A stretch of 64,000 nt of DNA from Eledone cirrhosa. Taxonomy: Eukaryota. Every line of letters starts with the position of its first letter. Positions within the stretch are counted from its first letter, which is position 1. Where the stretch lies: assembly GCA_964016885.1 (NCBI GenBank), contig OZ024740.1, forward strand, positions 104,656,001-104,720,000, in the 5' to 3' direction. The notes beneath the pieces were generated by a model. The model ran no database searches, was not told where the DNA came from, and worked only from the letters and a program-made list of their open reading frames with translations. A program made the position numbers and the translations under genes. Shown here in pieces: positions 1 to 64,000 of this stretch.

Positions 1-283
1 GTATGGATGTTAATGTATGTGTGGATGTGGATGTTTTTAGTTATATGTGTGCATGTGCATATGATTTGTATCTGTACATATGTATATGTAGTTATTAGAT
101 GTAGAATTTTGTTTTACATTTTTTGTTTTACATATTTTTACTGCTCCATTAATCGATTGTACTTGTAATTTCCTAACTAGTCGTGTTCTTTCTGTTTCTG
201 TGAAGCCTAGCTTCTCAAGATTTGTACTGAGGCAGTTACTAACATACCCCAGTGCCCCAATAATCACAGGTATAAATCTGAAG
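1..283 (-). mobile_element. R4/Dong-clade non-LTR retrotransposon, 3' fragment (end of RLE domain plus 3'UTR; subfamily b)
   Basis: ORF 37..267 IIGALGYV...LVRKLQVQSINGAVKICKT is a typical RLE-element C-terminus. The DNA matches 27270-27365. The 5' truncation point abuts (CATA)n at 284. Confidence 0.75.
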
Positions 284-475
284 GTATGTATGTATGTACG
301 TAGGTAGGTAGGTGGAGAGAGAGAGGAAGAGAGAGCGTGAAAGGTAGATAAACAAACAGATAGATAGATAGGTGGGTAGGCAGGTAGGTATCTAGGTAGG
401 TAGGCAGGCAGGCAGATAGCTAGGTAGCTAGGTAGATAGATAGCTAGATAGATAGCTAGCTAGATAGATAGATAT

Positions 476-535
<60 letters not shown>

Positions 536-660
536 ACAGACAGACAGATAGATAGGTGGGTCGCCAGTTGGCTCGGCAGGCAGACAGAGAGATAGATAGA
601 TAGAAAAAAAGAAAGAAAAATTTATTGGTATAAACATACACAGATACATATACATATGCA
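284..660. repeat. compound tetranucleotide microsatellite (TATG/TAGG/TAGA/CAGA)n
   Basis: Directly visible; it explains the YLSI-repeat ORFs. Confidence 0.95.
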
Positions 661-734
661 TATAAAATTATTATATATTTTTATTACTTATTTATTTGTC
701 ATCTTTTATTCAAGATGTAGGATGTTGCTGTTTT

Positions 735-1478
735 CTAACCAGCATTGTTACAAGTAATTTTATAACACATATTTGAGCAGTCCACAAGCCACTGTGGGGC
801 ACAGCTACGATAAAAGGATTTTATTTGAACTGGGCATCCCATCACACATAGAGACGTGATCATGATTAAAATACTCATCACACTCATTATACAAAACATT
901 ATTATACTTCTGCTCCAAAAAATGCTCCTTGTATTTGTGTGCACAAACTTATAATCTGTTGTTGTGACTTTATTTCTCTCAAGCAAACCTTCCCCAGTAA
1001 CGACTTTTACAAAAATTGGTGTTGGGTTTATTAGTTTTTTAAAAGGATTGTCAATGTAATGTTTTTTAATATCTTCGGCCTTCTTGTGGAATATCATTCG
1101 CGAGAGTTTCTCTGCCAAACGTTTCTTGCCTATCTGATGCAATCGTAGTGAGAGGTCATGAAAAGTCTTGTACTTTCCTTTATTTTGATCATAATTTAAT
1201 AACAAAATTAAACAAGGAATTGCAGGTGGATTGGTAATGTTTTTAGTTTTAGTTTGGGTTTTAGTTTTAGTTGGGATTTTAGATTTTTTAAGTTTTTTTG
1301 ACATTTTCCATGAGTTTGAATTCAGAGCTTTCACCAACTTGTTGCACTCTCTAATAGTCAGATGGTCAGCTATGAACTGAAGTTCATGAATATTCATATC
1401 AATTATGCCATTACCTTGTTCTATAATGTAGCAAAGGAGTACAAACCAAAGTTGTTTGAATATTACTTTAAAGTTCAT
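735..1478 (-). CDS. TMDD1: transmembrane and death domain protein 1-like (signal peptide, death-domain-like region, TM helix, Cys-rich tail); probably a first coding exon
   Basis: Uninterrupted non-repetitive 247-aa ORF. It has an N-terminal hydrophobic signal (LWFVLLCYII) and a TM segment IIMFCIMSVMSILIMITSLCVMG. The motifs IADHLTIRECNKLVKAL and CLILLLNYD...TFHDLSLRLHQIGKKRLAEKL match my recollection of vertebrate TMDD1 (LAELLTPEEC...; C..L..W...[21 protein letters not shown]). The stop codon overlaps a possible donor G/GTTAG at 739. The symbol means '-like' and was assigned by eye. Confidence 0.65.
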   Translation of the reverse strand: MNFKVIFKQLWFVLLCYIIEQGNGIIDMNIHELQFIADHLTIRECNKLVKALNSNSWKMSKKLKKSKIPTKTKTQTKTKNITNPPAIPCLILLLNYDQNKGKYKTFHDLSLRLHQIGKKRLAEKLSRMIFHKKAEDIKKHYIDNPFKKLINPTPIFVKVVTGEGLLERNKVTTTDYKFVHTNTRSIFWSRSIIMFCIMSVMSILIMITSLCVMGCPVQIKSFYRSCAPQWLVDCSNMCYKITCNNAG

Positions 1479-1841
1479 AACTGCTGATGTTCGCTGTTTT
1501 TTATGAATTCTTCTTCACTTTCAGTTAAATTCCTTCAAAGTTTTGTTTCATTCCTATCAAGTTCCTTAACCAGGACTTAGACTTCTCTCTGTCCTAGTTC
1601 AATTCCTTAACCAGAACTTCTATTTCATTTCCTGGTAGCTTATCTTGAATTTTTCAACTGTTTCTTTCTAGAACTTTCTGCCCTTTCATTCCAATTCTCT
1701 GACTGCTTATTGCTGGTTTCTTTCCACTCTTTCAGCTGCTTTCTCCTGAATCAAGAACAAATGCTTGCCATGAGAGACACACAATATTTTGAGATATCTT
1801 TGTATAAGAGTATTTAAAAAATCTAGAATGAATTACAGTAT

Positions 1842-2082
1842 TTAATCCTTTCACTATTTTATTTCCTATGAAATATAGTCTATTTCAATTTAATTAGTGA
1901 AAAATTTAAAGGGATTTACTAAAATTATTTATTATTTCATTACTAAGATAGTGACTTAATATGTAGTTCTTATATTAAATAATGTTGGAATATTCAAATT
2001 TAAATAGGAAATCTTTAAAATGGTTGGTTTTGTTTCAGGGAATCAGAGCCAAATTTGGGTGGGTTGTTATGAACATGGTTAA
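1842..2082. mobile_element. degenerate TTAA-flanked (piggyBac-like) MITE
   Basis: TTAATCCTTT...ATGGTTAA ends; loosely similar to 59870-60352. Confidence 0.3.
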
Positions 2083-2597
2083 GTTTTGTTTTCTCTTATA
2101 AAATACTTCATCACATTTCTGTTGATGGAGAAAACTTAGTTTTTGTTGTGCTGGAGGTAGTTTTGGTGATAGTATAGTAACTAAAATGGAGAAGGGATTG
2201 AAGGAGTTATTGGAGATGTTTTGTCTGTTGATAACAAAGGTTTTCTATCATAACTCAAAAATCAAATACTCCATGGTAGTAAGACATAAGATGCAGAAGA
2301 TCTATAGAGAGTAGGAAAATTAAAGAAAGCATGAATGATATGGTATAGACATGTGATGTGAATGGGTGATAACTGCTGGATAAAGACTGACACTAGATTA
2401 ATAGGGAAAAAGATATGGGATTGGGAAAAAGCTGAAAAATGAGATATCAAGTTGTGTTTCACAGTGAGAGGTTTCACAAGGTAGAGAGGTGTGAAGGTAT
2501 AATATTCTACTCACACACCCAACTCATATCAGCATTCAAAAGTGGGTGTTAAAACACTGATGATCTGGTAATCAGGATCAAGACAATGATTATGATA

Positions 2598-2792
2598 TAC
2601 GAATGACGACTGAAAGGTTTATAGGCTGACTATGAAGGAGTGATGCTAGAGCTGTAAAATCTTGCATGCATTAATTTCAACCTTCTTATTAATAACTGCA
2701 TTGTTTCTTGCCAGGGAGTATGTTGAAAAATAAACCTCATTTGGTCAATCCATGAGAGTATCAGTCTATGAACCTTTCAGCCAACCCTCGTA
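2598..2792. mobile_element. Tc1/mariner-type MITE (~195 bp)
   Basis: TIRs of consensus TACGAGGGTCGGCTGAAAAGTTCATAGGCTGAC with TA at both ends; five copies in the window. Confidence 0.8.
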
Positions 2793-3717
2793 TATGAACT
2801 ATGGGATATCTTAATGTGCAAGTAGCTGAGCATTCCAAAGACATCTGTACATTTAATGCAATTCGCAGGGAGATTCAATGAGACACAACATATGATAAGG
2901 ATGGCCCTTTGAATTATAGGTATAATTAACCCAAGAAGTTTTGAAAGAAATTCAATCAACCTGATTTCATTCACAAGGATTGGGTAAAGTATATATGGTA
3001 AAGTATATTTGCCCAAGATGTCATATGGTGATATGAAACCCAGCACCTTATGACTGCAAATCAAACTTCTTATCCATTGTCACACCGTTTCCACTCATAC
3101 ATGAATAGCACACACAACTTGAGTGAATGAGAGAGCTTATATCTAATATCTCAACCTGCTTGAAACACCAGCCAAATCTCCCTGAAAACAAATCCTATTC
3201 TCTTAACAAAAAAAGGAAAAAAAGGAGTCCTAGATATACTATGACTAAGAATAGGTAGGTTAGTCACAGTTGGAATATCTTTCACTATAAGTCTACTCTA
3301 TCAGAGCTAGTCTGATGAACAACAACAGCAAAGAATATTGACAACGCAGACAACAACCAAAGCCAAAACTATAACTACAACTATAAATCAGTGAACATTT
3401 ACAAGAAGACAATTTGCAAAAAAAAGAAGAAAAAAAACCCAACAACAAACATATCATCTACAATAATAATAATAACAACAACCAATACTATATCTATAAA
3501 CAATTACAAAAAAATGGCTATTGATAGACCAGCAACTAATGCTTTAGCAATTGGAAAATAGATTTAGAAGGGACATCACCAACTGAAAGAACAAAGGTAA
3601 TGTGACAAAAATAATGTCCATATAAGGCACTGAAATGATTTGGTCTGATTTTCCAATGTCTGTTGTTCTCACTGTTTAATTTCAGATTGTGACTTTGATA
3701 TATACTTTATACAGATA

Positions 3718-4087
3718 AGTCTTCAAAATATAATTTTGTAGGGTTTTGAAATGTTCATATATATATATATATATCAGATGTACATGTGTGTGTGTGTCTA
3801 TGTGTACTATGTGTACGTAAATGTTTATATAAGTATGTAGATGTATATATATGTACGTAGGGTTTTGGAAAGGTTGGAGAAAAATGTGTGTAAAAGTCTT
3901 CAAAATTTAATTTAGTAGGGTTTTGAAATGTTCATATATATATATGTCAGATGTACATGTGTGTCTTTTGCGTGTGTGTGTGTCTGTCTGTTTGTATGTA
4001 TGTAAATATTTATATAGGTATGTAGGTGTATATATATATGTGTGTGCGTAGGATTTTGGAAAGGTTGGAGAAAAATGTTTGTAAAGG
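3718..4087. repeat. tandem duplication of a ~180-bp unit
   Basis: GTCTTCAAAAT...GTAGGGTTTTGAAATGTTCATATA...GGAAAGGTTGGAGAAAAATGT occurs twice. Confidence 0.8.
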
Positions 4088-4299
4088 TATATAGTCGCCG
4101 TTTCCCACCCTCCCGGCCCACCTCCACCACCTTCGGTATGCATGCCTGAGACTATATACCAGCCACTTCCTCGAGCATATAGCACCTTAAACCCACTCAC
4201 CCCAAACCTCTTCATCACTTTCTCCTCCTCACCTCCCTCCATATGATAAATGTAGACTCACTAAGAGTATCTTAATATAGTTGAATACTGGCCCAGGAC

Positions 4300-6808
4300 C
4301 ACTCAGAGCAATCACGAGGCGGATGGAGGCTCCATAAGCCGAAGTGTAAGCAACCTGTCTAGGAGAGCAACCACTCCAAATAAATTGGTGCAGGGTGGAG
4401 AAGCCCTCTGAGTTCAGTAAGAGGACTTCCCTAGTGCTGGTGGCACGAATAAAAGCATCCAGTCCATGCTATAAAGTGGTGCTGGTGATAGGAAGGGCAT
4501 CCAACCAGTATATTATTAATATAAAAAATTATGAGCACAACATACAAATATAACAATAACTGTGTAAACAGTAATAACATTAACAATGTTAGGGCTGCGC
4601 ACAGTGGTGGGGTGGCTAGTGCGGCCATGTCTGAGAACCCCCCGACCGTCATCAAGTAACTGCCCAACAACAACAATAATAAAAATCATGATGATTTTAA
4701 ATATTTTTCATTGTAGAGAAAAAAGAAAAATCAACGAAAGATGACACATATCAGGGTTGCCACACTTAATGTTGGCACTCTGAGAAGTAGATCTGGTGAG
4801 ATAGTAGAAATGCTAGAAAGAAGACATGTGGATGTGTGTTGCGTTCAAGAGGTGAGATGGAGAGGTGCCTCAGCAAGAGTAATCACTGGCAAAAAGCATA
4901 GCTATAAGCTTTTCTGGGTAGGAAACGATGATGAGATAGGTGGGGTAGGTATTTTACTGGCCAAGAAGTGGATTAACAAGACAATAGAGGTATTTAGAGT
5001 AAGTAATTGAATCATCAAGATTAGTTGTAGGCTTCTTGAATTTTGTGATGCAAGTGAACTAACCCTTTGCAACAGTAACTTCAGGAAACCTGCCAACCAC
5101 CTAATCACCTACCAATCAGGCTAGCACGTAAGCCAGATTGACTTCTTGCTAGTTAGGCAACAAGGCAGACAGACAGATGGTTATGAATGCTAAGGCATAT
5201 CCTGGGGAAGAATGTACCCCCAATATAGGTTAGTCGTAAGTGATATCTCAATAAGCAAGAGACAGAATGAGACACAGGAAGGTATGGAAAAGGAAGGTCT
5301 GAAAGCTAAAGGACCTTTCACTTAATTATAAGTTTAGGAAATCCCTACATGATGTGTATGATGAGAAAGAAGACAAATTAGAATTGTATGATATAGAAGA
5401 TAACTGGAAGTTCTAATGCGACAACCTACTGCATGCAATTGAAGAGAATTGTGGCTGGAGCAAAGCTCCAACCAGACAGAGGGTGACTTGGTGGTGGAAC
5501 AGCATGGTAGACAGAGCCTTTAAATACAAAAGACAAGCATGGAAATATTGGAAAAATGGGGAGAGTAGAGACCGATACTCAGCTGCTAAAAGAGATGCTA
5601 GACATCAGGTATACATACCATGTAGGGAAGCTGAGAGTAGGAGGTTTGCCAATGTTCTGCGACAAGAGGATCAGAGATGTGAGGTGTTCCGCATTGCAAG
5701 GCAGTGTGTCAGTGTAAATTAGGATTTTGTTGGAGATAAATGTGTCCAAAATGATGCCAGTGCACTTAGCCTCACTGATACTCAGAAAAAGGAGGCCTGG
5801 AAATGTCATTTGGGAAAGAGAGAAAGTACCCCCCCCCCCTCCCAACAGACCCAACAGAGGGACCAGCTATTGAGGTTGACAACTATAGGGTCAAAGAAGC
5901 AATTAAGGAAATGAAAAGTTGTAAGGCCGCTGAACCGTCAGGGATAGTTACTGAGATGTTGAAGCCATCAAGAGAAGTAGGAACTAAACTGGTTACACGC
6001 ATAGTCAATCAAGTTATATATGGCAGAGTCATACCCAAAGACTGGTCCAGCAGTATTCTTGTTAATTGTTACAAAAGTAAAGGGCATGCTCTGGAGAGGA
6101 GCAATTATAGGGGCATAAAACTGATGGATCAGGTTATGAAAGTGAAAGAAAGAGTGCTAGCACAACTAATTAGAGAAAGAGTAAAATTAGATGAGATGCA
6201 GTTTGGTTTTGTGCCTGGGAAAAGTACAACAGATGCCCTCTTAATGAGACAACTACAAGAGAGGTTCTTAGAGAAGAATAAGCCACTATATTTAGCTTTT
6301 GTTGACCTAGAGAAGGCCTTTGATAGAGTACCCTGATCTGTCATCTGGTGGTCCCTAAGGAAACTAGGTAGTGCTGCATGGTAGTGAGACATGGGCAGCA
6401 ACTGTAGAGGATATGTGAAGGCTGGAGAGAAATGAAGCAAGCATGCTCCGATGGATGTGCAATGTCAATGTGCATGAACGATTAAGCATGGACGAGTTGA
6501 GAGTGAAACTGTATATTAAAGGAATAAACTGTAGTGTACAGGCGAGAAGACTGCATTGGTACGGCCATGTGATGCGCATGGAAGATGACTGCTGGGTGAA
6601 GAAGTGCCAAGAAATCCCGATGGAAGGAAGACGCAGTAGAGGAAGCAACAAAAAGCATGGGTGGAGGTGGTGAGAGCTGAACTCAGATCGCTGAAGCTCA
6701 CAGACGAGATGGACAAAGGACAATGACAAATGGAGAGATGGTGTGCTGAAGAGGACCCGTCCCACCCTTGCAAGCAAGGAAAAGCAAACATAAAATGATG
6801 ATGATGAT
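4300..6808 (+). mobile_element. degenerate, internally deleted RTE LINE (5'UTR, APE start, partial RT, C-terminus, (ATG)n tail)
   Basis: 4741 RVATLNVGTL...VDVCCVQEVRW (APE); 5803 NYRGIKL...QFGF...AFVDLEKAFDRVP (RT). A deletion at ~6368 removes YADD. 6443 RRLHWYGHVMRM; tail GATGATGAT. Confidence 0.9.
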
Positions 6809-6834
6809 ATATATATACACATATATATATACAC

Positions 6835-6907
<73 letters not shown>

Positions 6908-7202
6908 CCCTGAATTTTCATAGAGTGCTTAAAATTATGTGACTAATCCCAGTCTTTTTTTTTTTTTTAAAACCGCGATAATATTTCTATTTTGCTGAAC
7001 TCCTTACACTTGTAGAGTTTTTTTTTCGGAATGTTTTTTGACAGTTGTTTCATGTAAACAGACATTCGTCTCATTCTGACCTCACCAGCCATGTCTCTCC
7101 ATGTGCGTTTATTTTTCATAATTACGTACGAGGTGAACTAGCCTGTCTTTAAATTCCCTTTTTGGCATATTCTACAGTGGAATTTTGGGTTATCGTGTTT
7201 GA

Positions 7203-7282
7203 GCTCTGCTGATGAACGACTCCAACCATGACCATCCCCACTGAAAGTTTCGCGAAATAGTCTTTTTAAGACTATACAGAGC
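7203..7282 (+). ncRNA. type I hammerhead ribozyme motif (stem II decayed)
   Basis: Stem I GCTCTG/CAGAGC; core CTGATGA 7209-7215; GAAA 7254-7257; perfect stem III ATAGTCTT/AAGACTAT; cleavage triplet ATA ending at 7276. Confidence 0.75.
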
Positions 7283-7515
7283 ATTTGTAGTTTTTCCAAA
7301 TTGAAGGATGAGTATTTAGACTTTATTTTATTCTGAGTTAAGGTTCTATTGATTTTTTCCCTGGATTTCACAAAATTTTATGGATTAATCTATGTCTTGA
7401 TTTTTTTAAAATTGAGTTTGAATTATTTTCCCACATCTTACGTTAACTATTTTTCCATTTTGACGTTATAGTCACTTATATATTACGAAATACTGTTGGC
7501 TTCACGCTCACAATA

Positions 7516-7564
<49 letters not shown>

Positions 7565-7565
<1 letters not shown>

Positions 7566-8988
7566 GAATGGCTTGTGAAACATGTACAAGCCATGTATAG
7601 GGGAGCAGTCAGCAAAGTTAGGGTTATCAATGACTATAGCGGGGAATTTAGCATATAGGTCGGTGTCCACTAAGGCTCTATTCTTAGCCCTCTCCTGTTT
7701 ATTATTGTATTGCAAGCTATAACTTAGACCGGATGCCCACTTCTGTATGCAGATGATCTTACACTTATAGCTGAATCTATGGCGGAACTAGAGAAGAAAT
7801 TCCAAACATGGAAGCTGGGACTAGAAAGAAGGGGTCTCAAAGTCAACCTGACAAAGACTAAGGTCCTCATAAGTAGATGAGAAAACAGAACCCAGATCCT
7901 CTCAGGGAAATGGCCTTGCTCAGTATGTAGGAAAGGTGTAGGCAGGAATTCCATCCTCTTGCCCCAAATGCAAACTATGAGTACACAAGAGATGTAGTGG
8001 GATCTCAGGAAGCTTAGTTAAGAATGTAGGCTTTACATGTAGCAGCTGCACCGGGACAGTAATCAGCAAATGGTCACAGGAAACAAGCACTACCAAACTC
8101 TGGGAGGGCTCTGTAGAAACAGTAGACAGCTTCTGCTATCTAGCTGACCAAATTAGCAGTGGAGGTGGGTGTTCTGAAAGTACAGTAACCAGGGTAAGAA
8201 CAGGATGGAAGAAGTTCAGGGAACTACTGCCACTGCTAGCTGCAAAAGGCTTTTCCCTCAAAATGAAAGGCAGACTGTATGATTCGTGCATACGAATAGC
8301 AATGTTACATGGTAGTGAGACCTGGGCGCTGTGTGTAGAAGATTTGCGTGGATTAGAAAGAAACGAAGCTTGCATGTTCCAATGGATGTGTAATAGTAAT
8401 ATACGCAAACAGCAAAGCATAAACGAATTGAGAGAGAGAGAGTGAGCATAAGAGGAATCAAATGCTGTGTGCAGGAGAGGCGGTTGCATTGGTATGGACA
8501 TGTGATGTGTATGAAGGATGACAACTGCATAAAAAGGTGCAGAGCACTAGAAGTCAATGGAAGCCTTGGAATGGGGAGACCCAAGAAGACCTGTGATGAG
8601 GTGATAAAAGCTGACCTCTCAAAGGTGATGAAACATTACTGTTTCGCAGTAATACAGAAGATCTGACTTTCCATGGGTACAAGCCGAAGCTGAAGCATGT
8701 AGACAATATGCCTCCACCCCCTCCCACTGCAAAGTGGTCGTGGAGGTGTCACGACAAAAAAGCACCCAGTCTACACTGTAAAGTGGTAGTGTAGGCGCCA
8801 TGGTAAAAAAGCACCCAGCACTCACTGTAAATGAGGTTGGTGTTAGGATGGGCATCCAGCTGTAGAAATCAAGCCAGAATCAGTTCCTGTATGAGCAAGA
8901 TATAGTCACTCGGCCTGGCATTACCCACAACAGGACAACCCATCTAACCCATGCTAGCGTGGAAGAATGAACATAAAACGGTGATGAT
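7565..8988 (+). mobile_element. 5'-truncated degenerate RTE-PHD LINE with extended 3'UTR
   Basis: LLYADDL at ~7741, PHD-region DNA, LHGSETWAL, RRLHWYGHV, terminal CCATGCTAGCGTGG hairpin and GAT tail. Confidence 0.85.
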
Positions 8989-9136
8989 ATATATAGTTCA
9001 AGGAGACAACAAACAGGTAGAAAAAGTCTTATTAGTTTCAGGAGTACAAATAGAGACAGGATCACAATGGAGAAACAGAAAGAAGGTCCGGTAAAGACAC
9101 AAAAAATAAAACGAAAATGAAGAGGGAGGTGGCAAA

Positions 9137-9990
9137 TTGAACACTGAAATCACATCTCATATACAAAAGGCAGCAAAAACCTATGGTGGACTAGAAATTA
9201 AAGTCTGGTCTCAACGTCTCATTAAATTGGAAACTAAGATTGCTGTATATGTCTCATTTATACATACAATTGTCCATACAATTGTATTCATCCAGGAGAT
9301 GGACGTTTATACGCGGTATGTTAAAATGTTTGAACAGTTTAACCGAAAATGTTTCCTTCATATACTGGAAATAAGCTGGAAAACATGCGTTCTAGACATT
9401 GAAATTCTTGCAAGGGCAAAAGTATTATCTACTCAAGCTATACTTATTAAAAAATCAGTTAAGATAGATTGTCACATGATTCATATCGGTGACAGACACA
9501 ACCCCAAAATGTTTCATGGTGAACTCAAGCTGTGCAAAAGGATAAATAGTAAGCCAAGGAGGAGATATAGAGACTCTCTTAAAGTGAACTTAAAATGTCT
9601 TAACATATCCTATAAAAATCTTGAATCATGTGCAGTAGATAGAGTAGCCTGGAGAAATGCCATTTGGAATTGGAATTAAAGCATTTGAAATGGAGAGGGT
9701 AAAACATGCTGAACTGAAAAGAAAAGTGTGGAAGAATGAGACCAACAGTAATAATGATGAAGTTTATTCAGGATTAGTTTTCAAATTCCCTGTGTGCCCT
9801 AAGGTGTGCCTTTCATATGCTGGCGTGAAGTCACACCAATGAGCACATGATAGTAAAGTCCAAGTTGACTATTCAAAGTTTGTTGCAGCGAATCAGTTCC
9901 AGTACCATTTTTGTTGGACAATTTGCAAATCAGGTGGTGGACTGAAGCAAGTTGAACATACACAATAAGCAAACCAAAAGAGGAAACAAG
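9137..9990 (+). mobile_element. old 3' fragment of the zinc-finger RTE lineage
   Basis: EITSHIQKA...FHGELK...KPRRRYRDSLK...DRVAWR followed by a decayed C2H2 finger (VCPKVCLSYAGVKSH). Confidence 0.75.
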
Positions 9991-10145
9991 AACGAAATGC
10001 GACATCATTGTACTATTCTTGGATAGGTCTTTCACAGGCTTTCAGGACTCAAAAGCCATTTGAGTTCTCATGCCAGGAAGGAACATACAAAGTGTAAGAA
10101 ATGGCCAAGCTTTGTACAGAGCAGATGACCTTCATTTATATGTAT

Positions 10146-10176
<31 letters not shown>

Positions 10177-10177
<1 letters not shown>

Positions 10178-11493
10178 TGTTTATTATTGTCCTACAGGCT
10201 ATAACAGAGTGGTTTAAGACTGGCTGCCCATTGGAACTTCTATATGCAGATGATCTAACTCTCATAGTTGAATCTATGGCTGAACTAGAGAGGAAGTTCC
10301 AAACATGGAAGCATGGCCTTGAATCAAAAGGCCTTAAAGTTAACTTGTCTAAGACTAAGGTTCTAGTATGCAGAAAGGAGAATAGGGTACAGGTACCCTC
10401 TGGGAAATGGCCATGCTCAGTGTGTAAGAAAGGAGTAGGCAGAAACTCCATTCTATGTCCCAAATGCAAACTATGGGTACATAAAAGATCTAGTGGGATC
10501 AGAGTTAAGCTATCTAAGAATGTAGATTTTATATGTGACCGATGCTCAGGTGCAGTAAATAGCAAGGACCCACTGGATGATATCTCCTTCAACTGCCCAG
10601 ATGGTTCTATAGAAATAGTAGACACCTTCCGTTACCTGGGTGACAAAATCAGCAGTGGAGGAGGTTGCTCTGAAAGTACAGTAGCCAGAGTTAGAACAGG
10701 ATGGACAAAGTTCAGAGAGCTAATACTGATGTTGGCCACAAGGGGTTTTTCTCTAAAAATGAAAGGCAGATTGTATGATGCATGTATATGAACAGCGATA
10801 TTACATGGTAGTGAGACTTGGGCATTGTGTGCTGAAGACCTGCGTAGATTAGAAAGAAATGAATCTTGCATGCTCCGATGGATGTGTAATAGTAATGTGT
10901 GCGAAAGGCGAAAAATAAACGAACTAAGAGGGAGACTAAGCATAAGAGGTATCAAATATTGTGTTTCTGGAGTGCAGGGCAATGAAAATTGATGGAAGCT
11001 GCGGAGTGGGTAGACCAAGAAATACCTGGGACGAGGTGATAAAAACTGACCTTGCCCACCTACACCTCTCTAAGACAATGTCGCTGGATTGAGACCTTTG
11101 GCACCATGCAGTTGTACAGAACACCCGACTACCATTGCATATAAACCTACAGTCAGTAGGCACCTCTTAACTCAATGTACGCCCCACTGCCACACCCTAC
11201 CTCATCCTCCCTCACCCGTTCCGTCCACTGTGCCGATGACACAACAGTCCACGCTGTAAGGTGGCCATGTAGGATACATGGTGAAAAGGCTCCCAGTCCA
11301 CACTGTAAATGTGGTTGGTGTTAGGAAGGCCATCCAGCCATAGAAAAAGGGCATCCAGCTGTAAAAAAACCTGCCAGAGACGCTTCCATGTGAATGAGAC
11401 ATTGTCTCCCGACCATTCCCGCATCAAATGGAACAAAACCGTCTAACCCATGCTAGCGTGAAGACGGACGTTAAACGATGATGATGATAATGA
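10177..11493 (+). mobile_element. 5'-truncated RTE-PHD LINE
   Basis: LLYADDL, WPCSVCKKGVGRNSILCPKCKLWVH, FRYLG; extended 3'UTR and (GAT)n tail. Confidence 0.9.
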
Positions 11494-11519
11494 TATACAT
11501 ATATATAAGTTAAATGTGT

Positions 11520-11700
11520 GTTGGATTTCCGTTGGTTCTAATGATGAGTGTTGCGGTTGTTTGAACAACTGGAACAGCCTATTCCTGAAATTAGCATGCA
11601 AGTGGCAGAGCATTCTATAGACGCATACACTGCCAGGAATTGAACACAGGCCTATATAATTGTGAGCCAAATGCCCTAACCACCAAGCTATGTGCCTTCA
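11520..11700 (-). mobile_element. tRNA-derived SINE fragment
   Basis: A-box-like TAGCTTGGTGG and B-box-like GTTCAATTCC on the minus strand. Confidence 0.55.
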
Positions 11701-12179
11701 CACACACACATACACACACACACACATACACACATATATATATATATATGTACATATGTATATATATAAATATATGTATGTATGTATATATATTGTTGCT
11801 TGAATGTGGTTGTAATCACTAGAGAAAGAGCCCTCAATATGTATACATAGAAGTAAATATATGTATATATATGTATATATATATATATATATGTATGTGT
11901 GTTTGAGTGTGTGTATGATAGAAAACCTGTTTTGGAAGTTGCTTTAAATGACAGTTAAAATTAACAACAACAAATGAAAACCTAGAAATTCAAACTTTAC
12001 CAGAGAGATTAGGTACTGATGACATCACACATTCAACCAATACAATCGCTTCAGTTGCTCTTCTTCTTCTTCTTCTTCCACCTTCCCTTCCTTCTTTATA
12101 TTTTCTTTTTATTCTTTCTCCACTCTTCCCCCCATCTATTTTAATTCTTTGGTCACTTTATTTCAATATATTCAACAAT

Positions 12180-12600
12180 ATTCACACTTTAAAAATAATA
12201 TTTAAATGAAAAAAAGAAAAGAAAGGACAAGAAGAAAAAAAAAGAAAAGGATTAAGCAACAAAACAAATGAAGGGAGGTGGGAACAGATTCTATACCCCA
12301 GTCTGAGTGGTGATTTGGTCGTGCCCCGCAGACAAAATGGCGAAGAAGGCACTGCCACGGAGAATAGCCAGCGACACTCGCTGCAACACCCACCCCGCCT
12401 CGCGGAGTTCCCTCCTTGGGCGGGATGCTCTCTTTCCGATTTTGCGAAGGAAATTTGCAGTGTGGGGACCAAGGATACCAGAAGTCTCGACAATGGCCGA
12501 TACGAAAAGAAAGCGGTATGTCAAGTTCCGGTATTTGTTTATTTTCCTCGTCTATGCATTGCGGTCAGCGGTGCTTGGGTTTACGTAGAAGAAATACTTA
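12180..12600 (-). mobile_element. CRE-clade non-LTR retrotransposon, 3' end
   Basis: KYRNL...IVETSGILGPHTANFLRKIGKR...WVLQRVSLAILRG is the characteristic CRE RLE C-terminus. Confidence 0.75.
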
Positions 12601-12788
12601 GTATTATGAATCACACACTGATTGTTTATTTCTCGAAGCTTACCTACAAATTCTGCTATGGCCGATCAAGTTCAATAACTCTGACAAATGTTTTAAGAAG
12701 TTACATCCCTTGTCTCAGCTGCGTTTCAGCTCGTACATACGTACGTACGTACGTATGTATGTATGTATGCAACACTCATACATACAAA

Positions 12789-15348
12789 CATATAGAAGGC
12801 TTGTTGGCTGATAAGAGGCGTGCTCTGTCACGCTACTTGACGGCAAAACCACAGGAGAGGAATACGTTGCATGAGGAACTCAGGGATGTAAAATCACGTG
12901 TTAGGCGGAGTCTTTCTCAGATGAGGGATCAGTGGTGGAGTGAGAAGGCTGGTGAGATACAAACTGCGTCAGATTCCAATAACACAAAGCTGTTGTACAG
13001 TCTCTTGCGTGAGGTTTATGGACCGTCTTCTTCTCTGGTGACACCGTTTCGCAGCAAGGATGGCAAAGAACTTCTTCGTGACTCATAAGGAATTCTACGA
13101 AGGTGGCGAGAGCACTTTGATGATCTTTTGAATCAGCCGTCTGTCGTCAGTGAAGATTTCCTCAATCTCATTTCAGAAAGTCCTGTGAAAGTAGCTCTCG
13201 CAGAAACTCCGACGCTTGTGGAGGTTGCAGTGGCTATTTTGAAGCTGAACAGTGGAAGATCTCCAGGTATGGATGGCATACATGCTGAGCTCCTACAATA
13301 TGGTGGTGAGAGACTCCTGCAACATCTTCACTCTTTGTTTGGCAGGATATGGGCTAATGAATCCGTACCTGAGGACTGGAAAGATGCAGTAATGGTGGTC
13401 TTGTACAATGGAAAGGGTAACAGGAATGATTGTGGGAACTACAGAGGTATATCATTGCTTTCTGTCGTAGGGAAAGTTTTATGTAGGGTGCTTCTGGACC
13501 GTCTGCTGACACACATTGCAGATTGTGTTCTTCCTGAAAGTCAATCTGGTTTTCGTGCTGGACGCGGCACTACTGATATGATCTTCTCAGCTAGACAGCT
13601 CCAGGAGAAGTGCATGGAACAAGGCTTGGATCTGTATCAGGTTTTTGTCGATCTGACAAAAGCTTTCGATACTGTTAACAGAGATGCATTATGGAAGGTT
13701 CTCCAGAAACTGGGTTGCCCTGATAAGTTCCTTGCTTTAGTTAGGTCTTTCCATGACGACATGAAGGCTTGGGTTAATGTCGGAGCCTATCTCAGTAAAA
13801 AATGGAGTGAAACAGGGAGATATTCCAGCACCGACCCTGTTTGCCATATACTTTGCAATGGTTTTCCTGTATTGCATTCAGGAATTGCGAGCGTGGTGTT
13901 TACATCCGATATCGAACCTCAGGCAGCATATTTAACATCAGGCGCTTTGCTGCGAAGACAAAAGTATTTACATCAATCATAAGAGACCTCTTGTATGCAA
14001 ATGATTGCGATCTTGTAGCGCACACAGAGAGTGATATGCAGCACATTTTGAATGCATTTTCTGACGCTTGCACTGACCTAGGATTGACTGTCAGTCTCAA
14101 GAAAACCGTCGTCATGTACCAACCTGCCCCTGGTAAACAGTACACTGAACCAAACATCTATGTGTATGGCAAACGTCTTGGAGTGGTTGATCAGTTTGTC
14201 TACCTGGGAAGCACTGTCAATCGATACAGCAACCTTGACAGTGAAATCTCACTTAGGATTAGGAAAGCAAGTGATGCTTTCGGAAAGCTAGAAAGGCGAC
14301 TCTGGGGTCGACGAGACATATGCAGGAGGACAAAAGTAAAGGTGTACAGGGCATGTGTGCTCTCGTGTCTTCTTTATGCCTGCGAGACCTGGGTCACATA
14401 TCGACACCACCTTAAGCAATTGGAGCGTTTCCATCAGATGTGTCTCAGACGGATCCATGGCGTTCACTGGAGGGACCACATCAGTGATGTCGAGATTTTG
14501 GAAAGCTCTAAGTGTGACAGTATAGAAGCTCCGTTGGAGTGGTCACCTTGCCAGGATGAAGGATTCTAGAATACCAAAACAACTCTTTTATGGAGAGTTG
14601 GTTAAAGGAAAACAACCGCCACATAAACCAAAAAAGAGGTATAAGGATTCCTTGAAAGCCTCTCTGAAAGACGCTAACATCTCTGCTGATACATGGGAAA
14701 ATATTGCTGCTGATCGTAATAAATGGAGAAAGACTGTATATGAGGGAAAAGTTGCCTTTGAGGCATCTCGAATCGCATACGAGAAAGTAAAGCGGGATGT
14801 GAGGAAGGGCATTGCTGTTGCACTTCCAGACGGCGAGGGTCCTCCTATGGTGCTGACATGCAGCGTCTGTGCGAGACTCTGCCTAAGCAAAGCTGGACTC
14901 GAAAGTCATCTTCGCAGTCATAAAGTAAGACCAGTGGTTGACTACCAGGCTGCTGTTGGAGATGCTACTCATCATGCTTGCCAAAACATGTGGTAGAGAA
15001 TGTAAATCAGCAGGAGGGCTCAAGCGACATGCAAAAGTACACGAACACCAACCACAGCCGACTATTCCCAGTGAATATTTTGGTTGCCGACTCTGTGCAA
15101 GACATTTTAGATCATTGGCTGGGCTAAAAAGCCACATTCGATCGCAGCGCTGTTAGTTGCTATCGTGTGTGTGTGTGTGTGTGTATAGATATGTTTATGT
15201 GTGTGCGTCTATGTGTATATATATATGTATATGTATATCATTATTGTTGTTGCCGTTATTATTATTGTTGTTGTTATTATTATTATTATTGTTATTAATG
15301 TATGTGTGTGTGTATATATGTGTGTGTGTATATGTGTATGTATGTGTG

Positions 15349-15415
<67 letters not shown>

Positions 15416-15593
15416 ATATATATATATATATTTCTTTTTTTTAATTTTTATTTTCTTTTTTATTTATTTATTATTTTTTTTTTCTCCTCGTGCAATAGCC
15501 ATACTCGATAACGAGGGGACAGCCATCATGTATGTATGTATGTATGTATGTATGTATGTATGTATGTATGTATGTATGTATGTATGTATGTAT
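12789..15593 (+). mobile_element. 5'-truncated RTE LINE with three C2H2 fingers (copy 1; pseudogenised) plus (TATG)n tail
   Basis: Near-identical to 24300-27060. Lesions: stop at 13086, frameshift at ~13781, YADD changed to YAND, ~20-bp deletion at 14530. Confidence 0.95.
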
Positions 15594-18500
15594 GTTATCT
15601 CTTTCTTAATTTCGAGTATATTTTTTTGACCGGCCACCTTCCTGGTGGCAAGGTTGTAAAAGAAAAGAAATTGTCATCCCGTGAATCGCAAGAACGTTTT
15701 GCAAATTTTGAAGGTGCCAGCTATCGCAGCCATTTGTAGACTATGGATTAGGGAGCTGCGCTTTTTGTCCGCAAATCCAAGTTCAGTCATACTTTGGTCC
15801 AAGCGGGTTGGTATATAACCCGTAGCTCCATTAATGATGGGTATGAAGCTAAAGGTGTATCTTGGATACTGGATTTGTAAACTCCTCATCAATGGTCTGT
15901 AGATGTCCTCCTTCTCCTGTATTTTTCTGACAACGTTTCCACAAGTGGGCAGCTGATCTTCACAACAGAACACGTTTTCAATGTGTGGTCCCAAACAACA
16001 ATATCAGGCCGGTTGTGCTTTAATTTGGTGGCAGTTTTTATTTTCAGGTTCCACCAGTATTCCTTAGTGCCATCTGTCTCAATATATTCTTCCTCGTTTG
16101 TTGTTAATTTTGTTTTCCGAAGTGCGTTCCAGATGGTTCTAGCTATCCCATCGTGTCCCATTCTTTCGCAGCTGGCAACAATGTGGCTTACATCCTCGAT
16201 CTTTGTTTTACATAGCCTACATTTATTGTCAGCTGCTGGCCTTCTTCTTTTGTGCAGCAGATATTTGGTAGGGAGTTCTTGTTCCTGTATTGCATAGAGA
16301 TATCCCTCAAGGTGTGATGTCATAAACTTGTCGGAACTCCATGCCAGGCTTTTTGAGTGGTTTATCCCCTCTATGGTCTGTGTTTTACATCTCAAGTATC
16401 CATGCACAACTTTTTCTGTAAATTGGTCAATTTTTTTATCTTGTTTGAACATTGAATAGGATCTTCCGATTTCTCTGGGTGAGAGATTTATATCAGGCTT
16501 TATTCCATATCTCTCCTCCAGATCAGTCGCTATTCTAATGATATTTTTTTTTTTCATGCTCATAAACCTGGGCAAGATAGTTGCCAACCTTTTTCCTCTG
16601 TTGAAGGTGTTGCTTCAGTGCTACTATCCGGGTCTCATATGTTGTTAATATTGATTTTAGACCCCGGCCACCTTCCTTGCGTGAGAAGTATAGCCTATCC
16701 ACATCACCATTGATGTTAAAGTTCCCAGTAACACTGAGAAGTTTGCGAGTTCTAACATCCATCTCACTTAGTTCTTGCAATGACCAGTTCAGCAGGCCAA
16801 ATGTTGGCGTTAGAATTGGCACAGCATAAGTATTGTGGGCAATGTATTTGTTGTACGCTGACAGTTCTGATGACCATATTTTCTTTACTCTTCTGAGGTA
16901 TTCAGTTGTGGTTCTCTCCTTATTTATGGGTCCATCATATCTGACATTCTCATCCTGTCCAAGATATCTGTAGTTGTCACCTGACTGTAGAGGTTGTATT
17001 GTCAGGCCATTCATCTCTAGATTTCTAGAGGAGGGCACAGCTCTTCCACGTTTTACTGCCAAATATGCACACTTGGACTCACCAAATTTCATTTTGATGT
17101 CGGTTGAAAATTGTGTAATGAGGTCCAATTGTTTCTTGATGTCATTAATATTTGGCCCATACAACTTCAGGTCATCAACAAAGAAAAGATGGGAGATACT
17201 TCTGGACCCACTTCTTTGTCCACCTTGTTTCCTGAGTAGGTAAGATAGTGGATTCTGGTAATGTATCTTATCAGTCTTAACTTGCTCCTTCTCACCTCTA
17301 AGGATCAAATTGGTGTACCAGTTCTTGGTCAGGCGTTCAACAGCAGCTACCAATGGTTGTGGGACTTTGGCTAACTGTAAAGCCTTAATAATCCACCCAT
17401 GAGGTACACTATCAAATGCTTTTTGATAGTCCAGCCACACCACAGTCATGTTTCTGCGATTCTTTGTTGTTTTTTCCTGAATCATTTTGTTAGTTAGTAG
17501 GTGATCTATGCAACCCCACACCTCCCTCTTTCCACCAGCTTGCTCATGTGTTATGATGTTGTTGGTAGCACAGTGATCCTGTAAGAACAGGTTAAGGCAC
17601 CCACTATATAATTTATACATTATGTTTTGGCAGGCTATTGGGCGGTAATTTTTAGCAAGGGTGGTTTGGCTATTTTGGGGAATGAGGGGAGTAGTGGCAG
17701 TTGATAACCATCTGGGCAGTTCTTGTGTGCTTTTAATGGTTTCTGTAAACAGCCGTATGAGATCTGGCTGATAGAAAGTGAAATTCTTCAACCAATATCC
17801 TGTAATGAGGTCTGGACCTGGCGATTTCCTATTCAACATTTTCTGTAGAGCTGTTTCCAGTATTGACCCATCTATGTCATATTGTTTTGTCTGGACATGT
17901 TGGCAGTAGTCCTGTTCCAGTTCTTTTAGCCAATTAGTTTGTCTGTTGAATCTGTCATCCGTTTCCCATACAGATCTCCAGTAGCTCTCAACCTGTTCTT
18001 TTGAAGGGGTGTCATTTACAGGGATTGAGCTTTTACCGCCGAAGCTGCGATAAACTGATTTAGGATCTCTGGCAAACAATCTATTTAGCACTTGTCGTTT
18101 ATGCGCTGTTGACTTATATTTTAGTCTTTCTGTTGTAGCTGTGAGTTGTTGTTTCAACTGGTGTAATTTGGAGTGCAAAGTTTTAAATTTTGTATCTCCA
18201 AATCGTCTCTCTAACTTTTTTTTTAGGTCTTCCTGGTGTCGTGTGAAGTTGCTCTCTATGTTGCATTTCATAACGACTGCGATGTGTGAGATACTTCGTC
18301 TCAGGGACAACATTTTGCTTTTTAAATTTCGCATCCACGCTGGTTCAGGCTTTCTGTTTGTATCTTGATTGCGTGGTTTTAGATGTGTGTTATATGATAG
18401 CAATGTGACAGCTGAAACACATAACAAAATATTAAGCGTTTCAAATGTCGTTTCTACACCTTTAGATCGTATAGCCTTCAGATAATTGCCAGCTATTTCG

Positions 18501-19005
18501 TTCACCGCTTCCAATTCCAATTTAGTGGGTTCTTTACTGATTCTGGTGTTGTATGGTCTGTCACTCACATTAAGGCTGTGTATCTCTTGAAACATATCGT
18601 CCCATATCACTTGTAAGGTGTCCACAAGTTTTTGGTGTTCTGTTTGTTCAGTAGAGTCATGAATTTCAGCCTCGTTGTTGATGTGGTGACAATTACTACT
18701 AGAGTTAGCTGACCTTTCTCGCTGTTCTTCAGTGGAAGTGGGATGGATTTCAGCAAAATTGTTGGTGAGCTGTTCACTGTTAGATTTAGCTGGCCATTAT
18801 CTTTGTCTGTCAGTGGAGGTTGGGTGGTTGTCTACAAGGGCTGTATTTGTAGTATCACTCAATTCCGTTAGATGTATCAATTTACATCTAATGATACGTT
18901 TTGCCTGTTCATTTAAATGCTTTGGAGAAAAGTCTAATTCTGGGTGTTTGGAGTTCCATAAAGTTTTTAGCCTTTGCATAAAATCAAACTTTTGGGGTTC
19001 AGATT
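15594..19005 (-). mobile_element. R4/Dong-clade RLE retrotransposon (subfamily a), near full ORF with frameshifts
   Basis: RT motifs NYRPIAC, WLDYQKAFDSVPH, HLFFVDDLKL, YRYLG; CCHC knuckle CRLC...H...C; RLE KHNRPDIVVWD. The N-terminal FMQRLKTLW...LNEQAKRI motif resembles R4. Flanked by (CATA)n on both sides. Confidence 0.9.
16535..18625 (-). pseudogene. reverse transcriptase ORF segment of the R4/Dong element (continues out of frame in 15889-16587 and 15674-15994)
   Basis: 696-aa ORF with RT motifs; the QGD motif region is deleted (KIHYQ joined to NPLS). Confidence 0.85.
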
Positions 19006-19040
19006 GTATGTATGTATGTATGTATGTATGTATGTATGTA

Positions 19041-19660
19041 TGTCTCATGGTCGGGTCGTTGGCGACTAAACTGGCAACCCCACCAAGGTTTCTTGGTGAG
19101 GAGGGTGACTTTGGACATCCTGCAGGACTAAAAACAAAACCTGTCAAAGGGCAAAGGAGCTCTTAAGAGTCAATGGCCATCCAAAATCACCGGGAGAGAT
19201 GACCCCTTAGCCTTTGTCAAGGCAGAATTCTAGGAGAAGGAAAACTCTGATATAACACCTGCAACCCTGATGGTATCCAATGATGTTGACTTGTTCTTCT
19301 TTTTGGTAAATAGCATCTTGGTTAAGAGAGTGGGACTGGCTTTGTGCAGTGCCTTTGCTCACTATAAAAGCTTCACGGCACAGGCATTGCTTTATATCTG
19401 GAGATCTCTCTGCACTTGTCCTCACATGGGCCCAGCACTATGTGTCAATGATTGTCCTACCATGGGCCTAGCACTATGTGTCAATGATTGTCACAGGTGT
19501 AGTGTTTGTACCAGAGGTTTCAAGTCGCTGGCTGGACTAAAAAGTCACACTCGTTCAGCGCTTCGGTAGGGGTTATCCTACATGGATGTAAAGTAGTGGC
19601 CGTACTCGAAAACGAGTTGGCAGCCACCATGTATGTATGTATGTATGTATGTATGTATTA
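19041..19660 (+). mobile_element. bipartite non-autonomous RTE derivative, copy 1 (slightly 5'-truncated)
   Basis: The 5' part aligns to the RTE 5'UTR at 22800-23015. The 3' part encodes CSVCTRGFKSLAGLKSHTRS and ends CTCGAAAACGAG...GCAGCCACC(ATGT)n, like the LINE. Confidence 0.85.
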
Positions 19661-19661
19661 T

Positions 19662-20288
19662 GTCAGGTCACCAGTTGGTGCTACTGGTAACATGTATCCC
19701 AGTACAACCTGTCTCATGGTCGGGTCGTTGGCGACTAAACTGGCAACCCCACCAAGGTTTCTTGGTGAGGAGGGTGACTTTGGACATCCTGCAGGACTAA
19801 AAACAAAACCTGTCAAAGGGCAAAGGAGCTCTTAAGAGTCAATGGCCATCCAAAATCACCGGGAGAGATGACCCCTTAGCCTTTGTTAAGGCAGAATTCT
19901 AGGAGAAGGAAAACTCTGATATAACACCTGCAACCCTGATGGTATCCAATGATGTTGACTTGTTCTTCTTTTTGGTAAATATCATCTTGGTTAAGAGAGT
20001 GGGACTGGCTTTGTGCAGTGCCTTTGCTCACTATAAAAGCTTCACGGCACAGGCATTGCTTTATATCTGGAGATCTCTCTGCACTTGTCCTCACATGGTA
20101 CCATGGGCCCAGCACTATGTGTCAATAATTGTCACAAGTGTAGTGTTTGTACCAGAGTTTTCAAGTCGCTGGCTGGACTAAAAAGTCACACTCGTTTAGC
20201 GCTTCGGTAGGGGTTCTCCTACATGGATATAAAGTAGTGGCTGTACTCGAAAACGAGTTGGCAGCCACCATGTATGTATGTATGTATG
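19662..20288 (+). mobile_element. bipartite non-autonomous RTE derivative, copy 2 (apparently full length, ~610 bp)
   Basis: Starts GTCAGGTCAC, the same start as the 5'UTR at 42838 (-); same 3' end and tail as copy 1. Confidence 0.85.
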
Positions 20289-20966
20289 TCAGAGTTTTCC
20301 TTCTCCTAGAATTCTGCCTTGACAAAGGCTAAGGGGTCATCTCTCCCGGTAATTTTGGATGGCCATTGACTCTCAAGAGCTCCTTTGCCCTTTGACAGGT
20401 TTTGTTTTTAGTCTTGCATGATGTCCAAAGTCACCCTCCTCACCAAGAAACCTTGGTCGGGTTGCCAGTTTAGTCACCAACGACCCGACCATGGGACAGG
20501 TTGTACTGGGGTACATGTTACCAGTAACACCAACTGGTGACCTGACATAACACCTGCAACCGTGATGGTATCCAATGATGTTGACTTGTTCTTCTTTTTG
20601 GTAAATATCATCTTGGTTAAGAGAGTGGGACTGGCTTTGTGTAGTGCCTTTGCTCACTATAAAAGCTTCATGGCACAGGCATTGCTTTATATCTGGAGAT
20701 CTCTCTGCACTTGTCCTCACATGGTACCATGGGCCCAGCACTATGTGTCAATAATTGTCACAAGTGTAGTGTTTGTACCAGAGTTTTCAAGTCGCTGGCT
20801 GGATTAAAAAGTCACACTCATTCAGCGCATCGGTAGGGGTTCTCCTACATGGATATAATGTAGTGGCCGTACTCGAAAACGAGTTGGCAGCCACCATGTA
20901 TGTATGTATGTATGTATGTATGTATGTATGTATGTATGTATGTATGTATGTATGTATGTATGTATG
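20289..20966 (+). mobile_element. bipartite non-autonomous RTE derivative, copy 3, with inverted 5' ~258 bp
   Basis: 20289-20546 is the reverse complement of 19662-19919; the rest is forward. Confidence 0.85.
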
Positions 20967-21327
20967 TCTCTTTCTCTTAATTTCGAGTATATTGTTTTGA
21001 CCGGCCACCTTCCTGGTGGCAAGGTTGTAAAAGAAAAGAAATTGTCATCCCTTGAATCGCAAGAATGTTTTGCAAATTTTGAAGGTGCCAGCTATCGCAG
21101 CCATTTGTAGACTATGAATTAGGGATACTGCGCTTTTTGTCCGCAAATCCAAGTTCAGTCATACTTTGGTCCAAGCGGGTTGGTATATAACCCATAGCTC
21201 CAATAATGATGGGTATGAAGCTAAAGGTGTATCTTGGATACTGGATTTGTAAACTCCTCATCAATGGTCTGTAGATGTCCCCCTTCTCCTGTATTTTTCT
21301 GACAACGTTTACATCAAGTGGGCAGCT
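20967..21327 (-). mobile_element. R4/Dong subfamily a, short 3' fragment in (CATA)n
   Basis: Matches 15597-15955; SCPLDVNVVRKIQEK...FIPIIIGA. An extra ~26-bp piece is repeated at 21381-21406. Confidence 0.9.
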
Positions 21328-21887
21328 ATGTATGTATGTATGTATGTATGTATGTATGTATGTATGTATGTATGTATGTATGACGTTTACATCAAGTGGG
21401 CAGCTACGTATGTATGTATGTATGTATGTATGTATGTATGTATGTATGTATGTATGTATGTATGTATGTATGTATGTATGTATGTATGTATGAGGGAGCT
21501 TATAGATAGGACAACACACGCTGTCTTTTCATGGGGTAAGTTTTTAATTAATTTTTGTATTCTGAAACATCAAAATACAACAATTTGTTGGTCACTGGAC
21601 TCGGGAATGTCACGACAGAAGTTTGTGGAAGTTACACAAATATTTTAGTATATTTTAGCAGAGCAATCCTTATTTATATTTTACATTTTACATTTACATA
21701 CATCTCAATATAACATGGCTAAAATTCAAATTTTGCAAAGAGAAGAAAACGGTCAAATGAACTAGATACATCGCACTGTACCCCGCCACCACAATAACTT
21801 CTACACTCTCTCCCCACCATCACATGTCATTACCCTATCTAGACTAAAGTCATCGACCTGTTGTCAAACTCTCTACTCTCTGTTGAA

Positions 21888-21968
<81 letters not shown>

Positions 21969-22116
21969 ATGTGTGTATATACATCACTCAGTCAAACAAC
22001 CAGATTTCAACCCCAACATCTACAACAACAACACCGGCACTAATGTTTACAGCAACAACAGCTTCAGAATGAACTGAAATGAACATTTACAACAACAGCA
22101 ACAGCGGCATCAAAAG

Positions 22117-22147
<31 letters not shown>

Positions 22148-22580
22148 TAACAAAACACACACACACACGCACACGCACACAACACAACATCAACTGCCAC
22201 CACCACCACTACCGCCGCCGCCATCACCATCACCAGCGACCGGGCCTTAAGAAAACAACTTTAATAATAATTTTTCTGCTTTTGGCACGGATCCAGCGAC
22301 TGGCCCAGCACCACACTGGTACTCTCTTTTGTTGACTCCGTGGGGATGAAAGGCAAGGTTGACCTCGGCGGGATTTAAGCTCAGAGCGTGGAGAGCCATA
22401 ACTCTATGCTGTAAAGCAATTATAATTGTTTCTACTTTCAGCACAAGGCCAGCAATTATCCAGTACATTACTGGTACTTTATTTTATTACTGGACTGTAG
22501 TACGATCGGCTTCAACTATACAAACTCTTGAAAGTCAACAGTTGACATAATCTTGTAATCTTGTATCAGTAATGACGGTA

Positions 22581-22624
<44 letters not shown>

Positions 22625-22739
22625 AAGTGAGTAGAGTAGCGTGTGTGTGTTTGTTTGTATGTATGAGTGTTGCTGTGTGCGCGTGTGTGTATGTCGTACG
22701 TATAAGTGTCAATAAGTGATTTTTTTTTGATTTTTTGCG

Positions 22740-25700
22740 CGCGGGGACATAGAAATAATCGGGCTGGATGCCCGATCGCGCAGTTAAACCCCTGGGAGTG
22801 AAGAACCCCTAGCCCTTGTCAGGGCATTCTTCTAGGAGAAGGCATCTCAGGAAACTGGGTTAACTCCGACATAAAACCTGCGGCTCAGTAGTTACCGATG
22901 ATGTTGATCTTTTCTTCTTTTCGGGTTATAGCTACTGTCGCTCAGAGAGTGGGATTGGCTCAGTGCACAGTCTTTCCTCACTTTAAAAATATTCGTCACG
23001 CACAGGCATTGCACGAGTGCATTAATAATTATTAATAGTGTACTATTATTATTATTATTTAAAAAAAAAAAAAAAAAAGTAGAAACAATTATTATTATTA
23101 TTATTATTACTATTATTATTACCTTTTTTTTTTTTTTTTTTTTTTTCAAGTTCAATGATGTTTCAGAACAATATAAAAGAGATAATTGTCAATTTAGGTT
23201 CTGGAACAAAAAAGATCATTGGCAATAAGGGCAGGGGCCCCAGGTTATCACAGCCTGGGCCCGCTCGTCATCGTGCCATTGTAATAGAGCCAAACAAGGC
23301 ATTTAGTCTTGGCTGCTGGAACGTACGGACGCTGCTTGACAGGGATTCCTTGGAGCGTCCTGAACGAAGGACTGCTCTTGTTGCAAAGGAGCTTCGACGT
23401 TACGATCTTGACATCGTGGCTTTATCTGAGACGAGGTTAGCTGGAGATGGTCATCTTACGGAATTTTGTGGAGAATATACATTCTTCTGGAAAGGAAGAG
23501 ATGAAGGAACCAGAAGAGAGGTTGGGGTGGGATTTGCTGTTAAGACTGTACTTGTGAACAAATTAGAAGAATTCCCAGTAGGGATTAGTGAGCGTCTTAT
23601 GTCCATGAGAGTTCCGCTGGACAAGGGAAGATATGCTACCCTGGTGAGTGTGTATGCTCCAACTATGAGTTCTGTCGATGAGGAAAAGGTATCCTTTTAC
23701 CATGCCTTGAAAGGTGTTTTAAGAAATATCCCTCAGGCAGACAAAGTCATCGCGCTTGGTGACTTTAATGCTAGAGTGGGTAGGGATTTTAACACATGGA
23801 ATGTAATCGGAAGGAATGGGGTGGGAAAGTGTAACAGCAATGGTATGCTCCTGCTGCAGATGTGTGAGGAGCTGGATCTGTGTGTTACCAACACCATGTT
23901 CCAACAAAAGAACAAATTCAAGACCACATGGCTGCATCCTGCATCTAAGGAATGGCATCTTTTGGACTACGTCCTAGTCAGGATGCGTGACAGACAGGAT
24001 GTGCGGTGTGTTCGTGTTCTTCGTGGAGCTGAGTGCTGGACGGACCACCGCCTGGTACGCGCAAAAGTGAAACTAATCACTAAACGTAAAATCCGGGCTC
24101 CTGGTGTTGCCCTGCCCAAAAGATTGAATGCTGCTCGTCTTAAGGATAAAAATGTGAAGAAGACATTGGAAGAAGAGATGCAGGCTGTAGATCTTGGTGA
24201 GGATTGGCCGACTCTTAAAAAGTCGGTTTATGATGTAGGCAGGCGTGTTCTGGGATTGGCGCAGAGGAAACATCAGGACTGGTTTAATGAGAATGATGTA
24301 CATATAGAAGACTTGTTGGCTGATAAGAGGCGTGCTCTGTCACGCTACTTGACGGCAAAACCACAGGAGAGGAATACGTTGCATGAGGAACTCAGGGATG
24401 TAAAATCACGTGTTAGGCGGAGTCTTTCTCAGATGAGGGATCAGTGGTGGAGTGAGAAGGCTGGTGAGATACAAACTGCGTCAGATTCCAATAACACAAA
24501 GCTGTTGTACAGTCTCTTGCGTGAGGTTTATGAACCGTCTTCTTCTCTGGTGACACCGCTTCGCAGCAAGGATGGCAAAGAACTTCTTCGTGACTCACAA
24601 GGAATTCTACGAAGGTGGCGAGAGCACTTTGATGATCTTTTGAATCAGCCGTCTGTCGTCAGTGGAAATTTCCTCAATCTCATTTCAGAAAGTCCTGTGA
24701 AAGTAGCTCTCGCAGAAACTCCGACGCTTGTGGAGGTTGCAGTGGCTATTTCGAAGCTGAACAGTGGAAGATCTCCAGGTATGGATGGCATACATGCTGA
24801 GCTCCTACAATATGGTGGTGAGAGACTCCTGCAACATCTTCACTCTTTGTTTGGCAGGATATGGGCTAATGAATCCGTACCTGAGGACTGGAAAGATGCA
24901 GTAATGGTGGTCTTGTACAATGGAAAGGGTAACAGGAATGATTGTGGGAACTACAGAGGTATATCATTGCTTTCTGTCGTAGGGAAAGTTTTATGTAGGG
25001 TGCTTCTGGACCGTCTGCTGACACACATTGCAGATTGTGTTCTTCCTGAAAGTCAATCTGGTTTTCGTGCTGGACGCGGCACTACTGATATGATCTTCTC
25101 AGCTAGACAGCTCCAGGAGAAGTGCATGGAACAAGGCTTGGATCTGTATCAGGTTTTTGTCGATCTGACAAAAGCTTTCGATACTGTTAACAGAGATGCA
25201 TTATGGAAGGTTCTCCAGAAACTGGGTTGCCCTGATAAGTTCCTTGCTTTAGTTAGGTCTTTCCATGACGACATGAAGGCTTGGGTTAATGTCGGAGCCT
25301 ATCTCAGTAAAAAATGGAGTGAAACAGGGGGATATTCCAGCACCGACCCTGTTTGCCATATACTTTGCAATGGTTTTCTGTATTGCATTCAGGAATTGCG
25401 AGCGTGGTGTTTACATTCGATATCGAACCTCAGGCAGTATATTTAACATCAGGCGCTTTGCTGCGAAGACAAAAGTATTTACATCAATCATAAGAGACCT
25501 CTTGTATGCAGATGATTGCGATCTTGTAGCGCACACAGAGAGTGATATGCAGCACATTTTGAATGCATTTTCTGACGCTTGCACTGCCCTAGGTCTGACT
25601 GTCAGTCTCAAGAAAACCGTCGTCATGTACCAACCTGCCCCTGGTAAGCAGTACACCGAACCAAACATTATGTGTATGGCAAACGACTTGGAGTGGTTGA

Positions 25701-26691
25701 TCAGTTTGTCTACCTGGGAAGCACTGTCAATCGATACAGCAACCTTGACAGTGAAATCTCACTTAGGATTAGGAAAGCAAGTGATGCTTTCGGAAAGCTA
25801 GACAGGCGACTCTGGGGTCGGCGAGACATATGCAGGAGGACAAAGGTAAAGGTGTACAGGGCATGTGTGCTCTCTTGTCTTCTTTATGCCTGCGAGACCT
25901 GGGTCACATATCGACACCACCTTAAGCAATTGGAGCGTTTCCATCAGATGTGTCTCAGACGGATCCATGGCGTTCACTGGAGGGACCACATCAGTGATGT
26001 CGAGATTTTGGAAAGCTCTATGTGTGACAGTATAGAAGCTCTTGTGCTTAAGCAACGACTCCGTTGGAGTGGTCACCTTGCCAGGATGAAGGATTCTAGA
26101 ATACCAAAACAACTCTTTTATGGAGAGTTGGTTAAAGGAAAACGACCGCCACATAAACCAAAAAAGAGGTATAAGGATTCCTTGAAAGCCTCTCTGAAAG
26201 ACGCTAACATCTCTGCTGATACATGGGAAAATATTGCTGCTGATCGTAATAAATGGAGAAAGACTGTATATGAGGGAAAAGTTGCCTTTGAGGCATCTCG
26301 AATCGCATACGAGAAAGTAAAGCGGGATGTGAGGAAGGGCATTGCTGTTGCACTTCCAGACGGCGAGGGTCCTCCTATGGTGCTGACATGCAGCGTCTGT
26401 GCGAGACTCTGCCTAAGCAAAGCTGGACTCGAAAGTCATCTTCGCAGTCATAAAGTAAGACCAGTGGTTGACTACCAGGCTGCTGTTGGAGATGCTACTC
26501 ATCATGCTTGCCAAACATGTGGTAGAGAATGTAAATCAGCAGGAGGGCTCAAGCGACATGCAAAAATACACGAACTCCAACCACAGCCGACTATTCCCAG
26601 TAAATGTTTTGGATGCCGACTCTGTGCAAGACATTTTAGATCATTGGCTGGGCTAAAAAGCCACATTCGATCGCAGCGCTGTTAGTTGCTA

Positions 26692-26733
<42 letters not shown>

Positions 26734-26832
26734 GCTTATGTGTGTGTGTATATATATATGTATATTATCATTGTTGTTGTCGTTATTATTATTGTTGTTA
26801 TTATTATTATTAATATTATTGTTATTAATGTA

Positions 26833-26863
<31 letters not shown>

Positions 26864-26864
26864 A

Positions 26865-26917
<53 letters not shown>

Positions 26918-27060
26918 CTCCTCGTGCAATGGCCATACTCGATAACGAGGGGGCAGCCATCATGTATGTATGTATGTATGTATGTATGTATGTATGTATG
27001 TATGTATGTATGTATGTATGTATGTATCTACGTACGTACGTATGTACGTATGTATGTATG
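22740..27060 (+). mobile_element. near full-length RTE LINE with APE, RT and three C-terminal C2H2 fingers (copy 2)
   Basis: Has a 5'UTR; APE (GCWNVRTL, ALSETR, GDFNA, TDH); RT (NYRGISLL, FVDLTKAFD, GVKQG, LLYADD, FVYLG); 3' hairpin CTCG-ATAA-CGAG; (TATG)n tail. Confidence 0.95.
23155..26685 (+). pseudogene. RTE APE-RT-ZnF polyprotein, two frameshifts (~25290, ~25670)
   Basis: ORFs 23155..25446, 25289..25801 and 25672..26685 join into one RTE protein. Confidence 0.9.
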
Positions 27061-28218
27061 TTCTTCTGGTTTTATAATTTCACAAGGTTTTACCAATAGA
27101 GTGAGAGTCGGTTTCTAACATAGACACAAGACTCTCATTGGAATTTACACAACATCAGCTAGGTAGATATGTATGTATGCATGTATGTGTAGATATGTAT
27201 GTTATTGTATGTGTGGATGTGTATGTTTTGAGTTGTATGTGTGCAAGTGTATATGCTTTGCATCTGTACATGTGTATATGCAGTTATTAGATGCAAAATT
27301 TTTGGAATGTTTTACAAATTTTTACTGTTCCATTAATGGATTGTACTTGTAATTTCCTAACTAGTTCTCCTTGTCTCATATCATAATATCTGGTCTGTTA
27401 TGCTTGCATTTTATTGGGGTTTTTACTGGAACATTCCACCAGTACTCTTTCATATTATGTACATGGATGTCTTCCACATTGCTGTAGCTTTTAATGTGTT
27501 TATTATCGGGGCTGTCTTTTTTACGAACTGCATTGTACAGTGTTTTGGCCACTACATCATGCCTCATAGGTAGATAGTACCGTGATGACATCTTTGGACA
27601 GATGCTGATGACATGGGTGATATCCTCGATGTTAGTTCTGCAGAGTCTGCACTTGTTATCACATCTAGGTGTTTTGCCTGCATCGCTATCTCTTTTGTGA
27701 ATCAGGTATTTCGTGTTAATCTCCTGTTCTTGGATTGCAAAAGCGTATCCTTCAAAGTGGGAGCCTATATAGCGGTTGTTGGTCCAAGATAGACTACTTT
27801 CCTTATCTATATTACTCTCACTCTGGAGCTTCCTGGCAACATATCCATGCATGATTTTTTGCTGATAAGTATGCAGTTTTTCATCCATGGATTCACTGCG
27901 ATACTGCTGAGCGACTTCCCTGAGTGCGAGTTTTTGATTATCACAGAGGGAATATCTCTCGAGGAGTTCCTTCCCAACTCTCATGATCTTATCTGTTTCA
28001 TGCAGATAGACTTGCTCGAGAAACGGGCTCCTACGCTTCGAGGTTCGTAGATGTTGTCGGAGAGATATGATGCGACATTCAAATGTTGTCTGGACTGATG
28101 TTAGGCCTCTGCCTCCCTGCTTACGTTTCAAGTAATGGCGGTCTATGTCACTGTTGATGTGGAAGTTTCCGATGTTGTTTAGTATTTTTCGAGTTCCAAC
28201 ATCAACAGCTCGGATTTC
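27061..28218 (-). mobile_element. R4/Dong subfamily b, 5'-truncated, in (CATA)n
   Basis: YLKRKQGGRGL, AIQEQEI, CRLC...H...C, RHD, KHNRPDI; internal deletion at ~27376. The 3' end joins (CATA)n directly. Confidence 0.9.
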
Positions 28219-28399
28219 GTATGTATGTATGTATGTATGTATGTATGTATGTATGTATGTATGTATGTATGTATGTATGTTTCTCTGTCTGTCTGTCTGT
28301 ATGTATGTATGTATGTATGTACATACGTACGTATGAGTGTGCGTATAAAATATATGTGTGTGCACGTGCGAAGCTGATTCAGCAGGCAGCTTGACAGCC

Positions 28400-28700
28400 G
28401 AAATAGGTAGCACCAACAATTATCACTACCATTACCAAGAGGAAGGCAACGACAGCAACAGTGACACTAATAATGACCCCGCATCTTCGGTGAAAGAAGG
28501 CATTCGGACCCTAGCAACCGGCCTGGCAGCCGAAAGAGGTATCGGTATCAACTACCATTAACAAGAGGAAGGATACGACAGCGGCAGTGACAATAACAAC
28601 AACATATGTGTGTATACGCCAACATCTTACCAGCAATCACTACCACCATCATTAACAAGAAGGAGCCCATTCCTGCATCAGTGACAATACAACCTTTGGG
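28400..28700 (+). repeat. three diverged copies of a CACTACCATTAACAAGAGGAAGG...CAGTGACAATA module
   Basis: Visible at ~28422, ~28550 and ~28640. Confidence 0.5.
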
Positions 28701-28869
28701 TCATTCCGCTGGGAACAACCCTCTGTTTTCTTTTTGTACATTCATCCATCGATTCATTTATTTATTTGCTAATTTTCTACTTTCGTGTGTGTCCCCCTCC
28801 ATGCACCCCCTACACTTTTATCTTGTCTTCTGTCGCCTCCATATCTGATGTAGGTGAGCTATGAGGCCT

Positions 28870-30935
28870 CACTCATACCAACACTTTCCCTTCCACCCAT
28901 GTGCAGTTGTGCCTAGCACCTAGGCTGGTGACAATCAGCCACTCACCCTTGATGCCGCTTGGTGCCCCAGTCCCTGGCTCCACGCCCATCCTCCATCCCC
29001 ACCAGTCGACATCTGCAGCACTTGCAGCACCACGAACAGACGGAAGAGGGGCTGGAACTGTTCGGGGTGTGGCTGCTTCCACCACCTCCCATGTGTTGGT
29101 TTGACACGTCGAGCTTCCAGTGCCCTCGCAGTGTGGAGATGCAGAAACTGTCTCTTCCCCTCGTCTGCCCAGCCACGGCCGTCTGGCACTCCACCAGATG
29201 AGACAGCGAGCTTGCCTGATGCCCAAACCTCGCCGGTCGACATTACTCACCTCAGGCGGCTCCGGAAGATTCCGCTCAGGATCACGAGAGCAGCCACGGT
29301 GCTGGTAGCCGATGTCCTCGCTTCCTCGATCGAGAGTGCTCTGGATTCCAATTGAGCCAGCGACTGGGAGTGCTTCTTCTATTTTGCCCCACTCACCCAT
29401 GGCCTCCCCAGCTGTGGCACTGACCAAGGTGGCCTGTTGTCAGCAGCCTTTGTCAAGGCCAATGTTTCGTCCTTTGGGCAAGCGCCCATTTCAAGTGTGC
29501 CGAAGGACGCCACAACCCCTGCTCTTGGGTGCCTCCAATCCTTCACCCCTGAGGTCCTGGCTGCCCTGTGACTCAAGCACCCTGAGCCACCCGCTGACCT
29601 CCAACCCATACCCCCACCCGATCCCCACTTGCTCCTTGTGGCTTCCGACGCAGACATCATGTCTGCCATCAAGTACTTCCCAGCTAGCAGCAGCAGAGGT
29701 GCTGATGGTCTCCGACCAGGCCACCTCAGGAAGTTGCTACCCCACCTCTCCACAAATGCCGGGCGCTGCCTTCTGAGTGCAATTGTGGCACTCACCAATA
29801 GGCTTATCCATGGCGCCCTGGATCCTCATGCCCGAGGCATCTTTTTTTCAGCTAGCCTGACCGCTCTCAGGAAGAAAGAGGGTGGCATACGCTCCATCGC
29901 TGTGGGCAATGTCTTTCAGAGGCTGGCTGCTCAGTAACCTCATGCCGCATCCTCATCAGGAGGGTTCTCCAAAACAATAGAACCCTCTGTGTTCAGGGAA
30001 CATGAGGTCGCCTGTGAGACGTGGGACAGGCTGGGACTTAGCCCAGTAGATGTCCCTCCTCCTTCTCCCCCTGCTGACGTCAAGTCCCCCCAAAGCGTAT
30101 GGGATGCCATCCAGTGCAGCCTGGCCTCAGACAAGATCACACGCCAGCTCGACCAGCACCGCCTTCCTGTTTTCACATAGCCTCCAAACCCCACAGTGGT
30201 ACCTGGCTCCATGCCTTGCCCTCCTTCTCCACTGGCACGCAGCTGGATAACGATAGCCTGTGCATCAGCGTTTCCTTGAGGCTTGGACTCCGGTTCTGCG
30301 AACCACATAAATGTCGCTGTGGATCCACCGTGGACTCTTTCCGCCTCCACCCGCTTTCCTGTCGCCACAGTGCCAGCCGCCTTCCATACCATGCTGCCCT
30401 CAACGAGGTCATTAAGCATGGCTTGGACGCTGCAAGCTTCCCCTCCCAGCTTGAGACAGTGGGGCTGGCAAAAGGCCAGACAGCATGACTATCTTCCCGT
30501 TCCGCAGTAGCAAACCCCTCGTCTGGGATGCCACTTGCAGCGACACTTTCTCCAGCGGCAACCTAGTGCAGTCTGTGACTAACCCAGGTACTGCTGCACG
30601 TCGGGCTGAGGAGGCCAAACTCTCCGACAGGTTCGCGGTTGTGCCTTTGGATAGTGGAGACTTCTGGTGTCCTTGGCTCTAGGGCTACCTCCCTATTTAC
30701 CACCATAGGCGCTGAGCTGGCCAGCCGCAGGTGTGAGCCTCGCGAGTTGGAATGGCTCTTCCAATGCATCTTCTTTACCATCCTCCGGAAAAACGCCTTC
30801 TCCATCCTGTCCACCGGGGCTGTGGGGAGGCCAGCATGTGGGACCCCATTTGCTCACCATACGGATTAATAGGCAAAGTTATAAACTATTGTAAAAAAAC
30901 CTATTTAATATTCTTTAAATTTAAAAAAAAAAAGA
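28870..30935 (+). mobile_element. CRE-clade retrotransposon, internally deleted, with A-rich tail
   Basis: GC-rich island. SSRGADGLRPGHL...LTALRKKEGGIRSIAVGNVFQRLAA (RT start); WLHALP...SLRLG...CRCG...HPLSC...H; LVWDATC; ETSGVLG. Most of the RT is deleted at ~29940. Confidence 0.85.
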
Positions 30936-30967
30936 ATTAATCTAATATAAAAAGTATGTATGCACAC

Positions 30968-31060
30968 ATTTCTCGCCATTTTGTCACTGGAGCACAGCCG
31001 AATTACTGCTCTGATTCGGGTGGGGAATCCCTAACAACTCTGCCAATTACCCATCTCTTT
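30968..31060 (+). mobile_element. tiny 3' remnant of a CRE element of the 12.3-kb type
   Basis: TTCTCGCCATTTTGTC...GCAC...GGGGT...GAATC aligns to the reverse complement of 12285-12348. Confidence 0.45.
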
Positions 31061-31509
31061 GTATGTCATATTTCTCAAAAGTTTATTATCATGTGATGCA
31101 GAACACACTAGTGCATCTACATATTTTTTTTTTAGATTTATTTAAGTTCTTCACTGAATTCAAGAAAGTGACAAGACAATTTTAAATATCTGTAAATATG
31201 TAAGAGATTTTGTGTGAGCAAGTAGATGGTATGTACTTGTGTGTGCATGAATGTGCTATGTGCACATATGTTTAAATATACTAACAGAGTTACTTATCGG
31301 TTACATCATCATCATGGAAAAGAATACCTGTTCAGGTGTTCTCTTACTTTTGTTATTGTTTTCATTGCTGAGAGCTCATGTGATATACTCTTTCTTCCTT
31401 TACTGTTTAGGAGTTGGTTTCTACATGATATGATATGGTACCCAAAGGCCATTTTGAATGATCTTATGCCTTTTCCTCCATCCCCCCCCCCCCCATTTAA
31501 AATACCCTG

Positions 31510-31830
31510 TAAAATGGTCATACTGATGCCACGAGAAAAAGTACCTAGTCTACTATGTAAAATGATTGTACCTGTGCCATGACAAAAACCACCAATTATA
31601 CCTTGTAAGGAGATGGTGCTGGTGTTGGTGCCACAAAAAAAAGCTTCCAGTAAATGCTATAAAGTAGTTAGCATTAGGAAGGACATCCAGCCATAGAAAA
31701 CCAAGCCCAAAATGGGTCATATGTGCAAGATGTGGTCACCTGACCTGTCTAACATCATAATGTGACAACTTATCTAACCCATGCAAGCATGGAAAATAAA
31801 CATTAAACGATGATGATGATGATGATGAGA
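31510..31830 (+). mobile_element. non-autonomous RTE-tail SINE body
   Basis: Tandem GTGCCAC..AAAAAGCAC units, TTAGGAAGGACATCCAGCC, CCATGCAAGCATGG hairpin, (GAT)n tail. Confidence 0.7.
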
Positions 31831-32512
31831 ACAACAAAGACGACAATGATGATGATGGTAATGATGATGATGAAAGAAAGGGATTATTTCTGACAAAAAG
31901 ACTCACCAAGCTTCATCATTGTAATTAGATATCAACTACAGTACACAATTATATTCTGAATTTTAGAAATGTCTTGCATATTTTGAATGTTCTCTTTACA
32001 GATTGTATTTGCAGAATGTGAGTTAAATTCTATCTTTCTTTACATTAACACCCCAGTTTATCAAGATTATTATGTAAAGATTCAATACCTTAACCAAGTA
32101 TGCAAATAATGAGAGATACACACATATATATATATAATACAAATAGTGAAAACAATGAAATTAAACAAAATACAATTTCTTTAGTTCCATCTATATTCCT
32201 CTACTTGTTCTATTTTTAGAACAAATTATTCCTCTTGAACAAAGAAATAACAAATATTTAGGATTGTTCTATACTATTCTACTGGATATAACACATTGAT
32301 ATCTGCACCCCTTTTCCTCCAACTTTAATCTTCCTTGACCGTCCACACTTTTCTGAAATTTCTATACAAACTGTCTAAATTCCTTTACACTCGCAACTTT
32401 CTTTTCTTAAAGGTCATTCGATACCTCATCCCCTGACTGCTAATTTATCCATCTACTACTACCAACTTAATGATCTATATTGGTCAATCTCAACCTTGTT
32501 CTTAAAAGGTTA

Positions 32513-32780
32513 TGTAGCGAAGCGACACCTGTCGTGTGCTTGGGGACAGCTATGCAGAGTTACCTACACATAGCTCTGACGTCACAAACCGACGTCACCA
32601 AAAATAATTCACTCTCCGGCGGCGACTTGCGAAGAGACAATACGCACAATTTTGGAGCTGACTTCTGCCTTTTCTCTCTAGAGATGACTTCTGCCTTCTC
32701 TCCCTAGAGATGACTCCTACCTTCTCTCTCTCTTCTTTATATGTTCCAGTCTTGGAGTCAAGACCAACTCACTAACTACA
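32513..32780 (-). mobile_element. possible solo LTR
   Basis: TGTAG...CTACA ends, a TATAAA on the minus strand and three internal ~28-bp repeats; no TSD found. Confidence 0.3.
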
Positions 32781-32971
32781 CCATCACGACACATTGTAAA
32801 ATATTTCTATTGTGTTATTATTGACTCCTGTGATATAAAACTTTGTACAAACACGCACCAGCCATTCTTATTCTTTTTAATATTATTATAAGTAATATAT
32901 ACACCAATACTTGTCATCTAAAGTTACTTATTCATACATGTTTTTATATTCTTCAATAAACAAAACTCATT

Positions 32972-33090
32972 TGAGTTCAAATCCCGCCGAGGTTAACTTT
33001 GCCTTTCATCCTTACGGGGTCGATAAAATAAAGTACCAGTAATGTACTGGGTAATTCGTGGCCTTGTGTCAAAAAGTAGAAACAATTATT
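32972..33090 (+). mobile_element. 5'-truncated tRNA-derived SINE
   Basis: B box GAGTTCAAATCC, core GCCTTTCATCCTT.CGGGGTCGATAAAATAAAGTACCAG, ATT tail; full copies at 55673-55860 and 56101-56292. Confidence 0.8.
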
Positions 33091-33219
33091 TCTGAAGACA
33101 GTGGGTAGAGAAGATGTATGTATATTTTCTTATTTTGATAATTTGTAATATATTTTACATAGATCACTAATAGAATGAACATACGCAGAACTACCCCCCA
33201 GAAACGATCATAAAATAAT
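33085..33219 (+). ncRNA. type I hammerhead motif with ~100-nt stem II domain
   Basis: Stem I ATTATTT/AAATAAT; core CTGAAGA 33092-33098; stem II GGGTAG/CTACCC; GAAA 33201-33204; near-palindromic stem III ACGATCAT; site after 33212. Paralog at 41466. Confidence 0.6.
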
Positions 33220-33882
33220 GAGTTTTACTATGAATTACCCATATTTTGTTTAATTTCATTGTTTTCACTATTTGTATTATTTTGACTCTGCTTCCAATGA
33301 ATTATATCGTTGAAATTTTGTATTTTAAACTTTGCTTCACAACATCTACATACGGATTACATTGTGTTCTTCATACGGCTTGGACCCTACCATTAATTGG
33401 TGGATTTATCTGTGTATATATATATATATATATGTATGTATTAATTTGTCCTAACTCCCTTATGAATGAGTATAAATTAGGCTGAAATAGACTGCTTCTT
33501 CCAGCAACCCTGCAGGTGTAGCGAGCCGCATATGTTCTAGCCATTAGAAAAATGCTTCACTTTTGAAAGAAGGAGAAGGGAGAGGAAATATTCATATTCT
33601 GGGTAGAGAAGTTGTAGGTTGTGAAGAAGTTGGCCTTAACATTCTTTCTCTCACCAATTTTTAATGAAATATTCGATTCTGGTTACTGGCTTACCTCCAA
33701 AACAGTACATAATTTTCGTTTTCTGTTCCAAACAAACTATATCACATGTGTTGTGTTTGTATTTGGCAAAAGTTTTATGTTGGAATATCCAACAAATATG
33801 TTGTATGCTGAAACATACGAATATATACAACATTTAAAATATTTTCCATAATATCTGCCCTAAGTTCTTATGAATGGCAATA

Positions 33883-34299
33883 TACAAGGATAGGCTGAAA
33901 AGTTCATAGGCTGACTATGAAAGAGTGATGCTAGAGCTGTGAAATCTTGCATGCATTAATTTCAACTCTTCTTATTAATAACTGCACGAGAGTATCATGG
34001 TCAGCCTATGATTGTTTCTGTGATATTTAGCTGCAAGTTAACAACTCTGACAGGACAGACCTGTGATCACCCTGTCTTTTTTCCTATGTGCAGGGAACCC
34101 AATTCACATTATATGAGGGTAGGCTGAAAGGTTCATATGAATCAGCTAGGGCTGTGAAATCTTGCATGTATTAATTTCAACTCTTCTTATTAATAACTGT
34201 ACTGTTTCTTTCTGAGCACTATGTTGAAAAATAAACTTCATTTAGTCATTCCAAAAGAGAATCTTGGTCAGCCTATGAACTTTCCAACCGACTTTCGTA
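33883..34299. mobile_element. two mariner-type MITE copies (33883-34010 deleted; 34112-34299)
   Basis: Same TIRs as 2598-2792. Confidence 0.75.
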
Positions 34300-34642
34300 T
34301 GTTGTTTTGTTGATAATGCCATGACACATAAAAAAAGTTAGTACCTTCATGAAATTCAATATTTGTAAACAGCAAATCTCTGAGTTACTTTGAGTTGTAG
34401 TTTCTGTGCATTCTATATAGTACTCTTGATACAGTGAAGATATCCTAATATACTTCTTTTCACAAACCTATATATAATCCCTATGAAATACAAATGTCTA
34501 TCAAATTTTCTCCAGTATTCAATAGAAAAATAACTAAAACTGAAAAATTCACTGATTATAGCCCTTCTCTTATTGAGTTTTAAAATATTTTCTCCAATTT
34601 TTTTTTGTAAACTGCCATTATTGTTAATGTTTTTCCTCAGAG

Positions 34643-35105
34643 TGTAGCAAAATCTGTCCACCCCTTGACCCCTAGATGACATTAACAGTCATTTTGTGGG
34701 TTACCTCCTTTTTGGCATAAACAAGTCTGGGCTTGGGCAATCTCTTGAGGTCTCCCCTGCGGTTCTCAAGGCAGGGGGAAGAGGAAGCGACAGCTATAAA
34801 TAGCCTATTTTAGACCAAGCAACAAGCAGTTCTTGACAGAGTAAACATGTAAAACATTTACTTTCTACAGACTCCTTTGGGGTCTTACAGACTCTTACTC
34901 TCTCTCTCTTTCACTCAATCTCTATCTCTTGGTCTCTCTCTTAACCAAGACACTGAAGTTCAAACAAATAATGTACATAATTCTTGTCTATTTCTTGTGT
35001 AGCTCCAGCGTAAACTATTTTCAATAAATTAATAATATAGTGGTTTGGTGTCATCATAGTTCATTTATATATATTCATTTTCTGCGTGATCAAGGAACTA
35101 TTATA
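34643..35105 (+). mobile_element. possible solo LTR
   Basis: TGTAGC start, TATAAATAG at ~34795, CT-rich stretch, AATAAA at ~35023; 3' CA and TSD not found. Confidence 0.35.
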
Positions 35106-35384
35106 TTATCATCATCTTATTGAACACTTACTCACTTACCTGCACACATGCAACCCCTGGTCACACTGTATCACACAACAGTGACCACACGACACAGCAA
35201 GTTACAAGTGAGCACGCACACAACAAATGAATCAATACCACAACACAATCAACTCACTACCAACATCGACCAACAAACAATCACTATAAGGGTTCATACC
35301 ATAAAAAAACACATTAGCAGCTATGAAACGTGTAATAATAAAACTAAGTACTATATAAAGTCTCATATATATATAAAAAAAAAA

Positions 35385-35662
35385 AGTCTAAAGTCTGTCT
35401 TAAGCCAGAAGGCTCATTTGGCCGGTGCTTATCCCGGTTTCATGACGTGAAGTGACTGAGAGTACAAGACTCCCCCTTGGACCGGACACCAGTCCATCGC
35501 AGTGTTAAACCTCCAGCTATTGCCGGTACTCATGTTCAGCTGAGTATACTGGAGCAACGTGAAATGAAGTGTTTTTCTCAAGAACACAACCCAGCCCAGG
35601 AATCGAACACGACATTATGATCGTAATTCCAACACCCTTACCACTAGGCCATGTGCTTCCAC
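35385..35662 (-). mobile_element. full-length tRNA-derived SINE
   Basis: A box TGGCCTAGTGG, B box GTTCGATTCC, conserved-type body GCGATGGACTGG.GTCC.GTCCA.GGG, tail AGACTTT repeat. Confidence 0.75.
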
Positions 35663-35666
35663 ATAT

Positions 35667-36560
35667 ATCATCATCATCATTTTACGTCCGCTTTTCCCTG
35701 CTTGCAAGGGTGGGACGGGTCTTATTCAGCACAGCATCTCTCCACTCGTCACGGTCCCTCGTCATCTCCACCGTGAGCTTCAATGATCTGAGGTCTGTTC
35801 TCACCACCTCCGCCCATGTTTTTCGTGGTCTACCTCTACCACGTCTTCCTTCAACTGGCAAGTCCTGGCACTTCTTTACCCATCGGTCATCCTCCATGCG
35901 CATCACATGTCCATACCACCTTAGTCTCCTCTCCCGTACACTACATTCTATCCCTCTCAGACACAGTTTCTCTCTCCACACATTTATGCTGGGTCGTTCA
36001 CGCACATTTACACTGCACATCCAACGGAGCATGCTTGCCTCATTTCTCTCCAGCCATCGCATATCCTCTGCAGTTGCTGCCCATGTCTCACTACCATGCA
36101 GCATCGCGCTCCTCACACAGGCATCATACAACCGGCCTTTCGTACGCAGGGAGAAACCCTTCTTCGTCAACAGAGGAAGCAGCTCCCTAAACTTCTTCCA
36201 ACCCGTCCTTATTCTAGATACTATGGCCTCGGAACACCCTCCTCCCATGCTAATCTGATCTAGGTACCGGAAGCTATCCACCACTTCTATAGCGCCCTCT
36301 TGCATTTGAAAAATGTGTCTATCACTATCATCATCATCATCAATGTCTGTTTTTTCCATGCTTGGATGGGTTGGATGAGATTTTTCCAGCACAGCTTCCT
36401 TTTATCTACTGCTTTTCTTCATCATCTCTTTTCCTCTATTGCAGCTTCCTTCCATTGGGAATACCTGGCTCTTTTCACCCAACAATTATCATCCATACAC
36501 ATCACATATCCATACCAGCGCAGCCTTCCCTCTTGCACACTACATCTGATTTCTCTTATA
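35667..36560 (-). mobile_element. two RTE 3' fragments in tandem (35667-36310; 36327-36560)
   Basis: FRYL...LHGSETW...RLRWYGHVMRM...GRPRKTW...KTRPTLASREKRT; each has a (GAT)n tail. Confidence 0.85.
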
Positions 36561-36731
36561 CCCACTATATATAGATATATATATATATATACCATCTTGA
36601 AGTATGTATATTAATTTCCATATTATTTGTTCTGTACATGTCAACATGAATGGACCTGTTATTTTTATCTAAAGACATTTTTTCCAATTCCATCCCGCCC
36701 GTCCCCTCAATCTATTTTATTTCTCATTCTT

Positions 36732-36767
36732 TCTTCTGATGAAGGACTAGCGTCCGAAACGTTAAGA
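36732..36767 (+). ncRNA. minimal type I hammerhead (Penelope-like type)
   Basis: TCTT-CTGATGA-A-GGAC tagc GTCC-GAAA-CG-TT-AAGA: stem I TCTT/AAGA, palindromic stem III ACGT, GTT site at 36763. Confidence 0.8.
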
Positions 36768-37067
36768 CCCTCTTCCTGCTATATCAAGCGTTAACCTAAT
36801 ATATACCTTCCATATACTGTACCGATTATGTTATTTCTGTTTACCTTTTACATACATATATATATCATCATCATCATTATCATCTATCTTCAACACTAGC
36901 ATGGGTTTAGACGGGAATTGTCTTACTTGAAGCAAGATTGGTCGGGTGACCATGTCTCACTCGTATAGGGCTGTCTGGCAGGTTTTCTACGGCTGGATGC
37001 CCTTCCTAACACCAACCACGTTTACAGTGTATATATATATATGTTCCCACACATTTATATATATATA

Positions 37068-37446
37068 TCATTTTTTTTCTTTTTACGTCTGCTTTTCCCT
37101 GCTTGCAGGGGTGGGACGGGAACTGATTCTGGCTTGATTTCTACAGCTGGATGCCTTTCCTAACACCAACCTCATTTACAGTGAGTGGTGGGTGCTTTTT
37201 TTCCGTGGCGCCTACAAGACCACTTTACAGTGTGGGCTGGGTGCTTTTTTGCCGTGGCACCTACACGTCCACTTTACAGTGGAATGATAGGTCCTATCAT
37301 CTCATTTCTACAACCGAGTAAACTGGAGCAATGTGAAATAAAGTGTCTTGCTCAAGGAAACAACACATCACCCGGTCTGAGAATTGAACTCACAACCTTT
37401 CGATTGCAAGCCCAATACTCTAACCACTAAGCCATGTGCCTCCATC
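37068..37446 (-). mobile_element. composite SINE: tRNA head, central domain, RTE 5'UTR-like body and RTE 3' tail
   Basis: A/B boxes TGGCTTAGTGG and GAGTTCAATTC. The tail CCGTCCCACCCCTGCAAGCAGGGAAAAGCAGACGTAAAA is almost identical to the LINE end at 35680-35720. Second copy at 53923-54230. Confidence 0.8.
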
Positions 37447-37507
37447 TCATATATATATATAGATATATATATATATATATGCATGTGTATATGTATATGT
37501 ATATAAT

Positions 37508-40500
37508 AAAACTACGGTGACAGTAATATCTGCGTACGCACCCCAATCCGGACTGCCCGGCGCTATAAAAGACAGATTCTACGAGACACTGATGCTCGCT
37601 ACCTCCCAAATAACCGACAGTGACTATATAGTTATTGCAGGCGACCTAAATGGTCACGTTGGACAACATTGTGACGGCTATGACGGAATCCATGGAGGCT
37701 ATGGGTTCGATACTAGAAATGAGGAAGGCTCCAGAATCCTGGAATTCTGCGACGCAAATAACTTAACTATCTGTAACACTAACTTCAAAAAACGAGACAA
37801 TCACTTGATCACCTATAGATCGGGGGAACACACAAGCCAGGTAGATTATATCCTTACCAGAAGACGTGACAGAGTGTCTGTTGTTAACACTAAATCCCAC
37901 CCCCATGAAGAATTCACCTCCCAACATAGACTGATAATTAGCGACCTCATAGTCAGGACGAGACGTACTAGACAGCGGAAGAGGACTATCCTCAGGAGAA
38001 AAATATGGAAGCTAAAGGACCCCATAGCCAGAAATAAATTTCAAAGCATATTACTTGACGCTTTCGACAGTAAGGAAGAGCAATTAGAGTCGTATAATAT
38101 AGAGGAACAGTGGGAATTCCTGAGAGCAAACCTGCTGACGGCGGCAGACGAAGTCTGTGGCTGGAGCAGGCCTGTAGGTAGGAGGAGAGTAACATGGTGG
38201 TGGAACAGTAAGGTGGAGGAGTCAATTAAGGCCAAAAAGCAGGCTTGGAAAGTATGGCGGGATGGGGGAAGTAGAGAAGACTATCAAGTGGCCAGGAGGG
38301 AAGCTAGGAGACAAGTGTACTTCGCAAGAAGGGAAGCAGAGGAAAGAAAGTTCAAGCATGTTCTACAACGTGAGGACCAAAAACGTGAGGTGTTCAGGAT
38401 TGCCAGGCAATGTGTCAAGGAAAAGCGTGATATTGTCGGGGAGAAGTGTGTACTTAACGATGATGGCATACTTGCCATCACCGACGCTGATAAGAAGGTA
38501 GCTTGGAAGTGTCACTACGAAAGGCTTCTAAATGAGGAGAACAAATGGGAGAAAGACAGTCTCCCCCAGATCGATCCAATAGAGGGACCAGCAGTGTTAG
38601 TTGAAGGTAGTATAATAAGTAAGGCAATCAAAGATATGAAGACGGGTAAGGCGGCTGGGCCTTCGGAAATAGTTGCTGAGATGCTGAAGGCATCTGGTTC
38701 GGTGGGACACACCATGGTCACCCGGATAGTTAACCAAGTCGTACAGAATGGGGTTGTTCCGAAGGAATGGCATAGCAGCATCATCGTTAACTGCTATAAG
38801 GCAAAAGGAGATGCCCTAGATAGGAGTAACTATAGAGGCATTAAATTAATTGACCAGGTTATGAAGGTCACGGAAAAAGTAATAGCGCAACTAATCAGAG
38901 AGAGAATTGATCTAGATGAAATGCAGTTCGGGTTTGTGTCAGGCAAAAGTACCACAGACGCTCTTTTCATTGTACGACAACTACAGGAGAAGTACCTAGC
39001 TAAAAGTAAACCCCTATACTTAGCTTTCGTCGACTTGGAGAAAGCCTTCGACAGAGTCCCCCGTTCCATTATCTGGTGGTCTCTTAGAAAACTAGGTGTT
39101 GACGAATGGCTTGTGAGAGCTATACAAGCCATGTATAAAGAAACAGTCAGTAAGGTTAGAATTAACAACGAATATAGTGAAGAGTTTAGCGTAAAAGTTG
39201 GTGTCCATCAGGGCTCTGTTCTTAGCCCCCTACTATTTATTATTGCCCTTCAGGCTATAACAGAGGAGTTCAAGACCGGCTGCCCATGGGAACTCCTATA
39301 CGCAGATGATCTAACGCTCATAGCTGAATCAATGACCGAACTAGAGAAGAAATTCCAAACATGGAAGCACGGCCTAGAATCAAAAGGCCTTAAAATTAAC
39401 CTGGCTAAGACTAAAGTTCTAGTTTGTAGGAAAGAAAATAAGGCGGCGGTCCCATCTGGGAAATGGCCATGCTCAGTGTGTAGGAAAGGCGTAGGTAGAA
39501 ACTCCATTTTATGTCCCAAATGCAAAGTATGGGTGCATAAAAGATGTAGTGGGATCACAGGTAAGCTAACTAAGAACATAGATTTTACATGTGGCCGGTG
39601 CTCTGGTGCAATAAGTAGCAGCAAGTGCCCACAAAATACTAGCTCCTTCAACTGCGCAGAGGGTTCTATAGAAATAGTGGACAGCTTCCGTTATCTGGGT
39701 GACAAAATCAGCAGTGGGGGAGGGTGCTCTGAAAGTACAGTAGCTAGAGTCAGAACTGGATGGAAAAAGTTCAGAGAGCTTATACCACTATTAGCCGCTA
39801 GAGGGTTCTCCCTAAAAATGAAAGGCAGGTTATACGATGCCTGCATACGAACAGCAATGCTGCATGGCAGTGAGACCTGGGCATTGTGTGCAGAGGATAT
39901 ACGCAGACTAGAGAGGAACGAAGCTTGCATGCTCCGCTGGATGTGTAACAGTAATATACGTGAACGGCAAAGCATAAACGAACTAAGGAAAAAATTAGAA
40001 ATAAGAGGGATCAGATGTTGTTTACTCGAGAGAAGGCTACGTTGGTACGGTCACGTGATGCGCATGAAAGACGACAGCTGTATAACAAAGTGCAGGGCAA
40101 TAAAGATAGACGGTAGCCACGGAGTAGGCAGACCCAGAAAAACATGGGACGAGCTGATAAATTCTGACCTCGCACGCTTACACCTCTCCAAGACAATGTC
40201 ACTGGACCGAGACCTTTGGCGGTACTCAGTAATAGAGAAGACCCGCCTCACCTAAATACAAAGTAAAAACCTACTACAGTCAGTAGGCATCTCTATCAAA
40301 ACACACCCCCGTCCCACCACCTCCACACCGCCCCTTTCAATGTAAAGTTATGTTGGTCCCACAACATCCAGGCCGAAACAAATGAGATCGTGTAGGTGTC
40401 ACGACAAAAAACACACAGTCCACGCTGTAAATGTGGCCGTGTAGGCAACACGGTAAAAACCTCCCAGCCCCACACTGTAAATGTGGTTGGTGTTAGGAAG

Positions 40501-40753
40501 GGCATCCAGCTGTAGAAAACCCGCCAGACAGTCCACGCTGTAATATGGCCGTGTAGGCAACATGGTAAAAACCTCCCAGCCCCACACTGTAAATGTGGTT
40601 GGTGTTAGGAAGGGCATCCAACTGTAGAAAACCCGCCAGACAGTCCTATGCAAGCAAGACAACCACTCTTGCCTCAAGTGGGAAAACCCCCGTCCAAACC
40701 CATGCAAGCGTGGAACACGGACGCTAAACCTGATGATGATGATGATGATGATG
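37508..40753 (+). mobile_element. young 5'-truncated RTE-PHD LINE with ~500-bp 3'UTR and (GAT)n tail
   Basis: Contains an uninterrupted 912-aa ORF; the 3'UTR has an internal ~120-bp tandem duplication. Confidence 0.95.
37517..40255 (+). CDS. RTE retrotransposon polyprotein (partial APE, RT with embedded PHD finger)
   Basis: SAYAPQ, GDLNGHVG, VDYIL, SQHRL (APE); NYRGIKL, DLEKAFD, GVHQGS, LLYADD, FRYLG (RT); C4HC3 finger at 39470-39601. The APE N-terminus is missing. Confidence 0.92.
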   Translation: MTVISAYAPQSGLPGAIKDRFYETLMLATSQITDSDYIVIAGDLNGHVGQHCDGYDGIHGGYGFDTRNEEGSRILEFCDANNLTICNTNFKKRDNHLITYRSGEHTSQVDYILTRRRDRVSVVNTKSHPHEEFTSQHRLIISDLIVRTRRTRQRKRTILRRKIWKLKDPIARNKFQSILLDAFDSKEEQLESYNIEEQWEFLRANLLTAADEVCGWSRPVGRRRVTWWWNSKVEESIKAKKQAWKVWRDGGSREDYQVARREARRQVYFARREAEERKFKHVLQREDQKREVFRIARQCVKEKRDIVGEKCVLNDDGILAITDADKKVAWKCHYERLLNEENKWEKDSLPQIDPIEGPAVLVEGSIISKAIKDMKTGKAAGPSEIVAEMLKASGSVGHTMVTRIVNQVVQNGVVPKEWHSSIIVNCYKAKGDALDRSNYRGIKLIDQVMKVTEKVIAQLIRERIDLDEMQFGFVSGKSTTDALFIVRQLQEKYLAKSKPLYLAFVDLEKAFDRVPRSIIWWSLRKLGVDEWLVRAIQAMYKETVSKVRINNEYSEEFSVKVGVHQGSVLSPLLFIIALQAITEEFKTGCPWELLYADDLTLIAESMTELEKKFQTWKHGLESKGLKINLAKTKVLVCRKENKAAVPSGKWPCSVCRKGVGRNSILCPKCKVWVHKRCSGITGKLTKNIDFTCGRCSGAISSSKCPQNTSSFNCAEGSIEIVDSFRYLGDKISSGGGCSESTVARVRTGWKKFRELIPLLAARGFSLKMKGRLYDACIRTAMLHGSETWALCAEDIRRLERNEACMLRWMCNSNIRERQSINELRKKLEIRGIRCCLLERRLRWYGHVMRMKDDSCITKCRAIKIDGSHGVGRPRKTWDELINSDLARLHLSKTMSLDRDLWRYSVIEKTRLT

Positions 40754-41465
40754 ATATAGGGGGGTATAGATGTGTATGTGTGGATATAGATATGTATGGA
40801 TATGTATATATATGATTATATGCATGCGTGTGGATGTGTATTTAGGTTTGCATTTATTTGCACGTATGTATATTTTGGTTAGATATCAATATAACTGTAC
40901 CTCTCTATATGTAGTGTGAATATATGCACTTTGTAGACTATGAAATTTATGTGTTTTAACTATGTCAACATGTACTTATCTGAGTTTGATTGTTTATGCA
41001 TAAACATACTTATTAATATTTTAGAACGTATAATATGTTATATTATACTGAGTGCAATTTACCACACCGTACTATATTGTGTTGGTTAAGTTGTATATTA
41101 TCGCATTACTATATCTCATCTTATTATAATTTTCATCTTTTAATATACTATCTTTCCTAGCCATAACATTAATTTATATTCACCTTAAAACTCAATACAA
41201 CACTAATCACCATTTATTTTGACATTCCTTTTAAATTCACTATACAAGATACATTCAACTATCAGCTTGACAATCCCTTTCGTTCCTAATAGATTTTTAT
41301 GCCATTTCTACTAACACCTTTCAACCATTCCTTTCAAAGGGTCATGACCTCAACTAAAGTGTATTACTTTTCATCTTAACACCATATGAAAAAAACAATT
41401 TCATTTGTTAGTTCTTCAACTACCTCCAAATATGGACATGATACTAATTCTGAGTAAAATTATTA

Positions 41466-41599
41466 TTGGTTTTGAAAACAGCTGGTGATATGCATGTAAG
41501 TAAATATTCTCTCTATATGATAGTTTGTAAACTTACATAGATCAATAACTGAGTATTGATACAATGTATTATCATCATCTAGAAACGATCGTAAAGCAG
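41466..41599 (+). ncRNA. type I hammerhead motif, U3-A8 core variant, long branched stem II
   Basis: Stem I TTGGTT/AAGCAG (one mismatch); core TTGAAAA 41472-41478; stem II AGCTGGTGATA-TGCAT/ATGTATTATCATCATCT; GAAA 41582-41585; palindrome ACGATCGT; GTA site at 41593. Confidence 0.55.
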
Positions 41600-41944
41600 C
41601 GAAGTATATCTCTAATGACTTGATTTTTTATTTCATTGTTTTAACTTATATCATGACTGTTTTTCTTTTAATGTTTTTGTTTTCTGAGATTTATCTTAAC
41701 CTACAACATTTTCAACATATGGATTACATTGAGTTCTTCATACAGAATAGACCCCACGGTTTTTGGGGGTGCCTATACTATTCTCATTTATCCTTGAGCT
41801 ATTCCTATTGTAATTAATGATAGCAGGAGAATGAAGGTTGCTTTGTGGGTGGTTTGGTGCTAGAGTTGTATTGCAATTTTGTGTTCTGTTGTTTTTGTGT
41901 TGGTGATTTGGGTGGTTGTGTTTTCTAGTTTATTAATTAATTCT

Positions 41945-42838
41945 ATCGTGCAATGCCTGTGCGTGAAGATATTTTTTAAAGTGAGGAAAGACTGCATTGA
42001 GCCAATCACTCTCTCTGAGTGACAGTAGCTATAACCAGAAAAGAAGAAAAGATCAACATCATCGGTAACTACTGAGCCGCAGGTTTTATGTCGGAGTTAT
42101 CCCAGTTTCCTGAGTTGCCTTCTCATAAAAGAATGCCCTGAGAAAGGCTAGGGGTCCTTCATTCCCGGTGATTTAACCATGCGATCGGGTGTCCAGCCCG
42201 ACTATTTCTATATCCCCACGCATATACATATATATGTACATCATCATCATCATCATCAGGTTTAGCGTCCGTGTTCCACGCTTGCATGGGTTTGGACGGG
42301 GGTTTTCCCACTTGAGGCAAGAGTGGTTGTCTTGCTCGCATAGGACTGTCTGGCGGGTTTTCTACAGTTGGATGCCCTTCCTAACACCAACCACATTTAC
42401 AGTGTGGGGCTGGGAGGTTTTTACCGTGTTGCCTACACGGCCACATTACAGCGTGGACTGTCTGGCGGGTTTTCTACAGCTGGATGCCCTTCCTAACACC
42501 AACCACATTTACAGTGTGGGGCTGGGAGGTTTTTACCGTGTTGCCTACACGGCCACATTTACAGCGTGGACTGTGTGTTTTTTGTCGTGACACCTACACG
42601 ATCTCATTTGTTTCGGCCCATGTGTATATACATATTTACACACTTTTGGATGGCCGTTGACTCTTATGAGTTCTTCCGCCCTTTATCAGGTTTGTTTTTT
42701 GTCTTGCAGGGTGTCCAAAATCACCCTCCTCACCAAGTAAACTTGGTGGGGTTGCCGGTTTAGTTGCCGACGACACGACCATGCGACAGGTTGTACTGGG
42801 TTACATGTTACCAGTAACACTCAAGAGTGACCTGACAC
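41945..42838 (-). mobile_element. RTE (zinc-finger lineage) 5'UTR, interrupted by an RTE-PHD 3'UTR insertion at 42238-42620
   Basis: 41945-42215 aligns to 22745-23015; 42643-42838 aligns to 19662-19855. The insert is the reverse complement of 40370-40750. Confidence 0.8.
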
Positions 42839-42839
42839 T

Positions 42840-44900
42840 GTTTGCTACTTCTTATCAGAAGAGTGCTATACCTTCATTGAACATTGCACGATCATGTGCA
42901 CGTAGGTGACACTTGAACTGTCCGTCTCCTGGCAAAACTGGCTGGGGTGTGTCTTCATGCATTTACCATGTCTGGTCAGTTCACCTGCTGACTTGCAAAT
43001 TAAGCCACTCTCACTCAAATTAACCATGGAGTCTGTGGCGGTAGAACCATCTCGCAGTTGGCTCGATTTCTCTCTGGCTCATGTGATTTTAGATGGTTAA
43101 CAAAACCAGCTCTTGTTAGAAGAAATTGGCCACATATGTTGCACCTCAATTCCTGCTGGATTTTTGCAGGCACTGCACTTGAGCCCTGCTTACGAAGTAA
43201 ATACTTCAAAACAGCATGCTCCATTCGCTTTTTCTCAAAGACATCACATCCATATTTGATGATCTTTCTCCATGATGTATGGCCTTCAGCCAGTATCTCT
43301 CAGTTATACATATCAATCTTCAGAGCTTTAAGATTGTCTTTTATGACATACTTAAACTGCTTCTTTGGTTTATGCTGTGGCCTTTTTCCTCTGGTCAACA
43401 CCCCATAAAATAACTATTTAAGCAGATTTCCATCTTCCATCCTGACCACATGACGAGCCCAACACATCTGGTTCATAATAATCCTTCTCTCAATATTGGT
43501 GCTACCTGCTTTCTCAAGTACCGCAGGATCAGGTGTGTAAGAGGACCAGTTGATGCTCAGGATGTGTCATATACGATGCAGATGAAATCTTTCCAACTGC
43601 CTGATATGATGCCTGTGATTTCTCCACATTTTGCACCCATATAGCAGGGTTGTAAGAACATAGCCCTCATACACAGAGAGCTTTGTGTTTTTCGTGATAC
43701 TCCTTATTTGACCAGACTCGCTTCTCAAGCTTCCCGAAGAGAAGACTTGCTTTCACAATCCTGTGATCTATTTCAGCATCGAGGGTACCATCTCTACTAA
43801 GTGTACTTCCAAGATACACAAATCTGTCTACCACCTCTCACGAAAATGTCTGGCCCCATATACACTTTCCCAACTGGTAGAATGTACATTCCCTTTGTCT
43901 CTTTTATACTAATATTTATCCTAAACACTATGTATGCATTGGAGAAGGTGTCCATTATCAACTGCATATCCTCTACAATGTGAACTACAAAATCTGTATC
44001 ATTAGCATACAGGAACTCCCTAACAAAAGTGCCAAATGTTTTGGACTTGGTGTTAAATCATCTTAGATTAAAGACTTTGCCAGAGGTTCTAATTTACAAG
44101 TGTACACCGATTTTGAAGTCTTGGAAGACATATCTCAGCAGCATGGCAAAGTAGATCGACAGCAGAGTGAGTGTAGATATGTCACCTTGCTTAACACCGT
44201 TTTCCACTGAAATATACATACATACATTGGTTGGTTGTCTGCTCAATACAGAGCTTGAGCACTTAATGTACATGAAGGTCATTTCCAGCATGGTGTCTTA
44301 TGTGGCGTTTTAGACCAGCCATGGAAGCAAAAAGTTGACCACACAAATTACAGGTAAATTTTGGCAAAGACTGTGGTGCCTGCTCTTGATGTACTTTAAC
44401 ATATCTCTTTAAACCTCCTTGATATTTACAAATTTTGTGGTAGATGTGTCATCAATTAGGGTTTACTGGCAAGTAGCTGCTATAGTCAATATGAGACTGA
44501 TTATTGATAGATGAAACCTTAATATCATGCTCATGTTCTGTAACCATGTTTTTTTCCTAATTTTACATTATATATTGGCGTGTTTTATTTTGCTTTCCTC
44601 AAAGCTTTTCATACCATCCCATACTTTTGAGCGCCAATTATTATGATCTGCTGTCAAAACTTCAAGTTGCCTTGCATCAACTCTGATGTTTTTAAAAATT
44701 TCCTTCAGTGAATCCTTGAACCTTTTCCTGGGTTTACACTGTGTTTGTTTCCCCTGAACAAGTTCACCATTAAACAACCATTTTGGAGTACATTCATCAT
44801 GCATACGCACAAGGTACCTTGACCATCTGAGTTGGTTTCTCAAGATTAAACATTGAATTAAAGGGATACCTGCAGCAGCTAGAACATCAGTGTCTAGAAC
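42840..44900 (-). mobile_element. degenerate zinc-finger RTE fragments (42840-44290; 44470-44900)
   Basis: [44 protein letters not shown]...KPRKRFKDSLK. Confidence 0.8.
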
Positions 44901-45149
44901 ATACATACATACATACATATCAGAATATATATGAATGTGAACAGATGCAGTTTTGTATACTGCTTACTGTGTGGTATACACAAGCATATGTATATCCATG
45001 TGTATATGTGTATACATTAGATGTCATAGTCATGTTGAAATTCTCAGATGAAATGTTAAATACAGGAAATAGTCTTAAAAATCAGCCACAACAGTAAACA
45101 AATATTGCCTGGCTAGGTTGTAATTAGGTAGGGGGAGACAACTTGTCAC

Positions 45150-45905
45150 CCACATCTATTACTGCCACTGCTCCCATCAGTATCAGCACGAAGACCACAG
45201 TCAATATCAACATCAACATTATCACAAATACCACCATCACCACAACCACCACCACAACCATCACCACCACCATCACCACAACCACCACCACCAACACCAC
45301 CACCAACATCACCATTACCACCACTATCACAACCATCATCACAACAACTACGACAACCACCACCATCACAACCACATCATCACAACCACCACCACCACCA
45401 CTAACAACCATCACCATCACAACTACCACCACCTCCACTACAAACAACCATCACCATCACAACTACCACCACCACTACCACTACTAACAACCATCACCAT
45501 CACAACTACCACCACCACCACCACCACTACTAACAATCATCACCATCACAACTACCACTACTAACAACCATCACCATCACAACTACCACCACCACTACCA
45601 CTACTAACAACCATCACCATCACAACTACCACCACCACCACCACCACTACTAACAATCATCACCATCACAACTACCACCACCACCACCACTACTAACAAC
45701 CATCACCATCACAACTACCACCACCACTACCACTACTAACAACCATCACCATCACAACTACCACCAACACCACCACCACCACCACTACTAACAATCATCA
45801 CCATCACAACTACCACTACTAACAACCATCACCATCACAACTACCACCACCACTACCACTACTAACAACCATCACCATCACAACTACCACCAACACCACA
45901 ACTAC
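45150..45905. repeat. (ACC/ATC/AAC)n trinucleotide-derived minisatellite
   Basis: Recurrent ACTAACAACCATCACCATCACAACTACCACC unit. Confidence 0.9.
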
Positions 45906-46274
45906 AACTGAGGATAGGTTGGGTAAGGAGGACGACTCTAGTTAAACACCTCTTCCTTTCCCTTTCACATTCCAGAGTTTGGAAATGTTTTTTTAAGGGA
46001 CCTTGTCACCTGTCATTCACAGAACAGGATGGACAGCATGGTGGTGGTGGTGGTGTCTGCAGCATTAAATGTTGGTTGTAATGTTAGTGGTGGTGGTGGA
46101 GGTGATGGATGTTGTGTGTGGAGTGGGGTGGGGGATGTTGTGTGAGAGTGGTGGGGGTGGTGGAAGTGTTACAGAAGTTCCTCTAGCTTTTTACCTTACA
46201 TAAATTCTGACATAAATATCACCTGATTCATCTGACCACTGCTATCACTACTTCCTCCACTACCTTACCTCCTA

Positions 46275-46650
46275 CAATCACATATATACACAGGCATGCA
46301 CACACACCACACACACACAGACAGAGACACACATACACACGCACACACACATAGACACACACACTGACAGACACACACACAGACAGACATACAGACAGAC
46401 ACACAGACGCAACACACATAAACAGACACACACACAGATGCAACACACATACACACACAGACAGCTGCACACAGACACACAAACACCGGCACACACACAC
46501 AAACATATATATACACACATACAGAGACATACAGACACAGACACACAAATGCATGTGCACACACACACACATACACCCAAACACACACACACATACACAC
46601 ACACAGACATATTCACACACATACCAACATTCACACGTGGACATACACAC
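46275..46650. repeat. degenerate (CA)n microsatellite
   Basis: Directly visible. Confidence 0.9.
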
Positions 46651-46669
46651 AAGCCTTGACGGACAGCTA

Positions 46670-48710
46670 TTACATACCACCACCATCACCATCATTACCA
46701 CCAACACCACTACCATCACCACTACCAACACCACTACCATCACCACCACCAACACCACCACCACCATCATTACCACCAACACCACTACCATCACCACTAC
46801 CATCACCACCACCAACACCACTACCATCACCACTACCATCACCACCACCAACACCACTACCATCACCAACACCACTACCATTACCACCACCAACACCACT
46901 ACCATCACCCCCACCAACACCACTACATCACCAACACCACTACCATCACCAACACCACCACCATCATTACCACCAACACCACTACCATCACCACCACCAC
47001 TACCATCACCAACACCACTACCATCACCACCACCCACAACACTACCATCACCATCACCAACACCACTACCATCACCACCACCAACACCACTACCATCACC
47101 AACACCACTACCATCACCACCACCAACACCACCACCATCACCACCACCAACACCACTACTATCACCACCACCAACACCACTACCAGCATCACCACCAACA
47201 CCACTACCATCACCACTACCAACACCACCACTAACAGCAATACCATTACATATAAACAACACTACCATCACCACCACCAACACCATCACCACCACCAACA
47301 CCACTACCATCACCACCACCAACACCACTACCATCACCACCACCAACACCACTACCACCACCACTACTACCAACACCACTACCATCACCACCACCAACAC
47401 CACTACCATCACCACCACCAACACCACTACCATCACCACCACTAACACCACTACCATCACCACCACCACTACCACCACCACTACTACCAACACCACTACC
47501 ATCACCACCACCACTACCATCACCACCACCACTACTATTACCACCACCAATACCACTTCCATCACCACCACTAACAACACTACCATCACCACCACCAACA
47601 CCACTACCCTCATCACCACCAACACCACTACCATCATCACCACCAACACCACTACCATCACCACCACCAACACCACTACCATCACCACCACCAACACCAC
47701 CACCAACACCACTACCATCACCACCACACCACCACCACTACCATCACCACCACCAATACCACTTCCATCACCACCACCATCACCACACCAACACTACTAC
47801 CATCACCACCACCACTAACACCACTACCATCACCACCACCACCAACACCACCACCACTAACACCACTACCATCACCACCACCACCACTACCATCACCACC
47901 ACCACCAACACCACCACCACCAACACCACTACCATCACCACCACTAACACCACTACCATCACCACCACTACCATCACCACCACCAACACCACTACCATCA
48001 CCACTACCAACACCACTACCACCACTACCATCACCACCACCAATACCACTTCCATCACCACCACCAACACCACTACCATCACCACCACCAACACCACTAC
48101 CATCACCACCACCACTAACACCACTACCATCACCACTACCACCATCACCACCACCAACACCACCACCACTAACAACACCACCACCACCACCACTACCATC
48201 ACCACCACCAACACCACTACCATCATCACCACTAACAGCAATACCATTACACCATAAACAACACTTCAACTATACTATCACAATACATTAACTCCAACAC
48301 CTCTACCATCACAACTACCCCCACCACTACTATCACACCACTACAACACCTCATCACCACAAGACTAAACCATCACAATACTCCACCACCACAACACCAC
48401 ACCATCAAACCACCACAAACCACACCATCACAACACCACACCACTGCAACACCACACCACCAAACTACTGCAATACCACACCATCACAACACTACACCAC
48501 CACACCACCACAACACAACACCATCACAACATCACAACACCACACGACCACACCTCACACCACCACACCACCACAAGACCACACCACCACACCACCACAA
48601 GACCACACTACCACACCATCACAACACCACAACACTACACCATCACAACATCACAACAACACAACACCACACTACTATAACACTACAACACCACACCACC
48701 TCAACACCTA
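46670..48710. repeat. (ACC)n-derived minisatellite (AACACCACTACCATCACCACCACC), then (CACCA)n
   Basis: Directly visible; CTAACAGCAATACCATTACA recurs at 47231 and 48232. Confidence 0.9.
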
Positions 48711-50019
48711 ATTAGAAGCATCAAAGACAAGAACACAAGCCAAGATGAATCATTGAGAACTTCTGCATGGTTACTCGACCTGCTAGAAATAATAGCCAAA
48801 TTCATTTAAATACTTTGTATGCATATATGAAACTGTGATGAAGTTGTATGGGTGTTGTAGTGATATACAGCATGTCTTGGGCATTTTTATATTTGGCAGA
48901 GCCCAACCCCTCTCCAGGTCTAAGCACAACTGATTTCTTTCAGATAGAGAGAGAAAGAGAGAGGGGAAGGATGATAGAGTGGAAGTGAGAAAGAGATATA
49001 GAGGAAGAATCGACCCCAGTACTTGACTGGTACCTTTTTATCGACCGTGAAAGGATAAAAGGCAAAGTTGACCTTGGCTTGGCAGGATTTGAACTCAGAA
49101 AGTGCAGAGAACTGGAACAAATACTGCAAAATATTCCATCTGTCGTTCTAACGATTCTGCCAATTTGTGACCTTCAAATCATATCTTGCTATCTTAAACA
49201 TAGGACACACAGCCTTAGAAATACAAATGAACAGGATAGTTATGGCTAGAATTAGATTATAGATTTGTTCAATCAGGGCTGACCTAAACAACAATAATAG
49301 CACTATGATGAAGCCTCTACTTTGTCATCAGACTTGCTAGAAATAGTTAAATTCTCTCAAACCACATCATCAACATCACCGTTTTTACGTCCATTTTTCC
49401 ACACTTGCATGGGTTGGATGGGTTCCTTTTCAGCACAACATCTCTCCACATGTTGTAATTCTTCTCATCACCTCTGTGAGTCTCAACGATTTAAGGTCAG
49501 CTCTTACCACCTCTGCCCAGGTCTTCCTTGGTCTACCTCTACTGTGACTTCCTTCCATTGGTATTTCCTGGCACTTCTTCACCCAACGATCATCATCCTA
49601 TCTCTGGAAATAAGAATGGACACAAGGGAGCCTCTACATAGTCATTTGACCAGTTAGAAATAACAGCCAAATATCCCTCAAATAGCACCCTACCTTCCCA
49701 ATAAGGAACATATTGAACAATGTAGTTTGAGGTACACTATTGCTGAATAAAAAGAGGTGATGGCCATGGCTAGAATGTTTTTGATTGTAGGTCTACTAGA
49801 TCAGAATTGATGTGGGTTAAAAAACAACAATATAGATAACAACACTAGACGAAACTATATTTTCATTTTGCTTTCCCTACCATCTTCAATATTGAGTTTG
49901 TAATTGTAACCTTTTAAGCTTCAACTCTAAATCCAAGCAAACTATTTGAATACCTTTAGAAGTTAAACTTTATAACCTAAAATGTGTTTAGAAATTTTTG
50001 ATAAATAAAGTCTCCAAGT

Positions 50020-50740
50020 TATATAGCTTGGAGAGAGCTTCAAAGACATCTTTAATCTAAAAAAGGAGTCTTTATTAGAAGCAATAATCTGAACTGAATA
50101 AGCAGTGAAATGATGCAGTTTGGAAGTGTATGGTTGATGTTCTGTTTTAGAGCAAACATAGTTTAGTGTTTAGTAGCTCATGACATTGAATTGGGGATCC
50201 TAACGATAAAAAATTCTTAGAGCTGATAGAACTGCTGTCAAGATAGGATCCAATTCTCCATGAGCATTGGCCACAGATAGAAGAAGAGGAGGTACCCAGA
50301 TCACTATTTATCTCCGAAGTCACAAAATGGATTATCTCAGAATGTGAAGCAAAATATTTTGCTGAAAAGGAGGTTTTCAAAATATTTCAGCATCCCTTCT
50401 TCATTGAATACATAACATTTCTGTTGAGATATATCAATTTAAAGGACAGTAGGTACATGGTACAAGAAAGATTTCATAGGTTTGCAGATTGCAGCAATAA
50501 ACAAGAAAAAGAAACAGCTCCATTAATAATGGACATTTTAGAAGAGCACACTACTCCTCTGAGTGACTAAAGAATGTAAGCATATAATAACAGTGCCGAT
50601 GTGATGGGAAAGTAGAATGAAGCCCAGATAGTCATTTCCCTATGTGGCTAATATTCTTTCAATCTGTGTGGAAATGATGCAGTTGAGTACATACTAGAAT
50701 CCATAACATATTTTGGAACAGATCAAATGACTTATAGTTT
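50020..50740 (+). pseudogene. hAT (ZMYM/DUF4371-type) transposase relic
   Basis: Manual translation across stops: IGDPNDKKFLELIELLS..DPILHEH, HYLSPKSQN, VQERF..FADC, AYNNSADVMGK, FNLCGNDA...ITYFGT. Confidence 0.6.
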
Positions 50741-50834
50741 AAAACTTTTAACATTTAAAGGAAAGAATCTATTGAATATCAAATCCAATTATCAACTGAA
50801 TAAATTAGAGCCAATCTACATGTAATACTTTGCA

Positions 50835-51730
50835 TATATTATTGACATAGATGCCAACTTAAAGAATGCCACAGTGCTGAAATATAGAGATGACATCAAG
50901 CTGTACCTTGAGATAAAAAGTTCAGATCCTGAACACTATAGATTTTTCCTCCAATCAGACCTTGACACAATGCAGCAATGGATCATGGACTAGCAACTCA
51001 AGCTGGCTGTGAACAAGTGTACCACTATGCATTTTGGGAGGAAAAACCCAGCGTCCACATACTCCCCCCACAACACTAATCTCAAGAAGTCTTCTTGTGA
51101 ACGTGACTTGGGCATTACTATCAGCAGCGATTTGCATTGGTCAAAGCACATCTCTAAAACTGTATATAGTGCGGCCACACTTAAAATTTGCATCACCAGT
51201 CTGGAACCCCCATCTTGCTCAGAATATTGACCTCCTGGATGTCAATACTGTTCAGAGATGTGCGACCAAGCAAATACCCTCCATAAGGCATCTACCATAC
51301 TCTAAATGCCTTGCTTCTCTGGGCATGGATACTTTGAAGCTCTGACTTGGTAAACACCCACAAAATTATTAACCATTTTGCCAACAACCCTGAGCACCAT
51401 TTTGAATTCCATGTATCTAACACCCATGGGCATGCCTACAAAGTCAAAAAACAGCACAGTTGCCATGACTTTCGGTAACATTTTTTTATGCTTAGAGTTG
51501 CTGAAGCATGGAACAAACTACCTGCATCGGTTGTTAAATGTCGGGACACTGCATCCTTCAAAACGTCATGCTTCCAGAAATTCGGCAACACTACACCTGA
51601 TATTCCGCCTCCACACACACACATGTATCTGTGTGTATATCATGACTCATATGCTGTATAGTACATAGTACATACCTTTGATGAGTTATAGTGCACCTGA
51701 ACACTGTACACAATAATTTCATTATTATAA
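50835..51730 (+). mobile_element. CR1-clade LINE 3' fragment
   Basis: KY(R)DDIKLY, LQSDLD, KCTTMHFG, ERDLGITIS, VRPHLKFASPVWNPH, VQRCATK. Confidence 0.8.
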
Positions 51731-51745
51731 TAATATATATATATA

Positions 51746-53892
51746 CATACTTGCCATCACCGACACTGATAAAAAGGTAGCTTGGAAGTGTCACTATGAA
51801 AGGCTACTAAATGAGGAGAATAAATGGGAGAAAGACAGTCTCCCCCATATCGACCCGATAGAGGGACCAGCAGTGTTAGTCGAGGGGAGTATAATAAGTA
51901 AGGCAATCAAGGATATGAAGACTGGTAAGGCGGCTGGGCCTTCGGAAATAGTTGCTGAGATGCTGAAGGCATCTGGCACGGTGGGACACACCATGGTCAC
52001 CCGCATAGTTAACCAAGTCGTACAGAATGGGGTTGTTCCGAAGGACTGGCATAGCAGCATCATCGTTAACTGTTATAAGGGTAAAGGAGACGCCCTAGAT
52101 AGGAGTAACTATAGAGGCATTAAATTAATTGACCAGGTCATGAAGGTCACGGAAAAAGTAATAGCGCAACTAATTAGAGAGAGAATTGATCTAGATGAAA
52201 TGCAGTTCGGGTTTGTGTCAGGCAAAAGCACCACAGACGCTCTTTTCATAGTACGACAACTACAGGAGAAGTACCTAGCTAAAGGTAAACCCCTCTACTT
52301 AGCTTTTGTCGACCTGGAGAAAGCCTTCGACAGAGTCCCCCGCTCCATTATCTGGTGGGCTCTTAGAAAACTAGGCGTTGACGAATGGCTTGTGAGGGCT
52401 ATACAAGCCATGTATAAAGAAACAGTCAGCAAGGTTAGAATTAACAACGAATATAGTGAAGAGTTTAGCGTAAAAGTTGGCGTCCATCAGGGCTCTGTTC
52501 TCAGCCCCCTACTATTTATTATTGCCCTTCAGGCTATAACAGAGGAGTTCAAGACAGGCTGCCCATGGGAACTCCTATACGCAGACGACCTGACACTCAT
52601 AGCGGAATCAATGGCCGAGCTAGAGAAGAAATTCCAAACATGGAAGCACGGCCTAGAGTCAAAAGGACTTAAAATTAACCTGGCTAAGACCAAAGTTCTA
52701 GTTTGTAGGAAAGAAAACAAGGCGGCGGTCCCTTCTGGGAAATGGTCGTGCTCGGTATGTAGGAAAGGCGTAGGTAGAAACTCCATCTTATGTCCTAAAT
52801 GCAAAGTATGGGTGCATAAAAGATGTAGTGGGATCACAGGTAAGCTAACTAAGAACATAGACTTTACATGTGGCCGGTGTTCTGGTGCAATAAGTAGCAG
52901 CAAGTGCCCACAAAATACTAGCTCTTTCAATTGCGCAGAGGGTTCTATAGAAATAGTGGACAGCTTCCGTTACCTGGGCGATAAAATCAGCAGTGGGGGA
53001 GGGTGCTCTGAAAGTACTGTAGCTAGAGTCAGAACTGGTTGGAAAAAGTTCAGAGAGCTTATACCACTATTAGCTGCTAAAGGGTTCTCCCTAAAAATGA
53101 AAGGCAGGTTGTACGATGCCTGCATACGAACAGCAATGTTGCATGGTAGTGAGACCTGGGCATTGTGTGCAGAGGATATACGCAGACTAGAGAGGAACGA
53201 AGCTTGCATGCTCCGCTGGATGTGTAACAGTAATATACGTGAACGGCAAAGCATAAACGAACTAAGGAAAAAATTAGAGATAAGAGGGATCAGATGTTGT
53301 TTACTCGAGAGAAGGCTGCGTTGGTATGGACACGTGATGCGCATGAAAGTCGATAGCTGTATTACAAAGTGCAGGGCAATAAAGATAGACGGTAGCCACG
53401 GAATAGGCAGACCTAGAAAAACATGGGATGAGCTGATAAACTCCGACCTCACACACTTACACCTCTCCAAGACAATGTCACTGGACCGTGACCTTTGGCG
53501 GTACTCAGTAACAGAGAAGACCCGCCTTGCCAGTAGGCATCTCTAACAAAATACACCCCGTCCCGCCACCACCCCCACCCCATCCACACCACCCCGTTCT
53601 ATGTAAAGTTATGTTGGTGCCGCGCCAAACAAATGAGATCGTGTAGGTGTCACGACAAAAAAAACACACAGTCCACGCTGTAATGTGGCCGTGAAGGCAA
53701 CACGGTAAAAACCTCCCAGACCCACACTGTAAATGTGGTTGGTGTTAGGAAGGGCATCCAATTGTAGAAAACCTGCCAGACAGTCCTATGCGAGCAAGAC
53801 AATCACTCTTGCCTCAAGTGGGACTACCCCCGTCCAAACCCATGCAAGCGTGGAACACGGACATTAAACGTTGATGATGATGATGATGATGA
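51746..53892 (+). mobile_element. 5'-truncated young RTE-PHD LINE
   Basis: Highly similar to 38467-40750; (GAT)n tail. Confidence 0.95.
51873..53546 (+). CDS. RTE reverse transcriptase with embedded PHD finger (truncated copy, open frame)
   Basis: 557-aa uninterrupted ORF with all RT motifs including YADD. Confidence 0.88.
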   Translation: MLVEGSIISKAIKDMKTGKAAGPSEIVAEMLKASGTVGHTMVTRIVNQVVQNGVVPKDWHSSIIVNCYKGKGDALDRSNYRGIKLIDQVMKVTEKVIAQLIRERIDLDEMQFGFVSGKSTTDALFIVRQLQEKYLAKGKPLYLAFVDLEKAFDRVPRSIIWWALRKLGVDEWLVRAIQAMYKETVSKVRINNEYSEEFSVKVGVHQGSVLSPLLFIIALQAITEEFKTGCPWELLYADDLTLIAESMAELEKKFQTWKHGLESKGLKINLAKTKVLVCRKENKAAVPSGKWSCSVCRKGVGRNSILCPKCKVWVHKRCSGITGKLTKNIDFTCGRCSGAISSSKCPQNTSSFNCAEGSIEIVDSFRYLGDKISSGGGCSESTVARVRTGWKKFRELIPLLAAKGFSLKMKGRLYDACIRTAMLHGSETWALCAEDIRRLERNEACMLRWMCNSNIRERQSINELRKKLEIRGIRCCLLERRLRWYGHVMRMKVDSCITKCRAIKIDGSHGIGRPRKTWDELINSDLTHLHLSKTMSLDRDLWRYSVTEKTRLASRHL

Positions 53893-53922
53893 CATATATG
53901 TATATATGTATATATATATATA

Positions 53923-54417
<495 letters not shown>

Positions 54418-54531
54418 TTTTCGGTATGCCTGACCTTAACTCACTCGATATGCAAATTAGGCTGCTCAGCCATTAATTTTCATAAGGGAAGTATATACTT
54501 TCGAACGTTCAACTATCTGGCAGAAGGGTAT

Positions 54532-54574
54532 ACGGTGCTGATGATAGCTAACAAGCTTGAAACTAGTACATCGT
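54532..54574 (+). ncRNA. minimal type I hammerhead (Penelope-like type)
   Basis: ACGGTG-CTGATGA-T-AGCT aaca AGCT-T-GAAA-CTAG-TA-CATCGT: stem I ACGGTG/CATCGT (one G-U), palindromic stem III ACTAGT, GTA site at 54568. Confidence 0.75.
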
Positions 54575-54871
54575 TCCTGTGTCAGTGTTGAACAAAAAGG
54601 TGACGTGGTTGCCTTAACACTGTATGGCATAAATCAGGCTGTTCAGTTTGTTTACAAACGAACAAAGTGGCGTTATAATAAGCGTCCGCTAAACTGATAC
54701 GTGCATATATGTATGTGTACCTGTATGTGTATATATATATATGTATATATATATGCATGCTACTGTACGTCTGTATACATATATGTATGTACGTATACAT
54801 ACATACTTACATTTAAGTAAGTGCCGTACTAAGAGTGAGAAATGAAATTTCGTTTTCATTTTATTTCAACT

Positions 54872-54925
<54 letters not shown>

Positions 54926-54957
54926 AAAATGTGTGTAATCCTTGGTACAGTTAGGTA

Positions 54958-55320
54958 TATTAAAACAGGGGGGAAGAAAAAATGGCTTCACTTGTGCTTT
55001 CAACAATTTTATTTTCTTCACAAAATCCAAAAAGAATTTTTTTCCCGGATTGGAAAAAAATTTTTTTTCTTAAAAAAAATTATTTTATAAATTAAGTCTT
55101 TGACAAGCGCACCTCAGCGTGAAAGGTCGTTCTAAAAACGAAACAATACCTCCTACGTTAACCAAGAACTCCTAAGACCTAACTTAATTTATAAAATAAT
55201 TTTTTTAAGAAAAAATTTTTTTTTCTAATCCGGGAAAAAAAATCTTTTTGGATTTTGTGAAGAAAATAAATTTGTTGAAAGCACAAGTGAAGCCATTTTT
55301 TCTTCCCCCCTGTCTTAATA
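54958..55320. repeat. ~140-bp inverted repeat with 84-bp spacer
   Basis: 54958-55097 is the reverse complement of 55182-55320 with few mismatches; the same peptide appears in ORFs on opposite strands. Confidence 0.9.
55092..55182 (+). ncRNA. type I hammerhead motif, U3-A8 core, extended stem III
   Basis: Stem I TTAAGTCT/AGACCTAA (one mismatch); core TTGACAA 55100-55106; stem II GCGC/GCGT; GAAA 55121-55124; stem III AGG..GTTCT/AGAAC.CCT; CTA site at 55174. Confidence 0.6.
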
Positions 55321-55322
55321 TA

Positions 55323-55358
<36 letters not shown>

Positions 55359-55385
55359 TGTATGTATGTATGTGTGTGTGTATAA

Positions 55386-55611
55386 GTAAAAAGTAAAAGT
55401 GAAAAAGCACAGGGTATATTTAAAGATTATTTTTTTATTTAATCTGACAATGAATACTTTTATCATTGTCACATTTAATATATTTAAATTTTGTCAAATA
55501 TTTGACAATTTAATGTATTTAATGTAATAATTATAAAAATATTCATTCTGTCGGATTAAAGAAAAAATTATCTTTAAATATACCCTGTGCTTTTTCATTT
55601 TTACTTTTTAC
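55386..55611. repeat. spacerless imperfect palindrome, ~113-bp arms
   Basis: Centre TTGTCAAAT/ATTTGACAA at 55499/55500; arms include GCACAGGGTATATTTAAAGAT and its reverse complement. Confidence 0.85.
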
Positions 55612-55672
55612 CTCTAATCTTTGATTTGTATGGAACTTTACCCCCTTTGTCAAATATATATTTGTATACAAT

Positions 55673-55860
55673 AATTGTTTTTACTTTTGGCACAAGGCCA
55701 GCAATTACCCCAGTGCGTTACTGGTGCTTTATTTTATCGACCCTGTAAGGATGAAAGGCAAAGTTAACCTCAGCAGGATTTGAACTCAGAACGTAAAGGG
55801 CCATAACTATACTGCAAAGCACGGTATCTGATACACTACCGATACTGCCAATCCACTGCC
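55673..55860 (-). mobile_element. tRNA-derived SINE
   Basis: A box TGGCAGTATCGG, B box GAGTTCAAATCC, same core as 32972. Confidence 0.8.
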
Positions 55861-56100
55861 CTATATAATGATAATTGTGAGGGCCAGTTGTAGAAATTCA
55901 TAACTCATTTTATCCAGAATCTGTCATGATACATATTTCCGTAGCATACATGATTAAGCAATACTAGCAGCCAACATGATTTCATCAGACAGCATTTTAG
56001 TCATGTAGGTGGTTGCATTGCATAAAATATATATTAATACAGATTCTGAATATTAATTTCTACACCTGGCCTTCGAAATTATCATTATTGTATATATATA

Positions 56101-56292
56101 GGGCGGTGGATTGGCAGTATCAGTAGAGGGTCGGATGCCATGCTTTGACGCATAGAGTTACGGCCCTTGCCATTCTGAGTTCAAATCCCGCCAAGGTTAA
56201 CTTTGCCTTTCAACTTTACAGGGTCGATAAAATAAAGTACCAGTAATGCACTGGGTAATTGCTGACCTCGTGCCAAAAGTAGAAACAATTAT
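56101..56292 (+). mobile_element. tRNA-derived SINE (same family, opposite orientation)
   Basis: GGCGGTGGATTGGCAG...GAGTTCAAATCC...GTAGAAACAATTATT. Confidence 0.8.
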
Positions 56293-56339
56293 TGTATATA
56301 TATATCCTTCATACGCATATGAAGGATGATAGCTGCAAC

Positions 56340-56992
56340 GTATGAAAGATGATAGCTGCATAAAAAGGTGCAGAGCACTAGAAGTCGATGGAAACCAAGG
56401 AGTGGGGAGACCCAAGAAGACATGGGATGAGGTGATAAAAGCCGACCTTACCCAATTACACCTCTCAAAGCCGATGACACATGACTGTGACCTCTGGCGT
56501 CATGCAGTAATACAGACGATCCGTCTAACTCATGCTAGCATGGAAGAACGGACGTAAAACGGTGATGATGATGATATATATATGTATGTGTATATATATA
56601 TATTGAAAAAGGGGGTGAAGTTCCATACAAATCAAAGATTATAGGTAAAAAATAAAAGTATACACTCTGTCATGTACTACTAAATCACATTTTGAAGGAT
56701 AAACATGTTGAGTATTTGAATCTAACTTCATCATTGTTTACTGATTGGAGTGTTGCATACCCAGTTTGTCAACATTTTATACAAGAGTATATATATAGGA
56801 ATAAAACTAATGGACCAAGTTATGAAGGTGACCAAAAGAGTTATAGCACATCTAATCAGGGAAAGAGTCAAATTAGATAAGAAGCAGTTCGGTTTTATGC
56901 CTAGAAAAAGTACTTCAGATGTCCTGTTCTTAGTGAGACAACTACAAGAGAAGTTTCTAGCGAAGAAGAAGCCACTATATTTAGCTTTTGTT

Positions 56993-56995
<3 letters not shown>
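56340..56995 (+). mobile_element. RTE-PHD lineage fragments (3' end 56340-56575; RT piece 56795-56995)
   Basis: GRPKKTWDEV...IRLTHASMEERT plus GAT tail; GIKLMDQVMKV...QFGF...LYLAFV. Confidence 0.8.
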
Positions 56996-57043
<48 letters not shown>

Positions 57044-57181
57044 GCTAGCGTAGAAGAATGGACGTAAAACGGGGATGATAATGATGATGATGATGATGAT
57101 GATATATATATATATATTAAATTCAAAGGGATATATATATATATATATATATAGTTAGACATAGTCACAGATACATATATG

Positions 57182-57218
<37 letters not shown>

Positions 57219-57537
57219 TATATATATATCTATTATAGTTATTATATGTATATCTATTATATTTATGTATGTGTGTAGCATAATGGTCAACAAGTCAAAA
57301 GAGCACTCTATATTCAGAAGCAGAGCCAAGAATTATGACAGGGCTGGTCGTTTGTATTACATGTATAATACATCCAACAAACATCTACATAGTTTCCATC
57401 TACCCAATTCCATTTAAAAGGCTTGGGTTGACCCTAGGCTATGTATGGTAAAGATAGTTTCTCAAGATATAACCTGTTGGGATTGAACACATGATTGTGA
57501 AGGAAACTTCCTAACCACTCAGACATACCTGTATTTA

Positions 57538-57783
57538 TACAGGGGTCGGCTAAAAGTATATAGGCTGAAAAGTTCATAGGCCGAAGAAGATATTTTTATT
57601 GAATGACCAAATGTTGTTTATTTTTCACAATAGTCCTTGGAAAGAAACAATGCATTTATTAATAAGAAGAGTTGAGTTGAAATTAATGCATGCAAGGTTT
57701 CATAGCTCTTGCATCACTTCATAGTTTCACAGCTCTTGCATCACTTCATAGTCAGCCTATAAACTTTTCAGCCATCCCTCATA
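57538..57783. mobile_element. mariner-type MITE
   Basis: Same TIR family, with small internal duplications. Confidence 0.75.
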
Positions 57784-58133
57784 TATCATTTTAGGAAATC
57801 CATCCAACAGCTAATCCCCTTTAATCAGGTATTAGAGATAATCTCTTGTGCATTATTTTTTATTTTAGCTGACGGTTTCTACCCTGACAACTACTACACA
57901 TAGACAACTGGTTTATTGATTACACAAGTTTGTACATATGCATAACATACACATACATATATATGCATGTACATGCACATCACATGCACTCACACAACAC
58001 ATACACACCTACACATATATAGATGCATACTCATATGTATACATTCACACACCTACACATCTGTGTACACTGATAAGCAAACACTTGTATGTCTGTACAT
58101 GCAAGCAAGTACGCACAGACAGACAGACAAATA

Positions 58134-58166
<33 letters not shown>

Positions 58167-58417
58167 TTAAACTTGTACATTCACATATACATATCTATAT
58201 CATCATCACCTGATAGGATAGATACACATATAGATACACATATGCATAATTGCCCCTCTTGTCATGAAGAAGATACAATTAAAACCTTCAAAGTGACTAC
58301 AAATGCTAAACCTCAAAATCCTTTACATGAGCCTCTACATGGGAGTTTGTCTTACTAGAAATAACTGCTAAATCACCCTTAAATCACACTTTACTGTCAT
58401 AAAAAAAAACATCTTGA

Positions 58418-58622
58418 TACAAGGGTCGGCTGAAAAGTTCATAGGCTGACAAAATAAACTCTCATAGAATGACCAAATGAGGTTTATGTTTCAACATGGT
58501 CCCTGTGAAGAAACAATGCAGCTATTAATAAGAAGAGTTGAAATTGATGCATGCAGGATTTCACAGCTCTAGCATCACTCCTTCATCATCAGCTTATGAA
58601 CTTTTCAGCCTACTCTCACATA
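58418..58622. mobile_element. mariner-type MITE
   Basis: TACAAGGGTCGGCTGAAAAGTTCATAGGCTGAC...GAACTTTTCAGCC. Confidence 0.8.
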
Positions 58623-58642
58623 ATGTGGCTTTGGGTTCCTTG

Positions 58643-59772
58643 TGGTTCCATTCATTTTGAGCAAAGTCGTTTTGAACAAAGTTAATTTTGAGGAAAGTCA
58701 TTTTGAGCGAAACATTAAGAGCAAACAGTAATTTCAGTGAAGATTAATTTTAAGCGAAATATATACTATTGTACATTTGGTCTACAAAAGACAAAATATT
58801 TTGGAATTTGTTCAGGAGAACCTGCACAAAAGAAGAGGAAATACATGAACTTAGAAAGAAGAATTAAAAGCGTTGTTGAATCAAGAGAAAATTTAGAAAT
58901 TACAGGTTATCTTAGACACCTTGCCTACAACATTTCTTTTTGAATTTTTATTCTTTCTAGAATTAATCTTTTTGATTTTAAACATTGTGAATTTTTAGTT
59001 TATTCTACCGTAAAATGTGTTTATTTTTAATAATTTTTTATTTACCCATTGTCAAGGTGTATTCATTTGTATAAAAAAAATTGTAGATTTGTAGTATATA
59101 TATATTTTTTTCAACTTCGTTCAAAACGTCTTTAAAAATACAGTTTGAGGTTAGCTCAAATTGACATCTATATATATAAAAGCGAAGATGTGTGTGTGTG
59201 TGTCTGTGGACAGCTTAAGGCTTTTACAATTCCCAACCGAATTTGACCAAATTTCCTGTGCATGTTGCACCTGTCGCTAAGATGGTCACGTCACAAAAAC
59301 TTTTGAAATTAACCCACGTTGAGCAATAAAAAATCGATAGCAAAATTACTTTTTCTAAAGTGCATGATGTAAGGTAGAAATCAATCAAAACAAAATCCTT
59401 ATGGGATTTTCCATTCAAACTGTTGGGACCTACAACTTTTCAGCTGTAGCTTGAACATTTTTTTGTCACTCACAACAAAATTGTAGGTGTTTATTCTCTG
59501 CACTACAAGGCTCTTAATCGAGCATCGATTTTCTTCTAAGTCACATGCCTGTGTCAGCAAACCCATAAAAACTAAATCCTTATGGGATTTTCCATTCAAT
59601 TCACTTCCTAGCTGTATATTCTTAGAATAATTTCAAACCCCGGGCAATGCCGGGTAAATCTGCTAGTCACTTAATAAGCATTGATCAAACTGCACATAAT
59701 TTTAACTTTGCTCAAAATGACTTTGCTCAAAATGACTTCGCTCAACTTGACTTTGCTCAAACAACTGGATAT
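58643..59772 (+). mobile_element. non-autonomous Mutator-like (MULE) element with tandem 15-bp subterminal repeats
   Basis: Inverted arrays of TTTTGAGCAAAGTCA at both ends; ~9-bp TSD GGTTCC(T/C)TG; transposase C-terminal remnant GEPAQKKRKY...RIKSVV...YLRHLAYNISF. Confidence 0.75.
59167..59666 (+). mobile_element. non-autonomous Helitron (500 bp)
   Basis: 5' TC, 3' CTAG, subterminal hairpin CCCGGGC-AAT-GCCGGG; inserted between A and T with no TSD. Confidence 0.85.
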
Positions 59773-60061
59773 GGTTCCCTGCACATAGGAAAAAAGACAG
59801 GGTAATCACAGTTGGAATGCTTTTGATCACAGGTCTGTCTTGTCAGAGTTGTTAACCTGTGACTAAATATTACACTCTTTTGTTACCACATTTCTGCCTA
59901 CAAATGTTCAAATCATTTTTAATATTTTAAAGAATTTCAAGAGGTTTAGTAAAATAACTAACTTTCTCACTATTTGTCTGGTTTGGGGGCATAATGTTAC
60001 AAAGGGTCTTACATGAAATGAAATTATGCGAGAAGGTTTTAGATAAATATATACACTTTAA

Positions 60062-60282
60062 CCCTTTAGCATTTACATTACTCTATATTTACTATTGTAT
60101 TTTTACAGAAAAGGCTTTATCTCACATAATTATCTTACATAATATCGAATCTACAAGATTTTGATCTTATTTATTTTGAGAACAATACCTTAATGCCGGC
60201 ATGAGCAGCCGGTTATGAACGGTTTGAACAGAAAAAGGTGAGGGAATTATGGCCGGATATGGCTGGTTTAAATATCAAAGGG
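60062..60282. mobile_element. piggyBac-like MITE nested in an older TTAA-ended element (~59870-60352)
   Basis: TTAA/CCCTTT...AAAGGG/TTAA. Confidence 0.7.
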
Positions 60283-60663
60283 TTAAAATATAAAGCATTG
60301 TGTCATAGAACCAAGAGTGATTTCAGTTGGCATGTTATTGAAAGGGTTAAGTAAATTAAAGTAAAAACATATTGATTCTTGTATTGAAACCCTCTTTAAG
60401 ACCAACAAATACTTCAGACCTGATCAATCGCTGACCTTCTGCAAAATTCCAGTAAGATCTACATTAGTGTGCAGCTCCCACACTTAGAATGTTGTTACCG
60501 ATTGACACGGAGACATTCTAGACTACATCCTAAAAAAAGGCAGATCAATTAATTAGTGATGATTTGATCACTAACATGCTATAAGAACTATTTCTATGAC
60601 GCACTGTTTCTGCAGCACACTGTAAAAAGTGAATCAGGGCAAACTGAATCAACCTATATCACT

Positions 60664-61030
60664 CATCATCATCATCATCATCATCGTTTTTAGTCCATTT
60701 TTCCACACTTGCATGGATTGGACAAGTTCTTTTCAGCACAGCATTGCCCCACTTGTCACATTCCTTCATCATCTCTGACAGACTCAGCTATTTGAGGTCA
60801 GCTATCACCACCTCTGCCCAGGTCCTCCTTGCTTTACCTCAACTGTGGCTTCCCTCCACTGGGATTTCCTGGCACTTCTTCACTCAGCAATCATCATCTA
60901 TGCACATCACATGTCCGTACCAATGCAATCTTCTCTCTTGCTCACCACTTTGGATTCCTCTTAAACACAGCTTCTCCCACAGTTCATCCAAACTCTGCTT
61001 TTCTCTCACACTTACATTGCATATCCAATC
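60664..61030 (-). mobile_element. RTE 3' fragment
   Basis: ERRLHWYGHVMC; (GAT)n tail. Confidence 0.75.
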
Positions 61031-62892
61031 TACAACACAAAAAATCATTATCAAAGTAAAAAAAAGGGTGGGGTGTAAAGGACCCTTAACTCCTGACAGA
61101 GCCATAATGGTGCTGTCCTGATGTACAGCATGTTTTGGGCATTTTAAACCTGGAAGAGCCCATCATTCTCCAAGTCAGAACACAGCTGTTTTCTTCCAAG
61201 GAAAGAAACAGAGGGAAAGAAATGAGAGAGTGATAAACAGTGACAAAGAGGACCAAGCCCAGTACTGGACTGGTATTTTATTTATCGACCTCAAAAGGAT
61301 GAAAGGGAAAGTTGATCTCAGTAAAATTTGGACTCAGAACGCAGTTAGCTGGAGCAAATACAAAGGAAATTTTAACCCAATTTTCTCATGACTCTAATCA
61401 AATTTACCACCTCATCAGACAAAATACTGGGTTCAACTTAAACCTTTGATTTGGCTGAGCAAACATAAATACAATAAAATTACTGAAACTGGCAAAAGAT
61501 GATACAGGTGGTGCTTGAGTGTGGGGATAGAAGAGATATCTGATCTGACACATGATTGACAAGGCAATGTAACCACTTCCCCACCACCATTGGTGTGTAG
61601 TCCAACCCTGTCTCCACATCCTCACCCCATCTGTCTTCCTTAGTGGATGATGAGTAGATCTGCTCTAATCAAGCAGACCTAAAAGTAAAAGGCATTCTGA
61701 CCATGACCACGTAGTCTGCTTGTGTTCTCTTTTTTAAGACAGAAAGGTAAGATTTCGGGGAATTTGGCTGCTATTTCTAGCAGCTCGAATAAGCATATAG
61801 AGACGTTGTTGTTGACTCAATGGTGGACAGGTAGATGCAGAAACTGGGGCAAAATGAATAACCTCACCCAGTTCACCCTGTAAGGTGGTTGTGCTGGTGT
61901 CATGATGAAAAAGTACCCAATCCAACCTGTCAGTTGGTTGTTTTGATGCCAAGATAAAAAGCACCTAGTCCAGTTGTAGAGGATATGATCACCTAACATG
62001 ACTTGTCTCAAAATAGGACAACTTATCTAACCCATGCTAGCATGGAAAATAGATATTGAATGGTGATTATGATGATAATAATAATGATGGTGTGAGGTGG
62101 ACATATTTGAAAAGGTTGAAGACAAGCAAAGCCCTGATTAACTTTTTCAGACGTAAAATACAGTTTGTTGAAATGTTGGGGAGAGTATTGAGCATGGCCA
62201 AAGTGAATGGGCCTGCTCTGAGTATGCGCCTGTAGAATGGGGGACAACTGGGAAGCGGCACTTGTCCTAGCTTTCAGGGGGACCATGGCTTTTGTGGGCT
62301 TTCTCCATGAGTGACCATAGGAAGTCTCCCCACTATTGAGGAATTTATTTTTGTTTGAATTTTTTACATGTTACTTTGTTTTTCTTATAGCAAAAAATAA
62401 AATACCAGTCAAGTACTGGGGTTGATATAATCAACTTTCTCCTTTCCTCTTCTCATCCAAATTGCTGGCCTTGTGGCAAAAATTAGAAACCATTGTTATT
62501 ATTATCATCTGCTTTTAAAAAGCTTCATTCAAGATTTTAACATACTATCAGATGTACTTTAATGTAGAAGAGGTATGTGAAGCATTGTTCTTTAGTGCTG
62601 TGTTATGGTATTTCTGTTACATTCAGTTTTTAGTGGCATGTTATGTGTGTGAAGTTTGTTTTATTGTTTCTATTGTTACTCTAGTATACTGTTTGCATGT
62701 GCTTCCTAATGCCAATCACTTCACAGCATGTACATTTCATCATGGCACCAGCACTATCACCTGACAGGGTAGACTGGCTGCTTTTTTTTCTGAAAAATGG
62801 TCATGGGCTCTGCCTTTCATCCTCTAACTAAACCTCCTCCACATCATCATCATCATCAGCATCATCCTCTGCCTTCTCCTCATCATCATTTT

Positions 62893-63170
62893 TCTTCTTC
62901 TTCTTCTTCTTCTTCTTCTTCTTCTTCTTCTTTGCTCATTTATTCCTGGTAGGATCATAGGGGCAGAATCCTCAAGCACACCTTCCAGCAGGTCCTGTCA
63001 GAAACAATAGTCTCCAATTGATCCAGCTAGATCCCCAAGCAAGACCAGCCAAGCTCATGGATGTCATCGAACCATCTTGCTTGGGGTCTACCTCTGGGTC
63101 TTCTGCTGGTTGGTTTTGCCTGTAAAATCTATCCAGCAATTTTTTCCTGGGACATTTTAACCACATACCT
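62893..63170 (-). mobile_element. RTE (Expander/Rex3-like) 3' remnant with (GAA)n tail
   Basis: Minus-strand translation R.RPRGRPQARW.DDI...WSCLGI; GAA repeats follow. Confidence 0.45.
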
Positions 63171-64000
63171 GTAATATTTGAGCTGCAATTTATCAATTCA
63201 GAAAAGTAGCAGGTCTACCTGGAATGACTCTCTGGTCTCAAATACTAACTACATATCGAAAGGAAAATGTATGTATCATACTCGATTGTGAGTGATGACT
63301 GTAGTTAAGTAGTTCTTTTTCTAATAAATATCTAATTTGAAAATAGTAGGCTAGACATTGTGCTGAATTTTTATGGCAGCAACTTAGATCAACACATAAT
63401 GTAAAGGATTCTAATAAGGACAATCATATATGCAAGATTCACAGACACAATAATTACACATATCAAGAAAACAATATTGTATCCCTACTCTATACATGAA
63501 CAACTTGCAACTAAAATCTTCAAGGTCACTACAAATGCTAGCCTTTAGCAGCATTGAGGATATTTCCTGGCAAATACACATCTTCAACATAGCATCACAA
63601 AAACTGCATGACAAAGCCTTTCTCAAAATAATATTTCAAACTCCAACAATTACTAACCCTCTACATAACTCAGGTAAGATCCACAATGAAGTGTTCTCCC
63701 ATATCTGGGATCCAATTGCTGTTCCATATACAGGCATCCTCAACTACATTAATAAAGAAGCCACTTGATTGACTTGCATGAAAACACTCACCAATACACT
63801 CCCACCTCTATCCTATATAAGGGCTGCCTCTTCTCTCTGCCCTTTCTCTGGTGGCATCAGCTCTTCTGAGCTGCCTCCTTTCAAGCAACTCCCTCCCCTT
63901 CAGCATTCCCAATTCACTTGTCACTCCTTTCATCACCTATTATTAGGCCCTGTACTAACCACCGTGTCCAATCCTTCCTCCTCAGTACGTCAGCCCTCTA

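Follow-up and report, generated by a model that had tools for sequence, protein, structure and literature searches.

Two R4/Dong-clade LINE families of Eledone cirrhosa reside in (CATA)n microsatellites, shared with an RTE element of opposite polarity

Retrotransposons and tetranucleotide arrays of the window

The window analysed here, a stretch of 64,000 nt from Eledone cirrhosa, carries four copies of R4/Dong-clade LINEs, all on the minus strand, which represent two families, A and B, of about 4.1-4.2 kb. The initial annotation had treated them as two subfamilies, but with an amino acid identity of 49% (48.7% over 876 aa) they are separate families. A 5'-truncated family B copy (1..283, minus) lies at the margin, with its 3' end ~135 nt before the window start in a short (TATG)3 and with no adjoining RTE end. 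Further inside, a 5'-truncated zinc-finger RTE (12788..15528, plus), 96.8% identical to the RTE at 23083-26962 and with a TATG array on its 5' side (12754-12769), is separated by (ATGT)17 (about 15528..15594) from the 3' end of a family A copy of 3.4 kb (15594..19005, minus), which is frameshifted and misses ~740 nt of its 5' end. The 5' junction of this copy faces head-to-head, across (ATGT)9 (19005..19043), the first of three RTE-related elements, short and non-coding (19044-19629, about 19660-20270 and 20542-20896, plus strand). Together with an inverted fragment (20285-20493) they occupy the region 19044..20896, and each of them terminates in CAGCCACC, followed by ATGT. After an (ATGT)18 array (about 20896..20967) there is a 361-nt 3' fragment of family A (20967..21327, minus); 22 nt of its 5' end recur within the neighbouring array. 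A TATG array of ~42 units (21327..21492) places this fragment head-to-head with a full-length but frameshifted zinc-finger RTE (21493..26962, plus), whose start at 21493 directly follows (TATG)21 and which comprises a leader of ~1.6 kb, an AP endonuclease, a reverse transcriptase (RT) and three C2H2 fingers. Between its 3' end and that of a 1.16-kb, 5'-truncated family B copy (27061..28218, minus), internally deleted compared with other copies, there is (ATGT)25 (about 26962..27061), and a GTAT array of ~25 units (28219..28321) adjoins the 5' junction of this last copy.

Read on the plus strand, (TATG)n is thus found at the 5' junctions of the four R4 copies (285-296, 19007-19042, 21327-21382 and 28220-28279), whereas the 3' arrays of the three copies lying inside the window occupy 15531-15594, 20899-20966 and 26965-27060, in all cases without poly(A). 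The initial annotation had described (CATA)n at these 5' and 3' junctions, as well as the tail-to-tail position of the three inner copies relative to the RTE or its short relative, and on all these points it was verified. Moreover, RTE-type 5' ends, at 19044 (short element) and 21493 (full-length RTE), stand in a head-to-head position to two of the R4 copies as well. This neighbour joins an AP endonuclease (Exo_endo_phos, 2.2e-10) and an RT (RVT_1, 6.5e-17) in one ORF with C2H2 fingers, and has a short repeat-rich 3' end, and by this organization it would belong to the RTE clade. In these features, and in having short relatives with a common 3' end, it resembles the RTE-clade LINEs with 3' microsatellites, the sites of which have been reported as non-sequence-specific (PMC2887409), whereas both junctions of the RTE studied here are mostly in ATGT or AT arrays and with a fixed polarity.

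Protein and phylogenetic position of families A and B

Open frames in natural copies reach 1,086 and 1,084 aa in family A, and about 970 aa, from the truncation to the C-terminus, in family B, although none of the long copies scanned preserves the ORF complete and unbroken. The single long ORF encodes a non-LTR RT (Pfam RVT_1, 2.7e-16 for the copy at 15594..19005), which in this same copy is accompanied by a CCHC knuckle and by RHD and HNRPD motifs. The complete motif set CRLC..HxxxxC, RHD, HNRPD and E(I/V)SCP is present in both families, and we take it to represent a restriction-like endonuclease (RLE); the endonuclease motifs are conserved throughout the clade. No Exo_endo_phos match to an AP endonuclease was obtained on the three R4 frames scanned, and the best PDB matches of the protein, in both structure and sequence, are R2 proteins. 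At the N-terminus, residues 22-74 gave a confident three-helix model whose top matches were Zeste, Sap1, TRF1, GT-1 and RAD Myb, with Z values of 5.1-6.6 that are middling for helical bundles. Altogether, the single ORF combines a predicted Myb-like domain at the N-terminus with an RT, a CCHC knuckle and a restriction-like endonuclease.

Among R4-clade elements, Dong (Bombyx Dong, DongAg, DongBg and the ostracod Dong1/2) is known to have a single ORF organized in this way, the Myb-like part being a prediction in families A and B, and likewise a microsatellite on both sides (PMC7998251, PMC3812793); the N-terminal Myb/SANT-like domain of this clade is described as lacking zinc fingers (PMC7998251). 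On the other hand, families A and B differ from Dong in their (CATA)n target and in forming a separate subclade. An HDV-like ribozyme at the 5' end was demonstrated for Dong and R4 (PMC3774820); here neither Rfam nor a crude descriptor, both of which can miss divergent ribozymes, gave a match. Insertion in (TAA)n, which defines Dong in the narrow sense, was observed at 0/219 sampled ends. Waldo elements (WaldoAg1, WaldoAg2 and WaldoFs1, of the R1 clade) are described as targeting ACAY microsatellites, which include ACAT, the repeat of families A and B (PMC3812793). An identity with Waldo was ruled out by the restriction-like endonuclease motifs and the R2-like architecture: Waldo elements are insect AP-endonuclease elements with an unrelated enzyme, and the shared target would be convergent. 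Other RLE LINEs with microsatellite specificity, such as the (TG)n-specific, NeSL-related Togen and some HERO families (PMC4640811), belong to other clades and use other repeats.

In a quick tree of 61 rows, both families belong to a clade of 28 rows, whose sister group contains a Bombyx Dong-like ORF (31-35% identity to families A and B) and 19 TAA-flanked elements; the subclade of the CATA families, apart from the TAA Dongs, had an SH-aLRT of 100. Of the phylogeny with R4, Dong and Rex6 proposed in the initial annotation, this tree covers the comparison with the Dong-like reference. The tree includes 26 out of 80 metagenome loci found, 42 of which were inspected for flanks. In the subclade of the CATA families there is a metagenome relative, from another animal, which is flanked by (CTTA)n, and in two further loci of the CATA clade (L374 and L419) the sequence ends before any repeat. 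The use of TAA or CATA follows the lineage to which a family belongs.

(CATA)n at element junctions across the genome

Among 3' ends sampled across the genome, a CATA run of at least 8 nt follows in 105/124 copies of family A and 87/95 of family B (192/219 together), when 0.6% of random positions have such a run starting within 9 nt. The opposite orientation was not observed at any sampled end, nor were TATG, CA or TAA runs of at least 12 at the 219 3' ends, and AT runs were limited to two copies of family B and none of family A, despite (AT)n arrays being 6.5 times commoner than (CATA)n (686 vs 106 in a blind sample of 600 kb). The sampled copies are mostly the best-scoring 30-150 per search and consequently lean young. 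At the 5' side, CATA adjoins 80/92 junctions of family A and 59/82 of family B (139/174 together), and these are spread over 56 and 60 truncation bins, respectively. As CATA precedes junctions at so many truncation points, it represents a target and not merely a tail. Among 20 long regions of family A, 19 showed the 5' start, each with CATA repeats before it, and 18 showed both ends. The junctions without an adjoining CATA run (12/92 and 23/82) include several that seem due to later breakage, to internal deletion or to the chaining rule having failed. The sequence- and orientation-specific residence advanced by the initial annotation was upheld. A third Dong family of the same genome, taken as an internal control, had (TAA)n at 28/29 3' ends and CATA at none.

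The 3' register is fixed, the element end being followed by A-ACATAC, and AACAT is kept even where the flank departs from the repeat at once. Exact family B ends continue as ACATACAT in 3,951/5,274 cases genome-wide, with 25% lacking this perfect continuation. The 3' arrays can be as short as one or two units, whereas the 5' ones are long: the median perfect run is 37.5 vs 15 nt in family A (n=80, p=2e-6) and 26 vs 16 nt in family B (n=59, p=0.003). Target-site duplications of about 20 nt would occur occasionally at most, as deduced from a loose test (15/174 vs 10.5 in shuffled pairs), a strict one for at least 16 nt (5/163 vs 1.2 expected, a level seen in 0 of 300 shuffles) and the lack of duplicated unique flank in 18 copies with short 3' arrays. 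Neighbouring R4 copies are on the same strand in 67/70 cases, whereas the RTE-type neighbours of R4 copies are on the opposite strand in 85/87. R4/Dong and RTE elements have a common landing pad, which they occupy with opposite polarities.

Origin of the site preference and its meaning

In the initial annotation, the target was thought to be produced by another LINE, so that RTEs would deposit (ATGT)n tails on which the R4/Dong families depend. RTEs have indeed been described as microsatellite generators in Lepidoptera (PMC2887409), 21/48 RTE-type 3' ends run on into ATGT, and R4 copies are tail-to-tail with an RTE more often (56/204) than random CATA clusters (7/60; Fisher p=0.015). This fraction, which the initial annotation had asked for, leaves however ~73% of the R4 copies without a tail-to-tail RTE; head-to-head neighbours are as common as tail-to-tail ones (46 vs 39 of 164), and R4 adjoins only 4/48 RTE ends. 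Nor does the RTE have an obligatory ATGT tail, as 12/48 3' ends consist of (AT)n alone, in most cases with AT on the 5' side too, and 30/39 of its 5' junctions are themselves in ATGT, AT or GT arrays (16/29 in a further set of long copies, under a strict rule that undercounts). The ages of the families overlap (median identity to the window copy of 96-98%) and the layout is symmetric, so the order of insertion within R4-RTE pairs is not readable. Together with the (CTTA)n of the relative from another animal, these counts largely refute a dependence on RTE tails, which we regard as improbable; it appears that the RTEs, instead of creating these repeats, also insert into them.

Another explanation dispenses with protein specificity. 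An RNA ending in (CATA)n might anneal at pre-existing nicks or breaks in complementary arrays, as would fit the near-constant 3' register and the AACAT retained even next to flanks that are non-repetitive from the start, and pairing between a 3' repeat of the RNA and the target has been proposed for RTE and other LINEs (PMC6007223). Pairing of the 3' end alone, however, does not predict short 3' and long 5' arrays, the clade as a whole has conserved its endonuclease motifs, and the TAA and CATA families are split by lineage, all of which makes such a process unlikely for families A and B, although base pairing may well be how the RTE chooses its sites here. That insertion is wide and copies survive only in repeat-rich neutral DNA, or that arrays grew later beside the elements, is hardly credible: alternating purine-pyrimidine repeats do abound in the genome, but the commoner (AT)n and (CA)n are avoided, and the strict polarity, the fixed register and the TAA family in its own repeat all argue against passive accumulation.

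It is likely that families A and B sit in (CATA)n in one orientation through a protein that binds the repeat and makes a nick of fixed register, which primes reverse transcription, and that the unrelated RTE enters the same arrays independently with opposite polarity. By analogy with R2, several upstream CATA units would be recognized by the N-terminal domain and the nick would fall on the (TATG)n strand, whose primer may pair with a few bases of repeat at the RNA 3' end. An upstream footprint of this kind would explain long 5' arrays next to 3' arrays of one or two units. Slippage during or after integration is an alternative source of long 5' arrays that involves no binding footprint. Repeated insertions into a single array would give rise to chains such as the one at 12.8-28.3 kb of the window. 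CATA targeting is likely a habit retuned from the TAA repeat of relatives. More tentatively, an undescribed and broad R4 sublineage could have exchanged the three-base target TAA for C-W-T-A targets of four bases, namely CATA in octopods and CTTA in another animal. These would be recognized through a lineage-specific, arginine-rich arm (RRxNRxY) that immediately precedes the Myb-like domain. In this genome, the sublineage could share its arrays with an RTE that seeks microsatellites independently and with opposite polarity, both lengthening each other's landing pads. If true, the natural TAA, CATA and CTTA variants would provide a domain-swap series on how an RLE retrotransposon changes its target.

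Microsatellite targeting by Dong and ACAY targeting by Waldo were already known, and CATA targeting involves no new mechanism. No CATA- or CTTA-specific R4/Dong is described in the literature searched, although repeat libraries or large screens, such as that of 4,464 animal genomes by Fell et al. 2025 (cited in PMC13586686), may list one. Five recently active Dong-R4 families with 1,129 insertions are reported in O. vulgaris (PMC13282606), and for O. bimaculoides there is a Dong consensus with a full ORF (PMC9115989); they may include families A and B, and the main texts do not contain the terms "target" and "target site", respectively. The use as a site-specific integration enzyme suggested by the initial annotation is doubtful, because a microsatellite dispersed through the genome, here with 106 arrays per 600 kb, makes a poor safe harbour. 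The way in which site-specific retrotransposons change targets is still an open question, and one of relevance to gene-insertion tools of the R2 type. In this regard, one genome holds related enzymes for two repeats, CATA and TAA, with a relative on CTTA, one base off, and swaps of N-terminal domains among them could locate the specificity determinant. As a caution, (CATA)n markers in this genome often correspond to retrotransposon junctions. CATA targeting also explains how a large genome of the cephalopod type accommodates thousands of LINE copies, as long insertion chains in DNA where they do no harm.

An insertion chain in the window

The assembly containing the window spans 3.0 Gb in 1,796 contigs, and the four R4-type copies with (TATG)n flanks, the same repeat as (CATA)n on the opposite strand, lie where the initial annotation had placed them. 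Its division of these copies into two types also stands, but they represent distinct families rather than subfamilies, with 48.7% identity across 876 aa. Family A (15594-19005 and 20967-21327) and family B (1-283 and 27061-28218), all on the minus strand, have full-length copies elsewhere in the genome of ~4.2 and ~4.1 kb, respectively. The region from 12.8 to 28.3 kb is a single insertion chain with ATGT arrays as joints, in which R4-type elements occupy the minus strand and RTE-type elements (zinc-finger LINEs with an AP endonuclease, and their short non-coding relatives) the plus strand. At 21493 a TATG array gives way directly to the 5′ end of a full-length RTE, so RTE 5′ ends are also located in arrays, and the fourth R4-type copy (family B, 1-283) has its 3′ end just beyond the window, in a short array without an RTE end.

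Within the 1.6-kb leader of this RTE (21493-23083) lie a number of simple repeats and, at about 22240-22430, a SINE-like segment; a second SINE-like piece breaks the leader near 22440-22485. Elsewhere in the window, 37463-40255 and 51717-53546 belong to a further LINE family that has a PHD-like cysteine cluster in its interior and open reading frames of 930 and 609 aa, and 45230-48708 holds a (CA)n tract between extended, degenerate (ACC)n/(ACCAAC)n arrays.

Genome-wide preference for (CATA)n

Families A and B have a real, strong and genome-wide target preference for (CATA)n, as the initial annotation had proposed. Among distinct 3′ ends of fetched own-genome loci, a perfect CATA-phase run of at least 8 nt was present in 105/124 for family A and 87/95 for family B, against a chance expectation of 0.6%, and the exceptions displayed were mostly interrupted CATA/TA arrays. 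None of these 124 and 95 ends showed TATG, CA or TAA runs of at least 12 nt, and AT runs of that length occurred at none and two, respectively. Since (AT)n and (AC)n arrays outnumber (CATA)n in a blind 600-kb sample (686, 196 and 106, with 30 of (TAA)n), both families pass over commoner repeats. Moreover, an exact 22-mer from the end of family B occurs 5,274 times in the genome, followed in 3,951 cases by ACATACAT. Most of the sampled copies were best-scoring matches, which biases the sample towards young insertions.

The 5′ junctions revealed the same run in 80 of 92 family A copies over 56 truncation bins and in 59 of 82 family B copies over 60, with later breaks or limits of the chaining rule explaining some of the misses. 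CATA preceding the element at so many truncation points is not merely its own tail, a reading under which varied 5′ flanks would be expected and which is thus ruled out. The 3′ register is almost constant, with AACATACA in 60/124 (family A) and 76/95 (family B), and median arrays are longer at the 5′ than at the 3′ side (37.5 vs 15 nt in family A, 26 vs 16 nt in family B).

At some truncation junctions (L011, L050, L309 and window 21383-21408) the element's own 5′-terminal 15-25 nt are duplicated, as expected from template jumping. In addition, the same base just past the endonuclease E-I-S-C-P motif is missing from roughly 10 in 95 copies of family A (including window 15935-15950, L341 and L342); copies with the longest open frames are among them, and the shared loss suggests a defective sub-lineage that still got copied.

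RTE elements and the proposed insertion mechanism

A tail-to-tail arrangement with an RTE-type end was seen in 56 of 204 R4 copies, in a count that left out the window and RTE-led loci, compared with 7 of 60 random CATA clusters (p=0.015), a genuine yet modest enrichment. Where both sides of an R4 copy could be seen (n=164), RTE-type neighbours lay head-to-head in 46 cases and tail-to-tail in 39; they were antisense in 85/87, and R4-R4 neighbours lay on the same strand in 67/70. In RTE-led loci, 3′ ends (n=48) joined ATGT in 21, AT in 12, GT in 1 and other sequence in 14, 5′ junctions (n=39) gave 18, 10, 2 and 9, and R4 was present in only 4 of the 48 tails. A further 29 long RTE copies had ATGT, AT or GT as 5′ flank in 16 under a strict rule; several of the 13 classed as other do carry ATGT at the junction, their boundary having been placed too far out. 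RTE thus itself inserts into alternating purine-pyrimidine arrays, with a looser preference than the R4 families and opposite polarity. RTE may make arrays longer, but the (CATA)n target does not originate from it, and the most striking part of the initial annotation, in which one LINE manufactures the target of another, is not borne out. Several further element ends, with the consensus CAGCCA(T/C)C, adjoin the same arrays in RTE orientation (L191, L194, L197, L205 and L220), which means that these arrays are used by at least two RTE-type families.

Flanks, polarity, register, array asymmetry and domains form the demonstrated part of the mechanism of A and B. By analogy with R2, the protein would bind several CATA units upstream, the TATG strand would be nicked and priming would occur on the RNA 3′ end, with frequent 5′ truncation and then joining to the upstream array. 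A minority of copies (5/163, vs 1.2 in shuffled data) show duplications of ~20 nt, which were missing in 18/18 copies with short 3′ arrays. Targeting through base pairing alone appears improbable, dependence of the R4/Dong families on RTE tails, given the neighbour counts, slightly more so, and passive accumulation of copies in arrays is scarcely credible.

Proteins, relatives and targets

The natural open frames analysed, of 1,086 aa in A (stopping within the endonuclease) and ~970 aa in B (through the C-terminus), contain RT, CCHC, RHD and HNRPD motifs, and their top solved-structure matches are R2 proteins. The predicted N-terminus has three helices resembling Zeste/Myb/TRF domains with middling Z, in agreement with the Myb-like domain described for R4/Dong in the text available (PMC7998251). 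A basic RRxNRxY motif of putative role precedes the first helix in 23/35 long near-group proteins and 0/25 of the distant group. The KxxKY endonuclease motif of TAA-type elements is often KxxIY in the subclade with A and B (alignment columns 1280-1290).

The nearest named homologue, which points to a probable octopod host, is an Argonauta hians ORF (65% identity). In a quick tree of 61 rows this ORF forms one clade with A, B and 25 others (SH-aLRT 100); a Bombyx Dong-like ORF lies outside it, as does every one of the 19 TAA-flanked rows. The sister of family B is a full-length element on a metagenome contig (L375) with (CTTA)n at both ends. A 'four-base lineage' is no more than a lead, as just three clade rows have a known target. 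The long-branched L445, used as outgroup only, is a metagenome contig (88-126, 4071-4196) with a full-length restriction-like-endonuclease element and a clear Myb motif, within 28S rRNA and with a 14-nt duplication; it lies 25 nt beyond a motif that we take to be the R2 site.

A third Dong-like family of this genome, drawn from the blind sample, has (TAA)n at the 3′ end of 28 of 29 copies and CATA at that of none, with TAA at 6 of 14 visible 5′ junctions. In the published text available, Dong targets (TAA)n (PMC7998251, PMC3812793), Waldo of the R1 clade ACAY (PMC3812793) and Togen (TG)n (PMC4640811), and octopus Dong-R4 families are catalogued with no target stated there (PMC13282606, PMC9115989). 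Literature searches, covering these sources and further comparison literature (PMC10294476, PMC6007223, PMC2887409, PMC3124438, PMC5035012, PMC3774820, PMC13586686) but not Repbase, Kojima and Fujiwara 2003/2004 or Fell et al. 2025, brought up no CATA- or CTTA-specific R4/Dong. Against this literature, CATA is a new target variant in a clade whose targeting of microsatellites was known before.

What the first reader, a model, noticed from the sequence alone, without database searches (positions are those of the whole stretch)
33085..41599. Paralogous hammerhead pair with ~100-nt stem II and C3-G8 to U3-A8 covariation
Seen: 33085-33480 and 41466-41820 share downstream blocks (TACATAGATCA, AGAAACGATC, ATTTCATTGTTTT, GGATTACATTG.GTTCTTCATAC). 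Stems I and II differ completely in sequence yet still pair. The core is CTGAAGA in one copy and TTGAAAA in the other. In the 41.5-kb copy stem II encloses two further hairpins (GTAAGT/ACTTAC and ATCAATA/TATTGAT). Established: the 3-8 tertiary pair tolerates U-A. Inference: a hammerhead subclass with a large branched stem II and palindromic ACGATCGT stem III that length-limited searches would miss. Caveats: the base of stem II is mismatched in both copies, and stem I at 33085 overlaps a SINE tail.
Basis: partly seen in the sequence, partly recalled or inferred. Interest (0 to 1): 0.8.

Follow-up and report, generated by a model that had tools for sequence, protein, structure and literature searches.

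The report
Long-armed hammerhead in Penelope-like retrotransposons
Both spots are decayed ends of Penelope-like jumping genes that carry, in over 5,600 genomic copies, a predicted self-cleaving hammerhead RNA with an unusually long (about 100-base) unbranched arm, which likely overlaps the element's own transcription start and a splice site.

Summary
The motif is real, but it is not a two-copy pair. Each locus is a decayed 3' end (pLTR) of a Hydra-clade Penelope-like retrotransposon. Related copies sit 1.2-1.6 kb downstream of an RT/GIY-YIG ORF and end in (TA)n. An exact core pattern with an 88-108-nt spacer hits 5,675 places (control 1), in at least four lineages. Stems I and II covary strongly. 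C3-G8 (about 4,392) and U3-A8 (1,160) dominate; mixed cores are about 2%. N7 and N17 vary as a hammerhead allows. Corrections: stem II is an unbranched 99-126-nt rod (48 of 51 copies), and the branched fold is private to the 41.5-kb copy; a SINE is inserted into stem I at 33085. U3-A8, the palindromic stem III and the mismatched stem II base are already published for PLE hammerheads. New in my searches: the long stem II (missed by Rfam), a conserved splice-donor hexamer buried in it, and copy 5' ends piling up 7 nt upstream of the core rather than at the cleavage site, which suggests a capped transcription start. Cleavage, transcription and splicing are untested; no RNA data were found.

The parts
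32134..32172 (-). inverted short fragment of the family-A 3' tail beside (TA)n; typical inverted, 5'-truncated PLE arm
   Evidence: blastn; sequence
32301..32972 (+). family-A 3' UTR (homologous parts about 32301-32512 and 32920-32972; unrelated sequence between), with AATAAA at 32955-32960 and the displaced outer 5' strand of stem I (32962-32972)
32973..33084 (+). 5'-truncated tRNA-type SINE inserted into the 5' strand of stem I
   Evidence: 463 exact junctions of this kind genome-wide
33085..33226 (+). hammerhead copy A: remaining stem I 5' strand 33085-33091 (33085 = modal 5' boundary, putative +1), core CTGAAGA 33092-33098, stem II rod 33099-33200, GAAA and stem III 33201-33212 (G16.2->A decay at 33210), predicted cleavage after 33212, stem I 3' strand 33213-33226
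33116..33121 (+). splice-donor-like GTATGT at +32 from the modal 5' boundary, paired inside stem II (inferred, untested)
33227..33434 (+). family-A terminal tail with the conserved block at 33354-33376, element end at about 33414, then the (TA)n target
40881..41462 (+). family-B 3' UTR (5'-truncated copy), AGTAAA at 41453-41458
41463..41602 (+). hammerhead copy B: stem I 5' 41463-41471 (one private C->G), core TTGAAAA (U3-A8) 41472-41478, stem II 41479-41581, GAAACGATCGTA 41582-41593, predicted cleavage after 41593, stem I 3' 41594-41602
41496..41501 (+). splice-donor-like GTAAGT at +32 (inferred, untested)
41603..41757 (+). family-B terminal tail, conserved block 41721-41743; the last ~25 nt of the element are missing here
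41758..41878 (-). inverted fragment of the same element's ORF (linker before the CxCX5C motif) fused to the tail
   Evidence: tblastn

Best explanation
The two loci are decayed 3' ends (pLTRs) of two lineages of a Hydra-clade Penelope-like retrotransposon, each carrying a type I hammerhead fold whose stem II is a conserved ~100-nt unbranched rod; the intact ribozyme is predicted to cleave weakly and only as a dimer, and the rod likely doubles as the promoter and splice-control region of the pLTR. SHOWN: the element anatomy, copy number, covariation of stems I and II, core conservation, and a sharp pile-up of copy 5' ends 7 nt upstream of C3. INFERRED: (i) Pol II starts at the A of TCA-TT in the 5' strand of stem I, so the ribozyme sits at the 5' end of pLTR-initiated RNA. 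(ii) A 5' splice donor at +32/+33 lies inside stem II; its intron (~345 nt) would run to a TAG just before the ORF of the next tandem unit, and splicing would remove the GAAA half, the cleavage site and most upstream ATGs to give the mRNA. (iii) When the rod folds, the donor is buried, the intron is retained, and this unspliced, uncleaved RNA is what RT copies. (iv) The 2-bp stem III with its GAUC palindrome is unstable alone and stable between two molecules, so dimers could self-cleave, removing templates or processing tandem transcripts.
For: Anatomy: N-terminus-RT-EN-3'UTR-hammerhead-tail-(TA)n, with pLTR-ORF and inverted arms in lineages A and B and C and D. An intact 810-aa ORF has RWR, DKT, YRDD, CxCX5C, CxxC and CxH motifs, matching the Hydra definition (PMC8557442 section 11); nearest Atlas clusters carry GIY-YIG, HTH_animal or RVT_1. 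Copy number: 5,675 vs 1 control. 3-8 pair: U-A 1,160, U-G 60, C-A 63, C-G about 4,392 by subtraction. N7 is A/G/C/T at subfamily level. H17 is A, or U in lineage D (18 of 96 copies). Counting pairs outward from the core, 17 of 17 chosen positions are canonical in A, B and C, 8 with double changes, and 24 of 24 between-lineage differences keep the pair. Within C/D, 98.3% of cells are paired. Across lineages 23 of 43 pairs have double changes, 0/500 shuffles. A fifth family with a 62-nt rod and a different sequence keeps the same base (C.A, 2 bp, Y.Y, stem). Stem III: hairpin +2.4, duplex -10.0 kcal/mol. 5' ends: 69 of 154 non-SINE copies lose homology at stem I, 63 of them within 8 nt of C3, mode exactly -7 (22); 76 of the other 85 run on past about -60. 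G at -8 in 7 of 18 unambiguous junctions vs 14% background, p=0.008, as a copied cap would give. Lineage A has AGACGT at exactly +28..33 (read from sequence; compare the Penelope DPE RGACGTGY, PMC2377424). A donor-like hexamer occurs in the +28..34 window in 194 of 221 copies, with mean unpaired probability 0.00-0.02 in A, C, D and 0.31 in B. TTTAG before the ORF is conserved in A, B and D; the lineage-A 5'UTR has 5 ATGs unspliced and none in the spliced part examined. Precedent: TSS and 5'UTR intron in the pLTR of Penelope and Chlamys-3 (PMC2377424, PMC8557442).
Against: There is no RNA or biochemical evidence. There is no genomic footprint of cleavage: of 30 tail-selected copies, 12 begin at stem I, 1 near and none exactly at the scissile bond. 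The canonical G10.1-C11.1 pair next to G12 is absent and no loop I-loop II contact is evident, so activity may be low or nil. Copies are not independent: the double changes are a handful of lineage-level events, U3-A8 is one, and alignment A5 was fitted to the structure. The 17 positions were chosen after seeing the fold, and 4 B3 copies were mis-binned into C. The 5'-end classes are regex heuristics (at least 2 mis-calls seen) and both arms of head-to-head pairs were counted. The DPE match is in lineage A only, and B1/B2 lack the C of TCA. No precisely spliced copy was seen among 77 short-spacer hits (read by eye; this tests only the short intron). GTTGAGCT is conserved before the ATG in other Hydra families without the TAG, which weakens the acceptor. 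In B, splicing would leave a short uORF.
Confidence: 0.6

Rival explanations
1. An ordinary PLE hammerhead whose stem II simply grew. The rod only has to close helix II; the inner conserved sequence is a binding site for the element's RT/EN protein or inherited similarity, and the 5' pile-up comes from 3'-end processing at the AATAAA just upstream or from an RT stop, not from a promoter.
For: AATAAA or AGTAAA lies 5-8 nt upstream of the -7 boundary in all four lineages. The lineages are only 14-34% diverged. Stem II length varies (62, 99-126 nt) and lineage D has slippage duplications at the apex. Other hammerhead families in this genome have 14-36-nt stem II.
Against: The hexamer-to-boundary distance is shorter than the usual 10-30 nt (own knowledge). 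The extra G at -8, the fixed donor position and B's GTAAGT (keeps the donor consensus while pairing less well) favour a start plus donor.
Confidence: 0.25
2. A non-cleaving hammerhead-derived structure. The fold is kept as a dimerisation or packaging signal (GAUC palindrome) that brings two RNAs into one particle and yields head-to-head insertions in (TA)n; catalysis is lost.
For: Many head-to-head pairs have both arms ending at stem I. There is no boundary at the scissile bond. Published PLE hammerheads are poor catalysts (PMC4209133).
Against: The changes follow catalytic rules: 3-8 swaps as a pair, N7 is free, and N17 is A or U in the subfamilies seen. My patterns could not have found G17, so that rule is only partly tested. 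Inverted arms also occur in Naiads, which lack canonical hammerheads (PMC8557442 section 6).
Confidence: 0.12
3. Chance resemblance to a hammerhead in an AT-rich repeat.
For: No Rfam hammerhead hit even at E<=10. The 41.5-kb copy alone folds no better than shuffles (z -0.91).
Against: Covariation in both helices, core conservation across five families, and the position expected for PLE hammerheads.
Confidence: 0.03

Closest known systems
Hammerheads of Hydra-clade Penelope-like elements (Craig et al. 2021, PMC8557442, File S2)
   Same: Type I hammerhead near the 3' end or pLTR of an RT/GIY-YIG element with RWK-, DKT- and CxCX5C-type motifs and (TA)n targets; an extra base after A9, often opposite an unpaired base before GAA (U.U in many Hydra families; C.A in PLE-X1_cBra).
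   Different: The listed Hydra stem II inserts are about 10-26 nt and the longest in the table (PLE-X1_sMoe) about 53 nt; here 99-126 nt. The 3' UTR here is 1.2-1.6 kb. The listed cephalopod family Hydra-1_Obim has a short canonical hammerhead and is a different family.
Minimal or dimeric PLE hammerheads (Cervera and de la Pena 2014, PMC4209133; Lunse et al. 2017, not held, known only from citations)
   Same: Palindromic short helix III needing dimers; a nucleotide between A9 and 10.1; a U3-A8 variant (about 1,300 hits in Schistosoma).
   Different: Their consensus keeps G10.1-C11.1 and a helix II of about 4-8 bp.
Drosophila virilis Penelope and Chlamys-3_cRei pLTR promoter and intron (PMC2377424, PMC8557442)
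   Same: TSS in the pLTR, Inr/DPE-type internal promoter, a retained 5'UTR intron; in Penelope the intron end maps to helix I of the hammerhead.
   Different: Here the putative donor lies inside stem II and the putative intron would remove half of the ribozyme; none of it is shown experimentally.
Clec2 discontinuous hammerhead (as described in PMC6155905)
   Same: Core halves far apart in sequence, so size-limited searches miss it.
   Different: Type III, a 150-1500-nt insertion in helix I, in a host mRNA; here type I, with a paired rod in helix II, in a transposon.
Non-LTR retrozymes (PMC7229834 abstract listing; bioRxiv 10.64898/2026.07.22.740005)
   Same: Type I hammerhead; short non-coding copies derived from PLE pLTRs.
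   Different: These copies are dispersed 3' ends of protein-coding elements, not tandem arrays.

Membership tests
Hammerhead ribozyme (type I) | Core C3 U4 G5 A6 N7 G8 A9 / G12 A13 A14 A15.1 / U16.1 H17 | tested here: met
   Present in the family alignments picked by DNA similarity, with U3-A8 in lineage B; N7 variable; H17 A or U
Hammerhead ribozyme (type I) | Three helices around the core, supported by covariation | tested here: met
   Stems I and II. Stem III is 2 bp and invariant, so it carries no covariation evidence; it is broken in the 33-kb copy
Hammerhead ribozyme (type I) | G10.1-C11.1 pair closing stem II next to G12 | tested here: not met
   C.A mismatch then an R-Y pair in all lineages (the C and A were fixed by my pattern but are also seen). 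Similar mismatches are listed for Hydra/Chlamys PLE hammerheads
Hammerhead ribozyme (type I) | Loop I-loop II tertiary contact | tested here: inconclusive
   The terminal loop is too far away; the conserved C.Y mismatch at pair 4 of stem II could be a contact; nothing shown
Hammerhead ribozyme (type I) | Match to an Rfam hammerhead model | tested here: not met
Hammerhead ribozyme (type I) | Self-cleavage after NUH | not testable with these tools
   Needs an in vitro assay or cyclic-phosphate sequencing
Hydra-clade Penelope-like element | Single ORF, RT followed by a C-terminal GIY-YIG endonuclease | tested here: met
   810-aa ORF; weak Pfam GIY-YIG hits on EN fragments, below the curated cut-off, and none on the full ORF; Atlas neighbours
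Hydra-clade Penelope-like element | RWK, DKT, CxCX5C, CxxC and CxH motifs | tested here: met
   RWR, SDKT, CNCRNKANC, CRLC, CNH read; definition
Hydra-clade Penelope-like element | (TA)n target, pLTR tandem, inverted 5'-truncated arms, hammerhead near the 3' end | tested here: met
Hydra-clade Penelope-like element | Generally short (<3 kb) | tested here: not met
   2.4-kb ORF plus 1.2-1.6-kb 3' UTR plus hammerhead and tail, about 4 kb
Hydra-clade Penelope-like element | RT phylogeny inside the Hydra clade; CCHH motif absent | not tested
   No reference proteins held; motif comparison with the published Hydra sequences was by eye
Non-LTR retrozyme | Tandem non-coding repeats with no protein | tested here: not met
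   Dispersed copies linked to an ORF

The most novel reading that the evidence does not exclude
A PLE hammerhead that is a folding switch: transcription starts inside stem I, and a ~45-bp stem II rod hides the 5' splice site, so each RNA either splices out half of the ribozyme to become mRNA or folds the ribozyme, keeps the intron, dimerises through the stem III palindrome and becomes the reverse-transcription template. This would link intron retention, the hammerhead and the head-to-head insertions of Penelope-like elements in one mechanism.
Probability: 0.25. Interest if true: 0.8.

Novelty: new variant of a known kind. Interest (0 to 1): 0.5.

Why it matters
The role of hammerheads in Penelope-like elements and the reason these elements keep their introns are both open questions (PMC8557442 section 15). 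This family gives thousands of copies in several lineages, young near-identical ones and an intact ORF, with a base-precise predicted start, donor and cleavage site, so both questions can be tested directly. It also shows that Rfam models and short-spacer descriptors miss abundant hammerheads with long stem II, so PLE families scored as lacking one may deserve a second look.

Tried and rejected
Rfam: no hit at gathering score in the window; no hammerhead at E<=5-10 on 7 loci or on either window copy, including natural copies with stem II partly deleted. RNAalifold on the MAFFT alignment across lineages recovered stem I and the apex but not the base of stem II, because of misalignment; I used core-anchored counting and a model-fitted alignment instead. 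Sequencing runs: no RNA holder listed; laying two runs' contigs says nothing on expression or ends. Spliced genomic copies of a 42-49-nt mini-intron (donor to TTACATAG): none precise among 77 hits. Short-stem-II versions of this family (spacer 4-34): 26 hits, read as internal false starts or private deletions. Family 'F' is a canonical short hammerhead preceded by a second CTGAGGA and was rejected. SINE as a hammerhead-specific element: rejected, since it has 132,507 exact tails and inserts at ATTATT generally (22 of 31). PDB search and Pfam on the full ORF gave nothing. Earlier findings: three look-ups, all empty. Lunse et al. 2017 is not held and one supplement of PMC4209133 could not be searched; either could list long-stem-II variants.
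Full report
OBSERVATION. Copy A: core CTGAAGA at 33092, 102-nt insert, GAAACGATCATA at 33201. Copy B: core TTGAAAA at 41472, 103-nt insert, GAAACGATCGTA at 41582. Rfam sees no hammerhead in the window at gathering score or in either locus at E<=10. Folded alone, A has z -3.4 and B z -0.9.

THEY ARE REPEAT COPIES. DNA searches of the 3.0-Gb own genome gave 2,088 and 1,839 first-look candidates (40 scored each, 90-96% identical). A core pattern with an 88-108-nt spacer matches 5,675 places against 1 for the reversed control; the 23-nt tail block matches 5,469. These searches revealed a third, most abundant lineage C and a young lineage D with a GUU triplet and a 105-126-nt stem II, which my GTA pattern does not count. 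Lineages are 66-86% identical over the motif; median nearest-neighbour identity is 0.945 (A, 6 copies), 0.972 (B, 50), 0.992 (C, 68) and 1.000 (D, 19).

THE ELEMENT. In 12 fetched regions of A and B and 7 of C and D, the order where present is N-terminus, RT, endonuclease, a 1.2-1.6-kb 3' UTR, hammerhead, a ~200-nt tail, (TA)n; some copies have the hammerhead segment directly before the ORF start (pLTR) and many have an inverted truncated arm (one of the 7 had no ORF match). L345 holds an open 810-aa ORF with RWR, SDKT, YRDD, CNCRNKANC, CRLC and CNH. These are the diagnostic motifs of the Hydra clade of Penelope-like elements (PMC8557442; seen: section 11, section 6, passages, supplement parts 1, 2, 52). 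Pfam support is weak (GIY-YIG E 0.001 and 0.022 on fragments, nothing on the full ORF); Atlas neighbours at 0.96-0.98 carry GIY-YIG, HTH_animal or RVT_1. The window copies are truncated, decayed 3' ends. That the host is an octopus-like cephalopod is my recollection from the SINE sequence and comes from no call.

STRUCTURE. In family A stem I is a perfect 14-bp helix that the SINE has split in the window copy. Stem II is one interrupted rod: 9 of 9 subfamily consensuses (z -1.5 to -6.4) and 48 of 51 natural copies. The branched fold belongs to window copy B, is 1.2 kcal/mol better than the rod there, and depends on private substitutions. Counting pairs outward from the core needs no alignment: at 17 positions (chosen after seeing the fold, leaving out the two mismatches) the commonest pair is canonical in A, B and C, with double changes at 8, and 24 of 24 between-lineage differences keep the pair (91 copies, 4 mis-binned). 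Within C/D alone, 98.3% of 596 cells pair and 3 pairs change on both sides (84/500 shuffles reach that count; 1/500 reach the covariation score). A model built from C/D finds both window copies (E 1e-12, 3.5e-9). On a 24-copy alignment fitted to it, 23 of 43 pairs change on both sides (0/500 shuffles; slid controls 3-10); this leans towards the model and counts inherited changes many times. The base of stem II is always C.A, two pairs, a pyrimidine mismatch, then helix; a separate family with a 62-63-nt rod and a different sequence keeps the same base. The apex GAU-ARUU-UGUA/UACA-UAG-AUC is nearly invariant.

CORE. U3-A8 1,160, U3-G8 60, C3-A8 63, C3-G8 about 4,392 by subtraction. Mixed cores are about 2% and scattered, as expected from decay after insertion. 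U3-A8 is fixed in lineage B, so it is one event. N7 differs between subfamilies (A, G, C, T) and N17 is A or U. Stem III as a hairpin costs +2.4 kcal/mol and as a two-molecule duplex gives -10.0, the known dimer arrangement.

WHAT IS KNOWN. Cervera and de la Pena 2014 (PMC4209133; seen: parts 1-2 of 4 of the text and a supplement search) report PLE hammerheads with palindromic helix III, an extra base after A9, a U3-A8 variant and low activity even as dimers. File S2 of PMC8557442 lists U.U and C.A at the base of stem II and inserts up to about 53 nt. Nine paper searches showed no report of a ~100-nt stem II or of a donor inside stem II; Lunse et al. 2017 was not held and one supplement could not be searched. 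Also seen: PMC2377424, PMC6765202, PMC10085705, PMC6155905, PMC6466107 (passages), PMC13725137 (abstract and outline), bioRxiv 10.64898/2026.07.22.740005 (part 1 of 5).

5' ENDS. Among 163 pattern- or tail-selected copies, 9 have the SINE in stem I; of the other 154, 69 lose homology at the 5' strand of stem I (63 within 8 nt of C3, mode exactly -7 in 22), while 76 of the remaining 85 continue past about -60 (heuristic classes, both arms of inverted pairs counted). In a fresh sample read by eye, 11 of 40 B and 12 of 39 A/C copies end there, and none of the other 27 A/C copies ends between -13 and -75. Of 30 tail-selected copies, 12 begin at stem I and none exactly at the scissile bond. So the RNA that RT copies is uncleaved and often has a fixed 5' end at TC|ATTATTT. 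That site reads as an initiator (TCA+1; consensus recalled). G stands at -8 in 11 of 22 junctions, 7 of 18 unambiguous ones against 14% background (p 0.008), as copying a cap would give. Lineage A has AGACGT at +28..33, the DPE position. A donor-like GTATGT, GTAAGT or GTAGGT lies in the +28..34 window in 194 of 221 copies and is predicted to be paired in the rod. In pLTR-ORF tandems a pyrimidine-rich TTTAG precedes the ORF in A, B and D, giving a ~345-nt intron, like the 398-nt intron of Chlamys-3 that spans the pLTR boundary. Against this: AATAAA lies just upstream and could also create the end; the DPE is in A only; no spliced copy was found; GTTGAGCT is conserved without the TAG in other families; no RNA run was listed.

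MECHANISM AND VERDICT. Shown: a hammerhead-type fold under selection, in the pLTR of Hydra-clade PLEs, with a long unbranched stem II and a fixed 5' boundary. Inferred: start in stem I, donor hidden in stem II, spliced RNA as mRNA and folded unspliced RNA as template, weak dimer cleavage. I put the identity of the element and fold at about 0.95, catalysis at about 0.6, the transcription start at about 0.55 and the splice switch at about 0.25-0.3.

Noticed in passing
window 32973-33084; L039, L043, L057, L097, L154, L159-L162, L170: A tRNA-type SINE (132,507 exact tails; target ATTATT in 22 of 31) has inserted independently at the same base of stem I in lineages A and C: 463 exact junctions, with different truncations and duplications. 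Possibly above its background rate, which was not measured; an open promoter would fit.
   Followed up: partly
window 54528-54578 (+), core at 54538: A second, short hammerhead family (CTGATGA, 14-nt stem II, palindromic stem III) also seen in L029, L036, L061, L099, L109.
   Followed up: no
L051 (minus strand, four cores at 310-nt spacing); L120: Tandem 310-nt repeats each with a short hammerhead, retrozyme-like.
   Followed up: no
L319, L325, L332, L091:642-730: Family E: hammerhead with a 62-63-nt rod and the same stem II base; 4 of 4 copies seen begin about 30 nt upstream of the core and end in (TA)n; no ORF in these loci.
   Followed up: partly
L008, L011, L012, L016, L024, L035, L044, L049, L054, L091: Several other hammerhead families with 20-36-nt stem II and AT-rich palindromic stem III; this genome is rich in PLE hammerheads.
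   Followed up: no
L345:3871-6303: An open 810-aa Hydra-type RT/endonuclease ORF of the youngest lineage; the family may be recently active.
   Followed up: partly
L110, L121, L123, L137, L153, L329, L345: GTTGAGC is conserved about 25-50 nt upstream of the start codon across divergent Hydra families; function unexplained.
   Followed up: no
L149, L195, L204, L091: Short reiterations of the first 7-13 nt at the 5' boundary, as if RT re-copied the template's 5' end.
   Followed up: no
window 33354-33376 and 41721-41743: The 23-nt tail block is nearly invariant across lineages (5,469 exact copies); a candidate RT recognition signal.
   Followed up: partly
window 735-1514 (-): 259-aa open frame that does not look like a transposon (signal-like start, helical domain, hydrophobic end); possibly a host exon or retrocopy.
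   Followed up: no
window 5.4-6.3, 10.1-10.8, 13-15, 16.5-18.8, 23-26.7, 29.5-30.5, 37.5-40.3, 51.7-53.5 kb: Many LINE fragments with RT ORFs (RTE-like and others; clade names recalled, not tested).
   Followed up: no
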